Shown: positions 1 to 64,000 of the stretch, piece by piece
How the letters are laid out: every line of letters starts with the position of its first letter
Position numbering within the stretch: the first letter of the stretch is position 1
DNA from: a virus
DNA: 64,000 bases
IMG/VR virus record: IMGVR_UViG_3300042940_003205
Coordinates: 1-64,000 of that record
Strand: one strand, 5' to 3'
The notes under the pieces: model-generated
Database searches by the model: none
Seen by the model: the letters and a program-made list of their open reading frames with translations, nothing else
Told to the model about the DNA's origin: nothing
Translations under genes and position numbers: made by a program

Positions 1-20
1 AATGCGAGGAGACCAATAAT

Positions 21-1388
21 TTGGCAAAGCATATTTACATCATCGACACTTGTGTCTTACTTCACGATCCCCTTGCTCTTTATAAATTCGGTGACAATGA
101 TATTTATATACCATTAGCAGTCATCGACGATATGGACGATATAAAGACAAGAAAAGAAAATGTTGGATGGTCAGCTAGACAAGTATTTAGAAATTTAGAA
201 AATTATTCACTCCAAGATCTTCTTAAGGGTGTAAAAATCAACGAACTTGGCGGAAGATTGTTTGTCTACAATACAGAGTCTCCTTTACAAAAAAATGAAA
301 GGCCTAATATTGTTAAAGTTCATTCTGATAATGCAATTATAGAATGTTGTTTAGCCCTTAAATCAGCGAATCCTAGAAAAAAAGTAGCTATCATAACAAA
401 AGATACTGGGCTTCGTATTCGTGCTATTACTTGGGGTTGCGCAGCTGAAAATTATAGAGCTGATCAACTTTGTGATGAAATTTACACAGGTTTAAGAAAA
501 TTTGACCTTGACAATGCAGCAGATTGGACCTTACTTTGGTCTGATGTTGAAATTGAAGTAAATCAATTATCTGAAGAAACAGTAAAAAAACTTGGTGATA
601 TTTTTCCAAATGAATTTGTTTTATTTTACTACGGAGATAAAATTTGCCCAACTTTTTATAGAAAAGGCATCTTAAGAGTCCTTAAGGAAAAATCAAATAC
701 CAAAGAAAATAAAGGATACTCTGGCGTTCAAGGAAAAAACTTAGAACAAAAATGTGCCTTAGAAATTCTTGCTGATCTTACTATTCCTCTTGTTACTCTT
801 TCTGGCCCAGCAGGTACAGGTAAATCGTTCTTAGCTCTTGCAGCAGCTTTACAAATGATCAACGAAGGTCTTTATGACAAAATTGTTGTTATGAAGCCTT
901 TGATTCCAGTGGGCGGAAAAGACATTGGTGCTCTTCCTGGTGATAAGTTTGACAAGATTTCTGCTTGGCTTGGTCCAATCAAGGATAACATTGATCAAAT
1001 TTTAGGCTCAAAATCTCTTTCAGCTAACAATATGTTTGAAGAAATGTGTAGAGACGGAATTATTGAAGTGGAAGCAATGGCTTTCATTCAAGGGCGTTCT
1101 ATACCAAGATCCATCATCATTCTTGACGAAGCTGAAAACATTTCACCTAGAGAAGCAAGGATGGTAGTAGAAAGATGCGGAAAAGACAGTAAAGTCATCC
1201 TTCTTGGCGATCTATCACAGGTCGAAAATCCTTATCTTGATGCTAAATCAAATGGTCTTTCACACGCTATATCAGGTGGAAAGAAAAGTGATCTAGTTTC
1301 ATCTGTAACACTAAGCAAAGTCGAAAGGTCTGAATTAGCTGCTGTGGCTAGTGAAATTTTCAATAGACCAGAAGCAAGAAGAAATTAG
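21..1388 (+). CDS. phoH: PIN-PhoH (PhoH2/YlaK-type) ATPase with N-terminal PIN RNase domain
   Basis: PIN motif IIDTCVLLHDP, Walker A GPAGTGKS, QGRS, DEAEN, GDLSQ; AGGAG SD upstream of the TTG start. Confidence 0.92.
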   Translation: MAKHIYIIDTCVLLHDPLALYKFGDNDIYIPLAVIDDMDDIKTRKENVGWSARQVFRNLENYSLQDLLKGVKINELGGRLFVYNTESPLQKNERPNIVKVHSDNAIIECCLALKSANPRKKVAIITKDTGLRIRAITWGCAAENYRADQLCDEIYTGLRKFDLDNAADWTLLWSDVEIEVNQLSEETVKKLGDIFPNEFVLFYYGDKICPTFYRKGILRVLKEKSNTKENKGYSGVQGKNLEQKCALEILADLTIPLVTLSGPAGTGKSFLALAAALQMINEGLYDKIVVMKPLIPVGGKDIGALPGDKFDKISAWLGPIKDNIDQILGSKSLSANNMFEEMCRDGIIEVEAMAFIQGRSIPRSIIILDEAENISPREARMVVERCGKDSKVILLGDLSQVENPYLDAKSNGLSHAISGGKKSDLVSSVTLSKVERSELAAVASEIFNRPEARRN

Positions 1389-1402
1389 TATTGGTAGTAT
1401 AA

Positions 1403-4400
1403 ATGTCCCACGCTTTCATCTGGTCTGAAGTAAACGCTGATAATTCACAATCTGAAATCTCTAGAGAAATTTCAAGTGCTGGATTTGGTACTAACATATC
1501 TGGCACTTGGAATAAAAAATTATTTAGATTGAAATGGATTAATACAAATGTCGATGATATTAGACTTTGGATTGATAATGAGTTTGCGGACATTTATACA
1601 ACCCAACATTATCCTGTTATCAAAAACACAGACAATATAAAGCTACTTCAGGATTTAGGCTTTGATATAAGATTCACATTATTTGATTCTTTTATCATAA
1701 ATAAATTAAATGCTGACGTAGCAACTGTTTCTAATTTATCTTCAGCTACAATTGGTGGAACTAGTGTTATCTTTACGCCAACTTATGTAGATGGGGTTAA
1801 GATTGATAATACAAAAATTATTCTTGTAAAATCACAAACTTCTGCTTTCCAGAATGGTCTTTACAGAGTTTCATCTCAAGTAGGTAGCGGCACAGTAGGT
1901 GCTATTGTAGCGGAAGATATCTTAACTGCTGGCAAAATTGCTGCAGTTGGAAGTTCTTCATTCTATCTATATGGCCCATATCTAAATCCATTTGATACTG
2001 CTGCTGCTGGTTCTACCACATTTATTTGGGTAGATAGAACAAATAGATATGCTTTATCTCCTGTCCAATGTGCCACAACAGTAAACTTACAATCATCTGG
2101 TTCTGGTTTAACAAATTCATCACTCATATTAGATAATCGTACTCTTTCAGTAAACGATAGAGTATTAGTGAAAGATCAAACTACAAACTCACAAAACGGT
2201 ATTTATTACGTTTCTAGTTTGACTAAACCAAATGCATCCTCTTTATTCAATCCTTACACTAGCACTGACATAGCTGACGATTATTGGAAAACAGCTGTCA
2301 ATTATATAAATGCAAATATTCCAGTAAATGTCCAATTTATTAATGCTGGTGTTGCAAAAAGTGGTGGATATTTTAGATATTACTCTGCTATTGGGTTAAC
2401 TGGCGGAACAGCTTCAACTGCATCTATGAAATGGTCTGATGCTACATATAACTACGGTCACACAAATGTAGATTATTATTATGAAATAACATCAGGCAGT
2501 GCTATAGGATTCAGTTATGATTTTGGCTCAAACGCTGGTTCTTTAACTAGCACACCAAGAACAATTACTAATTATTCTGGAGTTGCTACTACATTATCAA
2601 CATCAAATAGAATTTTAGTAAAACATTATAATGAAAACTTTAGTGGTGTTTATTCTGTATCTAATGTAGGTTTTGGAAGCACTGGTTTATGGGTAAGAGC
2701 AACTGATTATGACACTCCTGCTGAAATCAACCAAACAATAGTTTATGCAGCTAATTCCAAAAACACATTGGGTGGAAATATTTGGTATTTGGGAAAATCA
2801 ACAACGTATAGTTCCACATTTAAGTTAAATCTAGATGGAATCATCATTCAGGAAAGATTTTATCCTTACACATATGAACCTGTTGCTAATCTTATTGTCA
2901 CAAATCAAACTGACTTAACAAATGTAAGTGAGACAAGCTTTATAAATTCTGGTATTGCTATTTCACAAAGAGTTCTTGTAAATGGTCAAACTACATATCC
3001 AGCACAAAATGGAATTTACAAAGTAGATTCAGTTTGTGCTACTGTATACGGAATTGAATTTAATACAAACTACTCTGTATTACGTGGAAGTATCGCAACA
3101 ATTTCAAACGGTACTGTAGGTGCTGGAACAACTTACTTCCTATATGCTCCAGGAACCTCAACAGCCTCAGGATCTGTTGGTGTTACTTGGGTGAATATGA
3201 CCAATCAGAACAATCTTTTTGTTACAGCTTCAACAACAGAAGATAAATTTGATTCAGCGTACTTATCACCAACTCACTTTGACGTACCTGTAGCAATCGG
3301 AACATCTGTTTTAGTTAATACAACTAATGAGCTTGTAAATGGAGTTTATTCCGTTACTGCAATTGGTACTTCCACTAAACAAGTTTTCAAATATGATAAT
3401 AGTTTATCATCTTGGACACAAAATATTTTTTCAAATATTCTTTCAAGTAATGGGAATGGGACTTATGCTATATCTCCAAATTTGAAGAAACAAATTTCAG
3501 GTGTTTTGCAAGTTGCTTCAATAGCTTCTACCCATTATGGAGAAGTTTTTGTTCCTGAAATTTTATTCCCATCTTTCCAAAATTATGAAAATTATTTTAG
3601 TTCTGAAGGCAAAGGAAGTTCTATATTACAAGAATTGGACTTTGACTGGTATGAGCAAGATTATCAAAAATACAATGTCAAAGCAGTATTTTTCGTAAGT
3701 TCAGCTGCATCATTACCAGCAACTTCAGGAACAGCTATTTCCAGTTTAATTAGAAGCACTTCTGGAGCAGGAAGAACAATCTTACAAAGCAATGATAGTG
3801 TTTTAGTTTTTGTAGGTTCAGGTTATTCTTCCTCCAGTGTTTCTAATGGAATTTTTAGACCTACATTCACTGGTATAGGAAGTGTTTATTTCACTCCTCA
3901 CGAAGATTTTTATTATAATACAAAATTTGACTTAGGGTCAGATAAAAAATCATTAGCTTCGCCATATGAAAGACCTACATTAGTAAAAATTGATTATGGT
4001 TATATGGGCGCTGGTACAACTTTTTCTTATGACAAAGTATATATGCAAGGCGAAGTTGGAATTAGACAAGGAACCTTTGGTAGTGATTATGCCAATGCTG
4101 ACTTAGAAAAATATTTACACACAGGTTCGGAAGTTTATTATCAAAATTCTGAAATAAGAATAAATGCAAATGCTTTAGACTTATCTAAATTTCCAAGATT
4201 AGCTCCAGTTCAACATATTTTAGCTGCTGACACGACTTTAGATACAATAAATCAAGATATATTAACTGTTAGAAGAAATGGTGTTCAGTTATTTAGCAGC
4301 AGATCGGGAGATGCTGTTCAATATCCATACGAGATAAGTGATAGAGTTTTCTACTATTCATCAAATGAAGATGTTTACAATTCAACTGTAAGAAAATCAA

Positions 4401-7228
4401 CAAGTGGCGTATATCAAATTGTTTACATTGATACTAACTACAATTATTATTTAAGAAAAGTAAAATACAATTCTGTAAATGGTCATTTAGACTATGCCAA
4501 AAGATTAGTAAGCCATTCTTCATCAGCTGGAAATACAATTTATTTAGCAAGACCAGAATCATCAACTTCTGTGTTCACTTGGTCTACTTCTAATTATGCT
4601 GATTCTTTGCTGGATGTTTATGTAGTTTCTACTGGTGGAACTGTAATAAACAAAACATACAGTACGGATTACACTGTTGATGCATCTTCTGGTAGGTTGA
4701 ATATTTCGGGATCTGGCTGGACTGGAACTCTTTATGCCTATCTATACAAAGATTCTAATGTTCCAAAATATAATCAAGAGCCAAAGCAAACACTAAATAG
4801 ATATCATTATATTCCTCAAGTACTTAAGGATAAAGCGTTTATTTTATCCCCAGATGCTAAATTGTCTTCAACTTGGACTGTAGATACTGAAAATTTTCAA
4901 ATCGTAAACATAATTGGAACAGCAACTACAACTGAAATAAAATACAACAGAGATAGAAGTTCTTGGCTATCAACTTTTGATTCAAGCAAGAATTATTCTT
5001 CAAACGCTAATGTTATTGTAGAAAATGATTCTACTACAGATTATTTCTTTACTAGTAGACTTTCACAAGATGGTTTTTATGTTCAAACTGGAGTTGCAAA
5101 TAGTTCAACATTTAGTGGAAGTTTTGTAGATCCAGTATCCCTAAATGCTATAGGTCTATTTTCTGGAGACGTTTATCTAGATAAAGCTTATCAACCATCA
5201 GGATTTGCATTAACTTCTTGGTATTCTGGGTTAGGCTTATCCTTTGACATAAATGTTCTTGTCTTGAAAAATAAAACAAGTTCAGATTATTCTGACACTA
5301 CTATAGATTCTTCATTTACCACTTCTTATTATGATGATATCAACAGATTAGTCACACATAATAAATCTGGAAAAAGAGATCAAAAATTATATACTTTTAA
5401 AAGATCTGAAATACAAGAAGTAACCTTGAATTACAGTTCAGCATTTGGATCTTCTTTGTATCCAACCACTGTAAGGCTTTCAAACTCAGCAGGTTTCGGC
5501 ACTTTTAGTTTGTATTTTGATCCAGCCAGTACCAATATTAGTACATCATCAAGATCTTGGATTGATGTGAGTACAAGAACCACTTTTTCTGCAGCAGCTG
5601 GGAATACTGGTAATATTCCTGATTTTGGAGATATAACTTATATACCTGTTATAGGCCCTATGTCAGCTCCTTATGGAACTGGAAGTACTGCTATGTTGGA
5701 TGGTTATACTATCTCAGCTGGCGACACTATTTTGATAAAATCTCAAACAGATAGCACCATCAACGGAATATATACTGCTGTTTTAAATAACAAATTTGTA
5801 TTAACAAGAGCAACAGATCTCAATGCTACAAATGAATTGTATGAATTAGGTAGAGTAGTCTTCAATAATAGAACATACGAATTAAATCTCCCTGAAGATT
5901 CTACTGCTTATAATTTAGGTGCCTCTGCCTTAAATACACCATTGTTTTGGAAAAGCATTGGCGCAGAATATACTATTGATGTTGTTGGTGTTGGACATAC
6001 TAATTTCTCCAACTTAAGTGCTTTACCAGATAACATAAATGGGATTGCTACAACTCAAAATGATAAAATTCTATTCATTGCTCAATCAACAAGCTCTGAA
6101 AATATTGTAGCTAGAATTAACAAAACTGTTCAGCCAAACTTATTAAGAGTTGGTAATGGTTCATCTACAACAGAATTTCAAATTGCTAGTTTATATGTCA
6201 ATGATGCTAATAGAAATTTGAATTATGAATTATATTATAATCCATCTAACACTTCAGTTGGCTCAGACTCAATCCAATGGTTCCAACAAGGATTGATTTC
6301 AAATTTCACAAACTGTTCATTTGCTAGTACAGCAAACTTGACATTAAATTCAAATTTAAATATTTCCGGTTCTCAAAAAGGTGATCGATTATTAGTAAAA
6401 GATCAATCTAATCAAACCCAAAATGGAATTTATTCAATAGATGAATTAATTACAAATTATTTAAATAGACACGAAGCTTTAGATAGTTCTTCTGAAATAT
6501 CTGTCAATCAAAGAGTTAATGTTTTAAGTGGAACTGCAAATAGTGGAATTTATGCATTAGTGTATGATGAAAGTTTAACACCAGCTATAGATGCAACAAA
6601 TATATTTTGGGCAAAGGTAAATACAAATTCATATCTTACTAATGCTAAAGTTGCTACAGTTTCACAAATTTCCTTAACAAACCCACCAAGCAAAGTTGAT
6701 GATGTTATATTGCAAAAATACGACAGAATTTTAGTAAAAAATCAAACAGACAAAACTACAAATGGTGTTTACGTTGTTTCTTCAATTGGATCTTCAAATG
6801 TTTGGACAAGATCTACTGATTTAGATGCAAGTAATGAATTGTTACCACAGCTTTCAATACAGGTTGGTTATGGAACAACAAATGCTGATAAAAACTTTAG
6901 AATCAAACTGCCAACCCCAAGAACGATAACAAACACCCAAACTACATCGTATATTTTAGGTACTGATAATGTAGATTGGATTGATACAGCAAATTTCCAA
7001 ATATATAATTCATCACCTGAAACTTGGCAACCATTACTTTCTGGCTATGAGAATTCTGTCTTCCTCGGTGGTGCTAAACTAGGCATAGATCAAACAGCTA
7101 AAAGTAAAAGTTTTGGCATTGCTGTAAAAACACCTAGTTCTACTGTACTTTCTACCAATAATATTACCTCAAATGGGCAGGTAAGAAATATGAAATTCAA
7201 AGTAGAATACATAATAGCCAAAGATTAG
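1403..7228 (+). CDS. Large virion structural / tail-fibre-like protein, 1941 aa, with about 10 copies of an LVKxQxxxxNG(I/V)Y module
   Basis: Ser/Thr/Gly/Asn-rich; repeats such as DRVLVKDQTTNSQNGIY, DRLLVKDQSNQTQNGIY, DRILVKNQTDKTTNGVY with downstream WTRSTDLD-like segments, a module typical of phage fibre/decoration proteins. Confidence 0.7.
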   Translation: MSHAFIWSEVNADNSQSEISREISSAGFGTNISGTWNKKLFRLKWINTNVDDIRLWIDNEFADIYTTQHYPVIKNTDNIKLLQDLGFDIRFTLFDSFIINKLNADVATVSNLSSATIGGTSVIFTPTYVDGVKIDNTKIILVKSQTSAFQNGLYRVSSQVGSGTVGAIVAEDILTAGKIAAVGSSSFYLYGPYLNPFDTAAAGSTTFIWVDRTNRYALSPVQCATTVNLQSSGSGLTNSSLILDNRTLSVNDRVLVKDQTTNSQNGIYYVSSLTKPNASSLFNPYTSTDIADDYWKTAVNYINANIPVNVQFINAGVAKSGGYFRYYSAIGLTGGTASTASMKWSDATYNYGHTNVDYYYEITSGSAIGFSYDFGSNAGSLTSTPRTITNYSGVATTLSTSNRILVKHYNENFSGVYSVSNVGFGSTGLWVRATDYDTPAEINQTIVYAANSKNTLGGNIWYLGKSTTYSSTFKLNLDGIIIQERFYPYTYEPVANLIVTNQTDLTNVSETSFINSGIAISQRVLVNGQTTYPAQNGIYKVDSVCATVYGIEFNTNYSVLRGSIATISNGTVGAGTTYFLYAPGTSTASGSVGVTWVNMTNQNNLFVTASTTEDKFDSAYLSPTHFDVPVAIGTSVLVNTTNELVNGVYSVTAIGTSTKQVFKYDNSLSSWTQNIFSNILSSNGNGTYAISPNLKKQISGVLQVASIASTHYGEVFVPEILFPSFQNYENYFSSEGKGSSILQELDFDWYEQDYQKYNVKAVFFVSSAASLPATSGTAISSLIRSTSGAGRTILQSNDSVLVFVGSGYSSSSVSNGIFRPTFTGIGSVYFTPHEDFYYNTKFDLGSDKKSLASPYERPTLVKIDYGYMGAGTTFSYDKVYMQGEVGIRQGTFGSDYANADLEKYLHTGSEVYYQNSEIRINANALDLSKFPRLAPVQHILAADTTLDTINQDILTVRRNGVQLFSSRSGDAVQYPYEISDRVFYYSSNEDVYNSTVRKSTSGVYQIVYIDTNYNYYLRKVKYNSVNGHLDYAKRLVSHSSSAGNTIYLARPESSTSVFTWSTSNYADSLLDVYVVSTGGTVINKTYSTDYTVDASSGRLNISGSGWTGTLYAYLYKDSNVPKYNQEPKQTLNRYHYIPQVLKDKAFILSPDAKLSSTWTVDTENFQIVNIIGTATTTEIKYNRDRSSWLSTFDSSKNYSSNANVIVENDSTTDYFFTSRLSQDGFYVQTGVANSSTFSGSFVDPVSLNAIGLFSGDVYLDKAYQPSGFALTSWYSGLGLSFDINVLVLKNKTSSDYSDTTIDSSFTTSYYDDINRLVTHNKSGKRDQKLYTFKRSEIQEVTLNYSSAFGSSLYPTTVRLSNSAGFGTFSLYFDPASTNISTSSRSWIDVSTRTTFSAAAGNTGNIPDFGDITYIPVIGPMSAPYGTGSTAMLDGYTISAGDTILIKSQTDSTINGIYTAVLNNKFVLTRATDLNATNELYELGRVVFNNRTYELNLPEDSTAYNLGASALNTPLFWKSIGAEYTIDVVGVGHTNFSNLSALPDNINGIATTQNDKILFIAQSTSSENIVARINKTVQPNLLRVGNGSSTTEFQIASLYVNDANRNLNYELYYNPSNTSVGSDSIQWFQQGLISNFTNCSFASTANLTLNSNLNISGSQKGDRLLVKDQSNQTQNGIYSIDELITNYLNRHEALDSSSEISVNQRVNVLSGTANSGIYALVYDESLTPAIDATNIFWAKVNTNSYLTNAKVATVSQISLTNPPSKVDDVILQKYDRILVKNQTDKTTNGVYVVSSIGSSNVWTRSTDLDASNELLPQLSIQVGYGTTNADKNFRIKLPTPRTITNTQTTSYILGTDNVDWIDTANFQIYNSSPETWQPLLSGYENSVFLGGAKLGIDQTAKSKSFGIAVKTPSSTVLSTNNITSNGQVRNMKFKVEYIIAKD

Positions 7229-7229
7229 T

Positions 7230-7260
7230 AAAGGTATAACCCTCCGCTATTTAAAAATAT
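7230..7260 (+). promoter_or_regulatory. Putative phage late promoter AAAGG-N18-AAAAATAT
   Basis: Matches a motif recurring upstream of 6-8 genes in the window. Confidence 0.45.
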
Positions 7261-7291
7261 AGTATTAACAATTTATCAAGAGAGATAAAAT

Positions 7292-7768
7292 ATGCAAAAT
7301 TTAGAGTCACAGTTACATACACTTTTAGAAGATATTGCACCAGATGTTCACTCACACGAAGAGCAGGCAAAAATTATTGCTTTAGCTTCTGCAACTATTT
7401 CTAAAAAATTTACTGCAAGACGTTTTGCAAAAACTGAAGGTAGAGTTGTAGAATCACAAATGACAGATGCAATTTTAGTTGCAATGTCCACCTTATCTAC
7501 CTTTGATAGTGAAGATGATGAGATCTTTGATGCTAGAGGGCTTTCTCACTCACAATTAATCAGAAGAGTAGCAAATACAACTAAGCCAAGCTGGGGACAA
7601 ATGGATATTTTGAATCCTGATGTCATTGAAGATACATTCTCTTTTGAAGAAGAAGATGAGCCAGATTCTGAAACTAAGTTAGAAAATGCACAACAAACCA
7701 CAGAGGCATTTGACACACCTGGAAGAGGCAGACATCGTTCAGATTTTATTTCAGCTCCAATAAGATAA
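7292..7768 (+). CDS. Acidic hypothetical protein, possibly head-internal/scaffold-like
   Basis: 158-aa ORF, Asp/Glu-rich C-terminal half, RRFAK and RRVAN motifs. Confidence 0.55.
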   Translation: MQNLESQLHTLLEDIAPDVHSHEEQAKIIALASATISKKFTARRFAKTEGRVVESQMTDAILVAMSTLSTFDSEDDEIFDARGLSHSQLIRRVANTTKPSWGQMDILNPDVIEDTFSFEEEDEPDSETKLENAQQTTEAFDTPGRGRHRSDFISAPIR

Positions 7769-7769
7769 T

Positions 7770-8354
7770 ATGAAATACTTAAAATTAGCTCAAATGCCTC
7801 CGATGGATCCTATGATGGGAATGGGAATGGGAATGCCAGCTGCTCCTATGGCTATGCCTGCACCTGTTGAGCCTGCTTCTGCTCAAAAACAAATCAAAGT
7901 TCCTCTTGCTAATTTAGGTTTAATCTTAGCTGATGCTGAAATTGAAAAAAAATTATTAGAGCAACTTGAAGATGATGAACAAGGCATTGCTAATGATGTT
8001 TGGAATCAATATGGCGGAGAAGAAGATGGCGGAGTTGATCAATCCAAACGTGGTAAAAGAAAAGACTCAGAAGAAGCTTCAGAAGAAGAAATAAAAGCCA
8101 CTGATAAAACTAGATGGGAAAGATTACCTGTTGGTCAAAATTTATTAGATTTAGAAATATCTCTTGATGATTTTGCAAATGCCATTAAATTCTTATCTTT
8201 TGGATTTGCTAAAAACAAGGGTAAAGAACAAGGTGGAGCTGCCGGTGGTGGTGGAATGCCTGGTATGGCATCAAGAAAGCTTGATAATATGGTCAAATTA
8301 GCCCATAATTTGGATTTATTGGGTATGTATAGTGTAGCTGATCGTATATTGTAG
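7770..8354 (+). CDS. Met/Gly/Pro-rich acidic hypothetical protein, possibly head-internal
   Basis: MKYLKLAQ start, MGMGMGMP and GGGGMPGM low-complexity segments, C-terminal helix VKLAHNLDLLGMYSVADRIL. Confidence 0.55.
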   Translation: MKYLKLAQMPPMDPMMGMGMGMPAAPMAMPAPVEPASAQKQIKVPLANLGLILADAEIEKKLLEQLEDDEQGIANDVWNQYGGEEDGGVDQSKRGKRKDSEEASEEEIKATDKTRWERLPVGQNLLDLEISLDDFANAIKFLSFGFAKNKGKEQGGAAGGGGMPGMASRKLDNMVKLAHNLDLLGMYSVADRIL

Positions 8355-8378
8355 ATAATAGCTAAATTTGCTTGATTT

Positions 8379-8387
8379 TGGTATAAT
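8379..8387 (+). promoter_or_regulatory. Extended -10 sigma70-type promoter (TG-G-TATAAT) for gyrB-gyrA
   Basis: Perfect TGnTATAAT 65 bp upstream of the gyrB ATG; no good -35 at 17 bp spacing. Confidence 0.6.
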
Positions 8388-8418
8388 GCTGTGATAAATT
8401 AAATCACAGCATTTTTTT
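8385..8418 (+). terminator. Intrinsic terminator-like hairpin overlapping the gyrB promoter
   Basis: 11-bp stem aatgctgtgat/atcacagcatt, 7-nt loop, T7 run. Confidence 0.6.
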
Positions 8419-8452
8419 ATGCCTGTACTCGGAATGAAACGAAGGAAAGCAA

Positions 8453-10579
8453 ATGGCAAATCAATACAACGAAGACTCCATTCAGATTTTGGAGAGCCAA
8501 GAAGCAGTACGAACACGTCCTGCTATGTATATCGGTGATACTGGCAAAAAAGGACTTCACCACCTTGTTTGGGAAATTTTGGATAACTCTGTTGATGAGC
8601 ATATGGCTGGGCATTGTAGCAAAATTGATGTCATTGTTTCAAAAGACAACCGCACACTGACTGTAATTGATAATGGTCGTGGTATTCCTGTAGCAGTAAA
8701 GCAAGAAGATCTTAAAAAACGTTCTACTCTTGAGATTGTATTAACAGAATTACACGCTGGTGGTAAGTTTGGTGATGATGGTTCTGGATATGAAGCATCT
8801 GGTGGTCTTCACGGCGTTGGTGCTTCTTGTGTAAACTTTCTTTCAATAAATCTTGATGTTGAAGTTTATCGAGATAAAAAGAAATATCAATTATCTTTTG
8901 AGCGTGGTATTCCAGTTGCTCCTGTTAAAGAAATAGGTAATTCATCTTTAACCGGAACAAAAATTTCTTTTACCCCTGACTATAATATTTTTGGTCAATT
9001 TCCTGTGGAAGATGCTTTTCGTGAAGTTCTTGTAGATGATTTTGAAATTGATGAAGTATTTGCTGAATGTTCTGGTAAATGGCGTAAAGCTTTAATTAAC
9101 GGAGAAGTAAACGGTATTACTTTTTACGATATATTTAAGTCAACTAATATTGATGAGCAGCTTTTATATGTAATTTATAAAATTTGGAATAAGCGTTCTA
9201 ACGATAATATTCATTTTGATGAAGCTGTTATTATTCGACGTTTAAAAGAAACAGCTTATCTTAATGGTGGACTAAAAATTGTCTACAAGAATGAGCATAC
9301 TGGAACCAAAGAAGATTTTTACTACGAAGGTGGAATTGCAGATTACGTAAGCTATCTTGCATCTACTCGTTCAAATCCTTATCCATCAAAGCCATTTTAT
9401 TTTGAAAATAAGTCTGGAAAGATAAATGTCCAAGTTGCTTTTCAGTATTCAGAAGACGATGATGAAACAACCTATGCATATGCTAACAACATTAACACTG
9501 CTGACGGTGGTACTCATCTAAGTGGCTTCAAGACATCTATCACGAGAATTGTAAATCAATTTTCTCGATCCTCAGGTGTTATCAAGGAGAAAGAACCCAA
9601 TTTGACTGGTGAAGATATCCGTGAAGGTATTGTTGCTATCATCTCAGTTCGTCTTCCTCAGCCTCAATTTGAAGGCCAAACCAAGGGCAAACTTGGGTCA
9701 CCTGAAGTTGAAAGCGTTGTAAATAAACTTTTCTCCGAAGCACTTGTTGAATATTTTGAGAAGAACCCATCAATTTTTAAGATGATTGCTGAACGTGCTT
9801 TACGCTCTGCTCGTGCTAGGGCTGCAGCAAAGAAAGCATCTGAATCTATCAAGCGTCAAGGTTTTCTTGGTAAGTCAGGTTCTCTTCCAGGTAAATTGTC
9901 TGACTGTGATACTGAAGATGTATCTATTTCAGAATTATTCTTGGTTGAAGGTGATTCTGCTGCTGGATCTTCAAAGGGTGGTCGAAATCCTATCACTCAA
10001 GCTATTCTTCCTATTCGTGGAAAGATCATCAATCCAGAGAAAAATGAACTTGCTAAGCTTCTTGCAAATGAAGAAGTTTCTGCACTCATTTCAGCAATTG
10101 GAACTGGAATTCGTGATGATTTCAAGATTGAAGATTTGCGTTATGGCAAGGTTATCATTATGACTGATGCTGATGATGATGGTGCTCATATTGCTGCTCT
10201 TTTGATGACATTCTTCTATAGATTTATGCGTCCTCTGGTTTTGAAAGGTCATTTATATCTTGCGAAACCACCTCTCTACCGTGTGACTATAAAGAATGTT
10301 CACAACTATATTCACACTGAAGAAGAGCTCAATTCCTATCGTGCCAAGTATGGTGATAAAATAGATGTGACACGATTCAAGGGATTAGGCGAAATGGATG
10401 CTGATGAACTTGGACACACAACTATGGAAATTGGCACACGTCAAATAATCAAAATTGGTGTCGAAGATGCAGAAGAAGCTTCAAATATGCTCAGTGTTTT
10501 GATGGGTAATGAAGTAGGTCCACGTAAGGCTCATATTATTAAAAAGTCTTTTGAACGTAGTAAGGAAGTTGTAAACTAA
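8453..10579 (+). CDS. gyrB: DNA gyrase subunit B, with a ~70-aa insertion in the GHKL ATPase domain
   Basis: EAVRTRPAMYIG, EILDNSVDE, DNGRGIP, GGLHGVG, TOPRIM EGDSA / DADDDG, RFKGLGEM; AAGGA SD. Confidence 0.97.
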   Translation: MANQYNEDSIQILESQEAVRTRPAMYIGDTGKKGLHHLVWEILDNSVDEHMAGHCSKIDVIVSKDNRTLTVIDNGRGIPVAVKQEDLKKRSTLEIVLTELHAGGKFGDDGSGYEASGGLHGVGASCVNFLSINLDVEVYRDKKKYQLSFERGIPVAPVKEIGNSSLTGTKISFTPDYNIFGQFPVEDAFREVLVDDFEIDEVFAECSGKWRKALINGEVNGITFYDIFKSTNIDEQLLYVIYKIWNKRSNDNIHFDEAVIIRRLKETAYLNGGLKIVYKNEHTGTKEDFYYEGGIADYVSYLASTRSNPYPSKPFYFENKSGKINVQVAFQYSEDDDETTYAYANNINTADGGTHLSGFKTSITRIVNQFSRSSGVIKEKEPNLTGEDIREGIVAIISVRLPQPQFEGQTKGKLGSPEVESVVNKLFSEALVEYFEKNPSIFKMIAERALRSARARAAAKKASESIKRQGFLGKSGSLPGKLSDCDTEDVSISELFLVEGDSAAGSSKGGRNPITQAILPIRGKIINPEKNELAKLLANEEVSALISAIGTGIRDDFKIEDLRYGKVIIMTDADDDGAHIAALLMTFFYRFMRPLVLKGHLYLAKPPLYRVTIKNVHNYIHTEEELNSYRAKYGDKIDVTRFKGLGEMDADELGHTTMEIGTRQIIKIGVEDAEEASNMLSVLMGNEVGPRKAHIIKKSFERSKEVVN

Positions 10580-13098
10580 TGGCAAGGAATCTTAGAGTTA
10601 AAAGTGATGTGGAAGCATCACTCTTAACAGATACAATTCTTGAGAGAAATTTTGTTGATCTTATCGATGAACGATTTACTAACTATGCTTTTGCAGTTAT
10701 GGAAGATCGTGCATTGCCTGATGCTCGTGATGGCCTAAAGCCGTCACAGCGTCGAACTCTTGTTGCAATGGATGATCTTAAGCTCCGTGCATCAGGAAAA
10801 ACCAAGAAGTGTGCAAAAATTTGCGGTGATGTCTCTGGAAATTACCACCCACACGGAGAAGCAGTAGTTTATCCTACTCTTGTTCGTATGGCACAAACTT
10901 GGTCATTGCGTTATCCACTTATCTCTCCACAGGGTAACTTTGGTTCTCCTGCTCCTGAAGATAAGCCAGCTGCAATGCGATACACAGAAGCAAAGCTCTC
11001 TTCATTTGGTGATTTGATGGTAAATGAATTATCTGACCAGGTAGTTCGTTATCAATCAAACTACAACGATGAAATGATGGAGCCAACTGTTCTTCCATCA
11101 CTATTTCCTAACTTGATTGTTAATGGATGTAGTGGAATTGCAGTTGGATGGGCAACGAATATGGCACCTCACAATTTGCGTGAAGTTGCCAAGCTAGTTG
11201 ATGCTTATATCAAGAACCCAGACATTACAACTGACGAAGCTCTGCAGATTGTTCCAGGCCCAGACTTCCCAATTCGTTGTAAGGTTTTAGGCTTGGATGG
11301 TATTCGTTCATACTTTACAAATGGGCGTGGCACTGTTCAGCTTGAAGGCTACTACGACATTGTTCAAGAGCGTAATCAGGAAATCATCAAGGTAAGTGAA
11401 TTGCCTTATGGTAGTAGTGCTGAAAGCTTTTGTCGTGAGATCAAAGAACTTGTTGAAAGTAAGAAAATTGAGGGTATTACTGGTCTCAAGAACCTTACAA
11501 GCAAGAAGGGTATGGATGTTCGCATCTGGCTTCATAAAAGTGTAAGTTCTCAAGTTATTTTGAATCAACTTCTTAAGCGTACATCTCTTCGAACAAGTTT
11601 CTCTGTCAATTCCACTGTTCTTATGGATGGCAAGAAAGTTGTTGAGAACGTATCTATTCTTCAACTAGTAAAGGCATTTGTAGATCATCGTAAAGAAGTT
11701 CTGACAAATAAATTTACAGCTGAACACTCAAAGAATAGTGCTCGTATTCATATTCTAGAGGGTCTTCTTGGAATTACAGATAAGATTGATGCAGTAATCA
11801 AGCTTGTTCGTAATTCTGATAATAAAGAAGAAGCAGCAAAAGAACTTATTGCTCAAGGGTTTGTTTCATCACAAGAACAAGCTGATGCAGTATTAAGAAT
11901 TACTCTTGGAAACCTTACTAAGCTTGATACTCGTGCATTACAAGATGAGTTTGACAAGTTGACCAAGCGTAATGAATGGTTAGCTGCTCAATTGGCTTCA
12001 GAAAAGAAAATGCTTGGTCTTATTTCCAAAGAACAACTTGAACTAGCTGAAAAGTTTGGAGATGATCGACGTTCTGAAATTCTTGCTCTTGAAGATGAAA
12101 TTTCTTATGAAGATTTGATTCAAGAAGAAGAAATCATTGTATCCCTCACAAAAGATGGATATATCAAGCGTGTTCCTCTTGATACCTTTAGAACTCAGAA
12201 CCGTGGTGGCAAGGGTGTTATGGGTGTGAAGAGTCGTGAAGAAGATGAAGCTTCTGATATCTTTAGCGGAACTACTCACGACCTATTCTTATTCTTTACA
12301 AATCAAGGCAATTTGTTGAAGAAGAAGGGTTATGAAATTCCTCTTGCTTCTCGTATCTCAAAGGGTACACACCTTAATAACCTCTTGAATTTGACTGAAG
12401 GTGAGACTGTTTCTTCAACAATCACACTCAAGTCACTGGATGTTGATGGCTATTTCATTATGGTTACCAACAAGGGTTTGATTAAGCGTTCTGAAATCCG
12501 TGAATACAATACCAGTTTGCGTAAGCGTGGATTGAAGGCAATTTCTCTAACTGAAGGTGATAACTTGAACTTTGTTATGACCACTGATGGGAACAAGGAT
12601 GTAATGCTTGTAACGTCTATGGGAATGGCTGTTCGATATAATGAAACCTTGGTTCGTTGTATTGGAAAAAATGGTCAAGGTAGCCGTTCAATGCTTCTTT
12701 CTAGAGATGACAGTATTGCTGCTATGCTTGCTATTGATGCAGAAGCGGATCCATCAATTCTGGTAATCACTGAATCAGGTAAGGGCAAGAAGACCTCAGC
12801 ATCAGAATATCGTTCTACTGCTGGACGTTCTGTAAAGGGCCAGAGAACAATCAATCATCATAAGCGTGAGACTACAGGAAAGATTGTTTCTGCTCTTGCT
12901 CTAAATGATAATGATGACATCTTGGTTCTTACCAACAAGGGCAAGATGATGCGTTGTAATTTGGATAGTTTACGTAACAAATCCAAGGCAACTCAAGCCA
13001 CTACAATTGTTGCTTTGGATGACAATGATCTGGTACAAACTGCAGTGGTTGTTCCTTATGTAGGCGAATCAGAGTCAGAAGAAGAATTTACAGAATAA
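10579..13098 (+). CDS. gyrA: DNA gyrase subunit A
   Basis: RALPDARDGLKP, YHPHG, catalytic AAMRYTE, GyrA-box QNRGGKG (12196-12216), beta-pinwheel repeats, acidic tail; TAATG overlap with gyrB. Confidence 0.97.
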   Translation: MARNLRVKSDVEASLLTDTILERNFVDLIDERFTNYAFAVMEDRALPDARDGLKPSQRRTLVAMDDLKLRASGKTKKCAKICGDVSGNYHPHGEAVVYPTLVRMAQTWSLRYPLISPQGNFGSPAPEDKPAAMRYTEAKLSSFGDLMVNELSDQVVRYQSNYNDEMMEPTVLPSLFPNLIVNGCSGIAVGWATNMAPHNLREVAKLVDAYIKNPDITTDEALQIVPGPDFPIRCKVLGLDGIRSYFTNGRGTVQLEGYYDIVQERNQEIIKVSELPYGSSAESFCREIKELVESKKIEGITGLKNLTSKKGMDVRIWLHKSVSSQVILNQLLKRTSLRTSFSVNSTVLMDGKKVVENVSILQLVKAFVDHRKEVLTNKFTAEHSKNSARIHILEGLLGITDKIDAVIKLVRNSDNKEEAAKELIAQGFVSSQEQADAVLRITLGNLTKLDTRALQDEFDKLTKRNEWLAAQLASEKKMLGLISKEQLELAEKFGDDRRSEILALEDEISYEDLIQEEEIIVSLTKDGYIKRVPLDTFRTQNRGGKGVMGVKSREEDEASDIFSGTTHDLFLFFTNQGNLLKKKGYEIPLASRISKGTHLNNLLNLTEGETVSSTITLKSLDVDGYFIMVTNKGLIKRSEIREYNTSLRKRGLKAISLTEGDNLNFVMTTDGNKDVMLVTSMGMAVRYNETLVRCIGKNGQGSRSMLLSRDDSIAAMLAIDAEADPSILVITESGKGKKTSASEYRSTAGRSVKGQRTINHHKRETTGKIVSALALNDNDDILVLTNKGKMMRCNLDSLRNKSKATQATTIVALDDNDLVQTAVVVPYVGESESEEEFTE
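13060..13089 (+). promoter_or_regulatory. Putative late promoter GTAGG-N17-AAGAATTT embedded in the gyrA 3' end
   Basis: Same spacing and motif as the intergenic copies; lies just upstream of the tail gene at 13111. Confidence 0.4.
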
Positions 13099-13110
13099 TA
13101 GGTGTAAATT

Positions 13111-13497
13111 ATGGCTAACGCATTGTTTGATAGTGGCAGAGATGGTTTCTTAAATGGTGAATTCAATTGGTCAGCAGATTCTTTTAAAATAATTTTGCTT
13201 TCAAATCAATACACTGTTGATCTAATTAATCACGCTACTACAGCAAGCGTTGGGGGAACAGTAGCTATATCAGGAGTTATGACCACCATAACTCCTGGTA
13301 AAGGCGTAGCAGATGCAAACGATTTGACTATATCTGGTGTTGCTGGAACTACAGTTACTCAATATATAATTTTTCACGATACTTCTAAAAAACTAATTGC
13401 GTATTTTGATACATCATCAAATTTACCAGTGGTCCCCAATGGAGGGAATATTACTCTTCAATGGAATAATGCTTCAGATAGAATCTTCAAGCTCTAG
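13111..13497 (+). CDS. Conserved small phage tail-associated structural protein
   Basis: MANALFDSGRDGFLNGEFNWSADSFKIILL...DANDLT...LIAYFD...PNGGNITLQW pattern seen in phage minor tail proteins. Confidence 0.7.
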   Translation: MANALFDSGRDGFLNGEFNWSADSFKIILLSNQYTVDLINHATTASVGGTVAISGVMTTITPGKGVADANDLTISGVAGTTVTQYIIFHDTSKKLIAYFDTSSNLPVVPNGGNITLQWNNASDRIFKL

Positions 13498-13516
13498 ATT
13501 TTCTAGAGCTTTTTTT
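13489..13516 (+). terminator. Intrinsic terminator
   Basis: 10-bp stem aagctctaga/tctagagctt, 3-nt loop, T run; overlaps the stop codon. Confidence 0.7.
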
Positions 13517-13548
13517 ATAGGTAAAAGTGGTCTGAAAATGGGAATTTT
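13517..13548 (+). promoter_or_regulatory. Putative late promoter ATAGG-N18-GGGAATTTT
   Basis: Starts immediately after the terminator, upstream of 13567. Confidence 0.45.
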
Positions 13549-13566
13549 AACAATTGAGACCGCAAT

Positions 13567-14388
13567 ATGAACAACGCAACAATTAAATCTTGGATTAATA
13601 GAGCATACGTTTTTGAAGAAAGCTATATAAACGCTTTTGTAGCATCTTCTTCTGGAGGAACCGGAGGCACTGGTGGAACTGGTGGCACCGGAGGTACAGG
13701 AGGCACTGGCGGAACAGGTGCTGGTTCAGGAACCACTGTATTGTACTTCTCTGTTCCAAATTCTTCTTCTTATCCTGGCACTGGATTTACTATTTTTGAT
13801 CTAAGCACATATGGCAATAACGGCTATCTATACAATGGCACCAATTATGTAAACAGCGGAAATGCTGATTATTTATTCTTTGACGGAACAAACAATTATG
13901 TTGGAATAAATACAACAGTAACCTCAAACACAAATGATGTAAACATAACAACCTGGGTAAATTCCTCAATAGTATCTCAATCTGGCCAAATGATTGTTTA
14001 TGTAGGTAGTGAACAAAACCTCAATGGATATGGTATAGCAATCAATAAAGAGTATGTAACATCTGGAAATGTTTACATCAGATACGGAAATGTGAGATGG
14101 TACAACTCTGGAATTGCATTATCTTCAAATACCTGGAACCATCTGTCTCTTAATATAAAGAGTGATACTTCCAATGATTTATATGTCGATGGTATCTTAA
14201 GATATTCTGGACCAATCTCTGCAATTTACACACCAACATTACATACAGAAATTGGAAGAAGTGATTTTACTACTTATGCTTACCCAAGATATTTGAATGG
14301 GAAAGTTTCTGAAGTTATCATTTCCAGTGGAATTTTAACTACAAGTCAAATTTTATCGCATTATAACTCAACTAAAAATAATTATTAA
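13567..14388 (+). CDS. LamG/concanavalin A-like lectin-domain virion protein with a (GGT)7 linker
   Basis: DLSTYGNNG, FDGTNNYV, WNHL, LYVDG, YLNGKVSEVII...SQILSHYN LamG pattern. Confidence 0.8.
   Translation: MNNATIKSWINRAYVFEESYINAFVASSSGGTGGTGGTGGTGGTGGTGGTGAGSGTTVLYFSVPNSSSYPGTGFTIFDLSTYGNNGYLYNGTNYVNSGNADYLFFDGTNNYVGINTTVTSNTNDVNITTWVNSSIVSQSGQMIVYVGSEQNLNGYGIAINKEYVTSGNVYIRYGNVRWYNSGIALSSNTWNHLSLNIKSDTSNDLYVDGILRYSGPISAIYTPTLHTEIGRSDFTTYAYPRYLNGKVSEVIISSGILTTSQILSHYNSTKNNY
13654..13716 (+). repeat. Seven tandem Gly-Gly-Thr codon triplets with diversified synonymous codons
   Basis: gga gga acc / gga ggc act / ggt gga act / ggt ggc acc / gga ggt aca / gga ggc act / ggc gga aca. Confidence 0.95.
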
Positions 14389-14401
14389 ATGGAATATTGA
14401 T

Positions 14402-14719
14402 ATGCTCAACAATGAATATTTATCAGGAACTACACTTAAAATCTACGCTCATCTTAAGAATGAAAGTGGTACTGGAATTTCTGCAGACAGTTTGACATTT
14501 TATATCACTGAACCTGGTGGAATTGGATATACGTACTATTATGGCATTGGATCAGGTAGTGGTAATTCTCAACCTGTGCAATCTACAGATACAGTAGGTA
14601 TTTATTTTAAAGAATGGACTCCTTCAAGAATAGGATCTTATAAATATTCTTGGAAAGCATCAGGCACTATCAATTCCACTTTCAAAAGTTTTTTTGAAGT
14701 GAAAGATTACAGGTGGTAA
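14402..14719 (+). CDS. Small beta-sandwich (Ig/BppU-like) virion protein
   Basis: 105 aa; LTFYITEPGG...GIYFKEWTP...GSYKYSWKASG pattern; structural gene context. Confidence 0.5.
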   Translation: MLNNEYLSGTTLKIYAHLKNESGTGISADSLTFYITEPGGIGYTYYYGIGSGSGNSQPVQSTDTVGIYFKEWTPSRIGSYKYSWKASGTINSTFKSFFEVKDYRW

Positions 14720-15670
14720 ATGGCTTTTCCAGGCATTCTTACTAGAGGCGAATTTTCAACAGGTCTAAACACAAAAAGTATTTGCGTAAATGGCAATTAT
14801 CTTATTGTTGAAGAGTGCAATATTAATCAAGTTCAAGAGCATAACTTAAATAACTATATTCAGGGTGGTCCTGCTTATGCAATATATAATCTTGGAGCAA
14901 AAAAATACGAAGGTTCAATTTCTTTTCCATTAAGAGTTGATCAAGACGGAAATCTTGAATCTGCTGCTATAACTCTGCTACAGTATGCAGCGAAACCTAT
15001 GTCAGCTTTAAGAATTGATACACATCATTTGCTTTCAATGAAAACAACTACTGTTTTAGATCCAGGTACAGACAATAATAAAAATCTTTCTTTAGATTCT
15101 GTAGTAATTAGTAGTTTGACATTATCTTGCAGTGAAAGCAACAAGGTGATGATTAGAATTGATTTAACTGGTATGGTTGATGAAGAAAATGAATCTGAAT
15201 TCAATTTTAGTACTGATTATATCTTGGGAAGAGCCTTAACTTGGGCTGATTGTAATGCTAGTAGAAAAGAATCTTCTATGAGAACTACATCTAGTATTGA
15301 AGTGCGAATTGAAAACGAATTAGTGACACCAGTATTCTTGATGCCTTACTTGTCTTATCCTGGTGCTGGAGTAACAGAATCAAAAGATCAAATAGAGCTA
15401 ATAGGTGTTCAATCTACTAAATGGAGTGGAAATGTTGCAGAAGTTATAAGAAATGGAGCAGATTTACATACATTTATTCATGGTGGATTGATGCATGATT
15501 CTAATTTGGTTTTACAATTTGGACCAGCTACTGCAACATTCCCAAACCCAGTTTTCAAAATTGGACAAACTCCTTTGACCTCTCAAATAATAAGGAGAAC
15601 CACTGAATGGGCTGGAATTAATAAACCTGATGCTTCTATGAACGACAATGGATTATTCACTTTTGTTTAA
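14720..15670 (+). CDS. Tail-tube-like protein, paralogue of 15760-16782
   Basis: Beta-rich; aligns by eye with the downstream ORF (YLIVE/YIVE, QGGP/QGSP, LIGVQ/HIGVN). Confidence 0.5.
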   Translation: MAFPGILTRGEFSTGLNTKSICVNGNYLIVEECNINQVQEHNLNNYIQGGPAYAIYNLGAKKYEGSISFPLRVDQDGNLESAAITLLQYAAKPMSALRIDTHHLLSMKTTTVLDPGTDNNKNLSLDSVVISSLTLSCSESNKVMIRIDLTGMVDEENESEFNFSTDYILGRALTWADCNASRKESSMRTTSSIEVRIENELVTPVFLMPYLSYPGAGVTESKDQIELIGVQSTKWSGNVAEVIRNGADLHTFIHGGLMHDSNLVLQFGPATATFPNPVFKIGQTPLTSQIIRRTTEWAGINKPDASMNDNGLFTFV

Positions 15671-15701
15671 AAAGGTAAGCATCAATAAAATAAAGAATAT
15701 T
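15671..15701 (+). promoter_or_regulatory. Putative late promoter AAAGG-N17-AAGAATATT
   Basis: Best consensus copy, upstream of the putative major tail protein. Confidence 0.5.
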
Positions 15702-15759
15702 TTGAATAACCTAAAAAAACAAAAGAAGTCAATAAATCTTTTGAAAGTGAGTTGATAAA

Positions 15760-16782
15760 ATGCCTATTAATAATGATATCCTTGGTATTTACAAATCAGT
15801 GTTTATTACAGTTGCTGGTGGAACTGCTAGATCATACATTGTTGAAAGTGCCAGCAGAAGCGTTACAATTGATGCTTCACCTAAAGTATTGATGCAAGGA
15901 AGTCCTAAAACTAGAATTATGGACATCGGTGGAGTAACAGAGACCATCTCCATCCAAGCTCCTATTTTGATTGGTGGTGGTGCTTCAGCTGATGGAAGAG
16001 CTATCGCAACACAAAAAATCAATGAAATTCTAGACCCTACTAATGCAACATTACCTATCCTTAAGTCAGCTTCATTCAGTATTAATGAAGGTGGCGGATC
16101 TGTTTCTCTTACCCTTGAGAGTGATGGTGACTCAGGCGTTGGTACTTCAGCATTCTTTGTTGTAAACTCCAACACACCACACCCATCATTGAATCCTGTT
16201 GGTACTGGTGGTTCTGGAACTACTGCTTTTGGTCCTACAAGAGTTGCTCGTTTCTACGACTTTAGAGCTCAAATCGGTGATAGAAAGTTCTTTATCCAAG
16301 AAGCAAGCGTTGATGTCAATGTTGAAACACAAAAGACATACTTCATCAACCCTTACGACTTTGTAGATCCAGGTGCTGGCTACCAATTAACTGGTAATGG
16401 TGGTACTTCATTGCCTTCAGTTCTTTCAGGTAATGGTATTTCCTACAAGTATGGTACTCAATTCCCACATATCGGTGTTAATGGTTTAACAATTTCCGGT
16501 AAGGGTAAAGGCGCTGTTGTTGTTGGTTCAACATATGCTTCTGAAACAACTGCTGGTGTTACTACACAAGAAGCTGGTAAAACTGTTCTTGCAAGTGCAG
16601 GCAGTGTAACATTTGCTCTTGAAATTGCACAACAAAATGGTTTCAACTATCTCGCAGCTCCATCTTGGGCTAGCTTGATTCCTGGTATTGGTTTATCAAA
16701 AGCAATCATCAATGCTACCAACTTCTCTGTAAGTACTGGTATCTTGACTGTTGACTTTGACTTTATGTGCTACGTTGTCTAA
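15760..16782 (+). CDS. Putative major tail tube protein
   Basis: 340 aa, Gly/Ser/Thr-rich beta protein; codon choices suggesting high expression (GGT, ACT, TTC, AAC); own promoter motif. Confidence 0.55.
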   Translation: MPINNDILGIYKSVFITVAGGTARSYIVESASRSVTIDASPKVLMQGSPKTRIMDIGGVTETISIQAPILIGGGASADGRAIATQKINEILDPTNATLPILKSASFSINEGGGSVSLTLESDGDSGVGTSAFFVVNSNTPHPSLNPVGTGGSGTTAFGPTRVARFYDFRAQIGDRKFFIQEASVDVNVETQKTYFINPYDFVDPGAGYQLTGNGGTSLPSVLSGNGISYKYGTQFPHIGVNGLTISGKGKGAVVVGSTYASETTAGVTTQEAGKTVLASAGSVTFALEIAQQNGFNYLAAPSWASLIPGIGLSKAIINATNFSVSTGILTVDFDFMCYVV

Positions 16783-16787
16783 TTAGA

Positions 16788-17279
16788 TTAGTCTTCGTCA
16801 TACATAAAATTTTCGTAATCCCAGTCTTCATCTAAAGGCTCCATATTATCCCAAACATCAAAAACAATTTTCAAATTGGTTTGGGATAATATGGACAAGA
16901 TGATTCCATCACACAAAGACATAATTAAATAAAAATTATTCAAATTTTTATCCAAAAATTTCACTGATGTATAGATTACATCACCAACTTTATTCTCAAT
17001 CTCAACACTCTCGACATCAGATTTGTATATTTCTAAAAGTTTAATAAATGCCTGATGTATGGTTTGTATATGAGAATTTTTATGATAATCTTTAGCTACA
17101 AAAGTTAACATTCCAGATTCATAAGAATTAATTTCACAAGCTGATTTTTTGTCCCCATCACTCAATACTACAAAAGATCTGCCTTCGGGGTTTACAACAA
17201 CACTTTCAATTAAGATAGGTATGAGCTCATAACGATTTCCGTTATTGATCGAATGCCTATCTATTTTTTTGTCTTTCAT
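16788..17279 (-). CDS. Degenerate bifunctional-nuclease (DUF151/BFN-like) protein
   Basis: FVVL...EINSYES...TIHQ...VESVEIE...VIYTSV...SLCDGIILS layout matches DUF151; start moved to the ATG overlapping the merC-like stop (ATGA). Confidence 0.65.
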   Translation of the reverse strand: MKDKKIDRHSINNGNRYELIPILIESVVVNPEGRSFVVLSDGDKKSACEINSYESGMLTFVAKDYHKNSHIQTIHQAFIKLLEIYKSDVESVEIENKVGDVIYTSVKFLDKNLNNFYLIMSLCDGIILSILSQTNLKIVFDVWDNMEPLDEDWDYENFMYDED

Positions 17280-17668
17280 TTCTTTATTCCACAAGTTTTA
17301 CAATGTTTGCACAATTTGTCATTTATCAAAGATGACAAAGCCATCAACAGTCCACCAAACACCATAAATATATTGAATAAATCAAATTGAATTCCATTAT
17401 GATGGTTATGATGATGCATCAATCTGCCAATTACAAAAATAAACAATCCTAATGCTAAAACAGCTACAGCTTTATTAGATTTGTGTTGTCTATATCCAAA
17501 ACATACATTTGTTATATTAAATAATAATGAAAGCCCCAATAATGCGAATTCAAAAGTTTCATTAATAAATAGATAAACACCAGTAGTTGGTATTAATATA
17601 ATAAGCAAAGGCACTATAGTACAATGAACGGCACAAATTATAGATGCCCACAATCCAACTTTCTTCAT
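17276..17668 (-). CDS. MerC-domain membrane protein (4 TM) with a His-rich loop
   Basis: GLWASIICAVHC, GYRQHK, four hydrophobic helices, HHHNHHN, C-terminal CKHCKTC. Confidence 0.8.
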   Translation of the reverse strand: MKKVGLWASIICAVHCTIVPLLIILIPTTGVYLFINETFEFALLGLSLLFNITNVCFGYRQHKSNKAVAVLALGLFIFVIGRLMHHHNHHNGIQFDLFNIFMVFGGLLMALSSLINDKLCKHCKTCGIKK

Positions 17669-19356
17669 TTCATCTTCTCTTTTGCTATTTCATGTACTAA
17701 TAAAGACTTCTCTTTAATTGTATCTTTTGCTGACTCTAAAAGGCTTGATATTAATTCTATATTTTGACTCTTACCATCTTCTTCAATGGAGTTCTTTAGG
17801 TCTTTCAAATCATTCATATCTTCGTTATTTAATACATTTGTTCTAAGTAATTCTTCAATTTGAATTTCACAATCATAAAGAAGATCGTGCATATTTGTAA
17901 TCTTTCTAAAACGCTCATCCTCTTCTTTGTGTTTTTGTGCATCATCAATAATTTTTGATATCTCTTCACTTGATAACGATGCTTGGCCAGTAATCTCAAT
18001 ATCTTTGTTGACTCCAGTATCCAGATCTTGAGCCTTGACTGAAAGTATACCATTTGCATCAATTTCAAATGCCACTTCAATTTTGGGTAATCCTCTAGAT
18101 TTCTCTTCAATACCACTAAGCTTAAATTCTCCAAGACACAAATTATCAACTGTTTTTGGTCTTTCTCCCTGATATATCTTTACATCAACAGAAGATTGAT
18201 TGTCATATGCAGTTGTAAAGATTTCCTTAACAACTGCTGGAACTTGGGTATTTCTTGAAACTAATATACTCATAATTCCACCTTGAGTCTCTACACCTAA
18301 TGAAAGAGGGCAGACATCTAAAAGAAACACTTCTCTGCTTGATTTTCCTGTCAAAACCGATGCTTGGATTGCTGCCCCTATCGATACGGCTTCATCTGGA
18401 TTAATTGACTTATTTGGCTTTTTTCCGAACTTTTCTTCAATGACTCTTTCAATCATTGGAATTCTAGTACTTCCACCAACAAAAACAACTTCATCAATTT
18501 TGTCAGACTTTACATTTGCGTCTCTTAATGCATCATTTACACAAGCTAAAGTTTTATCTATGTAAGTCTTAATTGACGTTTCGAATTCTTCACGAGTAAT
18601 TTTTGTTAGTTCTTTTCCAACCAAAACATTTGCTACTGTCATATGAGAAAGCATTTTTTTGGCTTTCTCTGATATGTTTCTAAGTTCAGCAGGGCTCAAT
18701 GTATTAGTAATTTTATTACAAATGATTTCACTTATAGCAGAATCAAAGTCTACACCGCCAAGAGATGTATTTCCTGAGGTAGATTGGACGTGAAAATCAA
18801 CTCCATCCATTAGTTTAAGCAAGGTTACATCAAATGTTCCACCACCAAGATCATAAACAAGAATAGTGGCATCATTCTTCTTATCTAATCCATATGCCAA
18901 AGATGCTGCTGTTGGTTCATTGATAATTCGTAAGACTTTCAACCCAGCTAATTCTCCAGCTGTTTTTGTTGATTGTCTTTGGTCATTGTTAAAATAAGCT
19001 GGAACAGTAATTACAGCTTCAGTAACTTCAGATCCTAAATGTCTTTCAGCACAATTTTTTAAATATTTTAATATGTAAGATGAAATTTCTTCTGGACTGT
19101 AAGATTTATCTTCAATGACAAATCTCTTATTAGTTCCCATATGTCTTTTAACAACACGTATAGTATGAGAAAAGGGCAAATGCTGTTCCATATCAACAGC
19201 ATATTGCCCTATATATACTTCATCTCCAAATGATACAACACTTGGAGTAATTCTTTCGCCTAAATCGTTTGGAATAACTTCTGCTTGATCATTCTCATTT
19301 ACATAAGAAACAACACTAAAAGTAGACCCTAAATCAATTCCAATAGCATGACTCAT
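17665..19356 (-). CDS. dnaK: Hsp70 / DnaK chaperone (compact, 563 aa)
   Basis: GIDLGST, TVPAYF, RIINEPTAA, DLGGGTFDV, VGGSTRIP, NPDEAV, linker LLDVCPLSLG, IDANGIL. Confidence 0.95.
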   Translation of the reverse strand: MSHAIGIDLGSTFSVVSYVNENDQAEVIPNDLGERITPSVVSFGDEVYIGQYAVDMEQHLPFSHTIRVVKRHMGTNKRFVIEDKSYSPEEISSYILKYLKNCAERHLGSEVTEAVITVPAYFNNDQRQSTKTAGELAGLKVLRIINEPTAASLAYGLDKKNDATILVYDLGGGTFDVTLLKLMDGVDFHVQSTSGNTSLGGVDFDSAISEIICNKITNTLSPAELRNISEKAKKMLSHMTVANVLVGKELTKITREEFETSIKTYIDKTLACVNDALRDANVKSDKIDEVVFVGGSTRIPMIERVIEEKFGKKPNKSINPDEAVSIGAAIQASVLTGKSSREVFLLDVCPLSLGVETQGGIMSILVSRNTQVPAVVKEIFTTAYDNQSSVDVKIYQGERPKTVDNLCLGEFKLSGIEEKSRGLPKIEVAFEIDANGILSVKAQDLDTGVNKDIEITGQASLSSEEISKIIDDAQKHKEEDERFRKITNMHDLLYDCEIQIEELLRTNVLNNEDMNDLKDLKNSIEEDGKSQNIELISSLLESAKDTIKEKSLLVHEIAKEKMK

Positions 19357-19369
19357 AATAATAATTGTA
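19357..19369 (-). promoter_or_regulatory. -10 box TACAAT 7 nt upstream of the dnaK ATG (leaderless start)
   Basis: TACAAT-TATTATT-ATG, no SD. Confidence 0.5.
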
Positions 19370-19371
19370 CA

Positions 19372-19725
19372 TTATTCTGAGTCTTCTGGTAAAACCGTGC
19401 CTCCTGGAACATATCCTTCCATTAATTCTTTCAATGAATCTTTATTATCTAACTTTTTCTTAAAGTCCAATGTTTCTTTTTTTGTTATTGGTCCGTTAGG
19501 AGATAATTTACTCTCATCTTTTGGCAAATTAGATCTGTAATCGTGAGCCATAGACATAAGTTGAGTAACTGCAAATGTGTCTTTACATTTTGGGCATCTC
19601 ATAATGGCATGCACTTCTACTTCTGATTTAGGAAGCCACCCAAGATGAGAGGCTTTAGTAAATTGTGCTTTGCAATTACGATTAAGACAACATTTAGGTT
19701 TGCCGACGATAGTTTGATGAAACAT
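19372..19725 (-). CDS. Zn-ribbon hypothetical protein
   Basis: CCLNRNC and CPKC pairs; start reassigned to ATG 19725 behind a GGAGGT SD. Confidence 0.65.
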   Translation of the reverse strand: MFHQTIVGKPKCCLNRNCKAQFTKASHLGWLPKSEVEVHAIMRCPKCKDTFAVTQLMSMAHDYRSNLPKDESKLSPNGPITKKETLDFKKKLDNKDSLKELMEGYVPGGTVLPEDSE

Positions 19726-19755
19726 AGCACACCTCCAATGCGCAATAGGCACTTT

Positions 19756-19786
19756 ATTATTCCTTGCAAAACATATCTCAACTTTT
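19756..19786 (-). promoter_or_regulatory. Putative late promoter variant AAAAG-N17-AGGAATAAT
   Basis: One mismatch to the recurring motif. Confidence 0.3.
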
Positions 19787-19834
19787 ATTAAGAAATCTTA
19801 ATAGGATACAAACTTGCTTATGGTGTATACTATT

Positions 19835-19876
19835 ATAGTCCACTGGCGGATAAATTGATGCCAGTGGACTATTTTT
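19835..19876 (+). promoter_or_regulatory. 13-bp perfect hairpin with GATAAATT loop, leader of the micro-ORF
   Basis: atagtccactggc / gccagtggactat, 12-nt loop, short T run; TATACT at 19826-19831 just upstream. Confidence 0.65.
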
Positions 19877-19890
19877 ATGTAAGGAGGTAA

Positions 19891-19968
19891 ATGATTATGA
19901 AGATTTTTGAACAACTAGAAGAAATGATGAATCAAGTAATTTCAGCTTTATTCAGAGTAGAATTGTAA
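19891..19968 (+). CDS. Unannotated 25-aa peptide MIMKIFEQLEEMMNQVISALFRVEL
   Basis: Perfect AAGGAGGT SD at 19881-19888 (alternative ATG 19897 gives canonical spacing), upstream -10, downstream hairpin. Confidence 0.6.
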   Translation: MIMKIFEQLEEMMNQVISALFRVEL

Positions 19969-19976
19969 GGCAACTT

Positions 19977-20002
19977 ATAATCTACAATGGCGTAGATTAT
20001 TT
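19977..20002. terminator. Weak hairpin between the convergent micro-ORF and helicase
   Basis: 9-bp stem ataatctac/gtagattat, 6-nt loop, overlaps the helicase stop. Confidence 0.45.
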
Positions 20003-21763
20003 CAACTCATACATCTTCCAAGCACGTTCATTCTTATATACTTTCTTTCTCATATTTACGTGAGATCTCAAATTCTTATGACTTGAAGCGAAATCAATAA
20101 TAACAGCTTCAGGTTTTCCGTTTTTAATAGAGTCCTCAACATTTTTGCCAACACATCTAAGTACTCTACCAACTTGCTGGTATGTAGTAACTGGTGATGA
20201 ATTAGTACCAGCAAGAATTAAACCAGCAATCCTTGGAGCATCAACACCAACATTAGCCCATTGAGTTGCTATCAATATTATTTCATTATTCTCAACAGAA
20301 TTAAGCATTCTTCGGCGATAATTCTTTTCCTCATCAGTAGGATCAACTTCGCCTTTGTCACCACCAGGAACAAACACAGCATCTTCAATCATTCCCTCAA
20401 GAATATTGCCGTGTTCCATTCTTTCAACAAGAATAAGAGTTGGTATACCTTTTGCTTTCATTCCTTCAGCAAACTGTTTGATTCTGAAATTTCTTTCCCA
20501 GCAGTTAATAATATTCAGATTGTAAACTTCGTGATAAGTTTGACCAGGTTCTACAGTGTTGATATTCACTACAAAAATCTTAGGTGGAACTAGGAAACCA
20601 CGCTCGACAAGATCGCTAGCACTAACTTCACAGACTTTTCCACCTAGTGTTCCTTCAATTCTGATTTCTTGATTGTCAGTACGGAAAGGAGTGGCACTTA
20701 AACCTAGCCTATAATAAGCGTTTTTTGCCTGATTTCCAATTTCTTCAGTCACAACAGCAGCCAAGTGTGCTTCATCAATAATCAAAGCATTACAGCATTG
20801 AATTACGTTTCTTACTTGAGCTTTCTGAAATAAAGTATCTTGCCTATTATCCCAAGCTGTTTGTGCCTTCCTATATGCTGCCAATTCAGTCTTAATCAAT
20901 AAGCCGATTTCACGTTCATATTTTTTCCGTAATTTATCTGCATCTTTTGATTGATTTTCTTCAGCTGTTTCAACTTGGACATATAAGTCAGAAAGTTTAC
21001 CTGATGCAATTTGACGGGCTTTTTTGTATTTAGTGGTGGCTTCATCTAATTCTTTTTGAAGAAGTCCAGTAGGTTTGGAGCCCTCACCTGTATCTTCAAC
21101 TATTTTGTTATTACTTTCCATATATTTCTTATCAAAAGCAATAAGAGCAGTTTGGTAGGTAATGACATTGATACCTTCCATATTGATATCGCAGAGACCA
21201 CCTCCAGCAATACCAACTTTTACAGGTTCACCATTTATTTTTAAATATTTCTCAAATTCTTTTTGAGTTTGCTTAAGTAATTCAATAGCTGGAACAACAA
21301 ATACCACTGGCTTGACCTTAAGTTTGTGGAAAATATAACAAGAAGTCATAGTCTTTCCAGCACCAGTAGCAAGAGCAAGCATCCCACGTTGATTTTTAAG
21401 CGCTAAATCTCCAGAAATTGTTTGGTAATCTCTAAGATCTTTACCCATAAAATCACAGGCAATATTGTAATCTCTAACAGGCTTTTCTCTTTTGTCTGTA
21501 AATTTGTATTGCACATTCAATTCATCAAATAAACGAGCAACACGCATAGTTAAACCAGTGGGAAAAGATTGATTTCTTTTTATATAAAGAGAAATTTTTC
21601 CATCCCACTGACCTGTCTTGTATTTAGCAGACCATTCAGAATCAGGAACTTTATATGACAATTCGTTTCTTAAAGCTTCTTGATAAGGAAAAGGTAATTT
21701 TCCCATAGGATCATCAAGATTTACGATAATGCTTTTGTCATTGTAAACTTCAACTTCTACCAT
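19997..21763 (-). CDS. Superfamily 2 (UvsW/Rad25-like) DNA helicase with a coiled-coil insertion
   Basis: Q-motif LRDYQ, LATGAGKT, DEAH, GLSATPFR, QQVGRVLR; N-terminal WDGKISL typical of UvsW-like phage helicases. Confidence 0.88.
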   Translation of the reverse strand: MVEVEVYNDKSIIVNLDDPMGKLPFPYQEALRNELSYKVPDSEWSAKYKTGQWDGKISLYIKRNQSFPTGLTMRVARLFDELNVQYKFTDKREKPVRDYNIACDFMGKDLRDYQTISGDLALKNQRGMLALATGAGKTMTSCYIFHKLKVKPVVFVVPAIELLKQTQKEFEKYLKINGEPVKVGIAGGGLCDINMEGINVITYQTALIAFDKKYMESNNKIVEDTGEGSKPTGLLQKELDEATTKYKKARQIASGKLSDLYVQVETAEENQSKDADKLRKKYEREIGLLIKTELAAYRKAQTAWDNRQDTLFQKAQVRNVIQCCNALIIDEAHLAAVVTEEIGNQAKNAYYRLGLSATPFRTDNQEIRIEGTLGGKVCEVSASDLVERGFLVPPKIFVVNINTVEPGQTYHEVYNLNIINCWERNFRIKQFAEGMKAKGIPTLILVERMEHGNILEGMIEDAVFVPGGDKGEVDPTDEEKNYRRRMLNSVENNEIILIATQWANVGVDAPRIAGLILAGTNSSPVTTYQQVGRVLRCVGKNVEDSIKNGKPEAVIIDFASSHKNLRSHVNMRKKVYKNERAWKMYELK

Positions 21764-21778
21764 TCAGCAAGTATACCA
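21764..21778 (-). promoter_or_regulatory. Extended -10 TG-G-TATACT 6 nt upstream of the helicase ATG (leaderless)
   Basis: TGGTATACT-TGCTGA-ATG, no SD, immediately downstream of a terminator. Confidence 0.6.
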
Positions 21779-21780
21779 TT

Positions 21781-21822
21781 AAAACAAAACAACCATTTTG
21801 TTGGGATCAACAAAATGGTTGT
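21781..21822 (-). terminator. Intrinsic terminator after the dnaJ transcription unit
   Basis: 15-bp perfect stem acaaccattttgttg/caacaaaatggttgt, 4-nt loop, TTTGTTTT on the minus strand. Confidence 0.75.
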
Positions 21823-21839
21823 CTCTTGATAAAACATCC

Positions 21840-22274
21840 TTAACGATGATTCATTGCGTTGAATTTATTGACAACAATTTCAATTTGTTTTGGCTTCTTG
21901 CCTACAAATGTTTCCAGTGTAGAAAGAACAAGCATATGAATCTTGTCAACATCTTCTTCGGATAATTCAATACCCTTCTGAACACAACCTAAACGAATAA
22001 ATCTCACAAACTGATCAACAGCATCATCCTGTGAAAATTCTCCATCTTGGATCTGCTTCAATCCTTCAATCCAAATATCTAAAATGCCATCAGCTTTATC
22101 GCCTAGCTTACTACGTAGAACAAGCTTCACAACTTCAAGGGTTTGTAAAGCTGCAGCACCTTCAGATTTAGACTTTGCCAAGAAGAAGAAGACTACACTA
22201 CCAAGGATGAAACAAATTACATAAACAATAATTTCATTCTGTGTTGATTTGAGAAAATTATTTACTAATTCCAT
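21840..22274 (-). CDS. Single-TM membrane protein, LL-H-holin-like
   Basis: N-terminal TM IIVYVICFILGSVVFFFLA, helical cytoplasmic domain with KGIELSEEDVDKI; AAGGA SD before ATG 22274. Confidence 0.4.
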   Translation of the reverse strand: MELVNNFLKSTQNEIIVYVICFILGSVVFFFLAKSKSEGAAALQTLEVVKLVLRSKLGDKADGILDIWIEGLKQIQDGEFSQDDAVDQFVRFIRLGCVQKGIELSEEDVDKIHMLVLSTLETFVGKKPKQIEIVVNKFNAMNHR

Positions 22275-22276
22275 AA

Positions 22277-22495
22277 TTAACAATCCTTAGCTATAACTGA
22301 ATCATCTTCATCAGATGCATTAGGGTCTAAATCCATATCTGTTGTCAATGGAATAACCAATTCATCTTTGATTTGTGCGGTGACAGTTTCATCTTTCTTT
22401 TCATCTGCCCAAACAAGATTATCTGCAATTACTTCTTCACCTTCTGCATTAGTGAACTTTTCGATCTTGCCTGTAGCTCTCTTTACCATACTCAT
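22277..22495 (-). CDS. Small acidic hypothetical protein
   Basis: 72 aa, ATGA-coupled to the dnaJ stop. Confidence 0.6.
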
Positions 22496-23475
22496 AACAT
22501 TTGTCTCCTTTTCCTAGATTCGACATATGATTTTAAAAATTGTGATTCTTCATCAGAAATTTCTTTAGGAATTTTATACATAATTTTGAGGTGTAAGTCA
22601 GAATATGCATCATTTGATGTTGGAATACCTTTGTTTTTAACTATATGCACGTAACCATTCTTCAAGCTGGTATTGAACTTGAAATTTAACTTAGTACCAT
22701 TTACATGAGAGTATTTAAATTCTGGATCAATCAAAGCCATAATAGGATCTATTTCAAATTCGTGAATTAAATTTAAATTAGGATCAATTTCAAATTTATC
22801 TCTTGCTTTAGTAATTACTTCCACGATTAATGGGCCTGGAGCTTGATGTATATCTCCGTGATTTCCTCTGCCTTGTATCATTGAAGATCTGTAAACGTGA
22901 CCTTTGTTTATTGTCAAATCAAAGTTTTCATACATTTTTACAAAACCAGATCCAGAACAATAATTACAAAATGAATCAAATTTTTCACCACGCCCATAAC
23001 AATCACCGCAAGGACCAGCATATTCTCGGATGTGCATAAACCCCAAGTTACGTACTATATAATGTTCACCAGAACCCATACAGGTCATACAAATATTTTT
23101 ATTACCACTTCCACCAATTCCTGAACAGCCCCCACAAGGTACAAGACGTTCATAATTTAAGTTTTTAACTACATTTTTATAAACTTCTTCCAATTCTAAT
23201 TCAATCTTTAATGTTATCGGTGTGTTAAGATTTTTTCGGAATGGGTTATGTGCTGTGTTTCTAAAAGGATTTGCAGGAGGTTCAAAATGATGCTGAGGAG
23301 GTGGAGGATTTAAAATATCTTCATAAGCTTGAGATATTTCTTTGAATTTTTCTTCTGCTCCAATTTCTTTGTTCACATCAGGATGATATTGCTTTGCTAA
23401 CTTCCTGTATGCTTTTTTTGCATCATCTACTGAAGCATTGTGAAGCAAACCTAGAATATCATATGGATTCGGCAT
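22492..23475 (-). CDS. dnaJ: DnaJ (class A-like) co-chaperone lacking the G/F region
   Basis: J-domain with HPD, four CxxCxGxG repeats, C-terminal substrate-binding domain. Confidence 0.92.
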
Positions 23476-23487
23476 AAAATCATTATA
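23476..23487 (-). promoter_or_regulatory. -10 box TATAAT 6 nt upstream of the dnaJ ATG (leaderless)
   Basis: TATAAT-GATTTT-ATG, no SD; overlaps the upstream stop codon. Confidence 0.5.
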
Positions 23488-24157
23488 CTAATTTGGAAAG
23501 CATATTAGTAATTTTATTAGATGGACAAACAGCATTCTCACCAACGCCTATATCAGCGTGTTGTCCAGTTACACCCATAATAGTGCCGTAAACAAGATTG
23601 TCTGTACCTATAACCATACCGCCTGATGAACCTTCCAAGATATCAGCATCAACGAAAATAATGTCATTCCAAGCTGGCATATTTACGTCATTTATACTTT
23701 GGTGCAGATTAGATACTCTTCCAACTGTTGCTGTGTCGTGAAATCCTTCTGGAGATCCTATAACTGCAACAATGTCTCCCACTTCTACTGTGTCACTGTT
23801 GGCAAATTGTAAAGCAGGAATATTTGATGGAATTCTTTCTGCTCTTACTGCTCCAGAATCAATTGTAGGATCAGAAGTTAGAAAAGTGGCTGGAATAAAA
23901 TTTTTATTATCAAAAGTAATAAGAATTTCTGTCAAAGTTTCATCAGTTGGAACTACGTGTCCAGCGGTAATAATAATATTATTTCCAATGTGAAATCCAC
24001 TTCCAGACCAGTTTTTCTTTCCAGATCTCACATAAATGGAACAAGAAGCTTGAAGCCCCAATTGTATTGTTTTTTTAATTGGGTCTTCAAGCTTTTCTGT
24101 GCTCTGGCTAGTTTTAATCAAACTATCCAAATAATTAACATCTAATTTAAAATTCAT
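23483..24157 (-). CDS. Trypsin-like (S1, HtrA-type without PDZ) serine protease
   Basis: SGSGF, ITAGHVV (His), DSGAV (Asp), EGSSGG (Ser). Confidence 0.88.
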
Positions 24158-24612
24158 TGTATTACTTTATACAAAATCTCATTTTCTTCTAAAGTTCCAA
24201 ATCTTCTGCTATCATCTGAATTATCCAAATTATCTCCAATAAGATAATAATGGTTTTTTGGAACTTTTAATTCTAGCGTATAAGCATCATCAATATTTTT
24301 TGTTTGCACTATTGAACGATATGAATTATCAATAATAAGCTTGTAATATCCTTCTTTCTTCATTACATAATAGTAATATTCTTCTGGAGTATAAAGTATT
24401 CTTTTAACGATCAAGGATCTGTCATCACTCAAAGCAACTACTACATCGCTTTTTTTGAAATATTTAGTCTTTTTAGCTAACAAAATTTGCCCACTTTTGT
24501 AAGTAGGATACATCGATTGTCCAATAACTACAACTAACTTATAAGGCTGAAAATAAGCTAAAAGTAGCAATATACAACCAATGGCCAAAGAAACAATTAA
24601 TCTCTTTTTCAT
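24154..24612 (-). CDS. Signal peptidase I (S26)
   Basis: N-terminal TM, GQSMYPT (Ser), IVKRI (Lys), GDNLDNSDDSRRFG; GAGGTG SD. Confidence 0.9.
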   Translation of the reverse strand: MKKRLIVSLAIGCILLLLAYFQPYKLVVVIGQSMYPTYKSGQILLAKKTKYFKKSDVVVALSDDRSLIVKRILYTPEEYYYYVMKKEGYYKLIIDNSYRSIVQTKNIDDAYTLELKVPKNHYYLIGDNLDNSDDSRRFGTLEENEILYKVIQ

Positions 24613-24674
24613 GCTTCACCTCTTGTTGTAAAAGGAGCTGAAGACATTTCTTTTTTTTAGCTTTTTGCTCGTAG

Positions 24675-25637
24675 TTAAGATTTTTTAACAGTGATGTTTG
24701 ACCAATCAATATTTGCAAGTTTAGGAACACCAGGCCCCCAATTTTGTTCTTCTCCAGGTTGAACTTGATAATTTTGTAAACTTGAAATATTTCTCAATGC
24801 AACCATCATATCTTCTTGACAAAATTGGTTTCCAAATTCTGGTAGAAGATTCTGATTTTTCAATGCAGCTTTTATCAATGCACAAATACCAGCAACAAAT
24901 GGAGCTGATTGACTTGTGCCTGACATTTTACAATAGTTATTATTCAAATGAGTTGAATAAATATTAGTGCCTGGAGCAACAATGTCTACTGTAAAATCCC
25001 TTGAAGTGAAAGTGGCTAAATTTCCACTTTCATCTAATGCAGCAACAGCAATAACTTCATCGTATCTTGCTGGGTAATTTACTGCGTGTGAGTCGTTTCC
25101 GGCAGCTGCTATAACTACAATTCCTTTGGAAACTGCTTCTTTAATCAAATCGTGAATGAATGCTGGTGGTTCAGATGGTGCGCCTAAAGACATATTAATA
25201 ATGTCAACATCTAAATCAATTGCTTTTCTCAAACCTGCAGCAATTGTGTCATAACTTCCACCGCCATTATTGTCGAGAACTCTAATAGCATAGCATTTTG
25301 CTTTCGGAGCAACACCAACTACGCCAAAATCATTATCAGAACCAGCGATAATTCCAGCAACGTGTACTCCGTGACCACTACCTTGGTCGTTTACGCTTGC
25401 TTCAGATGTACAGTTGACAGCTTCATCAGCCTTCCAAGCTTCTACTAAATCAGGGTGTTCTGAAAATCCAGTATCAAGAATTGCAACTTTGATACCTTCA
25501 CCTTGCTTTGAAACTGCCCAGACCTCTTGAATATTTGCTAAGGCCATACCCCAGTTTTGAGTTTGAGACAATGCTGCAAAAGGAACTGGTGTAACCTTTA
25601 AATCTTCTTCAGGAATAAATTGAATCTTATCTTGCAT
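24675..25637 (-). CDS. Subtilisin-family (S8) protease, intracellular ISP-like
   Basis: LDTG, GHGVHVAG, AAGN, SGTSQSAP; no signal peptide or I9 propeptide; start reassigned to ATG 25637 behind GAGGTG. Confidence 0.93.
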   Translation of the reverse strand: MQDKIQFIPEEDLKVTPVPFAALSQTQNWGMALANIQEVWAVSKQGEGIKVAILDTGFSEHPDLVEAWKADEAVNCTSEASVNDQGSGHGVHVAGIIAGSDNDFGVVGVAPKAKCYAIRVLDNNGGGSYDTIAAGLRKAIDLDVDIINMSLGAPSEPPAFIHDLIKEAVSKGIVVIAAAGNDSHAVNYPARYDEVIAVAALDESGNLATFTSRDFTVDIVAPGTNIYSTHLNNNYCKMSGTSQSAPFVAGICALIKAALKNQNLLPEFGNQFCQEDMMVALRNISSLQNYQVQPGEEQNWGPGVPKLANIDWSNITVKKS

Positions 25638-25660
25638 TTTTTTCACCTCGATACAAGTAT

Positions 25661-25692
25661 ATTATTCTTTATATATTTTTCCTTATTCCTTT
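25661..25692 (-). promoter_or_regulatory. Putative late promoter AAAGG-N18-AAGAATAAT
   Basis: Consensus copy upstream of the protease trio. Confidence 0.5.
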
Positions 25693-28600
25693 ATATTATG
25701 TTAAGTATTTGACTTTCAATTGGTGTTCCGTAAATTGTTCCATCATAAGGTTTGACTATAAATGAAATCGCCATATTTCTTAAAACAACAGCGGAATTTA
25801 AAAGACTACCTTCAGCTATTTTATTTGACACCCCATTAGTCCATTCAAACCATTCAATATTGGATAAATCTGAAGAGCCATTGAAGTTGTAATAAGCTTG
25901 AAGAACACTATTTGCAGAAATCTTATTATCAACTATTATATTTGTAGATTTTATTTGAACGTCATACACATAAGGTGCAGATAAATTCTTAACAATTATA
26001 GGTTGAGAAGTGTAAGTAATTCCATAATCAAAATTATCATTTGGCTCAAGAGTTACATACACTTGATCATTGACATTGAAATATCCATTAGCAGCACTCA
26101 AATCTGCTTTCCTTTGAACCAATCTATCTCTGTAATTAGGTGTGGTGTCTAATTCTACGGTAGTTGTTCCGCCACCAGATGTTCTTGTTCTGTACCATCT
26201 TGTTCTTGGTTTGTATTGTTGATTTTCAGAAATATAATTGTAATCAACATACATTCTAGAAGCACTGGCAATTTGTTTTGTAGATCCAACGGAAGCATAA
26301 GAAACATCTGAATTCAAGACCAAACTTTCAGCTTTTAATGATGGAATATTTGTATTCAAATAATGAGAATATACATTTAGATTTGGCACTGAATTATGAG
26401 TAAATTCAAAGTTATAAGTTGTTGATGCAGTAGAAGAATATGTCTCTACCTTTAATCCTAATCTATATGTTGATCCTTGAAGAACAAATACAGTGACAAT
26501 ATCGCTCGCAGATTTATTAGTGTCAAATATAATTTTGCCATCATATCTATCTAATTTATATCCACCACGAACTATCTCATTATTTACAAGCACTACAACT
26601 TTACTGTCTTCAGGCCATCTACCATTTACAGCATAATAGTTTTTATAATCAGTAGAAACAGTGCCTTCTCCATAAGCTTCATATCTTGATCCTGTTCTGC
26701 TAATTGAAACTTGAACAATATTTCCTGTTGGTACTTCTTGTCTAAAAGTAATAGTTCCATTTACATTATCAATTGTGTACAGATTAGCGGTGACAAGAGA
26801 AGAATTCAAATATACTTCAACAGTGTCAGAAAGAAGCCAAGTAAATCTCGCATTATCATAATAGACAAAATAAGTAAAATTATTATTTAAGGACTTGATA
26901 GAAGTTAGCTTTTCATAAAATAAAGCGTTCGTATATTTATATGATCTTTGTCTTGAAGAAATTATTCCATTTTTGTTTTTGATAAGCTCTTCATAATCAT
27001 TCCAATTTGTGCTGTTTCCTTTACATATACCCCAAGTTAGTTTAGCCTTATCAGTGTCAGAATAGTCTGTTGAAAGAATATATTCAAAAATATCATCTGT
27101 GGAAGTGAGGGCAGATGTAAAGAAATAGTTGACAGCTGGAGATACTTCTGTGTAATACAATTGACTGACATATGGAGAAACAGGAAGACTTGTAGCATTG
27201 TTCCATCCTTCTGTCATATCAATTTGGAAGCTTAAATTAGTAATTTCTTTATTAAGTGTTGATGTTGAAGTAAGAATATTCCAATCACTGTAATTCTTTT
27301 TATCAGAAGAATACTTGTATTTAACTGTGCAAGAACTATCTACACTTTGACCTGTAGAAACTGTGTATGCTGTGGTGATTGATTTTATAAATTTAGAAGT
27401 TTCGAATTCTACAGATTTTGTCCAAGAACCAGCAAATAATGTGTTAGATCCGCCGTGCAATAAAGCAGTGGTAATTCCTGACCAATAAGAACTAGAAGCA
27501 TCAAAATACAATCCGTCTGTATTCTTTACCAATTGTCTCAAGCTTCCAGTGTTTGTTTTATCATCAACACCAAATGCAACTAATTTTGTGCCACGATTAT
27601 TCCAACTATAATTTATGTTGTCTTCAATACTTTTTAAAGAAACTGTCGTATTATTATCAGCATCAGAAACAATAAATGTTAATGGAATATAAGAACTGGA
27701 CAATAGATCCATTTCTTGTTTTGAGTCTATTGAACTATTTGGGATTGCTGCTGGTTGCTGTCCAATCAAAGCATATTCAAGACAGTCATAAAGATTACTA
27801 TTTTCACCATCAAGTTTCAAAAAGCCAATTATTGATGTGATGGCTATTCCTGAATTTGTAAAACCATTTCCAGTTTCGTGTTTGACAGAAGTGCCAAAAG
27901 TCCATAAATCAACAAAAGACAACTGACCATTTACGGGATCATTTGTTCTGTTGAGAATATTTGTTAAAAGATTGTTGAAACCATTTACAAAACCTGATGA
28001 CATTTGCATAGAAGCAGAATTATCAAAAACAGTAGAAATTACAAATTTTGGTTCAAGATACAAATAACCATCATTACCAGACGTAATGCCGCTTCCTACA
28101 CCACTATTCCAATTAACTTCAGTGTTATTATAATTGCCAATAGGAACGATAGTTTCTGTTGGAGCATATGCATCGTCATAGTGTGCTTGGAAGAAGAAAT
28201 CATAACTTGTGCTTATTCCAGTCCAACTAATAGCATTTGAGCTTGAATATCCTAACCCTGAAAATGGATTGTTTGTAGATGCTTTTTTCCACTTGAATAA
28301 AGGAACAGAGCTTGCAGTTTCTTTAATAACAAGAGCTAAAGTTGTTGATCCTGTACCTGGTATATCTAATTCGCTTGTAAGATTGAAACTAGTAAAACCG
28401 CCAACTTTTACACTAGAAGATGTAATAGGACTAGAAGCTGCCAATTGAGTTTGTGGTCTTACATTAGCGTCAACAGAATAAACATAAGCAGTAAGAGTTG
28501 TATTTGCTAAACTATCATTGTAAGAAGAATTTGAAAGACTGTCTTGATCTCTAATTGACAAGAATGCAGAAACTTTTGAAATTGTACTAGCTGTTGATGA

Positions 28601-31600
28601 AGTGGTGAATGTTTGCGCTAAATATCCAACAGAACCACTATCACTTGAAATAAACCTTATGTCATTTGAAGGCTTGGATGAGAATAAAACTGGGCTGTAA
28701 CCTTCACTTGTATTTTCACCAGTTCTATACCAGCAATCACCATCATCAAGAGTATACCAAATTCCATTATTAGTACAAGCAATTAAAACATTTTGAGTGA
28801 TAGAGTTGAATGTTGAAGAAAATACTTGAAGATCATAAACACAAGTAGGAAGTGTACCAATATAGTCAGATCTTTCAAATGTATTACCCTCATCAAAAGA
28901 TCTATAAACTCCATCATTAGTTCCGATGTAAATTTTGGATTTGCCAGGAGTATTTCCAATAGCAGCCTCTGTGTCAATAGCATAAGAGAAACAATGAAGT
29001 CCTCTCAAGAATCTACTATCAACAATAAAGTCAGAAGAATTTACATCATCAGGGTAAGAATATTTCCAGTTTCTTACCTTTAAAATTCCATCATTTGTAA
29101 GGATGAATAATGGATTTGCATAAGTGGTTGTATTCAATAAGGAAGGAACGCTATATGCTTGGAAAGATTTGTAATACTTATTTACACCTTCAGGATTACC
29201 AGCACTAAACATTTTTCTAGGCACAAGAAATGATGAAAATGATGCAAATTGAGTATCATTACCCATTACATAATAGCCATCATCTCCTGCTGCATGTAAG
29301 CTTTCGTATTCTTGAACATTACCTAAACTATTTTTGACATATGCGCCTTTGAAAATTCCATTTACATTGTTAATGGTGAGTTTTAAGAAATCAGACAAGA
29401 AATTGGTTGTTCCTAACTTAACACTTAATCCATCACTTGTTGCAAATGCTTCAAATAAAGTGCCATTCCAAAAGCCTGTGAGATAAGCATTTTGTCTTGC
29501 TGATGATGTTTGTTTTGTCCAAGAACCATCATATTTCCAAAGACCATTAGAAGCACCAGCAATTACTTCAAGATTAGGATTAAGCGTGATATAATTGGCA
29601 TCAAAAGCGCCATCTAATGTACTTTCAAGTTCCCAATACCCAGTATATTTCCAAACACCCTTCTCTGTAATGATTCTTGTTCCAGTGCCATCTTTTGTCA
29701 GCCCAACAATTCCCTTCACTTGGATTGGATCGTTTTCAAAATCATTCGCAGTAGGGATGAGTTGAGTTCTATTTTTGAAAGATGAATTCAAGCTATCAAA
29801 TTTAGCATTACTTGAAAAATTATCAATTAGTAATGTATTTTTCAAGCCTCTAGTGTCTGTCTGTGAAATTGTTGGTGCAGTGAAATCAAAAATAGTTGAA
29901 TTTAATGATTTAATTTTTCTTGCTAATTCTTGAATGTTAGAATTATTTTCTGATGCTAAATTATAAGTTTGATTGGATATAGCAAGATATAAATCATCTT
30001 CTAAACCAGATACAATTTCGTTCTTAATTCCATAAACTTCAGTGGCAACATCGTAAGTGGTTGTGCTAGTAAGTCTTGCTACAGATAAAGTAATTTCAAT
30101 AGGATAAACAGTATTGTCAAAAGATTTTACCACTGCCATCTCAAACTTATTGCCAGCCTTCAATTGAATCAAAGAATAATCGCTAATTCTTTGATTTACG
30201 TAGATTTTAATATCAGTATTGGAGTTTGGTTTAGTTAGTAATGCAATAGGGCTTTTAGTCTTATATAAGGGCACATAAGTAGAAGCATGAGGTTTTGTTC
30301 CAGCATCAGAAATTGTTGGGAAATCATTTACTATAGATATCTTTACATTATCAATATCACTCTTTAATACTGATTGTGTGAAAGTAATTTTGCCTTCTGA
30401 TGAGCTGGAATAAAATGGTATAGTACTAGGCTCATTGTTTATATAGGTGAAAAGTCTAGTGCTATCTGTTTGAGTGTCGTTCCAAAAGCTAGTGGTAAAA
30501 GTGTTGAAACTCTTCTCATAATAAACTTGATCGCCAGGAACATAAGAAGATCCCATAGCTACCATTTGATAAGGATAGTTTAAGGTAAAGTTGGTGATTT
30601 GATTGTAATCTTTATCAAATACTGCGAATTCTGTTTCATTTTCAGAAAATGTATCGTTGGGTCTCTTCCATCTATAATTCAAAGAAACTGTACTAGATAC
30701 GTTTACATCTTGCCATAATAGTTCAGTGCTTACAAAAATACCATTAGTTGTTCCAGCATATAACTTGCCAAAATTACTACCATCATCAAAACTGTAAAGT
30801 GCATTTGCTGAACCTTGGAAAACAGGCTCCCAAAAAAGTTCTGAGTAGGCTACAGATGTTCCTAAAGATGATTCTTGAACTCTTGCAACACCATTAGAAT
30901 GTCCAATAAAGTAATCTGTTGGAAATATTGTTGAATTTCTTTGAGCAACACAATTAATTACTGAACTTGAACCAGCCCCAGAAGGTGTTGAATTTTGATA
31001 TATCTTTAGCCTTTGAACTTCCCATAAGACATCAGAAGTGCCAAAATCAAAAGCATCTTCAACTACAAGATACCAAGTACTGTCGCCATTTACAGTTCCG
31101 CTTGATGCATATACTGTTTTCCAATTAATAAATTCAGCATTTACATCAAGTTCGGTAGATCTAGTCCAACTTCCAGCAGATGCAACATATATTCCATTTT
31201 CTGCTTTGTTGGTTTGATTTTTAACAAGAACAATATTACCGGCACTCACAGCAACACCATCAATAGTTTGTATACCAGTGAGATCTATATCTTCTGTAGT
31301 GGCGCATAAAGCATTTGAGAAAGATGCTGTTGATTGTGAAAATGGAAGAGACCAAAACTTACCTGTAGCATCTTCATAATATTTTGCTGTGTGAGTGATA
31401 AATGCCTGATAATCATTCCACCAGATAATATTATTTTTGTATGCGCCATCTTTTATCCAATAAATTCCCTTTACTTGCTCGTTAAATATTTGTGATAATT
31501 GGCTGAAATCTCCATAGTACAAACCTTTAGTACTAGTTCCAATTGCTCCAACATACAATACTCTTTGAATTGTGATATCGTCAGTCTCGCCAGCAACAAA

Positions 31601-33907
31601 TGTAGTCTTTTGTGTCGATAATTCTTCAATTGCAGAAAGATTGTAAATATTTGTTATAGCCACACCAGAAGAATTATAGAAGGTTGAAATTTCATTCCAA
31701 TCCCAATTTTGATATGCTGTATTGTCTGGGATGATGGCATAGTAAGCTTTATCTGATGTCAAACCATATTGATAAGTTTGATATGTTCCGTCAGCTAATT
31801 TATCAGAAGAAATTTTGAAACCAACTAATGTTTTTGCAATTCCACTAGCATCTCTTGGTAATTTTAGATCTTCCCAAACATTGCTTGTATTGTTGTAATA
31901 AACTTTTCCTAATGAAGTGAAAACATAAACATTTTTGAAATAATTTTCATTTGTTGGATAAATTATGTTATCTTGAAGCGATAAAATCTTTCCATAATCA
32001 TTTTGCCAGTTAGTTGTTTGCGCTGTATTACTGCCTAAATTGAAGCTAAACAATCCTCTAGAAGACGCAGCATAAATCAAGTTCAAACTAGTGATAATGT
32101 TTGCACTCTTATAAAAAGCGCTAATATTATCGTTGTATTGAATGTAAGAATTAGTATTTTGAGGATATAAATATGACTTGCCAATTCCAGTGGTTAAGTA
32201 TTTATCTGGAGTAAAAGTCAAAGGTTGCTTATATCTATTTTCGCTATAATGATTGATCTTTAAATTATTTATTGATATCTTGCCTGTAGATACACTGTTG
32301 GCAGATAAATTCTTAATGTAATCATTTGTAAGATCATTCTTGATTTCAGTTTTACGTGCTTTGATTACAACAGAAAAATCAAGGAAAGTATATTGAGCGT
32401 AATTTGGAATTGTATTCTTGAGTAAAATACAACCAGAATTTGGGTTGATTGTATAGTGTACTGGATCTATCAATGTTTCTGCCAAGTAAACTTCAGCAGT
32501 GTCATATTGAAAATCTGTCCAAGCGAATAATGTGTAAAGGTCAGTGGTCAAACCAGCAGCGTCAGTAAATTGATAAATTGTTCCATCACTTAACTTTATG
32601 TATGTGTTTAATGTGAGGGCGGTAGATAATATTTGTTGGCTTGCATTTACTGCAATTAAAGTCTTGTCAACAGCATATGGCAAATACACTTCGAGTTTAG
32701 ATGTTGATTTGATGCTTTGGGTAAGATAAATTTTATATGGACTACTAGATTCGCTTATTGTGTAATCAAGACTGGAAAGAATAGTTTCATCAAGTTTTAC
32801 AATTGGTGTGCCGTAAGATGAAATGGTGTCGTTAAATAAAGTACCATCAGCATTCTTTAATATAAAAATAGAATTGTTTTCATAGCTAGAAATTCCATCA
32901 TTAGAAGAAGCTGTAAGTACCAAATAATTTCCAAGATCTATCTTTGCTGCAGTGTTAATTTCACCAAGATGTTTATGCTTCAAATAAGATAATTGAAGCT
33001 GTCTTTGAAATTCTCCAGCAGTTTCATTTATTTGATTTCTTCTTTCTTCGTAGACTATTTCTGAAACAGTATTGAAATCAGTGTAAGTTGTATCTGCTTT
33101 GTAAATGACAGTGGCTAGATATACAGCATTAGAATATGTGTTGTATTTGGAGTCTGGAATTGATGGAAAAGATATATTACAAATTTCATCTGACAGGGTA
33201 GAAATTCCAGATTCAGCCCAGGCATAAAAAGTATTTGCTATTGTTTGTCTAAAGTAGCGTGGTTTTTCAGTCTTGGCAGCATATTTATCAATAATTCCAT
33301 CACCAGTGCTAACTTTGATACATTGTTTGAAAGCATCTTGGAAATAAAGATTTGATGAGCCTAAAGTAAAGTTTGCTGATGAAACAACACCAAGCCATAG
33401 TGTTTTTTCATTGGTTGATCCAGAACTTACATAAACAACAAAATTATCGGAATAATCAGATGTAGTATCAAGACTTGAATGTCTGGTCCACGTTGAAGCG
33501 GACACAGTATATACGCCATTTTGTGAAGCTGTGGATTGATTTTTTACTAATACAAGATTGCCAGCAACAACAGAAATTCCATCAATTGTTTGTGCGCCAG
33601 AAAGAGTGATATTTACGGTGGTAGCTGCTAAACAAGATACAGTGAAATCAAGATCGAGTAATGATAATTTCTGTCCATATTCACTTGTGGCGCTTGTGTT
33701 GTATCCATCAATAAGTAGTATTTGATCAGTTCTGTTATCAGATAGTTTAGATACATCCCAGCCATTTATAACTCCAGGGCCAAAAAAAGAATAAACGCCT
33801 GAAAAATTAGATTCAGCTGTAAGCATATTTTCATAGTCATAACCTGGATACCAAATATCGCCAAATGATGAATATAAAAACTTATAAATTGATGTACGAT
33901 TAGACAT
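25691..33907 (-). CDS. Giant tail/baseplate appendage protein (2738 aa) with LVKxQ modules, BNR-like beta-propellers, vWA domain and C-terminal Ig-like domains
   Basis: NLVLVKNQSTASQNGVY, NIVLVKNQTNKAENGIY, GVYRSFDEGNTF, IWYTLDDGDCW, vWA MIDAS FDNSASM...IVSDA. Confidence 0.7.
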   Translation of the reverse strand: MSNRTSIYKFLYSSFGDIWYPGYDYENMLTAESNFSGVYSFFGPGVINGWDVSKLSDNRTDQILLIDGYNTSATSEYGQKLSLLDLDFTVSCLAATTVNITLSGAQTIDGISVVAGNLVLVKNQSTASQNGVYTVSASTWTRHSSLDTTSDYSDNFVVYVSSGSTNEKTLWLGVVSSANFTLGSSNLYFQDAFKQCIKVSTGDGIIDKYAAKTEKPRYFRQTIANTFYAWAESGISTLSDEICNISFPSIPDSKYNTYSNAVYLATVIYKADTTYTDFNTVSEIVYEERRNQINETAGEFQRQLQLSYLKHKHLGEINTAAKIDLGNYLVLTASSNDGISSYENNSIFILKNADGTLFNDTISSYGTPIVKLDETILSSLDYTISESSSPYKIYLTQSIKSTSKLEVYLPYAVDKTLIAVNASQQILSTALTLNTYIKLSDGTIYQFTDAAGLTTDLYTLFAWTDFQYDTAEVYLAETLIDPVHYTINPNSGCILLKNTIPNYAQYTFLDFSVVIKARKTEIKNDLTNDYIKNLSANSVSTGKISINNLKINHYSENRYKQPLTFTPDKYLTTGIGKSYLYPQNTNSYIQYNDNISAFYKSANIITSLNLIYAASSRGLFSFNLGSNTAQTTNWQNDYGKILSLQDNIIYPTNENYFKNVYVFTSLGKVYYNNTSNVWEDLKLPRDASGIAKTLVGFKISSDKLADGTYQTYQYGLTSDKAYYAIIPDNTAYQNWDWNEISTFYNSSGVAITNIYNLSAIEELSTQKTTFVAGETDDITIQRVLYVGAIGTSTKGLYYGDFSQLSQIFNEQVKGIYWIKDGAYKNNIIWWNDYQAFITHTAKYYEDATGKFWSLPFSQSTASFSNALCATTEDIDLTGIQTIDGVAVSAGNIVLVKNQTNKAENGIYVASAGSWTRSTELDVNAEFINWKTVYASSGTVNGDSTWYLVVEDAFDFGTSDVLWEVQRLKIYQNSTPSGAGSSSVINCVAQRNSTIFPTDYFIGHSNGVARVQESSLGTSVAYSELFWEPVFQGSANALYSFDDGSNFGKLYAGTTNGIFVSTELLWQDVNVSSTVSLNYRWKRPNDTFSENETEFAVFDKDYNQITNFTLNYPYQMVAMGSSYVPGDQVYYEKSFNTFTTSFWNDTQTDSTRLFTYINNEPSTIPFYSSSSEGKITFTQSVLKSDIDNVKISIVNDFPTISDAGTKPHASTYVPLYKTKSPIALLTKPNSNTDIKIYVNQRISDYSLIQLKAGNKFEMAVVKSFDNTVYPIEITLSVARLTSTTTYDVATEVYGIKNEIVSGLEDDLYLAISNQTYNLASENNSNIQELARKIKSLNSTIFDFTAPTISQTDTRGLKNTLLIDNFSSNAKFDSLNSSFKNRTQLIPTANDFENDPIQVKGIVGLTKDGTGTRIITEKGVWKYTGYWELESTLDGAFDANYITLNPNLEVIAGASNGLWKYDGSWTKQTSSARQNAYLTGFWNGTLFEAFATSDGLSVKLGTTNFLSDFLKLTINNVNGIFKGAYVKNSLGNVQEYESLHAAGDDGYYVMGNDTQFASFSSFLVPRKMFSAGNPEGVNKYYKSFQAYSVPSLLNTTTYANPLFILTNDGILKVRNWKYSYPDDVNSSDFIVDSRFLRGLHCFSYAIDTEAAIGNTPGKSKIYIGTNDGVYRSFDEGNTFERSDYIGTLPTCVYDLQVFSSTFNSITQNVLIACTNNGIWYTLDDGDCWYRTGENTSEGYSPVLFSSKPSNDIRFISSDSGSVGYLAQTFTTSSTASTISKVSAFLSIRDQDSLSNSSYNDSLANTTLTAYVYSVDANVRPQTQLAASSPITSSSVKVGGFTSFNLTSELDIPGTGSTTLALVIKETASSVPLFKWKKASTNNPFSGLGYSSSNAISWTGISTSYDFFFQAHYDDAYAPTETIVPIGNYNNTEVNWNSGVGSGITSGNDGYLYLEPKFVISTVFDNSASMQMSSGFVNGFNNLLTNILNRTNDPVNGQLSFVDLWTFGTSVKHETGNGFTNSGIAITSIIGFLKLDGENSNLYDCLEYALIGQQPAAIPNSSIDSKQEMDLLSSSYIPLTFIVSDADNNTTVSLKSIEDNINYSWNNRGTKLVAFGVDDKTNTGSLRQLVKNTDGLYFDASSSYWSGITTALLHGGSNTLFAGSWTKSVEFETSKFIKSITTAYTVSTGQSVDSSCTVKYKYSSDKKNYSDWNILTSTSTLNKEITNLSFQIDMTEGWNNATSLPVSPYVSQLYYTEVSPAVNYFFTSALTSTDDIFEYILSTDYSDTDKAKLTWGICKGNSTNWNDYEELIKNKNGIISSRQRSYKYTNALFYEKLTSIKSLNNNFTYFVYYDNARFTWLLSDTVEVYLNSSLVTANLYTIDNVNGTITFRQEVPTGNIVQVSISRTGSRYEAYGEGTVSTDYKNYYAVNGRWPEDSKVVVLVNNEIVRGGYKLDRYDGKIIFDTNKSASDIVTVFVLQGSTYRLGLKVETYSSTASTTYNFEFTHNSVPNLNVYSHYLNTNIPSLKAESLVLNSDVSYASVGSTKQIASASRMYVDYNYISENQQYKPRTRWYRTRTSGGGTTTVELDTTPNYRDRLVQRKADLSAANGYFNVNDQVYVTLEPNDNFDYGITYTSQPIIVKNLSAPYVYDVQIKSTNIIVDNKISANSVLQAYYNFNGSSDLSNIEWFEWTNGVSNKIAEGSLLNSAVVLRNMAISFIVKPYDGTIYGTPIESQILNII

Positions 33908-33913
33908 TACTAC

Positions 33914-36900
33914 CTACGGAGTTGGGTTGAATTTAATGCTAGCATCTCCTATGTCAAGTTGTACGGCAAAATCATAGACCATAGATGGAGTTGTTCCTAC
34001 GCTTGTTAAGAATATTCCAAATCTAATTTTGCTTGATGCTTCTGACAATTCGAATGTTTGATTAGGTGAAATTACTGTGTAGTTTGCAAAATTGAATGTT
34101 TCGTTAGTATCACTAGAAGTTGTATATCCGTACACGATGCTACCATTGTTTTTTAATTCGTTAGAAGTGAGTAAACCTCTTTTGATCATTGGAGCATCAG
34201 TGTCATAATTATTAGTATCAAACATTCTAGTAAAGAAATAACTTCCTGATGATGATGTGTATGAAAGAGTCAAAGATAGTAATTCTGGTGTAATATTAGG
34301 AGTTGCAGTGATAAGTTCAACCTTATATTGCAACCATTTTCCAGAATAAGCTGAAAGATCTACAGAAAGAGATTGTGCAGTTGTTGGTGCTAAACTATCA
34401 TTAATACTAGATAATGATTGCGCATCACCATAAGAAGCTGCTAAACATTCTGCTCTTGTATTTCCAGTCTTTACATAAATTTTTATTTGAGTTCCATTAT
34501 CCAAAGTTGTATCTGGAGTAGATGGATATTTATTTAATATTAAGGCAACAATCTGTGTCCAAGTAATAAGAGTTGGTACATAAATTGGCTGAACTTCATA
34601 AATACCGTACTCTCTGATTTTACGGTCAGGAGCGTAAACTGGGTAAGCTCTTGAAGGGGGAACATAAATCCCCTTCCTAGATAGCGAGTTGTCAGCGTTC
34701 TTTTGAATTTGATAGATAACGCCTGAATTATTAGTTGTAGATAAATTCTGATTATTAGTATTAGTATTTGTCGTTGTTGTGGAGCCAGTGCCAGCATTTA
34801 CTTGCCCTTGTGTTGGGTTATTATCTTGATTGTTTTGAGTGTTTCCAGTGACAGGGTTTATCGTTGTATTTGAATTAGAAACAACAGTAGTATTTGTGTA
34901 TTGAATGAATGAACTTGTATTGTTTGCAGTGTTAGCTACTTGAATCATTCTGTCGCTTATAACAGGAAATCCAGTTGTATGAGCTGGTAAAGATACACCT
35001 TGAATATTTCCAGCTTGATCTTTAAATCTAGCATAAATATATCTGCTATTATTTTCATACGGAGTGTTTGTAAATTCATAAACACTACCATCCATACCAG
35101 CACCATAAAAAGTGTTTCCAATAGCTGTTACAGACTTTATTTTGCTAGAACCATAGAATTGAGAAGTTGGAACTGTCTCAAATGTTTCTCCAGTGTTCTT
35201 TTGCCACAAGAATTTAAAAGTTGTACCAGATCCCACATTATTTGTAGTTTGAAGCTTGATTTTTAAAACATCACCTTCAAGAACATTAAAAGCGTTAGCA
35301 GAATAAAGCGTTGACAATGTTGTTGATTGATTGTAATTACTTATCTGTAAAGTATCATTTACAAACAAGTTATATCCTACACCACTATCTATCCTGAATG
35401 ATAATGCGCCATCTTTAGAAGCTAATACTGCACCTTCATACGTGATAGAACTGTTCGTAAAACCAACAGGTGGTATGAATGAACTTCCAATTGCTCCAGT
35501 ATAATTTATTGCTTCAGTTTGTCCTCTATACGCAATAAAATTATAACTTTCAATGTCTCCTATGTCTGTCCAAGTAATACCAGATCCGGTGTAAGATCTC
35601 CAAGTTGAATTAAGTAAATTAGTGTCGTAAGAATAGGAAACAATTTTTTTAAAACTATTTATTAACTTAAAGTATCCATAAGTTCCATTGTCAGCGCTAA
35701 TATAAATATAATTGCTATTTGGATCATCATATATACTGAAAATATGATCAGCATATGTGTCATAAAGTTTAGCCCAAGAATTAGCTGTTGCATTTGTAAA
35801 AGATAACTCCCAGATTTGTCCACCCCTAAATCCAGCCATAACAGAATTTCTAGTAGATGATTTAGCTAAGCACTCAACGTTGTCAAAGTTAGATGACAAT
35901 GTTTGTACCCACTCAGCATTATAATATTTATAAATAGCTGATGCTCCACTACCATAGGCACCTCCAACACCAACATAAAGAGTAAATTCTTTAGCAGTAA
36001 GAGCAGAAACTTGATCATATGAAGAGAAAGTCTTAAGTTCTGTAATTGCTTTTCCATTAAATTGATAAACTGAAGAAGCACTAGTGGCTCCTTTAGTGGA
36101 TCCCAAGAAAAGATTATTACCCAAAGAAGTCATAGAAATAATTGGCTTCAACAACTTATAATTTGTAGTTGATAATGGGTCTTTTGCGTTTAAAACACTC
36201 CAAAATTCGCCATTATAAGAAGTAAACACAAGCCCGTAATTAGTACCTGCGTATGCTCTCCCGTTAAATACGTGAATACAAGTAATTTGGTATTTTTCAG
36301 CTATAAGAGATTCATTTAAGATTTCATAAACTGCTCCACTCTTGTAAACAAACATTTTATGGTTTGCTGCAATTAATATCTTGTCATTGAATGCACAGAT
36401 AGCAGTTATTTCAGAAGCGGCATTTCCAGTCTTTTTTGACCACAAATAAGCAGCATTAGTTAAATCTATATTAGTGAAAGTTGTCTCACCAGTAGAAAAA
36501 TCTATAAAACCTTTTGAATCAGCGTTTGGAAAAGAAGTTGCATCTCTAAAATCTGAAAATCTTGAAATTTGTGCTGAGACAACATCTGAGTATTGATCAT
36601 AAGCAGCAAGAGTTATGTCGCCTCTTTGATCAATAGTGAAGTAATCTCCTTGGTATGCAATTCTAGCAGCATAAAGTGATATTGGTGTGGTAAAAGTAAA
36701 GCTTAAGTAATCTGTTGTTTCTGGGTCTGCAATATTCTCGACAATATCTTCCCAATCTGATATTTTAGTTCTCTTAACTTGAAGAATATATGTTTTAGTG
36801 TTTTTTGCAGTAGCTCCAACAATTAAGTTGGTAACTGTTGGATAAATATTATTAGCAGAATTTGTAACATCTTCATATACTGGATTGAATTTTTTGTATA

Positions 36901-37762
36901 CGTAGTTTGCTTGTTCATTACCAATCACTTCATATTTAGAAAGATCTGAACTCCCACCATAAACATTTACTTCCTTAAATGGCACTTCGTAAATATCAAG
37001 CAAGTAATCTTTAGAAGACAATTCTGCTGAAGCTGTATTAAATGCTGTTATTTTATAATATGGTGAAGTATTTGCAATTCTAATCCAAGTTGTATCGGTA
37101 CTGTTATAATAAGCAAATTCAGAATCACTATTAACAAAGTTGGCAATATCAATAGTTGCAGATCCAACAGTAGGAATTGGTAAATTGTCTAAAGTTATAT
37201 GAATCCAATAGGTAGTGTCTACTGTTAAAGTTAAACCTGTATTTGAGAATGAGTAAGACTCAAATGATGTGGTCAAGTCATCAATTTGTATGCTAGCAAA
37301 TGATCCTAAAAGAGTAGATGGAGTATCATTTGTAGCATCGTGCGTGTAAATAGCAACATTGATTCTGTCTCCCAAGTTCACAATGCTTCCAGTCTTCTTT
37401 AATTTGAGAATAATAGTTGATATGTTTTGATCTTTATCAGAAACAATCTTAAAAGCATTTATAGTTTGAGTAAATGAATATGAAGATGTTGTGTCAGTAT
37501 ATTCTGTTGTAATAGAAGAATAACCAGTGCCAGAAAAATAATGAACTTTGATACCAGGATCAACATCATCTGCTTTTCTGTTTAATATCAAAATGCCTTT
37601 AGGAGGGACAGTATCATAAATAACACTGGCATTAGGATAGAATTCAGACTTAACAAAAATATCTGTTGTCTCATCCTCAATTTCGTATCCTATTGAAGTG
37701 TTATTATTTAGTGCTTCATTCCAATATTTAGGATCGAAAAACCCGTAGTTATCATACGCCAT
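33914..37762 (-). CDS. Virion adsorption protein (1282 aa) with beta-propeller and PA14 domain
   Basis: Propeller blades ([15 protein letters not shown]); PA14 pattern ITYEGAVLA...FRIDS...LFVND...FLWQK at about 35155-35615. Confidence 0.65.
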
Positions 37763-39269
37763 AATTTGATATCAAAAGCGGTTCAAAATTTGCAACAAAG
37801 TTATTAGAACTATCTTTCAATGCTGCAGCTCCGCCATCTCCACTATAACCAACTTTTACTATGCTGTTATAATTTATCTTATTGTAAAGCGATAACTTTA
37901 CATCTGTTGAAAAAGTAATTCCCAATCCTGTTGCTGATTTTATAGGAGTAAATTGGCCATCTATTGAAACGTTAAAAGTTTGAATTCCTGTAGACGGCAA
38001 CATTGGTCTAGAGTTATTTTCTGTAAATTTCAAATAAATATCTTGCCCATTTTTATCTATATAACTATTTGTTGTATCCAATGTAGGAGCAGTAGTATCT
38101 GTCAAAATATTTGATGCTTTTATTGGACTTGATAAACTTGCAACCTTATTGGCGTTAGAAGTTCTATCTGTAATAAAATTAGAGACAGGCTGGGTGTAAT
38201 TTACTGTGACTATATCTTCGGGCCCATAATAAGAAGACATTGTTAGTAGATAAACTGTTGTTGCTACTCCGCTAAATACTAAAGCTGAAGCACCAATACT
38301 TGAAATTGTTTTTGCAACATTTGTATATGAAACTCCAAAGCCTGTAGGAGATTCTGGAGTCGTAGTTGTAGACATTCTTACATAAACAATATTTCCAGAA
38401 ACTCCAGTACCAGTGTAAGCCTGAGTAATTCTAGGTAAAAATGTAGTGCTTGTTAAGTTTGTTACTGCATTACCGGCAAAAGAAACAGCATATGTCAAGC
38501 CAGTTCCAGTACTATCCTTAATTTTATAAAAATCAGAAATAGGCTGTGTGTAGGTTAAAGTAACTGGATTGGTTGAGTCATCAACTCCTAATCTGGAATT
38601 AAGATCAAGAACAATCACTTTGCCATTTGTTGCGCTAGCTGGATCTAAAACATAAGCACTTGAAATTGCAATACCAGAACCGTTCTGACTTACTGCAAAA
38701 CCACTTATGCTAGTAATTGGAAGAAGGGGTGGAGTAGCCTCTGTGTAATAAACGTAAACTTTTGTTCCGTCTGTGCTTGTGGTTGAATAATTATATAGAG
38801 GGGCATTTGCTTCTTTGGTAAGATTTGTTATGCCTACTCCTGTAAATGATGTTACAAATGATTTTTGTGTATCGTTGTCAGATAATTTTGTAACTGTGCT
38901 GCCAAATCCAGTAGAGTCATAAGAAACAAATACTGTTTGAGCAGTTAAGGCTACCCCACTTCCATTATACGAAGAATCTACAATTCTGTCAGAATCTGCT
39001 AAAATTAACTGTAATGTCTTTGGTGAACTGGCATCAATAAAAGTGGACGAAGGAGTTACAGTGGTTGCAATAGCTCCAAATTTTTTCGTTACAGAAAATC
39101 TTAATTGTAATCCAGTGGCAGGTTCAAGTCCAGTGCTATCTATATCTTCAAAGTTTAAATAAATTCTTTTTCCATCAAATGAGGTGTATGATAGATTAGT
39201 CAAACTTGTAGAGATTCCAGGACTAGCACCACTGAAAGCTATGAATGTATTTCTTAAATCTTCGCTCAT
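37752..39269 (-). CDS. Protein built from four SwmB-like Ig repeats
   Basis: Repeats of DG.K.YL.F.E...VT..Y.QP...I.D..G...SF....V.N. Confidence 0.6.
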
Positions 39270-42235
39270 TATGGTTTGATATTTCCGTAGTGTCCGCTCA
39301 AGAACAATTTGCCCTTATAACTTATTGCTGTTAATGGTCTTATAACACCGTACAAAGTGTAGTTTCCAGCATTGTCAAATACTTTTTTTCTTTCAAATGT
39401 AATATCTTCTAAGAACCAACTTTCAGCGTTAGAGTTATAGTAGAAAATTTTACTTTGTCTATCATTTGGATTTTCAGAAATTTTACTACTAATAAATCCA
39501 TCAGTAGCACTATATAATGTTCCATCGTGGTAAGTGAATAACCTAATTCCACCTGTTGAAGGAAGAACTACAGATTGATTAAAATCAATTACTTTATAGT
39601 TTGTGGGCTCATATTTTTCACCAACAATGAAAGATACATCTGAATATCCAACTAAAGAATTTCCAGCATCATTATATAATTTTCCAAACTGAATGTATGG
39701 GTGATCATAATCATTAGAATTAGCTGTCGAATCTAAATATTTCGGATTATATGTGTCTAGAGAAATAAAATTTTTCTTTTCAATAAATGGATTTTTTTGT
39801 TGACCAAGATAAATCTTTATATCTCTATCTTCAACAATCCATCTTATTTTAGAAAGCTTGTTATTAATATCAAAGACATCTTCGTTAGATTGAATCTGTA
39901 TTAAATCTATAAAAATTTCGTCTGGTCTCTCATTATTTTCTGGAAGATCTGTAAACTCTATCTGCAATTTCCCAATAGTTCCCTTCCAAATAGGTGAGAT
40001 TTTATATTGAATATAATCATCAGATGTATGTAATGCTGTTTCTGCGCTTATGTTAAAAATTCCACCATCATAAGCCCAATAAGCTTTGATCTTTCCAAGA
40101 CACAACACTTTTGATTTTGGTTTCGCTTTGACACGAATTGAAATAACTGAATTTAAATCAACATCCAAACTCAAGTTATCAATAACTATGGATGGGTTGC
40201 CAGTCAAAGCTGGAATAATTTTTAAGACATATTTGCTATATGAATCATTGAAAACATCATAGTTTATTTCTGTAGTTGCTGTTAGTTCTGTGATAAATTG
40301 ACCAATAGCCCAAGACTGTACATCAGAAGAAACTGTACCGTTAGAAACAGAATAGAACTGCCAATCTGCTACTAGACCAGTTGTTGTTAAAGTCTTTTCA
40401 ACAGAATTCATTCCACTTGATAATTTCAATGTTGTAGAATTGAATTCTATAGAGTATTGACCGTAAAGATCTGCAATTTGGAAACCTTGATATCCAATAA
40501 GTGAATTTGTTGGAATTTGTTCTGAACTATTTAATGTAGTTTCATTACGCAAATCTGATGAAGTGGCGGCTTGACTTGTATTTAAGTTTATAACTTTAGT
40601 TTCAAATGTGTAACTTGGTTTATAAACAACAAAATTTCCAGATAATAAATAATTAGAATAATTTAATAAATATCTATTTCCTGTGTTGATATATCCTGTT
40701 TCAATGTAAAAACCTAAAACTGTACTACCCGAAACGATGTATTGTGTAATATTTACTAATGATGGAGTATTATTGACCCCATTATAAACATAGACACCAT
40801 TATAAATACCATTAGTGCCAGATGAAGTTTGATCTTTTAGTAGAAACAAGTCATTTATTACAAGATCGTGTCCATCAATTGAAGTGAAATTATTCCAACT
40901 TGATATTGCTTCCCAAGATGCGCATTTCACATCAATATAGTTTTGGCTTGGAAGATTAGCTCTTAATAGTTGTTCCCAATCAGATCCTTCAGAAATTTCA
41001 TATAATCTAGATCCAAAAGCAGTAGCACCAGTAGAAGATACTGTATTTCCCTTAATTACCAAAAATTCGTTAAATTGTTTAGGATTGTTATCTTGTGGAA
41101 ATCTTGCAATAGCTACATTGTCATCATTTCTAGATAAGATATTGCTGTCATATGAATAATATTGTGCTGGAGCTGGATCATTCATAAAAACTTCATCAAA
41201 CCTTATAGTAGTCCAACTTTCATCAGTTTCTGGATTTGATAATGGTATTTCAGAATAGGACCAAATTTCTGGCTTTTTGTCTATTCCAGCTAATACTTGG
41301 TTTTTTCCAACTGATAAGCATCTAATACCAAAATCTATTGCTTCATAATCAGTAATATTGTTTGAAATGATGGTAGATGTTTCTAAAGATTCTGTTTCAG
41401 TTTCTTTAATAATCACTTCTTCTGTAATTAAATTTGTAGGCTCTGATAATGAAATTGAAAGTGATCTTGAATATCTGTGTATTTTTTTATTTAAACAACC
41501 CAAGAATAATTTATTGTAAGCAGAAACCATAGAAAGAATGCCACCAGAATTTGAAGCTAATTCTCCAGATGGATAAACTTGCTCCCATTGACTTCCACTA
41601 TATGCAGTGCTTAATTTCGATCTAAATAATCTTGGTAATTGATCAGAAGCAACATACAAATATGATTCAGCTTCGTGTTCAAATTTATGTGTAATCATAG
41701 ATGAAGCGGATAAATCTACACTATTTTCTTGAAGAATAAAAATAGGCCCACTTACATATTCGCCATTATAAAACCAAATTTTTCCAGATACACCAGCTAA
41801 ATAAATTCCGTCATCAGAAGCAATCATAGAAGTAATTGCTCTTTCACCCTGATTAGAAAAGTCAATAATTTTTTCAAAAGATACAAGATTAGCTGTATGT
41901 ATTGAAGCGTAATATCTTTCTAAAACTACATTGATAGTAGAAGCAGTAATAGGAGTTTGGAAAATTAGATAATTCTTATAATCATCAACACCATAATTTA
42001 CAGAAGAGTTTACAGTAAGTTCGTCTTGTGAATTTACTTTGTAGATTCTTCCTAAATCATCTGAATTGGTGCCAACAAGTTTAAAAGCAGTTCCAGCAGC
42101 GTAGGCAGGATCTAAACTGTCTACTAAGGAAATATTTGTAATTCTTTTCTTTGTGATTCCAGAAAAGTATAATATTTTCTCGCTATCGTTAGGACCTTTC
42201 CAAGAACAACTAGCAGTAAAAATTGTTGGCACCAT
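39269..42235 (-). CDS. Virion structural protein (988 aa) with beta-propeller and jelly-roll segments
   Basis: SAYNKLFLG / YKGKLFLSG blades, one LLKDQ...NGIY module, [12 protein letters not shown]; TAATG-coupled at both ends. Confidence 0.6.
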
Positions 42236-45200
42236 TATACTTTTGGTCTCCTAATTGCATTCCACTTAACTTCAGGTTGTGTAATATTATTTCCAAAATC
42301 TCTAAATTTAATTTCGACTTTTTTAACTCCATCACTTTCGCCTGTAAAATCAACCTTTACATATGAAGAGTAAGGTATCCATTCTGACCAATCACCATTT
42401 CCAGAATCTAATAATCTTCTTATTTGGAAGTCTTTTATGCCAGTTACTAAGTCAAAACCATCAATTTTCATCCAAGATTCAGGCAAGTTAGATAAAAAAG
42501 TTTCTTGATTTGTTTTAGGATTAAAGAAATTAACTGTTCCATAAGGTTCTTGTGTGTCAACTAATGCTTGAGAAGTGGCGACAAAACTTAATGGATTAGA
42601 TTCAGAAACATTACCCATATAATCCATTAATTGCACCCAGATTTTTCTTTGACCAGAAAATCCAATATTTTGATTTTGGAATGCTGTGTTTTGTGGTCCT
42701 AATGCATAATAATTCAAATGACCATAAAGATATAAATAATATGAATTTTCGCTGTTAATTATAAATTTATTCCAGGGTAACCAAGATGTGTAGTTTATAA
42801 AAGAATTATCTATTTCTTTTCCAACTCTAAATGCAAGAATTCCAGAGTCATTATCTTCTGCTTGAATTGATAATTGCACCATTCTCAGAGTAGATTCTGT
42901 AGCAACCAAAATGTTCGGTGCTTGTCCAAGATAAGATGGAGCATTAATGTCAACTCTTGATACGCTACTTAATTTAGTAGGGTAACTTGAAATATTACCG
43001 TGAGAAATTGCTCTCACTCTATACTGGATTGCATTATTTTGAGTAGAATTAGCTGCCTTTTCCTCATATTTAGTATGAAGTTTATGCCAAAGGTTGTTTG
43101 CTCTTCTATATCCAGTAAATTCGCCATTTTGAATATAGTCAACATCAGAAAGTTCTATACCATTAGCTCTGCCAAGTGCTGAGTTAAACGGTGCAGATAT
43201 AGCTACCCAAATTACATCAGATTGAGAAATATTACTATTCCAATCTGAATCATCTAATTTCACTTGAACTAAATTATTATTAGGACTATTGGTAAATCCT
43301 GCTAGAAATGGATTGTAAGAAATAGATTTCCAAGATGTCAATGGATTACTGTAGTCTGGTAAAGAACCAATATTTCCAAAGAATCTTATTTTTAATTGGT
43401 CCATTGGGAAAGATTTATCATTAGCATCCCAATGTAATTTAAATTCAAATAATTTTGGTTTTGTTGAAGATACAAAACTTGAAATTTCACCAATAGTTAT
43501 AGATTTAAAGAAAGTAGTGCTTATAAATCTGTCAACTAAATTACCATTGAATGTAACATTGGATTTGTACCAATTTGTGTTAGCATTTATGGTTCCTCCA
43601 GTAACTCTCAAAGGCATATTGTAATCTGTAGTGGTTATAGCGAATCCTGAAACAGATTTGATATAAACTCCATTTTCAGTGTTGTCTATTTGATCTTTGA
43701 CAAGAATCTTACTTCCAACTGTTAGAGATGACAGTGCAGTTCCATCGATTGTCAAAGAAGTTATGTTAGTAATTGAAATATTAGTACCAGTAGTTGTTAA
43801 AGAAATCTGATCTGGAGTTGGTTGTGTAGCACTAAATGTCAAATTAGAAGTTCCTAAAGTAATAGGATCAGGTGTTGTTAAATACCATTTTGTACTAGCC
43901 AAATTATAATCCATTGGAATTCTAACAAGCATTCCTGGATAAACTTCTTCGCTAGCATTCATTTCAGAAACTCTATCTAATCTCCAAGTTGTTGTTGCTG
44001 TTCCAACTCTTGATTGATAATAAACGCCATTTTGTGATGTAGTTGCTTGACCTGCTACAAAGACATAATCTGATGTAGACGTTACAAAACCACCATTTAA
44101 AACTAAAGTGCCAGCAGTTCCAGCACTCAATCTATTAGATGAATATGTTGGAGTGTTTGGTAATGGTGTGAAACTATAATATTTAGCATCAAGAGTTAAT
44201 TTTGGTAAAGTACTTGCAGTCTCATATTGAAAGTCAATTAAGTCAGTTAGCCCACTTAATAATTTTTGACCCAAATAGTGCTTTGAATTTGTAAATCCTT
44301 CGTCTGACAAAAGTGTAGTTTTGATTGTACTATCATTATCAAATTGCTCTTTGAACAAATTGGGAATTCCAGACCATTTAAGATCTTGGAAATATGTAGA
44401 GCCATCAGAATTATAAGAGCTTTTTCTTACACCAAAACTAGCAAAATAGCCTAATCCTGAAGTGTTTGAGTTGATAGGTAAAAGCATATCAACAACACCA
44501 ACAACATTGATACCACTTCCGGTAAGTTCCTTAACTAGCAAGAATGTTCCAGTATATGTTTTGTTCTTGAATCTACCAGTGTAAGAATTTGGTAATTGAT
44601 CTGTAATTTCAAATAAGAATTTTGTAATATCTGCTTGAGGCTGATATGATCTTAATACTTGTCTCTTAAGTTTGTTATCTTCGCCTCTGTAGGAAACAGA
44701 AATTTCATTCTTTTCTCCACTAAACTTAACTAAAATAGTTGGAGCATTAAGTGGAGCATCAGAATAAGCAAATCCATCATCACATCTTACGCCAAAAGGT
44801 CTATCCCAATTTACGGTGAGATTGTTCTGAGTATGTGATCTGTATGAGGAAACTGAACTAAAAGCAACATATACATCATCAGATCCGTGTTTGAAAGCTA
44901 ATTCAAATCTACATCTGTTGCTTAAGGATGGTTTATATAATTGAAGTTCATAATGTACTGGAACTGCATATGTCCCTGTGCTATCCAACTTGTCAATTTC
45001 ATATAACTGAGGGGTAACATTAGTAGTGAAAGTTAAATCAGAAGGAGCATCAGTAAGTACAATAAAATCTTCATTTACAGAATCACTCCAGCCATACTCG
45101 ATTTCTGTCACTGGTGAATTAATAATTGATATGTCATCATTAGTACAGTCACCAATGTCAATAGAAAGTTTAGATTTTCCCTGAGCTATAAATAGCTCCT

Positions 45201-46587
45201 CAAGAACTAATCCGCCAGAAAAAGTTGTTCCTGTAGCTTGGGAAATTTGATAGCCGAAAGCACTACCTACAGATGAACTACCAAAAGATGTCAAAATAGC
45301 ATTGCCTAACAAATAACTCTTCTTTGATGCTACAGATTGATCTAAATATGGTGTGTAATAAGCTTCTACCATACATAAATTTGTAGTACCCATTGAGGAG
45401 TAATACATTTCCATAACACCGCCGGATTGTAATAACGGTAGAATACTGTGAGGTAATGTAGTAGTTTGTTTGCTAGCACTGTCTGAACCATTTATTCTTG
45501 TGTAAAGATATGCTATAGGATTGTCATTGTTTGGTATATCTACTCTACAAACAATTTCATTACCATTTGCACTTGTATCAGGAGCAGCATAAAGTTTCAT
45601 AAATGCTTGTGAAGTTACTGCAACTCCAGAAGTTGTGAATGAAAATCCAGCTTGTGTATAGAAATCAGTTTTGTTTGTAGATGATGCTAATTTTGTTCTG
45701 CTGTAGAAAAATGCACCTTTACCATAACTTGCACTTGTTAGTCCAATGTTTGCACCTAAAGAAAGTGATGAAGAAGAATAATTTCCATCAAAATATCTAA
45801 ATGTATTAAGGGTTGTAGATGCTATTGAAGCTGATGGGATAAGTGTTCTTTTGACACTATTACGAGCAGAATAAGCATCGTATGTTCCACCAGTATTAGA
45901 AATTTCATATACACTTGCTACATATCTTCCAATTCCTGAAGATTCTGTTTGTGCTGCTACTTGATTTCCACTTACAAAAGATAAGAGTGTATTTTTGCCA
46001 GTATATCCAGTTTTTGCACTTGGAATTTCTGGAAAATCAGGATTTACGGGTATTTGTCCTTCCCACCTAATTTGATCAAAAATTCCATAACCCATTGGAT
46101 ACTCAATATCGGTACCATTGGGGCCTTCAAGCACTGCCTTCATATAAACAGTTGAAAGACCACCAGATGCGCTTAAAGGCCAATTGTAAACCTTGAATAA
46201 ACCAGTACCAGCTATTGGAGCGGCCATTGTTCCTTGATTTAATGTGGTGTCAAAGAAATATAATGGGTTTAAGGTGTACTCATAGTCATAGTCAGGATCA
46301 TAAACATAAGAGCTTGAGGGCCAGTTAGATATGGCTATAGTTGATGTTGAATCAAATTCTGGATCATTTGAAAGATACAGAGTTTTTATTCTTCTTAAAT
46401 AGGATAACTCACGGGTGCCACTATCTCTTACTTCAAAACTAAAAGTAAGAGTATTTTTATTATTATCAAGTGTAGGATCTTTAGAATATGAATTGCTAGA
46501 GTAAGGTTCACCTAGATTAATAAATTCAGATTGAAGATATCCACTTGTAAGATTATTGGGTAAAATTATTGAAACGTTATATGGCAC
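42235..46587 (-). CDS. Virion structural protein (1450 aa) with two LVKxQ modules and C-terminal Ig-like repeats
   Basis: VFVAGQATTSQNGVY, ILVKDQIDNTENGVY; DxxSGI...WxPW...KIWVQLMDYMGN and ...KKVEIKFRDFGN; GTG start. Confidence 0.6.
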   Translation of the reverse strand: MPYNVSIILPNNLTSGYLQSEFINLGEPYSSNSYSKDPTLDNNKNTLTFSFEVRDSGTRELSYLRRIKTLYLSNDPEFDSTSTIAISNWPSSSYVYDPDYDYEYTLNPLYFFDTTLNQGTMAAPIAGTGLFKVYNWPLSASGGLSTVYMKAVLEGPNGTDIEYPMGYGIFDQIRWEGQIPVNPDFPEIPSAKTGYTGKNTLLSFVSGNQVAAQTESSGIGRYVASVYEISNTGGTYDAYSARNSVKRTLIPSASIASTTLNTFRYFDGNYSSSSLSLGANIGLTSASYGKGAFFYSRTKLASSTNKTDFYTQAGFSFTTSGVAVTSQAFMKLYAAPDTSANGNEIVCRVDIPNNDNPIAYLYTRINGSDSASKQTTTLPHSILPLLQSGGVMEMYYSSMGTTNLCMVEAYYTPYLDQSVASKKSYLLGNAILTSFGSSSVGSAFGYQISQATGTTFSGGLVLEELFIAQGKSKLSIDIGDCTNDDISIINSPVTEIEYGWSDSVNEDFIVLTDAPSDLTFTTNVTPQLYEIDKLDSTGTYAVPVHYELQLYKPSLSNRCRFELAFKHGSDDVYVAFSSVSSYRSHTQNNLTVNWDRPFGVRCDDGFAYSDAPLNAPTILVKFSGEKNEISVSYRGEDNKLKRQVLRSYQPQADITKFLFEITDQLPNSYTGRFKNKTYTGTFLLVKELTGSGINVVGVVDMLLPINSNTSGLGYFASFGVRKSSYNSDGSTYFQDLKWSGIPNLFKEQFDNDSTIKTTLLSDEGFTNSKHYLGQKLLSGLTDLIDFQYETASTLPKLTLDAKYYSFTPLPNTPTYSSNRLSAGTAGTLVLNGGFVTSTSDYVFVAGQATTSQNGVYYQSRVGTATTTWRLDRVSEMNASEEVYPGMLVRIPMDYNLASTKWYLTTPDPITLGTSNLTFSATQPTPDQISLTTTGTNISITNITSLTIDGTALSSLTVGSKILVKDQIDNTENGVYIKSVSGFAITTTDYNMPLRVTGGTINANTNWYKSNVTFNGNLVDRFISTTFFKSITIGEISSFVSSTKPKLFEFKLHWDANDKSFPMDQLKIRFFGNIGSLPDYSNPLTSWKSISYNPFLAGFTNSPNNNLVQVKLDDSDWNSNISQSDVIWVAISAPFNSALGRANGIELSDVDYIQNGEFTGYRRANNLWHKLHTKYEEKAANSTQNNAIQYRVRAISHGNISSYPTKLSSVSRVDINAPSYLGQAPNILVATESTLRMVQLSIQAEDNDSGILAFRVGKEIDNSFINYTSWLPWNKFIINSENSYYLYLYGHLNYYALGPQNTAFQNQNIGFSGQRKIWVQLMDYMGNVSESNPLSFVATSQALVDTQEPYGTVNFFNPKTNQETFLSNLPESWMKIDGFDLVTGIKDFQIRRLLDSGNGDWSEWIPYSSYVKVDFTGESDGVKKVEIKFRDFGNNITQPEVKWNAIRRPKV

Positions 46588-46617
46588 TTGTAACCACCGC
46601 TAAACAGGGAATATTAA

Positions 46618-46648
46618 AATATTCTTTGCCAGCCGATGTAGCCCCTAT
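46618..46648 (-). promoter_or_regulatory. Putative late promoter ATAGG-N17-AAGAATATT
   Basis: Consensus copy heading the 46587-25691 gene run. Confidence 0.5.
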
Positions 46649-47610
46649 AAAAGTTGAAAATCAAACTGGAAAGGTATTGATTTTTGTACAGTTAATGGGC
46701 AATGTACATCAAAATACATAAATCCATCTACATAATCTATATTGTTGTATCTGCCCTGCTTATAAAAAGTGTATGAAGCAGAATACACTGATATGTCATT
46801 AGTTGAGTCAGAAGAAACAAAATACATATCAACATACACTGGTGCTTTCACTGTATCCAGGCCATTAGGAAGATAAACCTTGAGTTGCAGATTAGGTGAA
46901 ATATCTCCAGCAGAAAGAGTACTTTCTATAATTGTATTACAAAATATTTTAAAATAAATTGTTTTAGACACTGGACCAAAACCAGTATTATAATATTCGA
47001 TATCATCTGTTGAAGAGTTTGCGTCAATCAATGCTGGAACAGTGGAAATAACAGGGTTTCCTTGTCTTACTGGTCTTGGCATAGACAAAGCTGAATCATC
47101 ATAACTTCCAATAGAAAATTCAGGCATTTTGCAAGTGTCATCTATAATAAATGGGTTGGTTGCATTAAAGGCTTTAAAATTTTGAGATTCAAAACTCTTA
47201 GCGAAAAAGTTTAATTCAGAAACCATCAAACTATTATCAGGTTTATCTAAAATAATGATCAATGTGTCATTAGATTCAAAACTATATTTTGTATTTTTAA
47301 AATCAATTACATAATCCTTATCACCCTTAGAAAAAATTATGTAATTATTATGGATTTCAATAATAGAATCAAACTTAAATTTAAGTGATACAAATTGGAT
47401 ATAAGAAATTACTTTTTCAAAATTTATTTCAAGAAAATTTTCTGAAATATTTAAATTTGCAACAGTTTGTTTTTTCAATAACAATCTTATATTGCTATCA
47501 TTTTGACTAATTAAATAATTTTTATCATAAGATATAAATTCAAATGATAAAATATTTTCATCGTCAACTACGTTTACTGTTGGTTTATTGTTTTCTATTT
47601 GAAGATTCAT
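46645..47610 (-). CDS. Hypothetical protein, probably structural
   Basis: 321-aa ORF in the tail gene block; no recognisable motif. Confidence 0.55.
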   Translation of the reverse strand: MNLQIENNKPTVNVVDDENILSFEFISYDKNYLISQNDSNIRLLLKKQTVANLNISENFLEINFEKVISYIQFVSLKFKFDSIIEIHNNYIIFSKGDKDYVIDFKNTKYSFESNDTLIIILDKPDNSLMVSELNFFAKSFESQNFKAFNATNPFIIDDTCKMPEFSIGSYDDSALSMPRPVRQGNPVISTVPALIDANSSTDDIEYYNTGFGPVSKTIYFKIFCNTIIESTLSAGDISPNLQLKVYLPNGLDTVKAPVYVDMYFVSSDSTNDISVYSASYTFYKQGRYNNIDYVDGFMYFDVHCPLTVQKSIPFQFDFQLL

Positions 47611-47613
47611 AAT

Positions 47614-50600
47614 TTATTCCGATATCAAAATATTGTCATTTGAGATAATACGCATACCTTTAGGGTGGAATAACTCATTATTATCTCCCCAAGTTGATAA
47701 TATTGTTCCAGAATTATTAACTAAATGCAATCTTGAATTTGCGCCAAAGTTAATTACATCATCAGTTAAAACATAGAAGTTAGAATAGTCTGTTGCTGGT
47801 CCTGGAAGTGCTTTGATTACATCATTATTAAATGTAAGTTTAGTTTCAATATAGCCATTAGAAACATTGTAAACTTGTAATTTTCCAGTGTCATTTGTAT
47901 CTGATGCTGGGCTACCTAAAAGAACATTACCATTGGCAAGCAAATATGCAGATCCTAACTTGTTATCATAATAGTTGACAATATCTGATGTAATAGCCCA
48001 TTTCAATGTTAATTCTGTGTCATCTACATAGCACAACACCGAATTGTAATGAGGTTGAGCAATTACAACAAGTGAATCTGCTTCATCATATTGAACAGAG
48101 AGTGGATTGTAGATGTTGGCAAAATATATTGGTCCTTGCAACAAATCTAAAATAATATTATCCGTTTGAGAATTTGGACCATACATTGCAGTGGTTGATA
48201 CAACACCATCACCATTATAGTCAGTAACAGAATTTACAACATTAGTAGTAGCAGGCAATCCTGTAGTAATTGTTGATGTGCCTGTAATTGATGTGCTTAT
48301 ACCAGCTACAAATTGTTCTGTCCTATTAGTTGTTGAGACTGTTGAAGTTGGAATAGTTGCTGACAATACTGTATTTGTATTTATAGAAGATCCAGAATTT
48401 GTAAAGCATCCTTTATCCAATCTAACCTTTTTTGTAAGAGCATTACTTATAGCTGTGTTTAAAGCAATTCCTTCAACTGTATTGTTGATAGTAAATACGT
48501 ATGTTGCAGAAGAATCAAATATTGGTTCTAAATAATCGCCAGAAAGCCTAGTATCATCTCCTCTTACAGAAATGTTATTATAAGTGATATAAATTTTTGT
48601 CAAATCTACAAATGATATATTTTGCGAGAAAGCAATATAGATTTTTCTTGTTTCTGGATTAAATGAAGCAGACAAAGCGACAAAGTCTCTGGAAGTGAGT
48701 TTAAGCCTTATATTACCTTGAATTAATTTTGTGAATACTCCATTGATATCTGTCATTATAATTCTGTCATTCTTACTATCACAAATTATATTTCCACCTG
48801 TAGGCAATGATTGATAGTCAGTAGGTGTATCCAAACCATAATTTGTAGACTTCAGAAAAATCTGATTAGGGGTAAGATAATTTCTCAAGGTTCCAGCATC
48901 AATTCCATCTTCTACTGTTGTTTCAAGAACATTACTTGCTGCAGATATTAAGTTATTGTTTCTTAAGTAAATCCAATTTCCTACGTTTGAAGTATCAAAG
49001 ATTCTTAAATAGTTTGTATTGTCTGGATTTGTAATTCCGTATCCAGCATTTTTGTTATAGTAAACATCACTTACCCAACCAAATTTTTGATTTGTAGTAT
49101 CAGTAAGATTTCTGTCATAAGTTCTAGTTGTAGCACTACCAACAGTTGAATAGTTGATTCTTAAATTATTTACAATTGGAGCTAAACTCTGAAATTCATT
49201 GGAATAAAGTGAGAACAATACATCCAAGTATCTTCCAGTGCTTGAACTTGTATTTGGGGTAGCGATAATTACATCAGTTTCAGAAACAGTTTTAAAATTA
49301 TAGAAAAGATCTGAACTAACATTAGATCTACTTTGTATAGTATATTTAGTTCCCAAAGGAACATCAATATCATACTGTATTTGATTGTATTGGGTATTTG
49401 AATCTCCAGAGTCAAATCTCATTAAAAAATTAGCATTCTTATATCTATATGTGTCATTCCAAACGAAAACAGCAGAAGTTTGATCTGTGGTATTTCTTCT
49501 TGCTAATACTAAACTATCATTGCTGCCTGATGCGTTAATCTGTGCATCTGTTGGGGTGAGTAATTCAAATTTTGTTTGCTTTTCAGCGTTCCACCCTTGA
49601 TCTGTTGAAAAATAAAAACCAAAACCCAAAACTGAAGATTTTAAACTACTATCACCAAAATCAGATAAATTTATAGAAGAATATGTTGCTGTTGAACCTA
49701 TATATCCATAAGTTGTGTCATCAAATATCTTCACACTTGTTGCTGGAGTTATATAAATCGTCGAATATCCAGTTCCAGTATTAGGAGCAAAATCAATTTT
49801 TTGATCATATTGTAAATTTGGATCTGTACTTCCATTACCAACAACCAAGAACATATAAATTTTACCTAAAGCTGCACCTGTTTCTCCAAGACCTGCAGAA
49901 AAACCAAATCCAACTTTAGAATTTAAATCCAAAGATACTGGTTGATTGAAAAGAGTGTAAGCATATAAACTAGTATCAACCTTTACTTTGTTTGAAGTGT
50001 AAGTAGTTGTAAAAACTAACCCTGTGTCCCAAGATCCAGTTGTGTCAAAAACGCTTGAAACTGGCTGCGTAAGTGTCAAGTAGTTCAAAGGAGTATCTAT
50101 TGTGAAGCTACCTGTTGTTGCTGAGCCTGAAATAATAATATTACTAAAGAATGAGTTGGTAGTAGATCCCAAAGATGCTGCTACTGTTTTAGCTTGCAAG
50201 AAATCATTCTGTACTACAAAAGATTTATCTCCCACAAAGCTGCTTGATGTGACAGAACCACTAATTCCTGACCCTGATGCGTTTGGAGCAGTGTCATAAA
50301 TTGTTGCTAAAGTATATTGGCTTGGTACTGATGTAGTTTGCTTAAAATTAGCAGAATTACCAGTTGAAGAGTTTGCCGAAGTGTTTGGGTAAATACCTGG
50401 AACATAAGTTAAGGTATTTATTTGCGTTGAGTCAATAAAAGTAAATCCAACTCCACCGGATTTTTTTAAAGCTATCAACATTTGTAATCTGTTAGCTATT
50501 GAAAGATCTGACATCTTGTCATTAGCATCATTGTTTACAACAGCCAATAAAGCAGTTTCTAATTGATCGTGTGTTAAATTGCCTTTATCTTCTAAACTAT

Positions 50601-51279
50601 TATGGCTTATATTTGGGAGTCTTGATGAGTCTAAGATACCTGTTGTAATTTTTGCAGCATCGACGGAACTTATATTTTCACTTGTTAATTGATTTTTAAC
50701 TTCAATCGATAAATCTATTGGAGAAGGATTACCTGTTCCACCAATATGTTTATGATTCTTAATAAGATATGAAAGCGTTGAAAATAAAGTTATATCTTGT
50801 CTGTTTGTTTCAAATAAATTTACAAGATTGCTAGCTACGTCAACTTCAAGATATCCTAAAGAGATGTAATTTACTGTGTCATTTATTTCAGTTAATGAAG
50901 CAACAAAATCGACATCTCCAGTTATAGCAGTGTTTGCATTTTCATAAGCATAAACATAAACTTTTGAGATTCCAACTGTGGTGGGAATTGTGGGCAAGGT
51001 CACGTCTTTAGAAGAGGTGGTATTTCCAGCCTTATAAGAAACAAAGCCTTTTCCCGAAGTAATTGTAATTTTTGTTAATTTAAATTCGTTTGAGTAAGTT
51101 TGAATACGCCAAGATGGGACTGATGGATCTTCTTCTATAATTCCATTTTTAAAAATTTGATACAGATTGTACATTTGATTCTCAATGGCTTTAAAGCGAA
51201 GCTCGTCTAAATCAATGTTTTCTGAAAGGTCTTGGTTTGGTTCTATATATCCAAACCCATAAATTGGTGTATTTCCCAT
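47614..51279 (-). CDS. Tail fibre/baseplate protein (1221 aa); N-terminus paralogous to the 2738-aa protein; C-terminal NHL-like propeller
   Basis: HKHIGG..PSPIDL, DAAKITTGILDSSRLP, IICDSKNDRII, HPKGMRII. Confidence 0.6.
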   Translation of the reverse strand: MGNTPIYGFGYIEPNQDLSENIDLDELRFKAIENQMYNLYQIFKNGIIEEDPSVPSWRIQTYSNEFKLTKITITSGKGFVSYKAGNTTSSKDVTLPTIPTTVGISKVYVYAYENANTAITGDVDFVASLTEINDTVNYISLGYLEVDVASNLVNLFETNRQDITLFSTLSYLIKNHKHIGGTGNPSPIDLSIEVKNQLTSENISSVDAAKITTGILDSSRLPNISHNSLEDKGNLTHDQLETALLAVVNNDANDKMSDLSIANRLQMLIALKKSGGVGFTFIDSTQINTLTYVPGIYPNTSANSSTGNSANFKQTTSVPSQYTLATIYDTAPNASGSGISGSVTSSSFVGDKSFVVQNDFLQAKTVAASLGSTTNSFFSNIIISGSATTGSFTIDTPLNYLTLTQPVSSVFDTTGSWDTGLVFTTTYTSNKVKVDTSLYAYTLFNQPVSLDLNSKVGFGFSAGLGETGAALGKIYMFLVVGNGSTDPNLQYDQKIDFAPNTGTGYSTIYITPATSVKIFDDTTYGYIGSTATYSSINLSDFGDSSLKSSVLGFGFYFSTDQGWNAEKQTKFELLTPTDAQINASGSNDSLVLARRNTTDQTSAVFVWNDTYRYKNANFLMRFDSGDSNTQYNQIQYDIDVPLGTKYTIQSRSNVSSDLFYNFKTVSETDVIIATPNTSSSTGRYLDVLFSLYSNEFQSLAPIVNNLRINYSTVGSATTRTYDRNLTDTTNQKFGWVSDVYYNKNAGYGITNPDNTNYLRIFDTSNVGNWIYLRNNNLISAASNVLETTVEDGIDAGTLRNYLTPNQIFLKSTNYGLDTPTDYQSLPTGGNIICDSKNDRIIMTDINGVFTKLIQGNIRLKLTSRDFVALSASFNPETRKIYIAFSQNISFVDLTKIYITYNNISVRGDDTRLSGDYLEPIFDSSATYVFTINNTVEGIALNTAISNALTKKVRLDKGCFTNSGSSINTNTVLSATIPTSTVSTTNRTEQFVAGISTSITGTSTITTGLPATTNVVNSVTDYNGDGVVSTTAMYGPNSQTDNIILDLLQGPIYFANIYNPLSVQYDEADSLVVIAQPHYNSVLCYVDDTELTLKWAITSDIVNYYDNKLGSAYLLANGNVLLGSPASDTNDTGKLQVYNVSNGYIETKLTFNNDVIKALPGPATDYSNFYVLTDDVINFGANSRLHLVNNSGTILSTWGDNNELFHPKGMRIISNDNILISE

Positions 51280-51506
51280 TACTTAATTTCTTGTGGCTTG
51301 TATTCTGATGTTACTTTTTCAACGCCCCAGTTTGCATATCCCCAGCGTACAACATCTTGTTCTTCTATTATATTATTTTTATTTACGTTAATGACTTGTA
51401 AAGCTTGTGTCACATTTGACCTTAAAGTCAAACCGCTTTGCATATTGATTGTATTTTGTCTAATTTGATCATTTATTACAAAAGACAAAGATTGAAATAA
51501 TGGCAT
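51279..51506 (-). CDS. Small hypothetical virion protein
   Basis: 75 aa, fills the gap exactly, TAATG-coupled, WGYANWG motif. Confidence 0.55.
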   Translation of the reverse strand: MPLFQSLSFVINDQIRQNTINMQSGLTLRSNVTQALQVINVNKNNIIEEQDVVRWGYANWGVEKVTSEYKPQEIK

Positions 51507-51507
51507 T

Positions 51508-54444
51508 TTACGCTCCTCTCAAAGAAATTGGTAAATTAGTACCTGATACGATAGCAGTGATTAAGTTATCTGATTTATTATATGAGTAGTTTATAGATCT
51601 ATAAACATATAGATCTGTGGCGTTTGTAGTAGTTCCAAATACACTAGATCCCAAAAAAACATTTATTTTGAATTTTCCGTGAAAATTAAGAGGTTTTGAC
51701 ACATAGCAAGAAAATGAAATATTACTTATTGGAGTTTTAGAAACTAATTCTATACTGTCAGTTACTCTTTTTAAAACTTGATAGTCAGGGATTTCATTTC
51801 TTTGTGTAGCCCAGTTTATATATTTTTTAAAACCAACATAAGTAGGTTGTGATGGATCTTTAGGAGCGCCTGCTAGATATCCCAACAAATCTACTTGCTT
51901 TTGTAATGGTAAATTAGTCAATGAAACTGATCCTGGAGAAAATCTTTCATCTGCTAGAAAACCCGTAATAGCAACACCAAAAACTCTTACACCAGATGAA
52001 AGTAAATTCATATCTGTATCTATAGTGTATTCGTCAATAAGCAATCCATGAATATCTTTTTTAAATCTATCAAGATACTTAGTTGTGTTTAAGGCATTAC
52101 TATCAAACGAATATCCAGTACCTGCCGAATTTAAACCTGTAAATTTCAAATCATCGTCTATATTGTTATTTCTGCATTCTAATTTAAATCCGTAATTCTC
52201 AGCCCATCTAAAAGTTGGCAATGAATATGGATTATTGAGTCTTTCTAAGAGTTTGTCTAATTTATCAACAATCTTATCTAATGGATTTAATTTTATGAGG
52301 TCTTGATTATTTGTTGAACTACTATTAAGTCTCAAATCAATACCGTAAATTGAACCACCATTAGCTAAATCTGCGTTATTTCTTGAATAATAAGACCAAA
52401 ATCCAGATGCAGCCATAATTGAATCAAGAGCAAGATCATGTCTCATTCCTGCAATCATCATATTTTTTTCAAAATAAACATTGCTCAGAGTAAATGTTCC
52501 AACGTCAACACAAGTTAATTCAAATTTACTGTCATTACCGCTTCTTGAATAAGATGTGCTTGTAATAAAACCCTGAAAATATGTTTGTAAATCACCATAT
52601 CCAGAATCTATAGTTACTACTAATAAATTATTTTCGATAGCATCTATAAATTTTTGACCCTCTTGTGAATCAATATTTCTAAGCGTAATTGAGGCAGTCT
52701 TTTTAATTCTTGATAAATTTGACAATGATGATGAATCACAGTTTACAGACCATCTTTCAACCCATGAAGTAATATCCCCAACAGAATAAAACAATTGATT
52801 CAATATAGGATTTACAAATTTATAATCTGTTGCACCACCGCTACCAGTACCTACATTTGGAAAATTATTAGCAGCAAGTACTCCTGGGTGTGGAACCTCA
52901 ATTTGCATAAATGCTGGACCTTCAATTGTAGTTTTATAGAATAATTTAAACAAAACAGTTTTTTTATCTGGATCAGCGCTGCTTGATATAGGTTCTTTGA
53001 AGATTGTTATATCTTCAAACTGATTACCAATTAATCTCAAGTCTGCAAAATATGAAATGTTTTTATCTTTTGGGTTTGTTGTCTCATTGAATCCAGTGTT
53101 TTGTGGAGAAAGATTAATTCTATAAGATGACAGTTCAAACCAAGCTTTTATAACATTCAAAAATTCTTGAAGTTTTTCATTTTCATTTTTGGGATTTATT
53201 TTTTTCTGAGAATACTTAAACTCGGCTACAATATAATTTTTTCTTAAATTTGCTGGCTGATCATTATTAAAATTATTAAATATCAAAGCTGAATATCTAA
53301 ACTTTATATTTGTATTAGATAAAGATATAGAAACTTCTGTATCTGACGGGCAAAATATTTCTCTATTGCTAAAATTAATTATTGTGTTCCATCTAGTTAT
53401 ATCTGGACTGAAGCCCAATAACATATTTGGTCCTACAAAATGAACATAAATATCATATGAGTCCATACTGTTTTTATCAAGAATAGGAGCAATTAAATCT
53501 GTTTGAGTTATATAGTCTTTGATGTTTGGATCATAAATTTTTAATACTGGTTTACTATCAATCTTAAACTCAATATAAAAATCATTTATAAATTTATCGT
53601 TTATAATTTGAGGCATAACTGATATTCTGAAAGCAGATGTATTAATCTGCATATTACTTACAGAAAAATTTATATGAAAACCATTATTACCACTATATCC
53701 TCTAGCTTGTATAGGTTCGCTAGTGCCATCTGGATTATATATTGTTGCTCCAGGCTGATAAACTGCGTCATAAGAAGTTGGAAAAATTCTCTTTATAAAG
53801 GTATTAGTTTTTTCAGAAGTAACTTCTATTTGTGCCCCGTAAGCTGGATCTTTAACGGTTCTTAGTGTACCTGTATTGGCTCCACTTATTGCTGGGCCAA
53901 TATATTTATATGCGTCTCTGCTACTATCTACTACCTGCCATATATTATATGTAGTAAGCACTGGCACCGATGATGCATTATCATTATCAAAAAATGGGAT
54001 TTTTGGCACATGTTGAGATGGGTCATTAAAATTTTCTGATTGAGCCTGTACGTTGCCTTGAAAGGGAGGACTGTCAACAAAATTTGGATTATATCCCTCA
54101 GATGGTCCTTTTAATTTGTTCAGTACTGGATCAACTTCTCCAGGAGCAATTGCTCCAAAAGCAAATGTACAGGATGATGCACTAATTGCTGTATTAATTT
54201 CTGGAATTCTAGCATTTTGTAAAGAAGATAGGACTCTTAATCTTCTGCTATATTTTGGTTCTGTAGTTCCATCTTTGTAAGTATAAGAAGGATGGAAATC
54301 ATAGTTTAAGACATTTAAGTTGTCTTGTGATTTTGTTGCAGTGGAAGATGTATATTCCCCAGAAAAGAAACCACTTTCAGGAGCATTCAAAATACTTAAA
54401 GTGACTTTTGTTTTTAATTGTCTTGGATCTGGGGAAAGGTTCAT
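51508..54444 (-). CDS. Putative baseplate hub / tail-tip protein (978 aa)
   Basis: DITSWVERWSV...TASITLRN...VTIDSGYG...YFQGFIT pattern of hub (gp27-like) domains in the C-terminal half. Confidence 0.5.
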   Translation of the reverse strand: MNLSPDPRQLKTKVTLSILNAPESGFFSGEYTSSTATKSQDNLNVLNYDFHPSYTYKDGTTEPKYSRRLRVLSSLQNARIPEINTAISASSCTFAFGAIAPGEVDPVLNKLKGPSEGYNPNFVDSPPFQGNVQAQSENFNDPSQHVPKIPFFDNDNASSVPVLTTYNIWQVVDSSRDAYKYIGPAISGANTGTLRTVKDPAYGAQIEVTSEKTNTFIKRIFPTSYDAVYQPGATIYNPDGTSEPIQARGYSGNNGFHINFSVSNMQINTSAFRISVMPQIINDKFINDFYIEFKIDSKPVLKIYDPNIKDYITQTDLIAPILDKNSMDSYDIYVHFVGPNMLLGFSPDITRWNTIINFSNREIFCPSDTEVSISLSNTNIKFRYSALIFNNFNNDQPANLRKNYIVAEFKYSQKKINPKNENEKLQEFLNVIKAWFELSSYRINLSPQNTGFNETTNPKDKNISYFADLRLIGNQFEDITIFKEPISSSADPDKKTVLFKLFYKTTIEGPAFMQIEVPHPGVLAANNFPNVGTGSGGATDYKFVNPILNQLFYSVGDITSWVERWSVNCDSSSLSNLSRIKKTASITLRNIDSQEGQKFIDAIENNLLVVTIDSGYGDLQTYFQGFITSTSYSRSGNDSKFELTCVDVGTFTLSNVYFEKNMMIAGMRHDLALDSIMAASGFWSYYSRNNADLANGGSIYGIDLRLNSSSTNNQDLIKLNPLDKIVDKLDKLLERLNNPYSLPTFRWAENYGFKLECRNNNIDDDLKFTGLNSAGTGYSFDSNALNTTKYLDRFKKDIHGLLIDEYTIDTDMNLLSSGVRVFGVAITGFLADERFSPGSVSLTNLPLQKQVDLLGYLAGAPKDPSQPTYVGFKKYINWATQRNEIPDYQVLKRVTDSIELVSKTPISNISFSCYVSKPLNFHGKFKINVFLGSSVFGTTTNATDLYVYRSINYSYNKSDNLITAIVSGTNLPISLRGA

Positions 54445-54481
54445 ATTAATATTATAAAAAATAAAATGGGTTTACACCTTT
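54445..54481 (-). promoter_or_regulatory. TATAAT-N6-ATG leaderless start, preceded by AAAGG at 20 nt
   Basis: aaaggtgtaaacccattttattttt-TATAAT-attaat-ATG. Confidence 0.45.
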
Positions 54482-57400
54482 AATCAGCTGCTTGAGTAGT
54501 TGGGTAAATGGTTAAATTATTTACTGAAGGATATCCTCCAGGCCTTATTACAGTGAAATTGTTACCTGTAGGCTTTACATTAGATGCTAAGATTATTGAA
54601 TGAGAACCTGCTGTAGTAATATCATATGCCCCAATAACACTATCATTGCTTGATATAAAATATTTTGGTAAATTATTTTGTAAATTATATTGTTCTGAAC
54701 TATTGAAAGATTGTGGTAATCCCATACAACCATTTTGGTTTACACCATAAGCAAAAAAATGATTTTGAGATAAAGCCAAAAGTGCAGAGGTGCCTTGAGA
54801 TATTTTTACAAAATATTCTCCTGGATAGCTAGATGATACAAGTTGTGATGCACCTAAAAATTGTGGAGTTTCATTGTTATATAATTCATAAAAAACAATA
54901 CTACGGTCAAATTGATCTTGAGTTGCTGATATAATGTTTATTAAACCATTGTTTGTTGAAATATCATAAGCATAACCCCAACCTCTCAATCTAGTTATTC
55001 CAGTAAACCACACTATTTGATTGTCAATATCATAACCAATTCCTGAAACAAATCCTCCTAGAGAATTAATTCCACTAGTGTTTCCTACTGACAGCTTAAA
55101 AGGATTAAGATAATTTGTACTTCCTATTTGCAAATCTGGATTTGGGTCAATATTTATTGGAATAAATCCATTATCAACAACTCCAGTTTTGTTTGTGTAA
55201 TTATGAAGTCCTGCTACCCAAACTTGTTTATTGTCTATAAAAGCAAGTATTTGATTATTACAAGAAATATCCTGTAAACTATTATTAGAAGTATAGCTGG
55301 CACCATTATTTGTAATATTTCTCTCAATAATAGGCTGAAAATTATATATATCTGTTTTTGGTAAAGATTGCCCAAAAATTCCACCGATATTAGAACCGCA
55401 AACCAATAGAACTTTTTTATTGATTGATATATCTTCTGCAATTATAGCTGATTGAAAATCTCCAGCAGAAACTTTTACAACTTTATATTTAGATGCTAAA
55501 GGAACTAGCGTCAAAGAATTCAATTGAGTGATACTGGACGGGAAACCTAATTGACCATTAGAATTTGATCCACTTGCATAAAGTTTTCCATCTACATCAA
55601 CTACTAATGTATGTCTAAGACCAGCTGCTATAATTGTGTATTGTTTTGTATCATCAACTAACTGGAATCCATATCTGTCTGGAGTATTTAAACCACTTGC
55701 AATTGCTCCATAAAAAGCTTGTCCTGATGAAAACAATTTATTTGCTAAAGGGTTAGGTGCTGCAGAAACATTTACATTAACAGAATATCTTTTTTCTAAA
55801 TTGGTTGTCGGAGTTGAAGATAATTTTTGCGTATCAAAAACCAACAAGCTTACAGTAAATATACCTATAGTATTAAATTGATTTGTAAAAGTTGAATTGT
55901 ATCCAGATTTAACTCCATCTATTGACCATTCAAAAGTTATATTAGATCCATCTTCTGGGTCATAGGAAGTGGTGCCGTCAAAAGTAAAACTATTGCCGAC
56001 TTTGAGTTCTATATATCCAGAAACAGAAGGCTCATTTCCAAGAATTGCTACTGGGTTCTTATTTATTGGTGGAGGTGGAGGAGCTGACACTACGAATATT
56101 GTTTTTGACACAGATTCAGACTCTAAACCTAAATTATCAAAAACTGAAAGAGTTACAACGTGATTACTGGTTGTACTAAACGATGTTGATAAGGTTGATG
56201 TGTTAGAGTTTTGATTTATACCATCAACTAACCATTTATAACCATTAATAAATTGATTAGTATCATTATCATAACTTCCTTGTGACGTATACGTTAATGA
56301 AGTGTTTATTTGTACTTGTGTAATTCCTGAAGGCACTGTATCTAATACTGCCACTGGTTTACTATTTTTCACAATGTAATCAAGAGTTGCAGTATTTGTT
56401 GCAGCTAGATTATCTGTAACAGTTAGAGAAACTTTATATGTGCCTGGATTGTTATAGACTGTTGTTGCATTGACTTGATCTGCAACACTTCCATTTCCAA
56501 AATCCCAAGAATAGATTAAGGGACCACCAACATTATCAGGATCATAACTACCGGCAGCTGAAAAATTTACAGAAACAGGAGCTAAACTTGTATTTGATTG
56601 AGGATTAGCTGATATAACTGCTACAGGTGGAATATTTGGAAAATTTACCTTAACTCCAATATTTACAACATCACTCCAGTCCCCATCATCATCTTGAACT
56701 TTTAAAGTTACTGTGTATGGAGTGAATCTTGGAGAATTGAAAGTGTAAGTAAAAGATTTATTAGTAAAAGGTGTACCAACTAACCCATTTATGTACCATT
56801 CATAATTAGCTACGGTACCGTCAAGATCATATGAATTAGAATCAAATGTAACTGTGAATGGGGATATTCCAGTAATTACATTATTTCTTGGTGTGCTGCT
56901 TGTTGCAATAACAGCAAATGGTTTTCTATTATTTATGCGGATAATTTGAGATGTTGTACTTGATATCTCAAAGTTATCATAAACAGTAAGAGAAACAGTG
57001 TAATCTTTATTGCCTTTATTATAAGACTTTGTTGGATTTTTTTGTAATGGATCATTGGTTGTAAAGGAAGTTCCATCACCATAATCCCATGACCATCTAG
57101 ATAAAGCATTTTCTGGATCGCTAGAATTATCAATGAATGTGATTGGATCAAAAGTAAATGCATTTACAGGACTAAATGAAAAATTTGCAATTGGTGGCTG
57201 ATTGTTTATTGTAATTACTTGAATAGAATTTGCTGTTTCTAAGCTAACACCAGTTCTATTATCAGTAACAATTAATTTTGCAGTGAAAACACCAACTGTT
57301 TTATATATGTGAGAAATTAAAGCAGAATTTACAAACTGTGTAAAAGTGCCATCTCCAAAATCCAATCGATAAAGAATAATAGAGCCATCAGGATCTCGAG

Positions 57401-60400
57401 AGCTTGAAACATCAAAAACGAATGTATCATTAATAACTCCAGAATTTTTATCTACAGATAGAACTGCTATTGGAAGTATATTATCAGGAGGAGTGACATT
57501 AACTGAAATGCTTGTAGTGTTTGTGGCACCAAGATCATCAGTTACAGTAAGAGATACAACATATGTGCCTTGTGTCGTAAAATTTATTGTTGCATTAGGT
57601 GTTGACGCAACAACTGTATTTGAAACACTCCAGCTATAAGAAGCTATCAAACCATCTTCATCTGTTGATGTATCACCATTAAATGTCAAACTTCCTGGTG
57701 CTTTCACAGTCAAAGTTGTGTAAGTTATTCTTGCTACTGGATTTCTATTTGTAACATTAATTAATAAATTGGCAGTAGAGCTATCACCTATGTTGTCAGT
57801 AACAGTTAATGACGCATCATATGTTCCAGGTTTTGCATATGTATGAGATTCTGTAGTTTTTCCTTGAGAAATAATTGTCCCGTCACCAAAATTCCAAGCA
57901 TATTTAGTAATATTTCCATCACTATCAAATGAGTTGTTTCCAAAGAAATTAACTTGAGTCTTAGATAATACTGGATTTGGAGAAGCTGTGAGTATTGCAG
58001 CAGGAGGATTATTTTTAACTACAATGTCTAAAATATATATACTTTGCAAATTGCCATCATCAGTAACAGTCAATTTTACTGGATATGTTCCTGATCTTGT
58101 GAAAGTATGAGAAACAGTTTTTTGATATGTTTGAGCATTAAAGAATGAGGTGCTACCTGTTTCAAACTCCCAAAGCCAACTTACTATTTTTCCATCAGTA
58201 TCAGTGGAAGTATCTGTGAATAATATTTTAGCTGGTGCCAAAACATTATTGGAATCAACTGTGAATAAAGCTACAGGTGGCTGATTTGCTGGTGGCGGAG
58301 CAACAGTAAATCTAATAGAAGAAGTTGATGTTTTTTTGTTTGTTCCGTCAGGTAAACCATCATCAGTTACAGTAAGAAAAACTGTGTATGTCCCTGGAAA
58401 AAAGTAAATATTTGTTGGATTTTTTAAGGTTGGATCACTTGTAGAAAAAACGTGTCCATCACCAAAATTCCAGTCCCATTGAGTAATAAAACCATCTGAA
58501 TCTGATGATGTTTCAGTGAATTTTACAATTAAAGGTTTAAAACTTGTTTGATTTCCTGTTACGTTCGAAATTATTGGTGCTTGATTTACTAATGGGCTTA
58601 CTATAACATTTTTAGTTATAAAACTTGATTTACCGCCATTATCAGTGACAGTAAGAGTAACTTCATATCTACCAGCTGAAAAATAAGTATGAGATGGATT
58701 TTGAACAGCACTAGTAGAGTTATCACCAAAATTCCAATTCCAAGAAGTTATCATTCCATCTGTGTCTGATGATGTGTCTTTGAAATCAATTACTAACTTT
58801 CTGTCTTGCTGAGAAAATAAGAAATTTGCTATAGGTGGATTATTGCCTGGTGGAGCAACTGTAATTTCAATTGTTCCTGAAGCTTGAAGTCCTCCAGAAT
58901 CAGTGACAGTAAGAATCACTCTATATTTACCAGGGTCAGCATAAATATGTTCTGGGTTTTGAACGTCAGCTGTTTGGTTATCTCCAAAATTCCAGTTCCA
59001 AGCTACTATAGGCCCCTCGTCATCACTTGAAGTGTCTGTAAATTGAACTTTCAATGTTGGTGCAAATGATGTTTGTGCCCACTTGAAGCTTGGTGAAGGA
59101 GGGGAATTGACCACTCCATTAACATTGATTGTTGGACCAATAAACTTACTTGACAAACGGGCTAAATTATCTTTAACAATTAAAGTTGGTGTGAACGATC
59201 CTGCTCTTGTATAGTCATAAGTAAATGGTAAATTATCAAATTTAATTGCAGTTTCACCATCTCCAAAATCCCATTCATATGTCTGTATGAACGAACCATC
59301 ATTTGCGGGATTAGATTGATCTGCAAAAGATACGCTTAAGGTTACATCCCCCGAAGTTGGAGTAGCAGAAAACTTAGCTTGTGGTGATAGATTATTTATT
59401 GGCGCTGGGTTTACTGTTATCAATACTGATGCAGGATCACTATTGAAACCATTTGAATTTGTCACAATCAAAGTGACCTTAAAAATAATTGGACTTATAG
59501 TATTGTTAATAAAAGTATGCGATGGATTTTCTTCAGTTGATTGTGTTTCATCACCAAAATTCCAAGCGTAAGATAATGCACTGCCACCTGGATCATAGGA
59601 ATTTGTTGATAGAAAATTTACAAAAAGTGCTGATTGGCCACTATTAGGATTTGCCTGTATATCAGCAATAGGTTTAGTATCCTGTATTGTAGAATCAATT
59701 GTGTTTACACATTCTATATCAAATCTTCTTGTTCCAATAATTTTTGTAAATGGGTGAAATAGTATCGCTTCAATGTAGCATTTACCCGTATCATAAGCAA
59801 TCAATACTTTCCCGTCATACTCTTGTTTCTTACAACTTATGATTGCTGGTTTTTGCTTTGGTACTTCAGCATTTAAATCGCTGTCAGAATTAAAGTAAGT
59901 AATTATATTTCTTCTATTAGTTAATTCTGTAACTAAATTTTCATCTAATTTACCTTTGATTAAGTGTATTTTATCTGATCTTTTGCTGACTAATGAGCTT
60001 GAAGATACAGGGTATTCAAAATAATAAATTCCACCATTACACCAAAAAACAGACCTAAATAACCGTAGTTTTTCATCATAATCAGATGACAGGCCATAAA
60101 TGTTGTATCTATCTGAAAGTGTATTTCCAGTGAGTGCATCTAAATCAAGAAGTGTATTTTTACTTAATGCTCTATAATTTGAAATTATCTTAAAATTTAT
60201 AGTTCGTGGAGTTTTATCCATCGTATAGGCTACAATATATTCTCTTGATGAGAGTTGAGCTACTGCAGGGAATGATGAATATGCAGTTCCTGATGAATTT
60301 ATGGGCTCTAGCAATCTAAAATCAGAGATGTATGTAGGAGCAATACCATCAATAAAAATAACTTTATCAGTTACTGGAGGGTTTATATTTGTTGTATTTA

Positions 60401-63400
60401 AAGATATTGACCTAAAAATAATAGCTCCAGGATCAGCATATCCTACATTAATAACTTGAGGAGCCTGATCTGTTATGGAATAAGAATTGTATTTTGTGCC
60501 AACAAATGCTTTTGATAAAGTTGAAAAATTAGCATCAGTTTTTGCATGTCCATCTATAAAAGGATGCCAAGAAAATTTATTCCTCATATCTGTATTTGCA
60601 GAAATAAGGTTGTCGTAATAATGAGAATTAGTAGAATTAGAATTTGAGCTTCTTTCTGTAAATAGGAAAGTATTAACTCTGTAAGTTTGATTGATGTGAG
60701 TTTCTGAACTGACTAAAACAGGAAATTCTCCTCTTAAACTTACACCAGTTCCAGTGACGGTATTAAAACCAACTGGATATTTTTCATATTGTTTACTAAA
60801 GAAAGAGTCAGTGGAAATGATTGCTGTTTGATTTTCTTGTCCAGGTTTTGTTGAAGGCACAGTGTAGGCAATAACGATTGATTTTTCAAAACCAGATTCG
60901 CAAGCTGTGACATTTGTAGCAACATTTTGTTTTCCTCCCTTAAAAGATGCTCTTTCTCTTTTAGATTGAGACATATTTCTGTTTGTACTTCTGTAATCTG
61001 AAGGAGTTGGAAAATTTTTGGATCTTTCTAATTCAATGTAATGGTCTATTTTATTTTTTCCATAAATAGAACCAGTTTCAAAGAATCCTTTCGCATCGGA
61101 TTCAGATGATCCAACGTTCAATCTCGAGACAGATTCTATAAGATTTGCTTTTCTTAAGTTATCTGGTGTGCTTTTTTGAGGAGGTAGTATTAAGCCATAA
61201 CCAGGACCTCTCGCAATCAATCCACCTCTAAGATGTAATGTTGATTCTTGGACTGTGCCATCATCATTTCTCAAGGATGTATTGCCAAATAAATCAGGTT
61301 TACCGGGAGGAAAGTCTGCATTTATTCTATGAAATATAGTTTGTGCCAAGATGTTTTGTAATTGATTGAAATTGACATCAATAGCTTGAATGTAGCTTGT
61401 CCCACTGCCAGAATTTTTACCACTTGGAACTGCTAATAGGCCACCTCCAAAAATCCATGTAGCATAGCCGGTTTCTGAATTCAAATACTCAGGATCTAAA
61501 TTATATGTTGTTATAGTTTGTCCAGTGATAGGATCAATCGTTTCTCTTTTAGGTACTTTTTGTGCTTTCCAACCTGGATGTCTGTAGACAGATGAATAAG
61601 CATTTGATGAATTCAACCATCTTGGAGCAACATAGCTGTCTTTTTTGTTTATACTATCGCAAAGATCTGAAATTGATTTTGGATTGAGACTAATTTGATC
61701 CTCACCTGTGACAGATCCAGTCGTTATTTGCCAGTCAATATCGCCTTCTTCTTCGTCTCTGCTATCAGTATTTTGTTGCCAAAATCTTCTAGTGAAATAT
61801 GAAGTTTCTAAAGTCGTTGATGGTTTGAATCTTGTTTGAGATTCAAATGTATTATTATTTCCTGAATAAACAAAATTGGATAAAGAATTGTTTCTTATTA
61901 ATTTTATCTCTCCAAGTTCTAAAGCATCTGAAATAAGTTCGATTTTCTTAATTCTTGAAATTCCATAATAAGGTCCGTTAGAAGCTTCATCTTCTGGAAA
62001 ATCATCTATAGCATTTACTTCATTGTCGCTTACTATATTTGTTGCAATGTTGGTTCTTATTTCAGTGTCAACGGGAAAAGTAAATTCAACTAACTTAGGT
62101 GGAACTAATGAAATTACTGGTGCATTAGTTGAATAATAATTATATTGACCATTAGTTTGATAGGGTATACCATCGTAATCAGGCACATCATTAATTGCTA
62201 ACTTTGCGTACTCAAGAGTGGCTACATACTGATTGCCAAACTTATTTATTGTTTTGAATTTTACGAAAATTGTCCTAAAACTATCATCACTTTCGCTATC
62301 ATAAAAACAAAATTTGATGTTTGTATTATTAGAAACAAATCTTAAGTTTGGATCAAAAGTTTCAAAATTTACTCTAAGAAATGTTTTTCCAGAATTTAAG
62401 GTATCATTAACATACTCAATAATTTTATATTTTTTGCTTACTTTAGTTGTTGGATTTTCTAACAATATTGCATCATATGGAACAATTATATTATTTTCAT
62501 ATGCAGTAATTGGATTAACAAACATTATTGTTGAGCCATCAACATAATCTGCAGTTAATTTAGTTATATTCTCAGAAACATCAGGAACACCAGGGTCATA
62601 ATCATAAATTTGATACTCATCTGGGTAATTTCCGTTTTTGTCTTTTTTTATAAAATCTTCAATAGTTTTATTTTTTGTAATATCATTTTGCGGTATATAA
62701 AGATATAATGTTTTTCTATAATCAGGATTTCTAGAATTAGATCCTTCTAATCCATTCCAGTATCTAGCAAGCTTTATTCTGCCATTATAAACTCTTGGTT
62801 TTCCATAAATAACGTTAGTCCCACCAATGCTTGGAAATTTTCGAGTATTTACTTCAAAATAATCTACCACTTCCGAAGTTTTATCAGTAAGATAAATGTA
62901 TCCAGAATCAATAATTCTTTGCTTGATTGTTTGATCTATCCATTCTTTTGAAGAACTTATGAGTGAAGGTTTTACAATCAAAAAATCATCTTTTGGTCTA
63001 TTGCTTTGCGCTAAAAATCCCAAAACATCTGATTCTTGAGGTCTAGATGTAGTGTAAGTATTTAGTCTCGGATAAGGAGAATCTTGATTGTCTACAAAAT
63101 CAATTTTATTATTAGGATTACAAAGATCAATAATTATATTTTCAAAAGTTTTGGATTTTGTTGACACAGACCAAGTTTTTATATCTTCATTTGTTCGAGT
63201 ATCCCCCTCTATCGAAGGACCCTTAGAAGTAGATGTGATATCAAAATTTGAACTATGATTTTCACCATCCTTTGAACGAATTTGAATACTTAAGTATCTA
63301 TATCCTGATAAATTTTCTGCACCATAAAAATATGGATTTTGAGCTGTCCCACTGTAATTTCTTAGATTTCCTGTTCCCATCAAAAGCAAACTTGGCTCTT

Positions 63401-64000
63401 GATACAAGGACATGGCGTTGAACTTCCATCCCCTCAATGGAATTGGAACAGGATTACTTGTAAGCTCATAACCATCTAAAGTAAGTATTTGATTGAGCTC
63501 ATTAATGTTGGTACAACCATTAACTTGCACCCATTTATCAGGGTAATCATAATGATCAACAGGCATTTCAGTTGTATCAAATTTTTCTTTTGATAAATTG
63601 TTATCTAAAACTGCATGTATCCATTTTTGCCTATTATCAAATTTTAATTTGCTTCCAGGCTTTGGTCCAACTTTTCCTGTACGATTATCAGAAGCAATCA
63701 TTTCTATGATTTCATAAAATCTATAAGTTTGACTTCCTGATATTATGCCATTAGTTGTTTCTACTTTTTGGAAAGTAGGAAAAGGATATTCTCTTCTTTT
63801 GTAAGAAAATGTTTCACCCTTGCTATCGAAACCAACAATATACGCTGTTAATTTATCAGAATAATTTTCTTTCCATTGTTTAATTGAGCTTTCAAAAGTT
63901 GCTTTTCTTGATGCTTGAGTTATCATTTCAAATCTTGCAAATGATTTGGGGTTAGGGTCGCCAAAAGTTGCATCAGGATGTGCTTTTACATCAAAGAATT
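54480..64000 (-). CDS. Giant (>3170 aa, 5'-truncated) tail-tip/adhesin protein with 14 PKD domains and a C-terminal RCC1/BLIP-II-like propeller
   Basis: Frame stays open from ATG 63926 to the window edge (FFDVKAHPDATFGDPNPKSFARFE); W(N/D)FGD PKD repeats; AAGLRHTL...GSNSNGQLG RCC1 repeats. Confidence 0.8.
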   Translation of the reverse strand, partial: FFDVKAHPDATFGDPNPKSFARFEMITQASRKATFESSIKQWKENYSDKLTAYIVGFDSKGETFSYKRREYPFPTFQKVETTNGIISGSQTYRFYEIIEMIASDNRTGKVGPKPGSKLKFDNRQKWIHAVLDNNLSKEKFDTTEMPVDHYDYPDKWVQVNGCTNINELNQILTLDGYELTSNPVPIPLRGWKFNAMSLYQEPSLLLMGTGNLRNYSGTAQNPYFYGAENLSGYRYLSIQIRSKDGENHSSNFDITSTSKGPSIEGDTRTNEDIKTWSVSTKSKTFENIIIDLCNPNNKIDFVDNQDSPYPRLNTYTTSRPQESDVLGFLAQSNRPKDDFLIVKPSLISSSKEWIDQTIKQRIIDSGYIYLTDKTSEVVDYFEVNTRKFPSIGGTNVIYGKPRVYNGRIKLARYWNGLEGSNSRNPDYRKTLYLYIPQNDITKNKTIEDFIKKDKNGNYPDEYQIYDYDPGVPDVSENITKLTADYVDGSTIMFVNPITAYENNIIVPYDAILLENPTTKVSKKYKIIEYVNDTLNSGKTFLRVNFETFDPNLRFVSNNTNIKFCFYDSESDDSFRTIFVKFKTINKFGNQYVATLEYAKLAINDVPDYDGIPYQTNGQYNYYSTNAPVISLVPPKLVEFTFPVDTEIRTNIATNIVSDNEVNAIDDFPEDEASNGPYYGISRIKKIELISDALELGEIKLIRNNSLSNFVYSGNNNTFESQTRFKPSTTLETSYFTRRFWQQNTDSRDEEEGDIDWQITTGSVTGEDQISLNPKSISDLCDSINKKDSYVAPRWLNSSNAYSSVYRHPGWKAQKVPKRETIDPITGQTITTYNLDPEYLNSETGYATWIFGGGLLAVPSGKNSGSGTSYIQAIDVNFNQLQNILAQTIFHRINADFPPGKPDLFGNTSLRNDDGTVQESTLHLRGGLIARGPGYGLILPPQKSTPDNLRKANLIESVSRLNVGSSESDAKGFFETGSIYGKNKIDHYIELERSKNFPTPSDYRSTNRNMSQSKRERASFKGGKQNVATNVTACESGFEKSIVIAYTVPSTKPGQENQTAIISTDSFFSKQYEKYPVGFNTVTGTGVSLRGEFPVLVSSETHINQTYRVNTFLFTERSSNSNSTNSHYYDNLISANTDMRNKFSWHPFIDGHAKTDANFSTLSKAFVGTKYNSYSITDQAPQVINVGYADPGAIIFRSISLNTTNINPPVTDKVIFIDGIAPTYISDFRLLEPINSSGTAYSSFPAVAQLSSREYIVAYTMDKTPRTINFKIISNYRALSKNTLLDLDALTGNTLSDRYNIYGLSSDYDEKLRLFRSVFWCNGGIYYFEYPVSSSSLVSKRSDKIHLIKGKLDENLVTELTNRRNIITYFNSDSDLNAEVPKQKPAIISCKKQEYDGKVLIAYDTGKCYIEAILFHPFTKIIGTRRFDIECVNTIDSTIQDTKPIADIQANPNSGQSALFVNFLSTNSYDPGGSALSYAWNFGDETQSTEENPSHTFINNTISPIIFKVTLIVTNSNGFNSDPASVLITVNPAPINNLSPQAKFSATPTSGDVTLSVSFADQSNPANDGSFIQTYEWDFGDGETAIKFDNLPFTYDYTRAGSFTPTLIVKDNLARLSSKFIGPTINVNGVVNSPPSPSFKWAQTSFAPTLKVQFTDTSSDDEGPIVAWNWNFGDNQTADVQNPEHIYADPGKYRVILTVTDSGGLQASGTIEITVAPPGNNPPIANFLFSQQDRKLVIDFKDTSSDTDGMITSWNWNFGDNSTSAVQNPSHTYFSAGRYEVTLTVTDNGGKSSFITKNVIVSPLVNQAPIISNVTGNQTSFKPLIVKFTETSSDSDGFITQWDWNFGDGHVFSTSDPTLKNPTNIYFFPGTYTVFLTVTDDGLPDGTNKKTSTSSIRFTVAPPPANQPPVALFTVDSNNVLAPAKILFTDTSTDTDGKIVSWLWEFETGSTSFFNAQTYQKTVSHTFTRSGTYPVKLTVTDDGNLQSIYILDIVVKNNPPAAILTASPNPVLSKTQVNFFGNNSFDSDGNITKYAWNFGDGTIISQGKTTESHTYAKPGTYDASLTVTDNIGDSSTANLLINVTNRNPVARITYTTLTVKAPGSLTFNGDTSTDEDGLIASYSWSVSNTVVASTPNATINFTTQGTYVVSLTVTDDLGATNTTSISVNVTPPDNILPIAVLSVDKNSGVINDTFVFDVSSSRDPDGSIILYRLDFGDGTFTQFVNSALISHIYKTVGVFTAKLIVTDNRTGVSLETANSIQVITINNQPPIANFSFSPVNAFTFDPITFIDNSSDPENALSRWSWDYGDGTSFTTNDPLQKNPTKSYNKGNKDYTVSLTVYDNFEISSTTSQIIRINNRKPFAVIATSSTPRNNVITGISPFTVTFDSNSYDLDGTVANYEWYINGLVGTPFTNKSFTYTFNSPRFTPYTVTLKVQDDDGDWSDVVNIGVKVNFPNIPPVAVISANPQSNTSLAPVSVNFSAAGSYDPDNVGGPLIYSWDFGNGSVADQVNATTVYNNPGTYKVSLTVTDNLAATNTATLDYIVKNSKPVAVLDTVPSGITQVQINTSLTYTSQGSYDNDTNQFINGYKWLVDGINQNSNTSTLSTSFSTTSNHVVTLSVFDNLGLESESVSKTIFVVSAPPPPPINKNPVAILGNEPSVSGYIELKVGNSFTFDGTTSYDPEDGSNITFEWSIDGVKSGYNSTFTNQFNTIGIFTVSLLVFDTQKLSSTPTTNLEKRYSVNVNVSAAPNPLANKLFSSGQAFYGAIASGLNTPDRYGFQLVDDTKQYTIIAAGLRHTLVVDVDGKLYASGSNSNGQLGFPSSITQLNSLTLVPLASKYKVVKVSAGDFQSAIIAEDISINKKVLLVCGSNIGGIFGQSLPKTDIYNFQPIIERNITNNGASYTSNNSLQDISCNNQILAFIDNKQVWVAGLHNYTNKTGVVDNGFIPINIDPNPDLQIGSTNYLNPFKLSVGNTSGINSLGGFVSGIGYDIDNQIVWFTGITRLRGWGYAYDISTNNGLINIISATQDQFDRSIVFYELYNNETPQFLGASQLVSSSYPGEYFVKISQGTSALLALSQNHFFAYGVNQNGCMGLPQSFNSSEQYNLQNNLPKYFISSNDSVIGAYDITTAGSHSIILASNVKPTGNNFTVIRPGGYPSVNNLTIYPTTQAAD
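55760..59678 (-). repeat. Tandem array of 14 PKD (Ig-like) domains
   Basis: Each begins N.PP.A, has F...S.D.DG.I..W.W.FGD (or a variant) and ends Y.V.L.VTD. Confidence 0.85.

Follow-up and report, generated by a model that had tools for sequence, protein, structure and literature searches.

A reading to which we give about half of our confidence is that the protease and chaperone genes at positions 16788 to 25692 of the window (the whole stretch of DNA that was analyzed, 64,000 nucleotides from the virus record IMGVR_UViG_3300042940_003205) form a late-type protein-handling region, in which co-expressed helpers act mechanistically apart from each other and not as one machine. The span comprises at least three transcription units. 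The first would supply an S8 subtilase, an S26 signal peptidase, an S1 protease, a DnaJ that lacks the Gly/Phe region and two small conserved proteins, one of which is membrane-anchored and possibly holin-like; the second would supply a UvsW-like helicase from its own extended -10 promoter, and the third DnaK and a MerC-like membrane protein. The predicted compartments of these products differ, with S8, S1, DnaJ and DnaK in the cytoplasm and the catalytic domain of S26 outside. The argument draws on the gene identities, the intact catalytic residues, the operon boundaries, the predicted topology and the phyletic distribution, and the substrates named below for each enzyme are proposals.

The source is an uncultured and abundant freshwater jumbo phage. 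The contig is of phage and not of cellular origin, as the initial annotation had held, because relatives carry a Mu-like portal, a major head protein and a GH108 endolysin. The protease/chaperone block is a marker of a family-level clade of freshwater jumbo phages with genomes of 300-480 kb. This lineage has a Mu-like portal together with Pol III alpha, and its genomes reach about 480 kb. The features of the span are the following:

25664..25692, minus strand: promoter-like element AAAGG-N18-AAGAAT, 18 nt 5' of S8 and immediately past the end of the 2738-aa gene (motif scan)
24675..25646, minus strand: S8 subtilisin-family protease, 323 aa (Pfam PF00082, E 3.8e-58)
24154..24612, minus strand: S26 type I signal peptidase, 152 aa (Pfam PF10502, E 1.3e-17)
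23483..24157, minus strand: HtrA/DegP-like S1 protease domain, 224 aa (Pfam Trypsin_2, E 8.6e-19)
22492..23475, minus strand: DnaJ co-chaperone, 327 aa (Pfam PF00226, PF00684, PF01556)
22277..22495, minus strand: u72, acidic, 72 aa, with the C-terminal end IAKDC, present in all relatives
21840..22283, minus strand: u147, single-TM protein of 147 aa, kept across relatives (hydropathy)
21786..21825, minus strand: intrinsic terminator, 18-bp stem and T run (terminator scan)
21768..21775, minus strand: extended -10-like box TATACTTG within TGGTATACT, just 5' of the helicase gene
19997..21763, minus strand: UvsW-like SF2 DNA helicase, 588 aa (Pfam ResIII, DEAD, UvsW_N, Helicase_C)
19372..19752, minus strand: Cys-rich Zn-ribbon-like protein, 126 aa, first gene of the DnaK unit, kept in most relatives
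17665..19356, minus strand: DnaK/Hsp70, 563 aa (Pfam PF00012, E 9e-163)
17276..17668, minus strand: MerC-like 4-TM membrane protein (Pfam PF03203, E 5.4e-20; hydropathy)
16788..17294, minus strand: protein of 168 aa, acidic at its C-terminus, which closes the minus-strand block and is kept in relatives

The ORFs and Pfam matches agree with the initial annotation on all genes that it had named (S8, S26, S1, dnaJ, a holin-like gene and dnaK) and on their places on the minus strand, and the catalytic residues that it had called intact in the three proteases are invariant in ortholog alignments. It had passed over the UvsW-like helicase, the Zn-ribbon-like ORF, u72, the MerC-like protein and the 168-aa ORF. 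Neither Pfam nor PHROG yielded a match for u72, and the 168-aa protein (16788-17294) has no family match. Hydrophobic segments occur in the block only in S26, u147 and the MerC-like protein.

As judged from the nucleotide sequence, S8-S26-S1-DnaJ-u72-u147 form one operon that runs from the promoter-like element to the hairpin terminator. In this operon, the S1 gene begins within the last 4 bp of S26, a gap of 7 bp separates S1 and DnaJ, and the gene pairs DnaJ/u72 and u72/u147 overlap. The terminator after u147 is also present in relatives, in which the stem sequences differ with compensating changes. The helicase constitutes the second unit and DnaK belongs to the third, and hence a terminator and the helicase gene lie between DnaJ and DnaK. 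At the position 5' of the helicase, TGnTATA(A/C)T is kept in relatives, and elements of this extended -10 type precede helicase and gyrase genes. The element upstream of S8 is of a different type. A motif scan found five copies of AWAGG-N16-19-RRGAAT in 103 kb (2.5 expected), four of which lie 18-62 nt upstream of gene starts, namely of S8, of the gene for a giant 1450-aa protein (42235-46587, minus strand) and of the genes at 13567 and 15760 (both plus strand), and AWAGG-N17/18-RRGAAT also occurs upstream of S8 in diverged relatives. The scan thus recovers the motif before S8 and a giant gene, in line with the earlier placement of the protease trio behind a promoter motif of virion genes, and late expression of the operon may be suggested from a single feature, this promoter-like motif common to putative virion genes. 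The designation of the neighbors as giant virion genes holds for the 2738-aa protein only, which is the one with PHROG tail-fiber and virion-protein domain matches.

In S8, the residues D58, H92, N184 and S245 are invariant in the ortholog alignment, the sequence shares about 40% identity with subtilisin Carlsberg and with Savinase, and the AF2 model shows a subtilisin fold. No signal peptide, N-terminal hydrophobic segment (hydropathy) or I9 prodomain was found, and the protein is predicted to be cytoplasmic. We think that S8 may be built like bacterial ISPs (Bacillus clausii, Planococcus; 2x8j, 2wv7, 6f9m), with which it shares the subtilisin domain with the full D/H/S triad and the oxyanion Asn, the lack of both signal peptide and I9 prodomain, and a conserved Ile-Pro motif, IQF(I/L)P in S8, within a short extension at the N-terminus. 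The feature set for this comparison was taken from PMC6220982, and ISP precursors also give the longest structural alignments with the S8 model. The N-terminal extension probably inhibits the enzyme until it is processed. However, the motif F-I-P-E/D matches the ISP motif L-I-P-Y/F only in part, which weakens this element of our preferred reading, and S8 also differs from ISPs by the length of its extension (27 aa, in contrast to about 18-20 aa), about 60 additional aa at the C-terminus, a sequence nearer to secreted subtilisins, its phage origin and an operon shared with two other proteases.

For S26, the alignment shows S33, K70 and the GDNxxxSxDSR box to be invariant, and hydropathy analysis locates a hydrophobic segment in aa 1-31, preceded by KKR. 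This predicts an N-terminal membrane anchor with the N-terminus inside and the catalytic domain outside. In the PDB, S26 is most closely related to short signal peptidase I entries of the Gram-positive type (4nv4, 4wvh, which is signal peptidase IB, and 4me8), which it resembles in the single N-terminal anchor, the Ser/Lys dyad and the SM-x-PT, KR and GDN..S.DSR boxes. In contrast to these, S26 is phage-encoded, with 152 aa it is among the smallest, and in three phage lineages it adjoins proteins with a non-hydrophobic N-terminal leader or tag. A signal-peptide scan identified phage proteins with classical AXA signal peptides in the related genomes G001 and G002. With its active site in the periplasm, S26 would trim the classical signal peptides of a few exported phage proteins; the earlier suggestion that the proteases process membrane or exported phage proteins is plausible for S26 and for S26 only.

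The S1 protease carries H67, D100 and S178 invariantly in 22 sequences, matches DegP in the PDB (E 1e-13), and its AF2 model (pLDDT 87) has DegP as best fold match (TMq 0.79). It resembles the HtrA/DegP/DegQ domains (3otp, 8f0a, 3stj) in the chymotrypsin fold and the H-D-S triad in GxSGG context, but it possesses neither a PDZ domain nor a signal peptide, and a pro-segment of its own, with [ASG]-Q as its last residues, forms the N-terminus. As it lacks a signal peptide, it is predicted to be cytoplasmic, and we think of it as an HtrA-type protease that would be made with a short flexible leader, here ending in LIKTSQ.

DnaJ has a J domain with the HPD motif, four Zn-finger repeats of the CxxC type and the C-terminal domain, and a Pro-rich linker replaces the Gly/Phe region. 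DnaK possesses the nucleotide-binding domain, the substrate-binding domain and part of the lid, and its aa 1-485 align with Geobacillus DnaK 2v7y (E 1.6e-136). Most likely, DnaJ hands phage proteins to the phage DnaK, and the pair would work without a phage GrpE, as none was found in G000, G001 or G002. DnaK and DnaJ have already been reported in other jumbo phages (PMC12619734) and occur in huge-phage records including Lak. The phage-encoded Hsp70 and Hsp40 of aquatic jumbo phages such as the moraphages are a close parallel. The differences are the missing G/F region, the missing GrpE and the proteases, as PMC12619734 does not mention subtilisin and reports neither a signal peptidase nor a protease-DnaJ operon. 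The portal, polymerase and genome size of the present lineage, given above, may further set it apart from the moraphages.

All close and mid-distance relatives have the block, as do the complete genomes G002 and G017; the gene arrangement is kept down to 30-50% amino-acid identity, and the conserved core is S8-S1-DnaJ. In G006 and G018 the genes are kept but separated, with S26 95-177 kb from the block in these two relatives and DnaK at a distance of 41 kb in one of them, and the sister group G019-G022 either lacks the set or has it scattered. Since distances of tens to hundreds of kb separate S26 and DnaK from the block in related complete genomes, the genes are in part scattered, an outcome that the initial annotation had named as one that would speak against its proposed module. 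The synteny cannot serve as specific evidence, because relatives are collinear over about 90 kb around the cluster. In 68 other DnaJ-bearing viral loci, tblastn detected no S8 or S26 within 10 kb, and five had a generic trypsin-like ORF, mostly exported. We found no paper describing this gene set, in agreement with the initial annotation, which knew of no such described system.

A possible, though unlikely, alternative is that S1, perhaps with S8, is a pro-protein convertase or head-maturation protease that replaces an undetected assemblin-fold or ClpP-like prohead protease and removes N-terminal leaders ending in phi-[KR]-[IVT]-[AS]-Q from at least a dozen phage proteins and from itself. All lineages examined keep [KR]-x-[ASG]-Q of S1 in register (KTSQ, RIAQ, KLGQ, REAQ, RLAQ), and in the wider S1 subfamily [AS]-Q stands a short way N-terminal to the protease domain in 10 of 12 representatives. 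The motif [KR][IVT][AS]Q is more frequent than in any shuffle of three proteomes (11 against 3.3, 24 against 9.9 and 26 against 12.4), is enriched within the first 50 aa (11 against 1.6 proteins in G001, 12 against 2.1 in G002) and closes a leader that recurs, with a length of about 40 aa, on at least a dozen otherwise unrelated phage proteins, including the G002 endolysin. A Pfam-type search for canonical prohead proteases found no S77, S78, Mu-like_Pro or S49, ClpP occurs only in G001, outside the cluster, and neither an invariant Ser nor an invariant His occurs in the two genes 5' of the major head protein. However, Pfam may miss diverged assemblin-fold proteases, and a 1426-aa gene beside the portal lay outside this search. 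The full leader HMM does not match the S1 N-terminus, and the same helical hairpin forms internal tandem copies in other huge phages, in which S8 is missing and, for the most part, this S1 subfamily and S26 as well; therefore the motif may mark where a domain ends structurally, with no cleavage there. HtrA enzymes usually favor aliphatic P1 residues, and the candidate pocket His of S1 (H200) is not kept across the family. The cluster also adjoins tail-like genes, and portal and head genes are about 85 kb off in G002. In the prohead processing of giant phages (T4 gp21, SPN3US gp245), many virion proteins carry N-terminal propeptides ending in a short consensus, as many proteins here would, but those proteases have an assemblin fold, are encoded in the head module and cut after Glu, whereas the candidate here has a chymotrypsin or subtilisin fold, lies outside the head module and would act at a putative site ending in Gln. 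In those systems, too, the protease itself gets processed (PMC5694885, PMC10052503).

The initial annotation had proposed a dedicated module in which DnaJ/DnaK fold and S8, S26 and S1 mature the tail proteins of 1000-3000+ aa encoded immediately upstream, which we regard as improbable. S8 starts 44 bp past the 2738-aa gene in every relative, behind a promoter-like element as found at a giant gene, and very large beta-rich proteins are plausible Hsp70 clients. This adjacency is not specific, because the whole region of about 90 kb is collinear, and the module is not supported because S8, S1 and all giant proteins lack signal peptides and S26 faces outward. The distribution over three or more units and different compartments, the unlinked S26 and DnaK in G006 and G018, and the other chaperones encoded elsewhere, GroEL in G001 and G002 and ClpP in one relative, also argue against it, and [KR][IVT][AS]Q is absent from six of eight giant proteins (834-3468 aa), with the single site of the 3468-aa protein not kept in G001. 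Only a slight chance is left for a lysis or egress cassette, in which u147 would time membrane permeabilization, S26 would process Sec-exported lysis proteins, and cytoplasmic S8 and S1 would reach envelope targets once the holin has acted. The topology of u147 (a single TM helix at the N-terminus together with a conserved C-terminal domain), a weak ESM Atlas link (at 0.91, the look-alikes are viral clusters, one with Phage_holin_6_1 in 26% of its members), the late-type promoter element and the position of S26 two genes past a GH108 endolysin in the unrelated lineage L141/L142 fit such a cassette; yet u147 has no Pfam or PHROG holin match, the cluster contains neither spanin nor endolysin, about 200 kb separate it from the GH108 endolysin in G002, and no lysis role is known for DnaJ. 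Host takeover or counter-defense, with DnaJ/DnaK rewiring host proteostasis or defense sensing and the cytoplasmic proteases degrading host or defense proteins, has a small chance in our view. For moraphage chaperones, counter-defense or host-DnaK recruitment has been proposed in a paper that also cites a phage J-protein acting on host DnaK/sigma32 and a DnaJ-dependent defense system (PMC12619734). Against this, the phage brings its own DnaK, the operon element is of the type shared with putative virion genes and not of the helicase/gyrase type, and our analysis identified no host target. Our preferred reading of separate helpers has its own difficulties, as the S8-S1-DnaJ core stays adjacent and partly translationally coupled over about 30-50% identity, which a functional partnership would fit too, and as the S1 leader motif and the missing prohead protease point to a more specific role.

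In the third unit, the MerC-like protein has a His-rich loop and Cys motifs, and its start overlaps the DnaK stop.

The reading that our analysis favours, with moderate confidence, is that the cluster forms a conserved late-type proteostasis helper set, acting in different compartments and built around a stable core of S8, S1 and DnaJ; the original interpretation is supported in part. The initial annotation was correct about the genes themselves, since Pfam matches, PDB relatives, invariant catalytic residues and AlphaFold folds agree. From position 16788 to the end of the window every gene lies on the minus strand, and Pfam yields the assignments listed here; four small ORFs of 72, 147, 126 and 168 amino acids (u72, u147, u126 and u168) were assigned to no family.

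Genes of the cluster with Pfam assignments
24675-25646, minus strand, S8 subtilase
24154-24612, minus strand, S26 signal peptidase I
23483-24157, minus strand, S1 (Trypsin_2) protease
22492-23475, minus strand, DnaJ
19997-21763, minus strand, UvsW-like helicase of 588 aa
17665-19356, minus strand, DnaK
17276-17668, minus strand, MerC-like membrane protein

Five copies of a promoter-like pattern, AWAGG-N16-19-RRGAAT, are found in 103 kb, four of them 18-62 nt upstream of gene starts, namely those of S8, a 1450-aa gene and two plus-strand genes. These placements support the earlier proposal that the protease trio has a promoter motif in common with virion genes. In front of S8, AAAGG-N18-AAGAAT sits directly 3' of the stop codon of the 2738-aa gene, and the element or a close variant is found upstream of S8 even in relatives at 30-50% protein identity. 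Within the following genes, S26/S1, DnaJ/u72 and u72/u147 overlap, and the gap between S1 and DnaJ is 7 bp. A terminator with an 18-bp stem is located downstream of u147, its stem sequence varying among lineages with the pairing preserved, and immediately 3' of it TGnTATA(A/C)T is followed by the helicase start. This pattern of element, terminator and -10 box delimits at least three transcription units (S8 to u147; the helicase; u126-DnaK-MerC-u168), so that the single contiguous island originally proposed is not supported. Extended -10 boxes of the form TGnTATA(A/C)T precede both gyrase B and helicase genes (window 8368-8452 and 21764-21839, and also loci of relatives), near a hairpin and a few bases from the start codon, and by their sequence they represent a putative second promoter class, separate from AWAGG-N17/18-RRGAAT. 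Another candidate for a shared promoter, TATACTTG, was rejected, as its two copies in the window are no more than chance would give, and they stand before S8 and the helicase rather than before virion genes.

The window covers the first 64 kb of an IMG/VR record of 103 kb (G000) with a CheckV completeness of 29%; two related contigs, G001 (358 kb, 89% complete) and G002 (379 kb, 100% complete), were analysed over their full length. The relatives encode a Mu-like portal, a GH108 endolysin, Pol III alpha, DnaB, RecA, RecJ and a major head protein (phrog_2522, E 5e-68), and the window record contains a Mu gp36-like protein as well as the 2738-aa protein, which has tail-fibre and virion-protein domain matches.

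Head protein and endolysin genes in the relatives
G001 40446-41300, minus strand, major head protein of 284 aa
G002 139986-140840, plus strand, major head protein of 284 aa
G002 (locus L085) 15307-16392, minus strand, GH108 endolysin

Portal, major head protein, gp36-like protein and endolysin settle the phage identity, and the suspicion that the contig could be cellular is thereby removed. The source is an abundant uncultured jumbo-phage group: the head protein, 90% identical between G001 and G002 where most other shared proteins reach 30-55%, belongs to a family on at least 157 viral IMG/VR contigs (the largest of 488 kb), and the S1 protein has 540 near-identical relatives in metagenomes. 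A megablast search with the cluster region found no match among 50,697 phage records, and Pfam Terminase_6C and Phage_sheath_1 were not found in G000-G002. PHROG returned next to nothing for 25 proteins scanned, neighbouring or distal, so the annotation is based on Pfam and on the relatives.

Among 80 DnaJ-anchored viral loci, 12 show the full order giant protein-S8-S26-S1-DnaJ-u72-u147-UvsW-u126-DnaK. The remaining 68 have no S8 or S26 within 10 kb by tblastn, and an HMM search places a generic trypsin-like ORF, exported in most cases, in five of them, on which ground a general DnaJ-S1 pairing in huge phages was rejected; the two of these ORFs that adjoin DnaJ are of exported or lipoprotein type and belong to the generic family. 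The set was widened with S26, S1 and the head protein as further anchors, and searches for the families across entire records gave the distribution. G000, G001, G002, G026 and G027 have the entire block, as has G017 (479 kb, with terminal repeats). G018 and G006 retain the S8-S1-DnaJ core, with S26 at a distance of 95 and 177 kb, respectively, and in G006 the distance from core to DnaK is 41 kb. A sister group of four records (G019-G022), with a head protein about 60% identical, lacks S26 and DnaK, and its S8-like, trypsin-like and DnaJ genes are missing or widely spaced; three other complete DnaJ-bearing huge phages have neither S8 nor S26. This pattern identifies S8-S1-DnaJ as the core and S26 and DnaK as separable, and the worry that the genes might be scattered in related phages is thus borne out in part, for the latter two. 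Synteny as such was rejected as a sign of functional coupling, because about 90 kb around the cluster are collinear in G000, G001 and G002.

In a PDB search the S8 protein reaches about 40% identity with subtilisin Carlsberg and Savinase, and its D58, H92, N184 and S245, which align with the motifs of these two enzymes, are invariant in 12 orthologues. They provide the triad in the order D, H, S and the oxyanion Asn of peptidase family S8, and the AlphaFold model has the subtilisin fold (pLDDT 82). A hydrophobic N-terminus is absent, the sole Pfam match is the catalytic domain from aa 49, and 27 residues precede the start of the mature domain. With neither a signal peptide nor an I9 prodomain, the protein is like the intracellular subtilisin proteases (ISPs), in which an inhibitory N-terminal pro-peptide with a LIPY/F motif lies across the active site (PMC6220982). 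The phage extension has invariant F10 and P12 in a motif F(I/L)P within IQF(I/L)P, which matches the ISP motif LIPY/F only in part (PMC6220982), and the N-terminal 60 residues found no ISP in the PDB; in the AF2 model aa 8-20 form short strands (pLDDT ~83).

The closest PDB relatives of S1 are DegP/HtrA protease domains. Its H67, D100 and S178 are invariant, and the AlphaFold model is a DegP-like chymotrypsin fold (TMq 0.79, pLDDT 87), so that fold and His-Asp-Ser triad are those of an HtrA/DegP (S1C) domain. In contrast to HtrA/DegP enzymes, which are exported to the periplasm and carry one or two PDZ domains at the C-terminus, it has no PDZ match, ends 20 aa past the protease domain and is without a signal peptide; judged by sequence, it is an HtrA-type protease domain rather than a canonical HtrA. 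A Gln-binding His was considered and rejected, as H200 is invariant within the clade but not across the wider subfamily.

S26 aligns to signal peptidase I structures, with short members as its closest PDB relatives. Invariant residues are S33, M34, P36, K70, R71, G126-D127-N128...S132 and D134-S135-R136, which place the Ser/Lys dyad of a type I enzyme in boxes B (SM.P), D (KR) and E (GDN..S.DSR). Residues 1-31 hold a hydrophobic stretch preceded by KKR, and the catalytic Ser is found just past this anchor, from which a standard outward-facing topology with the catalytic domain outside the cytoplasm is predicted. In G001 and G002 several other proteins carry classical signal peptides with AXA sites and are thus plausible S26 substrates within the phage; the tail proteins are not among them. 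Since the N-termini of S8 and S1 are not hydrophobic, signal peptides are missing from all the giant proteins and the plausible S26 substrates lie elsewhere, we find no evidence for the suggested dedicated service to the tail proteins. In two other phage lineages S26 is encoded directly 3' of proteins that bear an N-terminal leader or tag, and at loci L141 and L142 it is two genes from a GH108 endolysin.

S26 directly 3' of leader- or tag-bearing proteins
locus L141, 6652-8420
locus L142, 6742-8456
locus L174 (G006 329001-346000), 1772-8884

The predicted outward topology argues against S26 cutting such non-hydrophobic leaders, and S8 or S26 as a general leader peptidase is unlikely because leader- and tag-bearing proteins exist in huge phages without S8. 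We also think it rather improbable, but set out here, that S1, perhaps with or activated by the ISP-like S8, is a new chymotrypsin-fold leader peptidase that replaces the prohead protease. S1 would then cut N-terminal targeting or pro-sequences after phi-[KR]-[IVT]-[AS]-Q in a dozen or more phage proteins, including the endolysin and S1 itself, would substitute for the assemblin-fold or ClpP-like prohead protease seemingly missing in these 300-480 kb phages, and would receive its clients from a co-translated DnaJ. The count of [KR][IVT][AS]Q exceeds all shuffles in three proteomes, with enrichment near the N-terminus (first 50 residues; G001, 11 vs 1.6 proteins; G002, 12 vs 2.1), and the motif often closes a helical leader of about 40 aa (L..IA..LD..G...EAD.I....KIAQ) common to otherwise unrelated proteins. 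S1 has a site at aa 15-18, its orthologues carry KTSQ, RIAQ, KLGQ, REAQ or RLAQ in register, and across the wider subfamily [AS]-Q stands right before the protease domain in 10 of 12 representatives.

S77, S78, Mu-like_Pro and S49 were not found, the S77 search being without a positive control, and ClpP occurs in G001 only. The 612-aa and 208-aa genes before the major head protein, considered as hidden proteases, have no invariant Ser or His and are scaffold-like and decoration-like. Motif, S1 site and the failure to detect a canonical prohead protease thus fit S1 as a self-processed leader peptidase. However, the N-terminus of S1 gives no match to the complete leader profile, the same hairpin forms internal repeats in other huge phages without S8 and mostly without this S1 subfamily, and leader cleavage is itself putative. 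The cluster is also distant from the head genes. Canonical prohead proteases are usually encoded between portal and major head protein. If S1 did act on the leaders, the route by which many proteins of these phages are processed would be identified, and a non-assemblin protease would join the known routes of virion maturation.

The helical-hairpin leaders (about 40 aa, L..IA..LD..G...EAD.I....[KR][IV][AS]Q) form a family without Pfam or PHROG match on some 25 unrelated proteins of G001 and 12 of G002, and shorter tags MxWY[KR]xAQ occur alongside them. In the G002 GH108 endolysin the leader is followed by a weakly hydrophobic stretch, a Pro/Ala/Lys linker and the catalytic domain, an arrangement that points to a lysin whose activation is regulated or targeted.

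Examples of leader-bearing proteins
G001 (loci L104-L121), 143701-151650
G002 (loci L085-L103), 61991-62521
G002 (loci L085-L103), 120465-120926
G002 (loci L085-L103), 151406-151837

DnaJ has a J domain (PF00226, E 2.2e-18) with HPD at aa 31-33. Of the four CxxCxGxG zinc-finger repeats and the C-terminal client-binding domains expected of a type I DnaJ, four CxxC pairs are visible; PF01556 is over its cut-off and PF00684, at 30.9 bits, falls slightly short of its cut-off of 32.7. It differs from type I DnaJ (Hsp40) in that a Pro-rich linker takes the place of the missing Gly/Phe-rich region behind the J domain. The alignment of DnaK with the Geobacillus protein covers aa 1-485. No GrpE (PF01025) was found in G000, in G001 (89% complete) or in G002 (complete), with positive controls, and the set therefore departs from a DnaK-DnaJ-GrpE system in being without a phage GrpE; a host GrpE may serve. 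A GroEL-type chaperonin far from the cluster and a cell-like ClpP in G001 extend the folding and degradation toolkit beyond the supposed island.

Chaperonin and ClpP genes outside the cluster
G001 214976-216589, GroEL-type chaperonin
G002 290577-292217, GroEL-type chaperonin
G001 206392-206925, cell-like ClpP (G001 only)

Besides the clade-type DnaK, a second one is encoded in G018 (333783-335567, E 4e-236) and G027 (254567-256276, E 2e-220), with far higher Pfam scores, which suggests separate acquisitions. By hydropathy, u147 and the MerC-like protein are membrane proteins. Holin family membership of u147 finds no support in Pfam or PHROG, where it has no match, and its one link is an ESM Atlas look-alike cluster with PF09682 (Phage_holin_6_1) in 26% of members. 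The MerC-family protein has four TM segments with CxxxC in TM1, a His-rich loop HHHNHH and a C-terminal CxxCxxC; its gene is translationally coupled to DnaK, and it could be a metal transporter or a metal-dependent partner. The highly acidic u72 (22277-22495, minus strand) always lies between DnaJ and u147 and has an invariant N-terminus MSM(V/I)KRATGKIE and C-terminal IAK(D/R)C.

The family of every component is already known, as are single chaperones or proteases in large phages; the components are of known kinds, and what is new is their combination. DnaK and DnaJ have been described for the aquatic jumbo 'moraphages' (PMC12619734), DnaK is present in published huge-phage and Lak-phage records and S8 proteases in many Bacillus phages, a huge-phage survey leaves chaperones and proteases unmentioned, and our literature search found nothing on a phage signal peptidase together with a subtilisin, or on this gene set. 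In an abundant and widespread clade of freshwater jumbo phages, a deeply conserved late-type operon links DnaJ with an ISP-like subtilase and an HtrA-like protease; in many cases a signal peptidase is part of it, and a phage-encoded DnaK without GrpE lies close by. Some huge phages thus carry much of a proteostasis toolkit, with Hsp70, Hsp40, GroEL and three proteases.

Two genes of G002 contain additional segments: the UvsW-like helicase at 219827-222913 has 1028 aa vs 588 aa in the window, which indicates a large insertion, and a conserved 1074-aa protein (114897-118121) has a LAGLIDADG homing-endonuclease or intein-like segment. Prepilin-type proteins beginning MKKAFTLIELLVVIAIIAILAAILFPVF are encoded in both relatives.

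Prepilin-type proteins
G001 142190-143086, minus strand
G002 292303-293178, plus strand
G002 293256-294017, plus strand

Their N-terminus resembles that of the DUF1559 pseudopilins, which are typical of Planctomycetota and Verrucomicrobiota, and gives a hint as to the host.

Follow-up and report, generated by a model that had tools for sequence, protein, structure and literature searches.

The window analysed here, a 64,000-nt stretch of viral DNA (positions 1 to 64,000 of IMG/VR record IMGVR_UViG_3300042940_003205), carries on its minus strand an operon containing an Hsp70 gene. The gene occupies 17665..19356 (-), where the earlier note had placed it with the strand now corrected to minus, and encodes a DnaK-derived protein of 563 aa, termed VD-type (Pfam HSP70, E 9e-163). 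Its stop codon overlaps, at 17665-17668, the start codon of a MerC-like membrane protein (17276..17668 (-); Pfam MerC, 5e-20) that is conserved in the relatives, placing both in one operon. At the operon end lies a 168-aa ORF (16788..17294 (-)) on which Pfam is silent; an Atlas feature search (0.95) assigns 28 of 30 matches to clusters with BFN_dom, so that a possible bifunctional nuclease (BFN) domain is noted as a lead only. On the upstream side, 15 nt from the Hsp70 gene and in the slot that grpE occupies in Gram-positive operons, a Zn-ribbon ORF spans 19372..19752 (-), with 126 aa as an ORF, or about 117 aa if counted from its ATG (19725). The phage DnaJ (22492..23475 (-), 327 aa; Pfam DnaJ 2e-18, DnaJ_C 5e-13, DnaJ_CXXCXGXG 3e-7) consists of a J domain with HPD, four CxxCxGxG zinc-finger motifs and a C-terminal domain, with no real G/F region. 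The dnaJ-Hsp70 synteny is conserved in all relatives, and this DnaJ is presumed to be the cognate J partner.

The core of the Hsp70 is preserved. Of its catalytic, allosteric and J-interface residues, 27/28 are identical to the canonical set, and the interdomain linker is intact, as are the residues of the J interface. The dN/dS ratio of 0.09-0.12 indicates strong purifying selection, and the AF2 model (mean pLDDT 88) has solved DnaKs as its fold matches. Because the core residues are kept, dN/dS is low, the model is confident and a DnaJ is syntenic, the protein is held to be an intact, functional Hsp70. Its descent is from a Gram-positive-type DnaK. The best match in both sequence and structure is Geobacillus kaustophilus DnaK (PDB 2V7Y/4ANI; 48% identity, E 1e-136), with the same lobe-I architecture lacking the proteobacterial 76-101 insert, a DnaK-like substrate pocket (A429, V436 and F426 are kept), the linker and a type-I-like DnaJ partner. 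Compared with Gram-positive-type DnaKs, the phage protein is without K55/R56 and E264, has lost the GrpE-signature hairpin, the majority of the GrpE contacts and the disordered C-terminal tail of about 30 aa, and carries Q at arch position 404 (M404 in DnaK). It scores 574.6 bits with the NCBIfam DnaK model NF001413, below the cutoff of 648 and above the HscA models; a long-loop relative from L008 reaches 682 bits, above that cutoff. The missing tail and Q404 would fit a specialised rather than a generalist Hsp70.

This conservation bears on a different role, that of a decoy or holdase manipulating host proteostasis or defence, for instance by titrating J-proteins of the host, heat-shock regulators or phage sensors that depend on DnaJ. 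One study reportedly showed such a role for a phage J-protein. For phage chaperones, such functions are discussed in PMC12619734, and uncoupling from host GrpE would suit hijacking. The catalytic and allosteric network, the A429/V436/F426 pocket and a dedicated DnaJ under strong purifying selection are, however, the needs of an active chaperone cycle, which makes a decoy or holdase improbable.

The nucleotide-binding cleft

For DnaK, the K55-E267 and R56-E264 bridges and the signature loop are documented (PMC8215388). According to the same study, HscA lacks the bridges and the loop and releases ADP 700-fold faster, and HscC, which also lacks them, is expected to behave like HscA; the literature premise of the earlier note on the bridges, the loop and fast HscA agrees with this source. 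Alignment with E. coli DnaK (reference from NC_000913) sets the lobe IB segment GQYAVDM (19189..19209 (-), phage residues 50-56) against GQPAKRQ, with V54 and D55 at the positions of K55 and R56. These positions are the latch partners and include a GrpE contact. In the remodelled subdomain IIB (18592..18711 (-), phage residues 216-255), the helix ELRNISEKAKK, aligned to RLKEAAEKAK, places N227 at E264, E230 at E267 and R226 at K263. The exchanges K55->V, R56->D and E264->N read previously from these motifs are therefore borne out, with E267 retained, and the equivalents of K70, E171 and T199, said to be kept, are invariant in the alignments.

The shortening of IIB, put earlier at about 20 aa, measures 19 aa against both E. 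coli DnaK and the phage relatives of 580-583 aa, and it is composed of two deletions, not one. The first removes about 8-9 aa ahead of the IIB helix (E. coli about 246-254), and the second removes 10 aa at the hairpin tip (E. coli 288-297), taking the GrpE signature 290-295 with it. In the alignments, the loop 276-302 is thereby 17 aa long in the phage protein, compared with 27 in DnaK, 17 in HscA and 18 in HscC. The AF2 secondary structure of the trimmed IIB comprises strands E241-246 and E249-254 connected by a 2-residue turn (pLDDT 86-94), and a tight β-hairpin is thus predicted to replace the exposed GrpE-signature loop.

The docking surface for GrpE is eroded to a similar extent as in HscA and HscC. 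Of the 20 DnaK residues touching GrpE in 1DKG (Table S1 of PMC2940730), the phage Hsp70 keeps 4 relative to E. coli and 3 relative to the Gram-positive consensus, its whole NBD being 47% identical to that consensus. HscA keeps 3/20 and HscC 4/20, and canonical cellular and phage DnaKs keep 10-19/20. R56, Q57, Q260, R261, P284 and Y285 are all changed; in cellular Gram-positive-type DnaKs their conservation is 97-100%. L257 is kept, as is G32 in the loop that binds GrpE.

Among 80 sampled cellular DnaKs of Gram-positive type, K/R55, R56, E/D264 and E267 occur in all 80 and the 27-aa loop in 79. Because these proteins almost uniformly keep latch and loop, the combined changes in the phage Hsp70 exceed chance. 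Viral Hsp70s from IMG/VR are canonical DnaK-type or eukaryote-like in 78 of 80 cases, and L036 and L037 are VD-type. Other jumbo-phage DnaKs, unlike the VD-type, are canonical, with KR(E/D)E and a 27-aa loop. An IMG/VR scan with P0121 as the query returned no match.

Within the VD-type family (n=122 sequences), V55 is present in 120 and D56 in 121, R263 is nearly invariant too, and purifying selection acts on the cleft segments of IB and IIB. Such near-invariance looks less like plain loss than like selection for a new arrangement of the cleft, possibly with a re-wired bridge. In a re-wired cleft, D56 would pair with R263 and V55 would pack on the IIB helix, ADP release would stay slow, and host GrpE would still be used through a co-adapted or reduced interface. 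The retention of E267, G32 and L257 is consistent with this arrangement, as is the fact that phages with canonical DnaK are routinely without their own GrpE and must use that of the host. Nevertheless, 16-17 of the 20 GrpE-contact residues differ, including the six conserved residues named above, the signature hairpin is deleted as it is in HscA and HscC, and D56 together with D264, a combination found in long-form relatives, would repel rather than bridge. A re-wired, GrpE-using cleft is accordingly judged unlikely, while carrying some weight.

Convergence toward HscA and HscC

HscC (E. coli YbeW), overlooked by the earlier note, is the closest analogue in architecture, by a likeness that is convergent. 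The phage protein and HscC have similar lengths (563 and 556 aa), equally long lobe-I (7 aa) and pre-helix IIB (13 aa) segments, hairpins of 17 and 18 aa respectively, and in common V55, E267, 4/20 GrpE contacts and a short C-terminus. Among HscC traits, the phage protein shows loss of the GrpE signature and bridges, a length within 550-580 aa and the lobe-I 76-101 deletion, the last being common to all Gram-positive-type DnaKs and not specific to HscC. The marks of HscC in the remainder of the molecule are a 4-8-aa insertion in loop L1,2 of SBD-β and a lid helix B shortened by 9 aa (PMC8215388), neither of which is found in the phage Hsp70. HscC partners the tail-anchored DjlB/DjlC, whereas the phage partner is a soluble DnaJ-type protein. 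HscC membership, suggested by the NBD indel lengths, is ruled out by the SBD features and the tree.

The resemblance to HscA is confined to the cleft. Both salt bridges are lost in HscA as in the phage protein, and the 10-aa hairpin deletion falls at the same alignment columns. HscA has an N-terminal extension of about 17 aa, F429 and M436, in contrast to the absence of an extension, A429 and V436 in the phage Hsp70. No hscB, iscU or other isc genes lie beside the phage gene, and the adjoining J protein is DnaJ-type. HscA membership is rejected on the SBD features and the tree, and the DnaK model outscores the HscA models.

In the tree, a quick IQ-TREE ML run with SH-aLRT support, the phage Hsp70 falls within the DnaK radiation, and HscA and HscC are distant from the phage clade, HscC on a long branch. 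V/I/L55 with D/E56 map to the base of the phage clade, sister to a KREE DnaK, and both IIB deletions together with D264N are younger, being confined to a nested subclade that is monophyletic (SH-aLRT 100). The changes are thus stepwise, a new observation: V55/D56 came first, at the base of a wider jumbo-phage clade, and the IIB deletions afterwards. The trajectory of the cleft is directional and convergent on HscA and HscC, and the distance of both families in the tree argues for convergence rather than kinship; the phage Hsp70 is a member of neither. One relative, G007, encodes a canonical DnaK with KREE in addition to a VD-type Hsp70, resembling cells that combine DnaK with HscA or HscC. This canonical DnaK was considered as a pointer to host or donor and set aside, as it shares no more than about 65% identity with Bacillota DnaKs and so is not a recent transfer.

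GrpE and the upstream Zn-ribbon protein

The window contains no grpE, as the earlier note had observed, by a Pfam scan of ORFs and a six-frame search with PF01025. The search it recommended in the rest of the genome detects none in the 103 kb of the record, which is only about 29% complete. The relatives are more complete (G001, 358 kb, 89%; G002, 378 kb, 100%; G007, 84%). Six-frame Pfam searches of G000, G001, G002 and G007 yield no GrpE, nor does a custom GrpE HMM run with --max on G000, G001 and G002. HH scanning of G000 and G001 gives at most 5% probability for any of 257 ORFs, with four phage GrpE proteins as positive controls at 98-99.8%. Small adjacent ORFs of 126, 147 and 168 aa were considered as cryptic GrpE and rejected, Pfam, NCBIfam and PHROGs being silent and the HH scan negative. 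The idea that another Hsp70 serves as an exchange factor in the manner of Hsp110 was likewise rejected, since G000, G001 and G002 carry one Hsp70 each.

The presence of phage grpE does not discriminate between DnaK signatures. None of 15 large phage records with canonical DnaK encodes GrpE, from which phages would normally borrow that of the host; four huge phages with canonical DnaK do encode their own. A missing phage grpE is therefore a weak argument, being the default even with canonical DnaK and silent on the use of host GrpE.

The protein encoded in the grpE slot is the best candidate for a phage exchange or escort factor, unrecognised as such, that would replace GrpE. The Zn-ribbon ORF belongs to the Hsp70 operon and is syntenic with the Hsp70 in every relative, even at 54% DnaK identity; 8 orthologues share C13, C18, C44 and C47 without exception, and the N-terminal 63 aa are very conserved. 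Hep1/Zim17, a zinc-ribbon escort protein of mitochondrial Hsp70, offers a loose analogue. On the other side, the ORF has no match in Pfam or NCBIfam and resembles neither GrpE, zf-DNL nor any solved structure in sequence or fold; its AF2 model (pLDDT 68), of moderate confidence only, has no PDB fold match and is not GrpE-like. Adjacency alone is no proof of interaction, and the chance that this protein has taken the place of GrpE is judged slim.

Nucleotide exchange and clients

From these sequence features, a GrpE-free mechanism is hypothesized in which the cleft of a DnaK-derived Hsp70 has been remodelled toward the HscA/HscC state. The replacement of K55/R56 by V/D, the change of the IIB partner E264 to N and the trimming of the exposed IIB hairpin to a tight turn would strip away the latches as well as the greater part of the surface on which GrpE docks, allowing ADP to leave quickly unaided. 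Only DnaJ and client would then set the pace of the ATPase cycle, with host GrpE no longer coupled to it and the Hsp70 working together with the phage's own type-I-like DnaJ. Fast exchange is proposed by analogy with HscA and DnaK mutants, and we infer both the lack of GrpE binding and the identity of the clients. The proposed tuning is like that of specialised Hsp70s with few clients; likely ones would be products of neighbouring phage genes, such as giant virion proteins, proteins of the adjacent protease cluster that are secreted or processed, or the MerC-like membrane protein, which is co-translated.

Fast exchange without an exchange factor is the best reading of this Hsp70 and is considered probable, to a modest degree. 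The proposal of the earlier note stands insofar as the lobe-I latch partners and the signature loop are lost, 3-4/20 GrpE contacts persist in an intact core, and close, near-complete relatives carry no GrpE detectable by an HH search whose controls worked. It is weakened in that the absence of grpE is non-discriminating and the invariant V55/D56/R263 hint at a re-wired latch. The full type-I DnaJ also suggests broad client delivery, which in cells is usually accompanied by an exchange factor. Moreover, E267 is retained, and a charge-swapped latch could form between D56 and R263; exchange factors are still used by M. tuberculosis-type and eukaryotic Hsp70s, in which one bridge is missing.

A broader proposal, given slightly less than an even chance, is that an Hsp70 free of exchange factors, the third kind after HscA and HscC, arose independently in a lineage of phages of about 300-380 kb, with living intermediates, sometimes beside a canonical DnaK and maybe with a new Zn-ribbon cofactor in the grpE slot. 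Cleft latches and the IIB loop are known to tune Hsp70 nucleotide exchange from E. coli DnaK, HscA and Hsc70. The phage clade would provide a natural stepwise series from the DnaK-type to the HscA/HscC-type cleft with the intermediates alive, a series that could reveal the element controlling ADP release and GrpE dependence and could test whether Hsp70s specialised on few clients do without exchange factors. On the phage side, a self-contained Hsp70 and DnaJ system uncoupled from host heat-shock control is suggested. Self-contained chaperones would fit phages that fold proteins of 1,000-3,500 aa. GrpE is nowhere mentioned in the moraphage paper (PMC12619734); moraphages, Lak phages and the 480-735-kb 'huge phages' likewise encode Hsp70/J-protein pairs in very large genomes.

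Nucleotide cleft and subdomain IIB

The phage Hsp70 is encoded by a single full-length ORF of 563 aa (17665-19356, minus strand; Pfam HSP70, E 9e-163). It was aligned, together with its phage family, to the numbered E. coli references dnaK, hscA and hscC (NC_000913). As the earlier note had read it, K55 is replaced by V, R56 by D and E264 by N, and the equivalents of K70, E171 and T199 are kept; E267, G32 and L257 also persist. The reported shortening of subdomain IIB by about 20 aa measures 19 aa and consists of two deletions: approximately 8-9 aa are gone ahead of the IIB helix, and 10 aa are missing from the hairpin tip (E. coli 288-297), a stretch covering the ‘GrpE signature’ 290-295. HscA has a 10-aa hairpin-tip gap in the same alignment columns. 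In the AlphaFold2 model, which as a whole matches solved DnaKs, the trimmed IIB forms a helix and a tight hairpin, confidently folded; mean pLDDT over the whole model is 88.

The premise that the K55-E267 and R56-E264 bridges and the long IIB loop set DnaK apart from HscA is upheld by a review (PMC8215388): in HscA the signature loop is missing along with the two bridges, and ADP release is 700-fold faster; HscC likewise lacks loop and bridges. Within the phage family (122 sequences), V55, D56 and R263 are almost invariant, which looks like a selected new configuration of the cleft; a charge-swapped contact, D56-R263, may form there. By analogy with these specialized Hsp70s, exchange-factor-independent, fast nucleotide exchange is moderately probable for the phage protein.

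As a whole, the protein reads as a working chaperone, not a decaying one. Among catalytic, allosteric and J-interface residues, 27 of 28 are identical to DnaK, the substrate pocket is DnaK-like (A429, V436, F426), and dN/dS is 0.09-0.12 against four orthologues and one long-form relative. The arch residue M404 is changed to Q, and a C-terminal tail of ~30 aa is absent.

Descent from DnaK and likeness to HscA and HscC

Family members of 580-583 aa still have both the long hairpin and the segment ahead of the IIB helix, and carry V55, D56 and D264; members of 563-565 aa (113/122) bear both IIB deletions and N264. In a quick ML tree, the short sequences make up one monophyletic group (SH-aLRT 100) lying among the long forms, and both nest in a wider clade with a hydrophobic residue 55 and an acidic residue 56 (relatives P0121, P0125, P0127, P0129 and the protein of viral locus L008). 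The sister of this clade is a KREE DnaK (K55, R56, E264, E267), and HscA and HscC are distant from the phage clade. Since the long-form hairpins are homologous to canonical DnaK hairpins, the IIB deletions are derived; combined with the nesting, this indicates that the latch was replaced first and the hairpin lost second. This stepwise trajectory within a phage Hsp70 family is new here.

HscC is the closest architectural analogue of the phage nucleotide-binding domain: the indel architecture is almost the same (segments of 7/7, 13/13 and 17/18 aa, phage/HscC), the lengths are 563 and 556 aa, and both have V55. However, the phage Hsp70 lacks the SBD hallmarks of HscC and the arch and pocket residues of HscA. 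With NCBIfam models it scores higher as DnaK than as HscA, yet falls under the DnaK cutoff, which the long-loop L008 protein passes. The HscA/HscC-like cleft represents convergence from a DnaK ancestor. The earlier note's interpretation, a fast-cycling Hsp70 insulated from host GrpE, is partly supported and can be put more sharply: a phage DnaK was rebuilt in steps, and convergently, toward the exchange-factor-independent architecture.

Phage DnaK/DnaJ pairs are known in freshwater ‘moraphages’, where most are recent Flavobacteriaceae transfers and one is highly divergent; GrpE is never discussed there (PMC12619734). In a literature search of incomplete coverage, no phage Hsp70 clade whose cleft resembles that of HscA or HscC turned up.

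G007, a related 300-kb phage, encodes two Hsp70s (G007:254471-256288, equal to 4472-6289, minus strand, of locus L035; and G007:116919-118595), one a canonical, long-loop KREE DnaK and one of V55/D56 type, as well as three J-domain proteins. Cells keep DnaK beside HscA or HscC in much the same way. Adjoining the canonical dnaK of G007 are three tandem paralogous genes (L035 7820-11735, minus strand; ~430-442 aa), all starting MAIFTVTSN, which may be duplicated structural proteins.

GrpE contacts and the search for grpE

Cellular Gram-positive-type DnaKs, whose lobe-I architecture is that of the phage protein, carry K/R55, R56, E/D264 and E267 in 80/80 cases and a 27-aa loop in 79/80. Among 80 Hsp70 loci of IMG/VR viruses, only 2 are of V55/D56 type; the other 78 encode either canonical bacterial-type or eukaryote-like proteins. 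Twenty DnaK residues touch GrpE in 1DKG (Table S1 of PMC2940730). The phage Hsp70 matches E. coli at 4 of these and the Gram-positive consensus at 3, with 47% identity to that consensus across the whole NBD; HscA keeps 3, HscC 4, and canonical cellular and phage DnaKs 10-19. Ten contacts show at least 97% conservation among cellular DnaKs (E31, R56, Q57, E128, Y130, L131, G132, Q260, R261, P284), and three of them remain in the phage protein. A V55/D56-type cleft with lost GrpE contacts is unusual among the cellular DnaKs and viral Hsp70s compared.

The window holds no grpE, as previously stated, and neither does its parent, a 103-kb IMG/VR viral record ~29% complete by CheckV (PF01025, six frames). 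The same search found no GrpE in relatives including G001 (358 kb, 89% complete; its Hsp70 is of the short form and 85% identical), G002 (378 kb, 100%) and G007 (84%). Of 14 control genomes, 12-14 gave a GrpE with PF01025, as did four huge phages (LR756502, LR756504, LR745206, Lak-A2; E 1e-19 to 8e-42). A custom HMM from 72 cellular genes recovered the same four (E 3e-18 to 8e-40) and, run with --max on six-frame ORFs of phage genomes G000, G001 and G002, gave nothing better than E ~1. Among 257 ORFs of 100-300 aa (G000 and G001), the best HH match to GrpE had a probability of 5%, against 98-99.8% for controls. With controls working, these negative searches make a cognate grpE very unlikely in the phage lineage.

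GrpE is also absent from 15 other large phage records whose DnaK is canonical, three of them at least 99% complete; phages normally rely on host GrpE. A missing grpE therefore does not discriminate. The claimed loss of GrpE-dependence signatures stands for the residues and IIB, the argument from the absent gene is weak, and the telling evidence is that the latches and the surface on which GrpE docks have been lost. Complete phage-borne KJE systems do exist in the largest phages, as the four GrpE-positive genomes demonstrate: grpE and dnaK lie roughly 10 kb apart in the ~640-kb phages LR756502 (483934-484359 and 494297-496075) and LR745206 (462789-463223 and 473654-475279).

Operon and genomic setting

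The operon runs Zn-ribbon ORF, Hsp70, MerC-like membrane protein and a 168-aa BFN-like ORF. The Zn-ribbon protein (19372-19752, minus strand; C-x4-C...C-x2-C) is encoded 15 nt upstream of the Hsp70 gene, in all relatives alike and in the place of grpE in Gram-positive operons, and is kept family-wide with all four Cys invariant. Family, fold and known-cofactor comparisons detected nothing similar; a role as cofactor of the Hsp70 is at most conceivable. The start of the MerC-family gene (17276-17668, minus strand; Pfam 5e-20) overlaps the Hsp70 stop (ATGA), which suggests that translation of the two genes is coupled. In E. coli, the J partners of HscC are membrane-anchored, and HscC is linked to a phenotype of Cd2+ sensitivity (PMC8215388); beside the MerC-like neighbour, this could be a hint of the client or a coincidence. 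The closing ORF (16788-17294, minus strand) has no match in Pfam and resembles the bifunctional-nuclease (BFN) domain PF02577 by language-model features (score 0.95, 28/30 matches).

About 3 kb upstream of the operon lie DnaJ, with HPD, four CxxCxGxG motifs and a C-terminal domain, and, directly upstream of dnaJ, a tandem of three serine protease genes: an S8 subtilase, one like signal peptidase (S26) and one like trypsin (S1) (23483-25646, minus strand). This whole order is common to all relatives, even one whose DnaK is 54% identical.

The surrounding genes are those of a phage. They encode topoisomerase II subunits and a UvsW-type helicase, along with giant proteins (1,941-3,468 aa) bearing head-decoration or tail-fibre modules. 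More than 100 protein clusters (77-100% identity) recur on contigs up to 381 kb, which places the record in a jumbo-phage lineage. Two of the giants, of 1,941 aa (1403-7228, plus strand) and 2,738 aa (25691-33907, minus strand), share repeated modules and the same PHROGs: phrog_2647 (head decoration), phrog_11518 (tail fibre) and phrog_17264. Both are modular virion proteins of giant size and plausibly clients of the chaperone.
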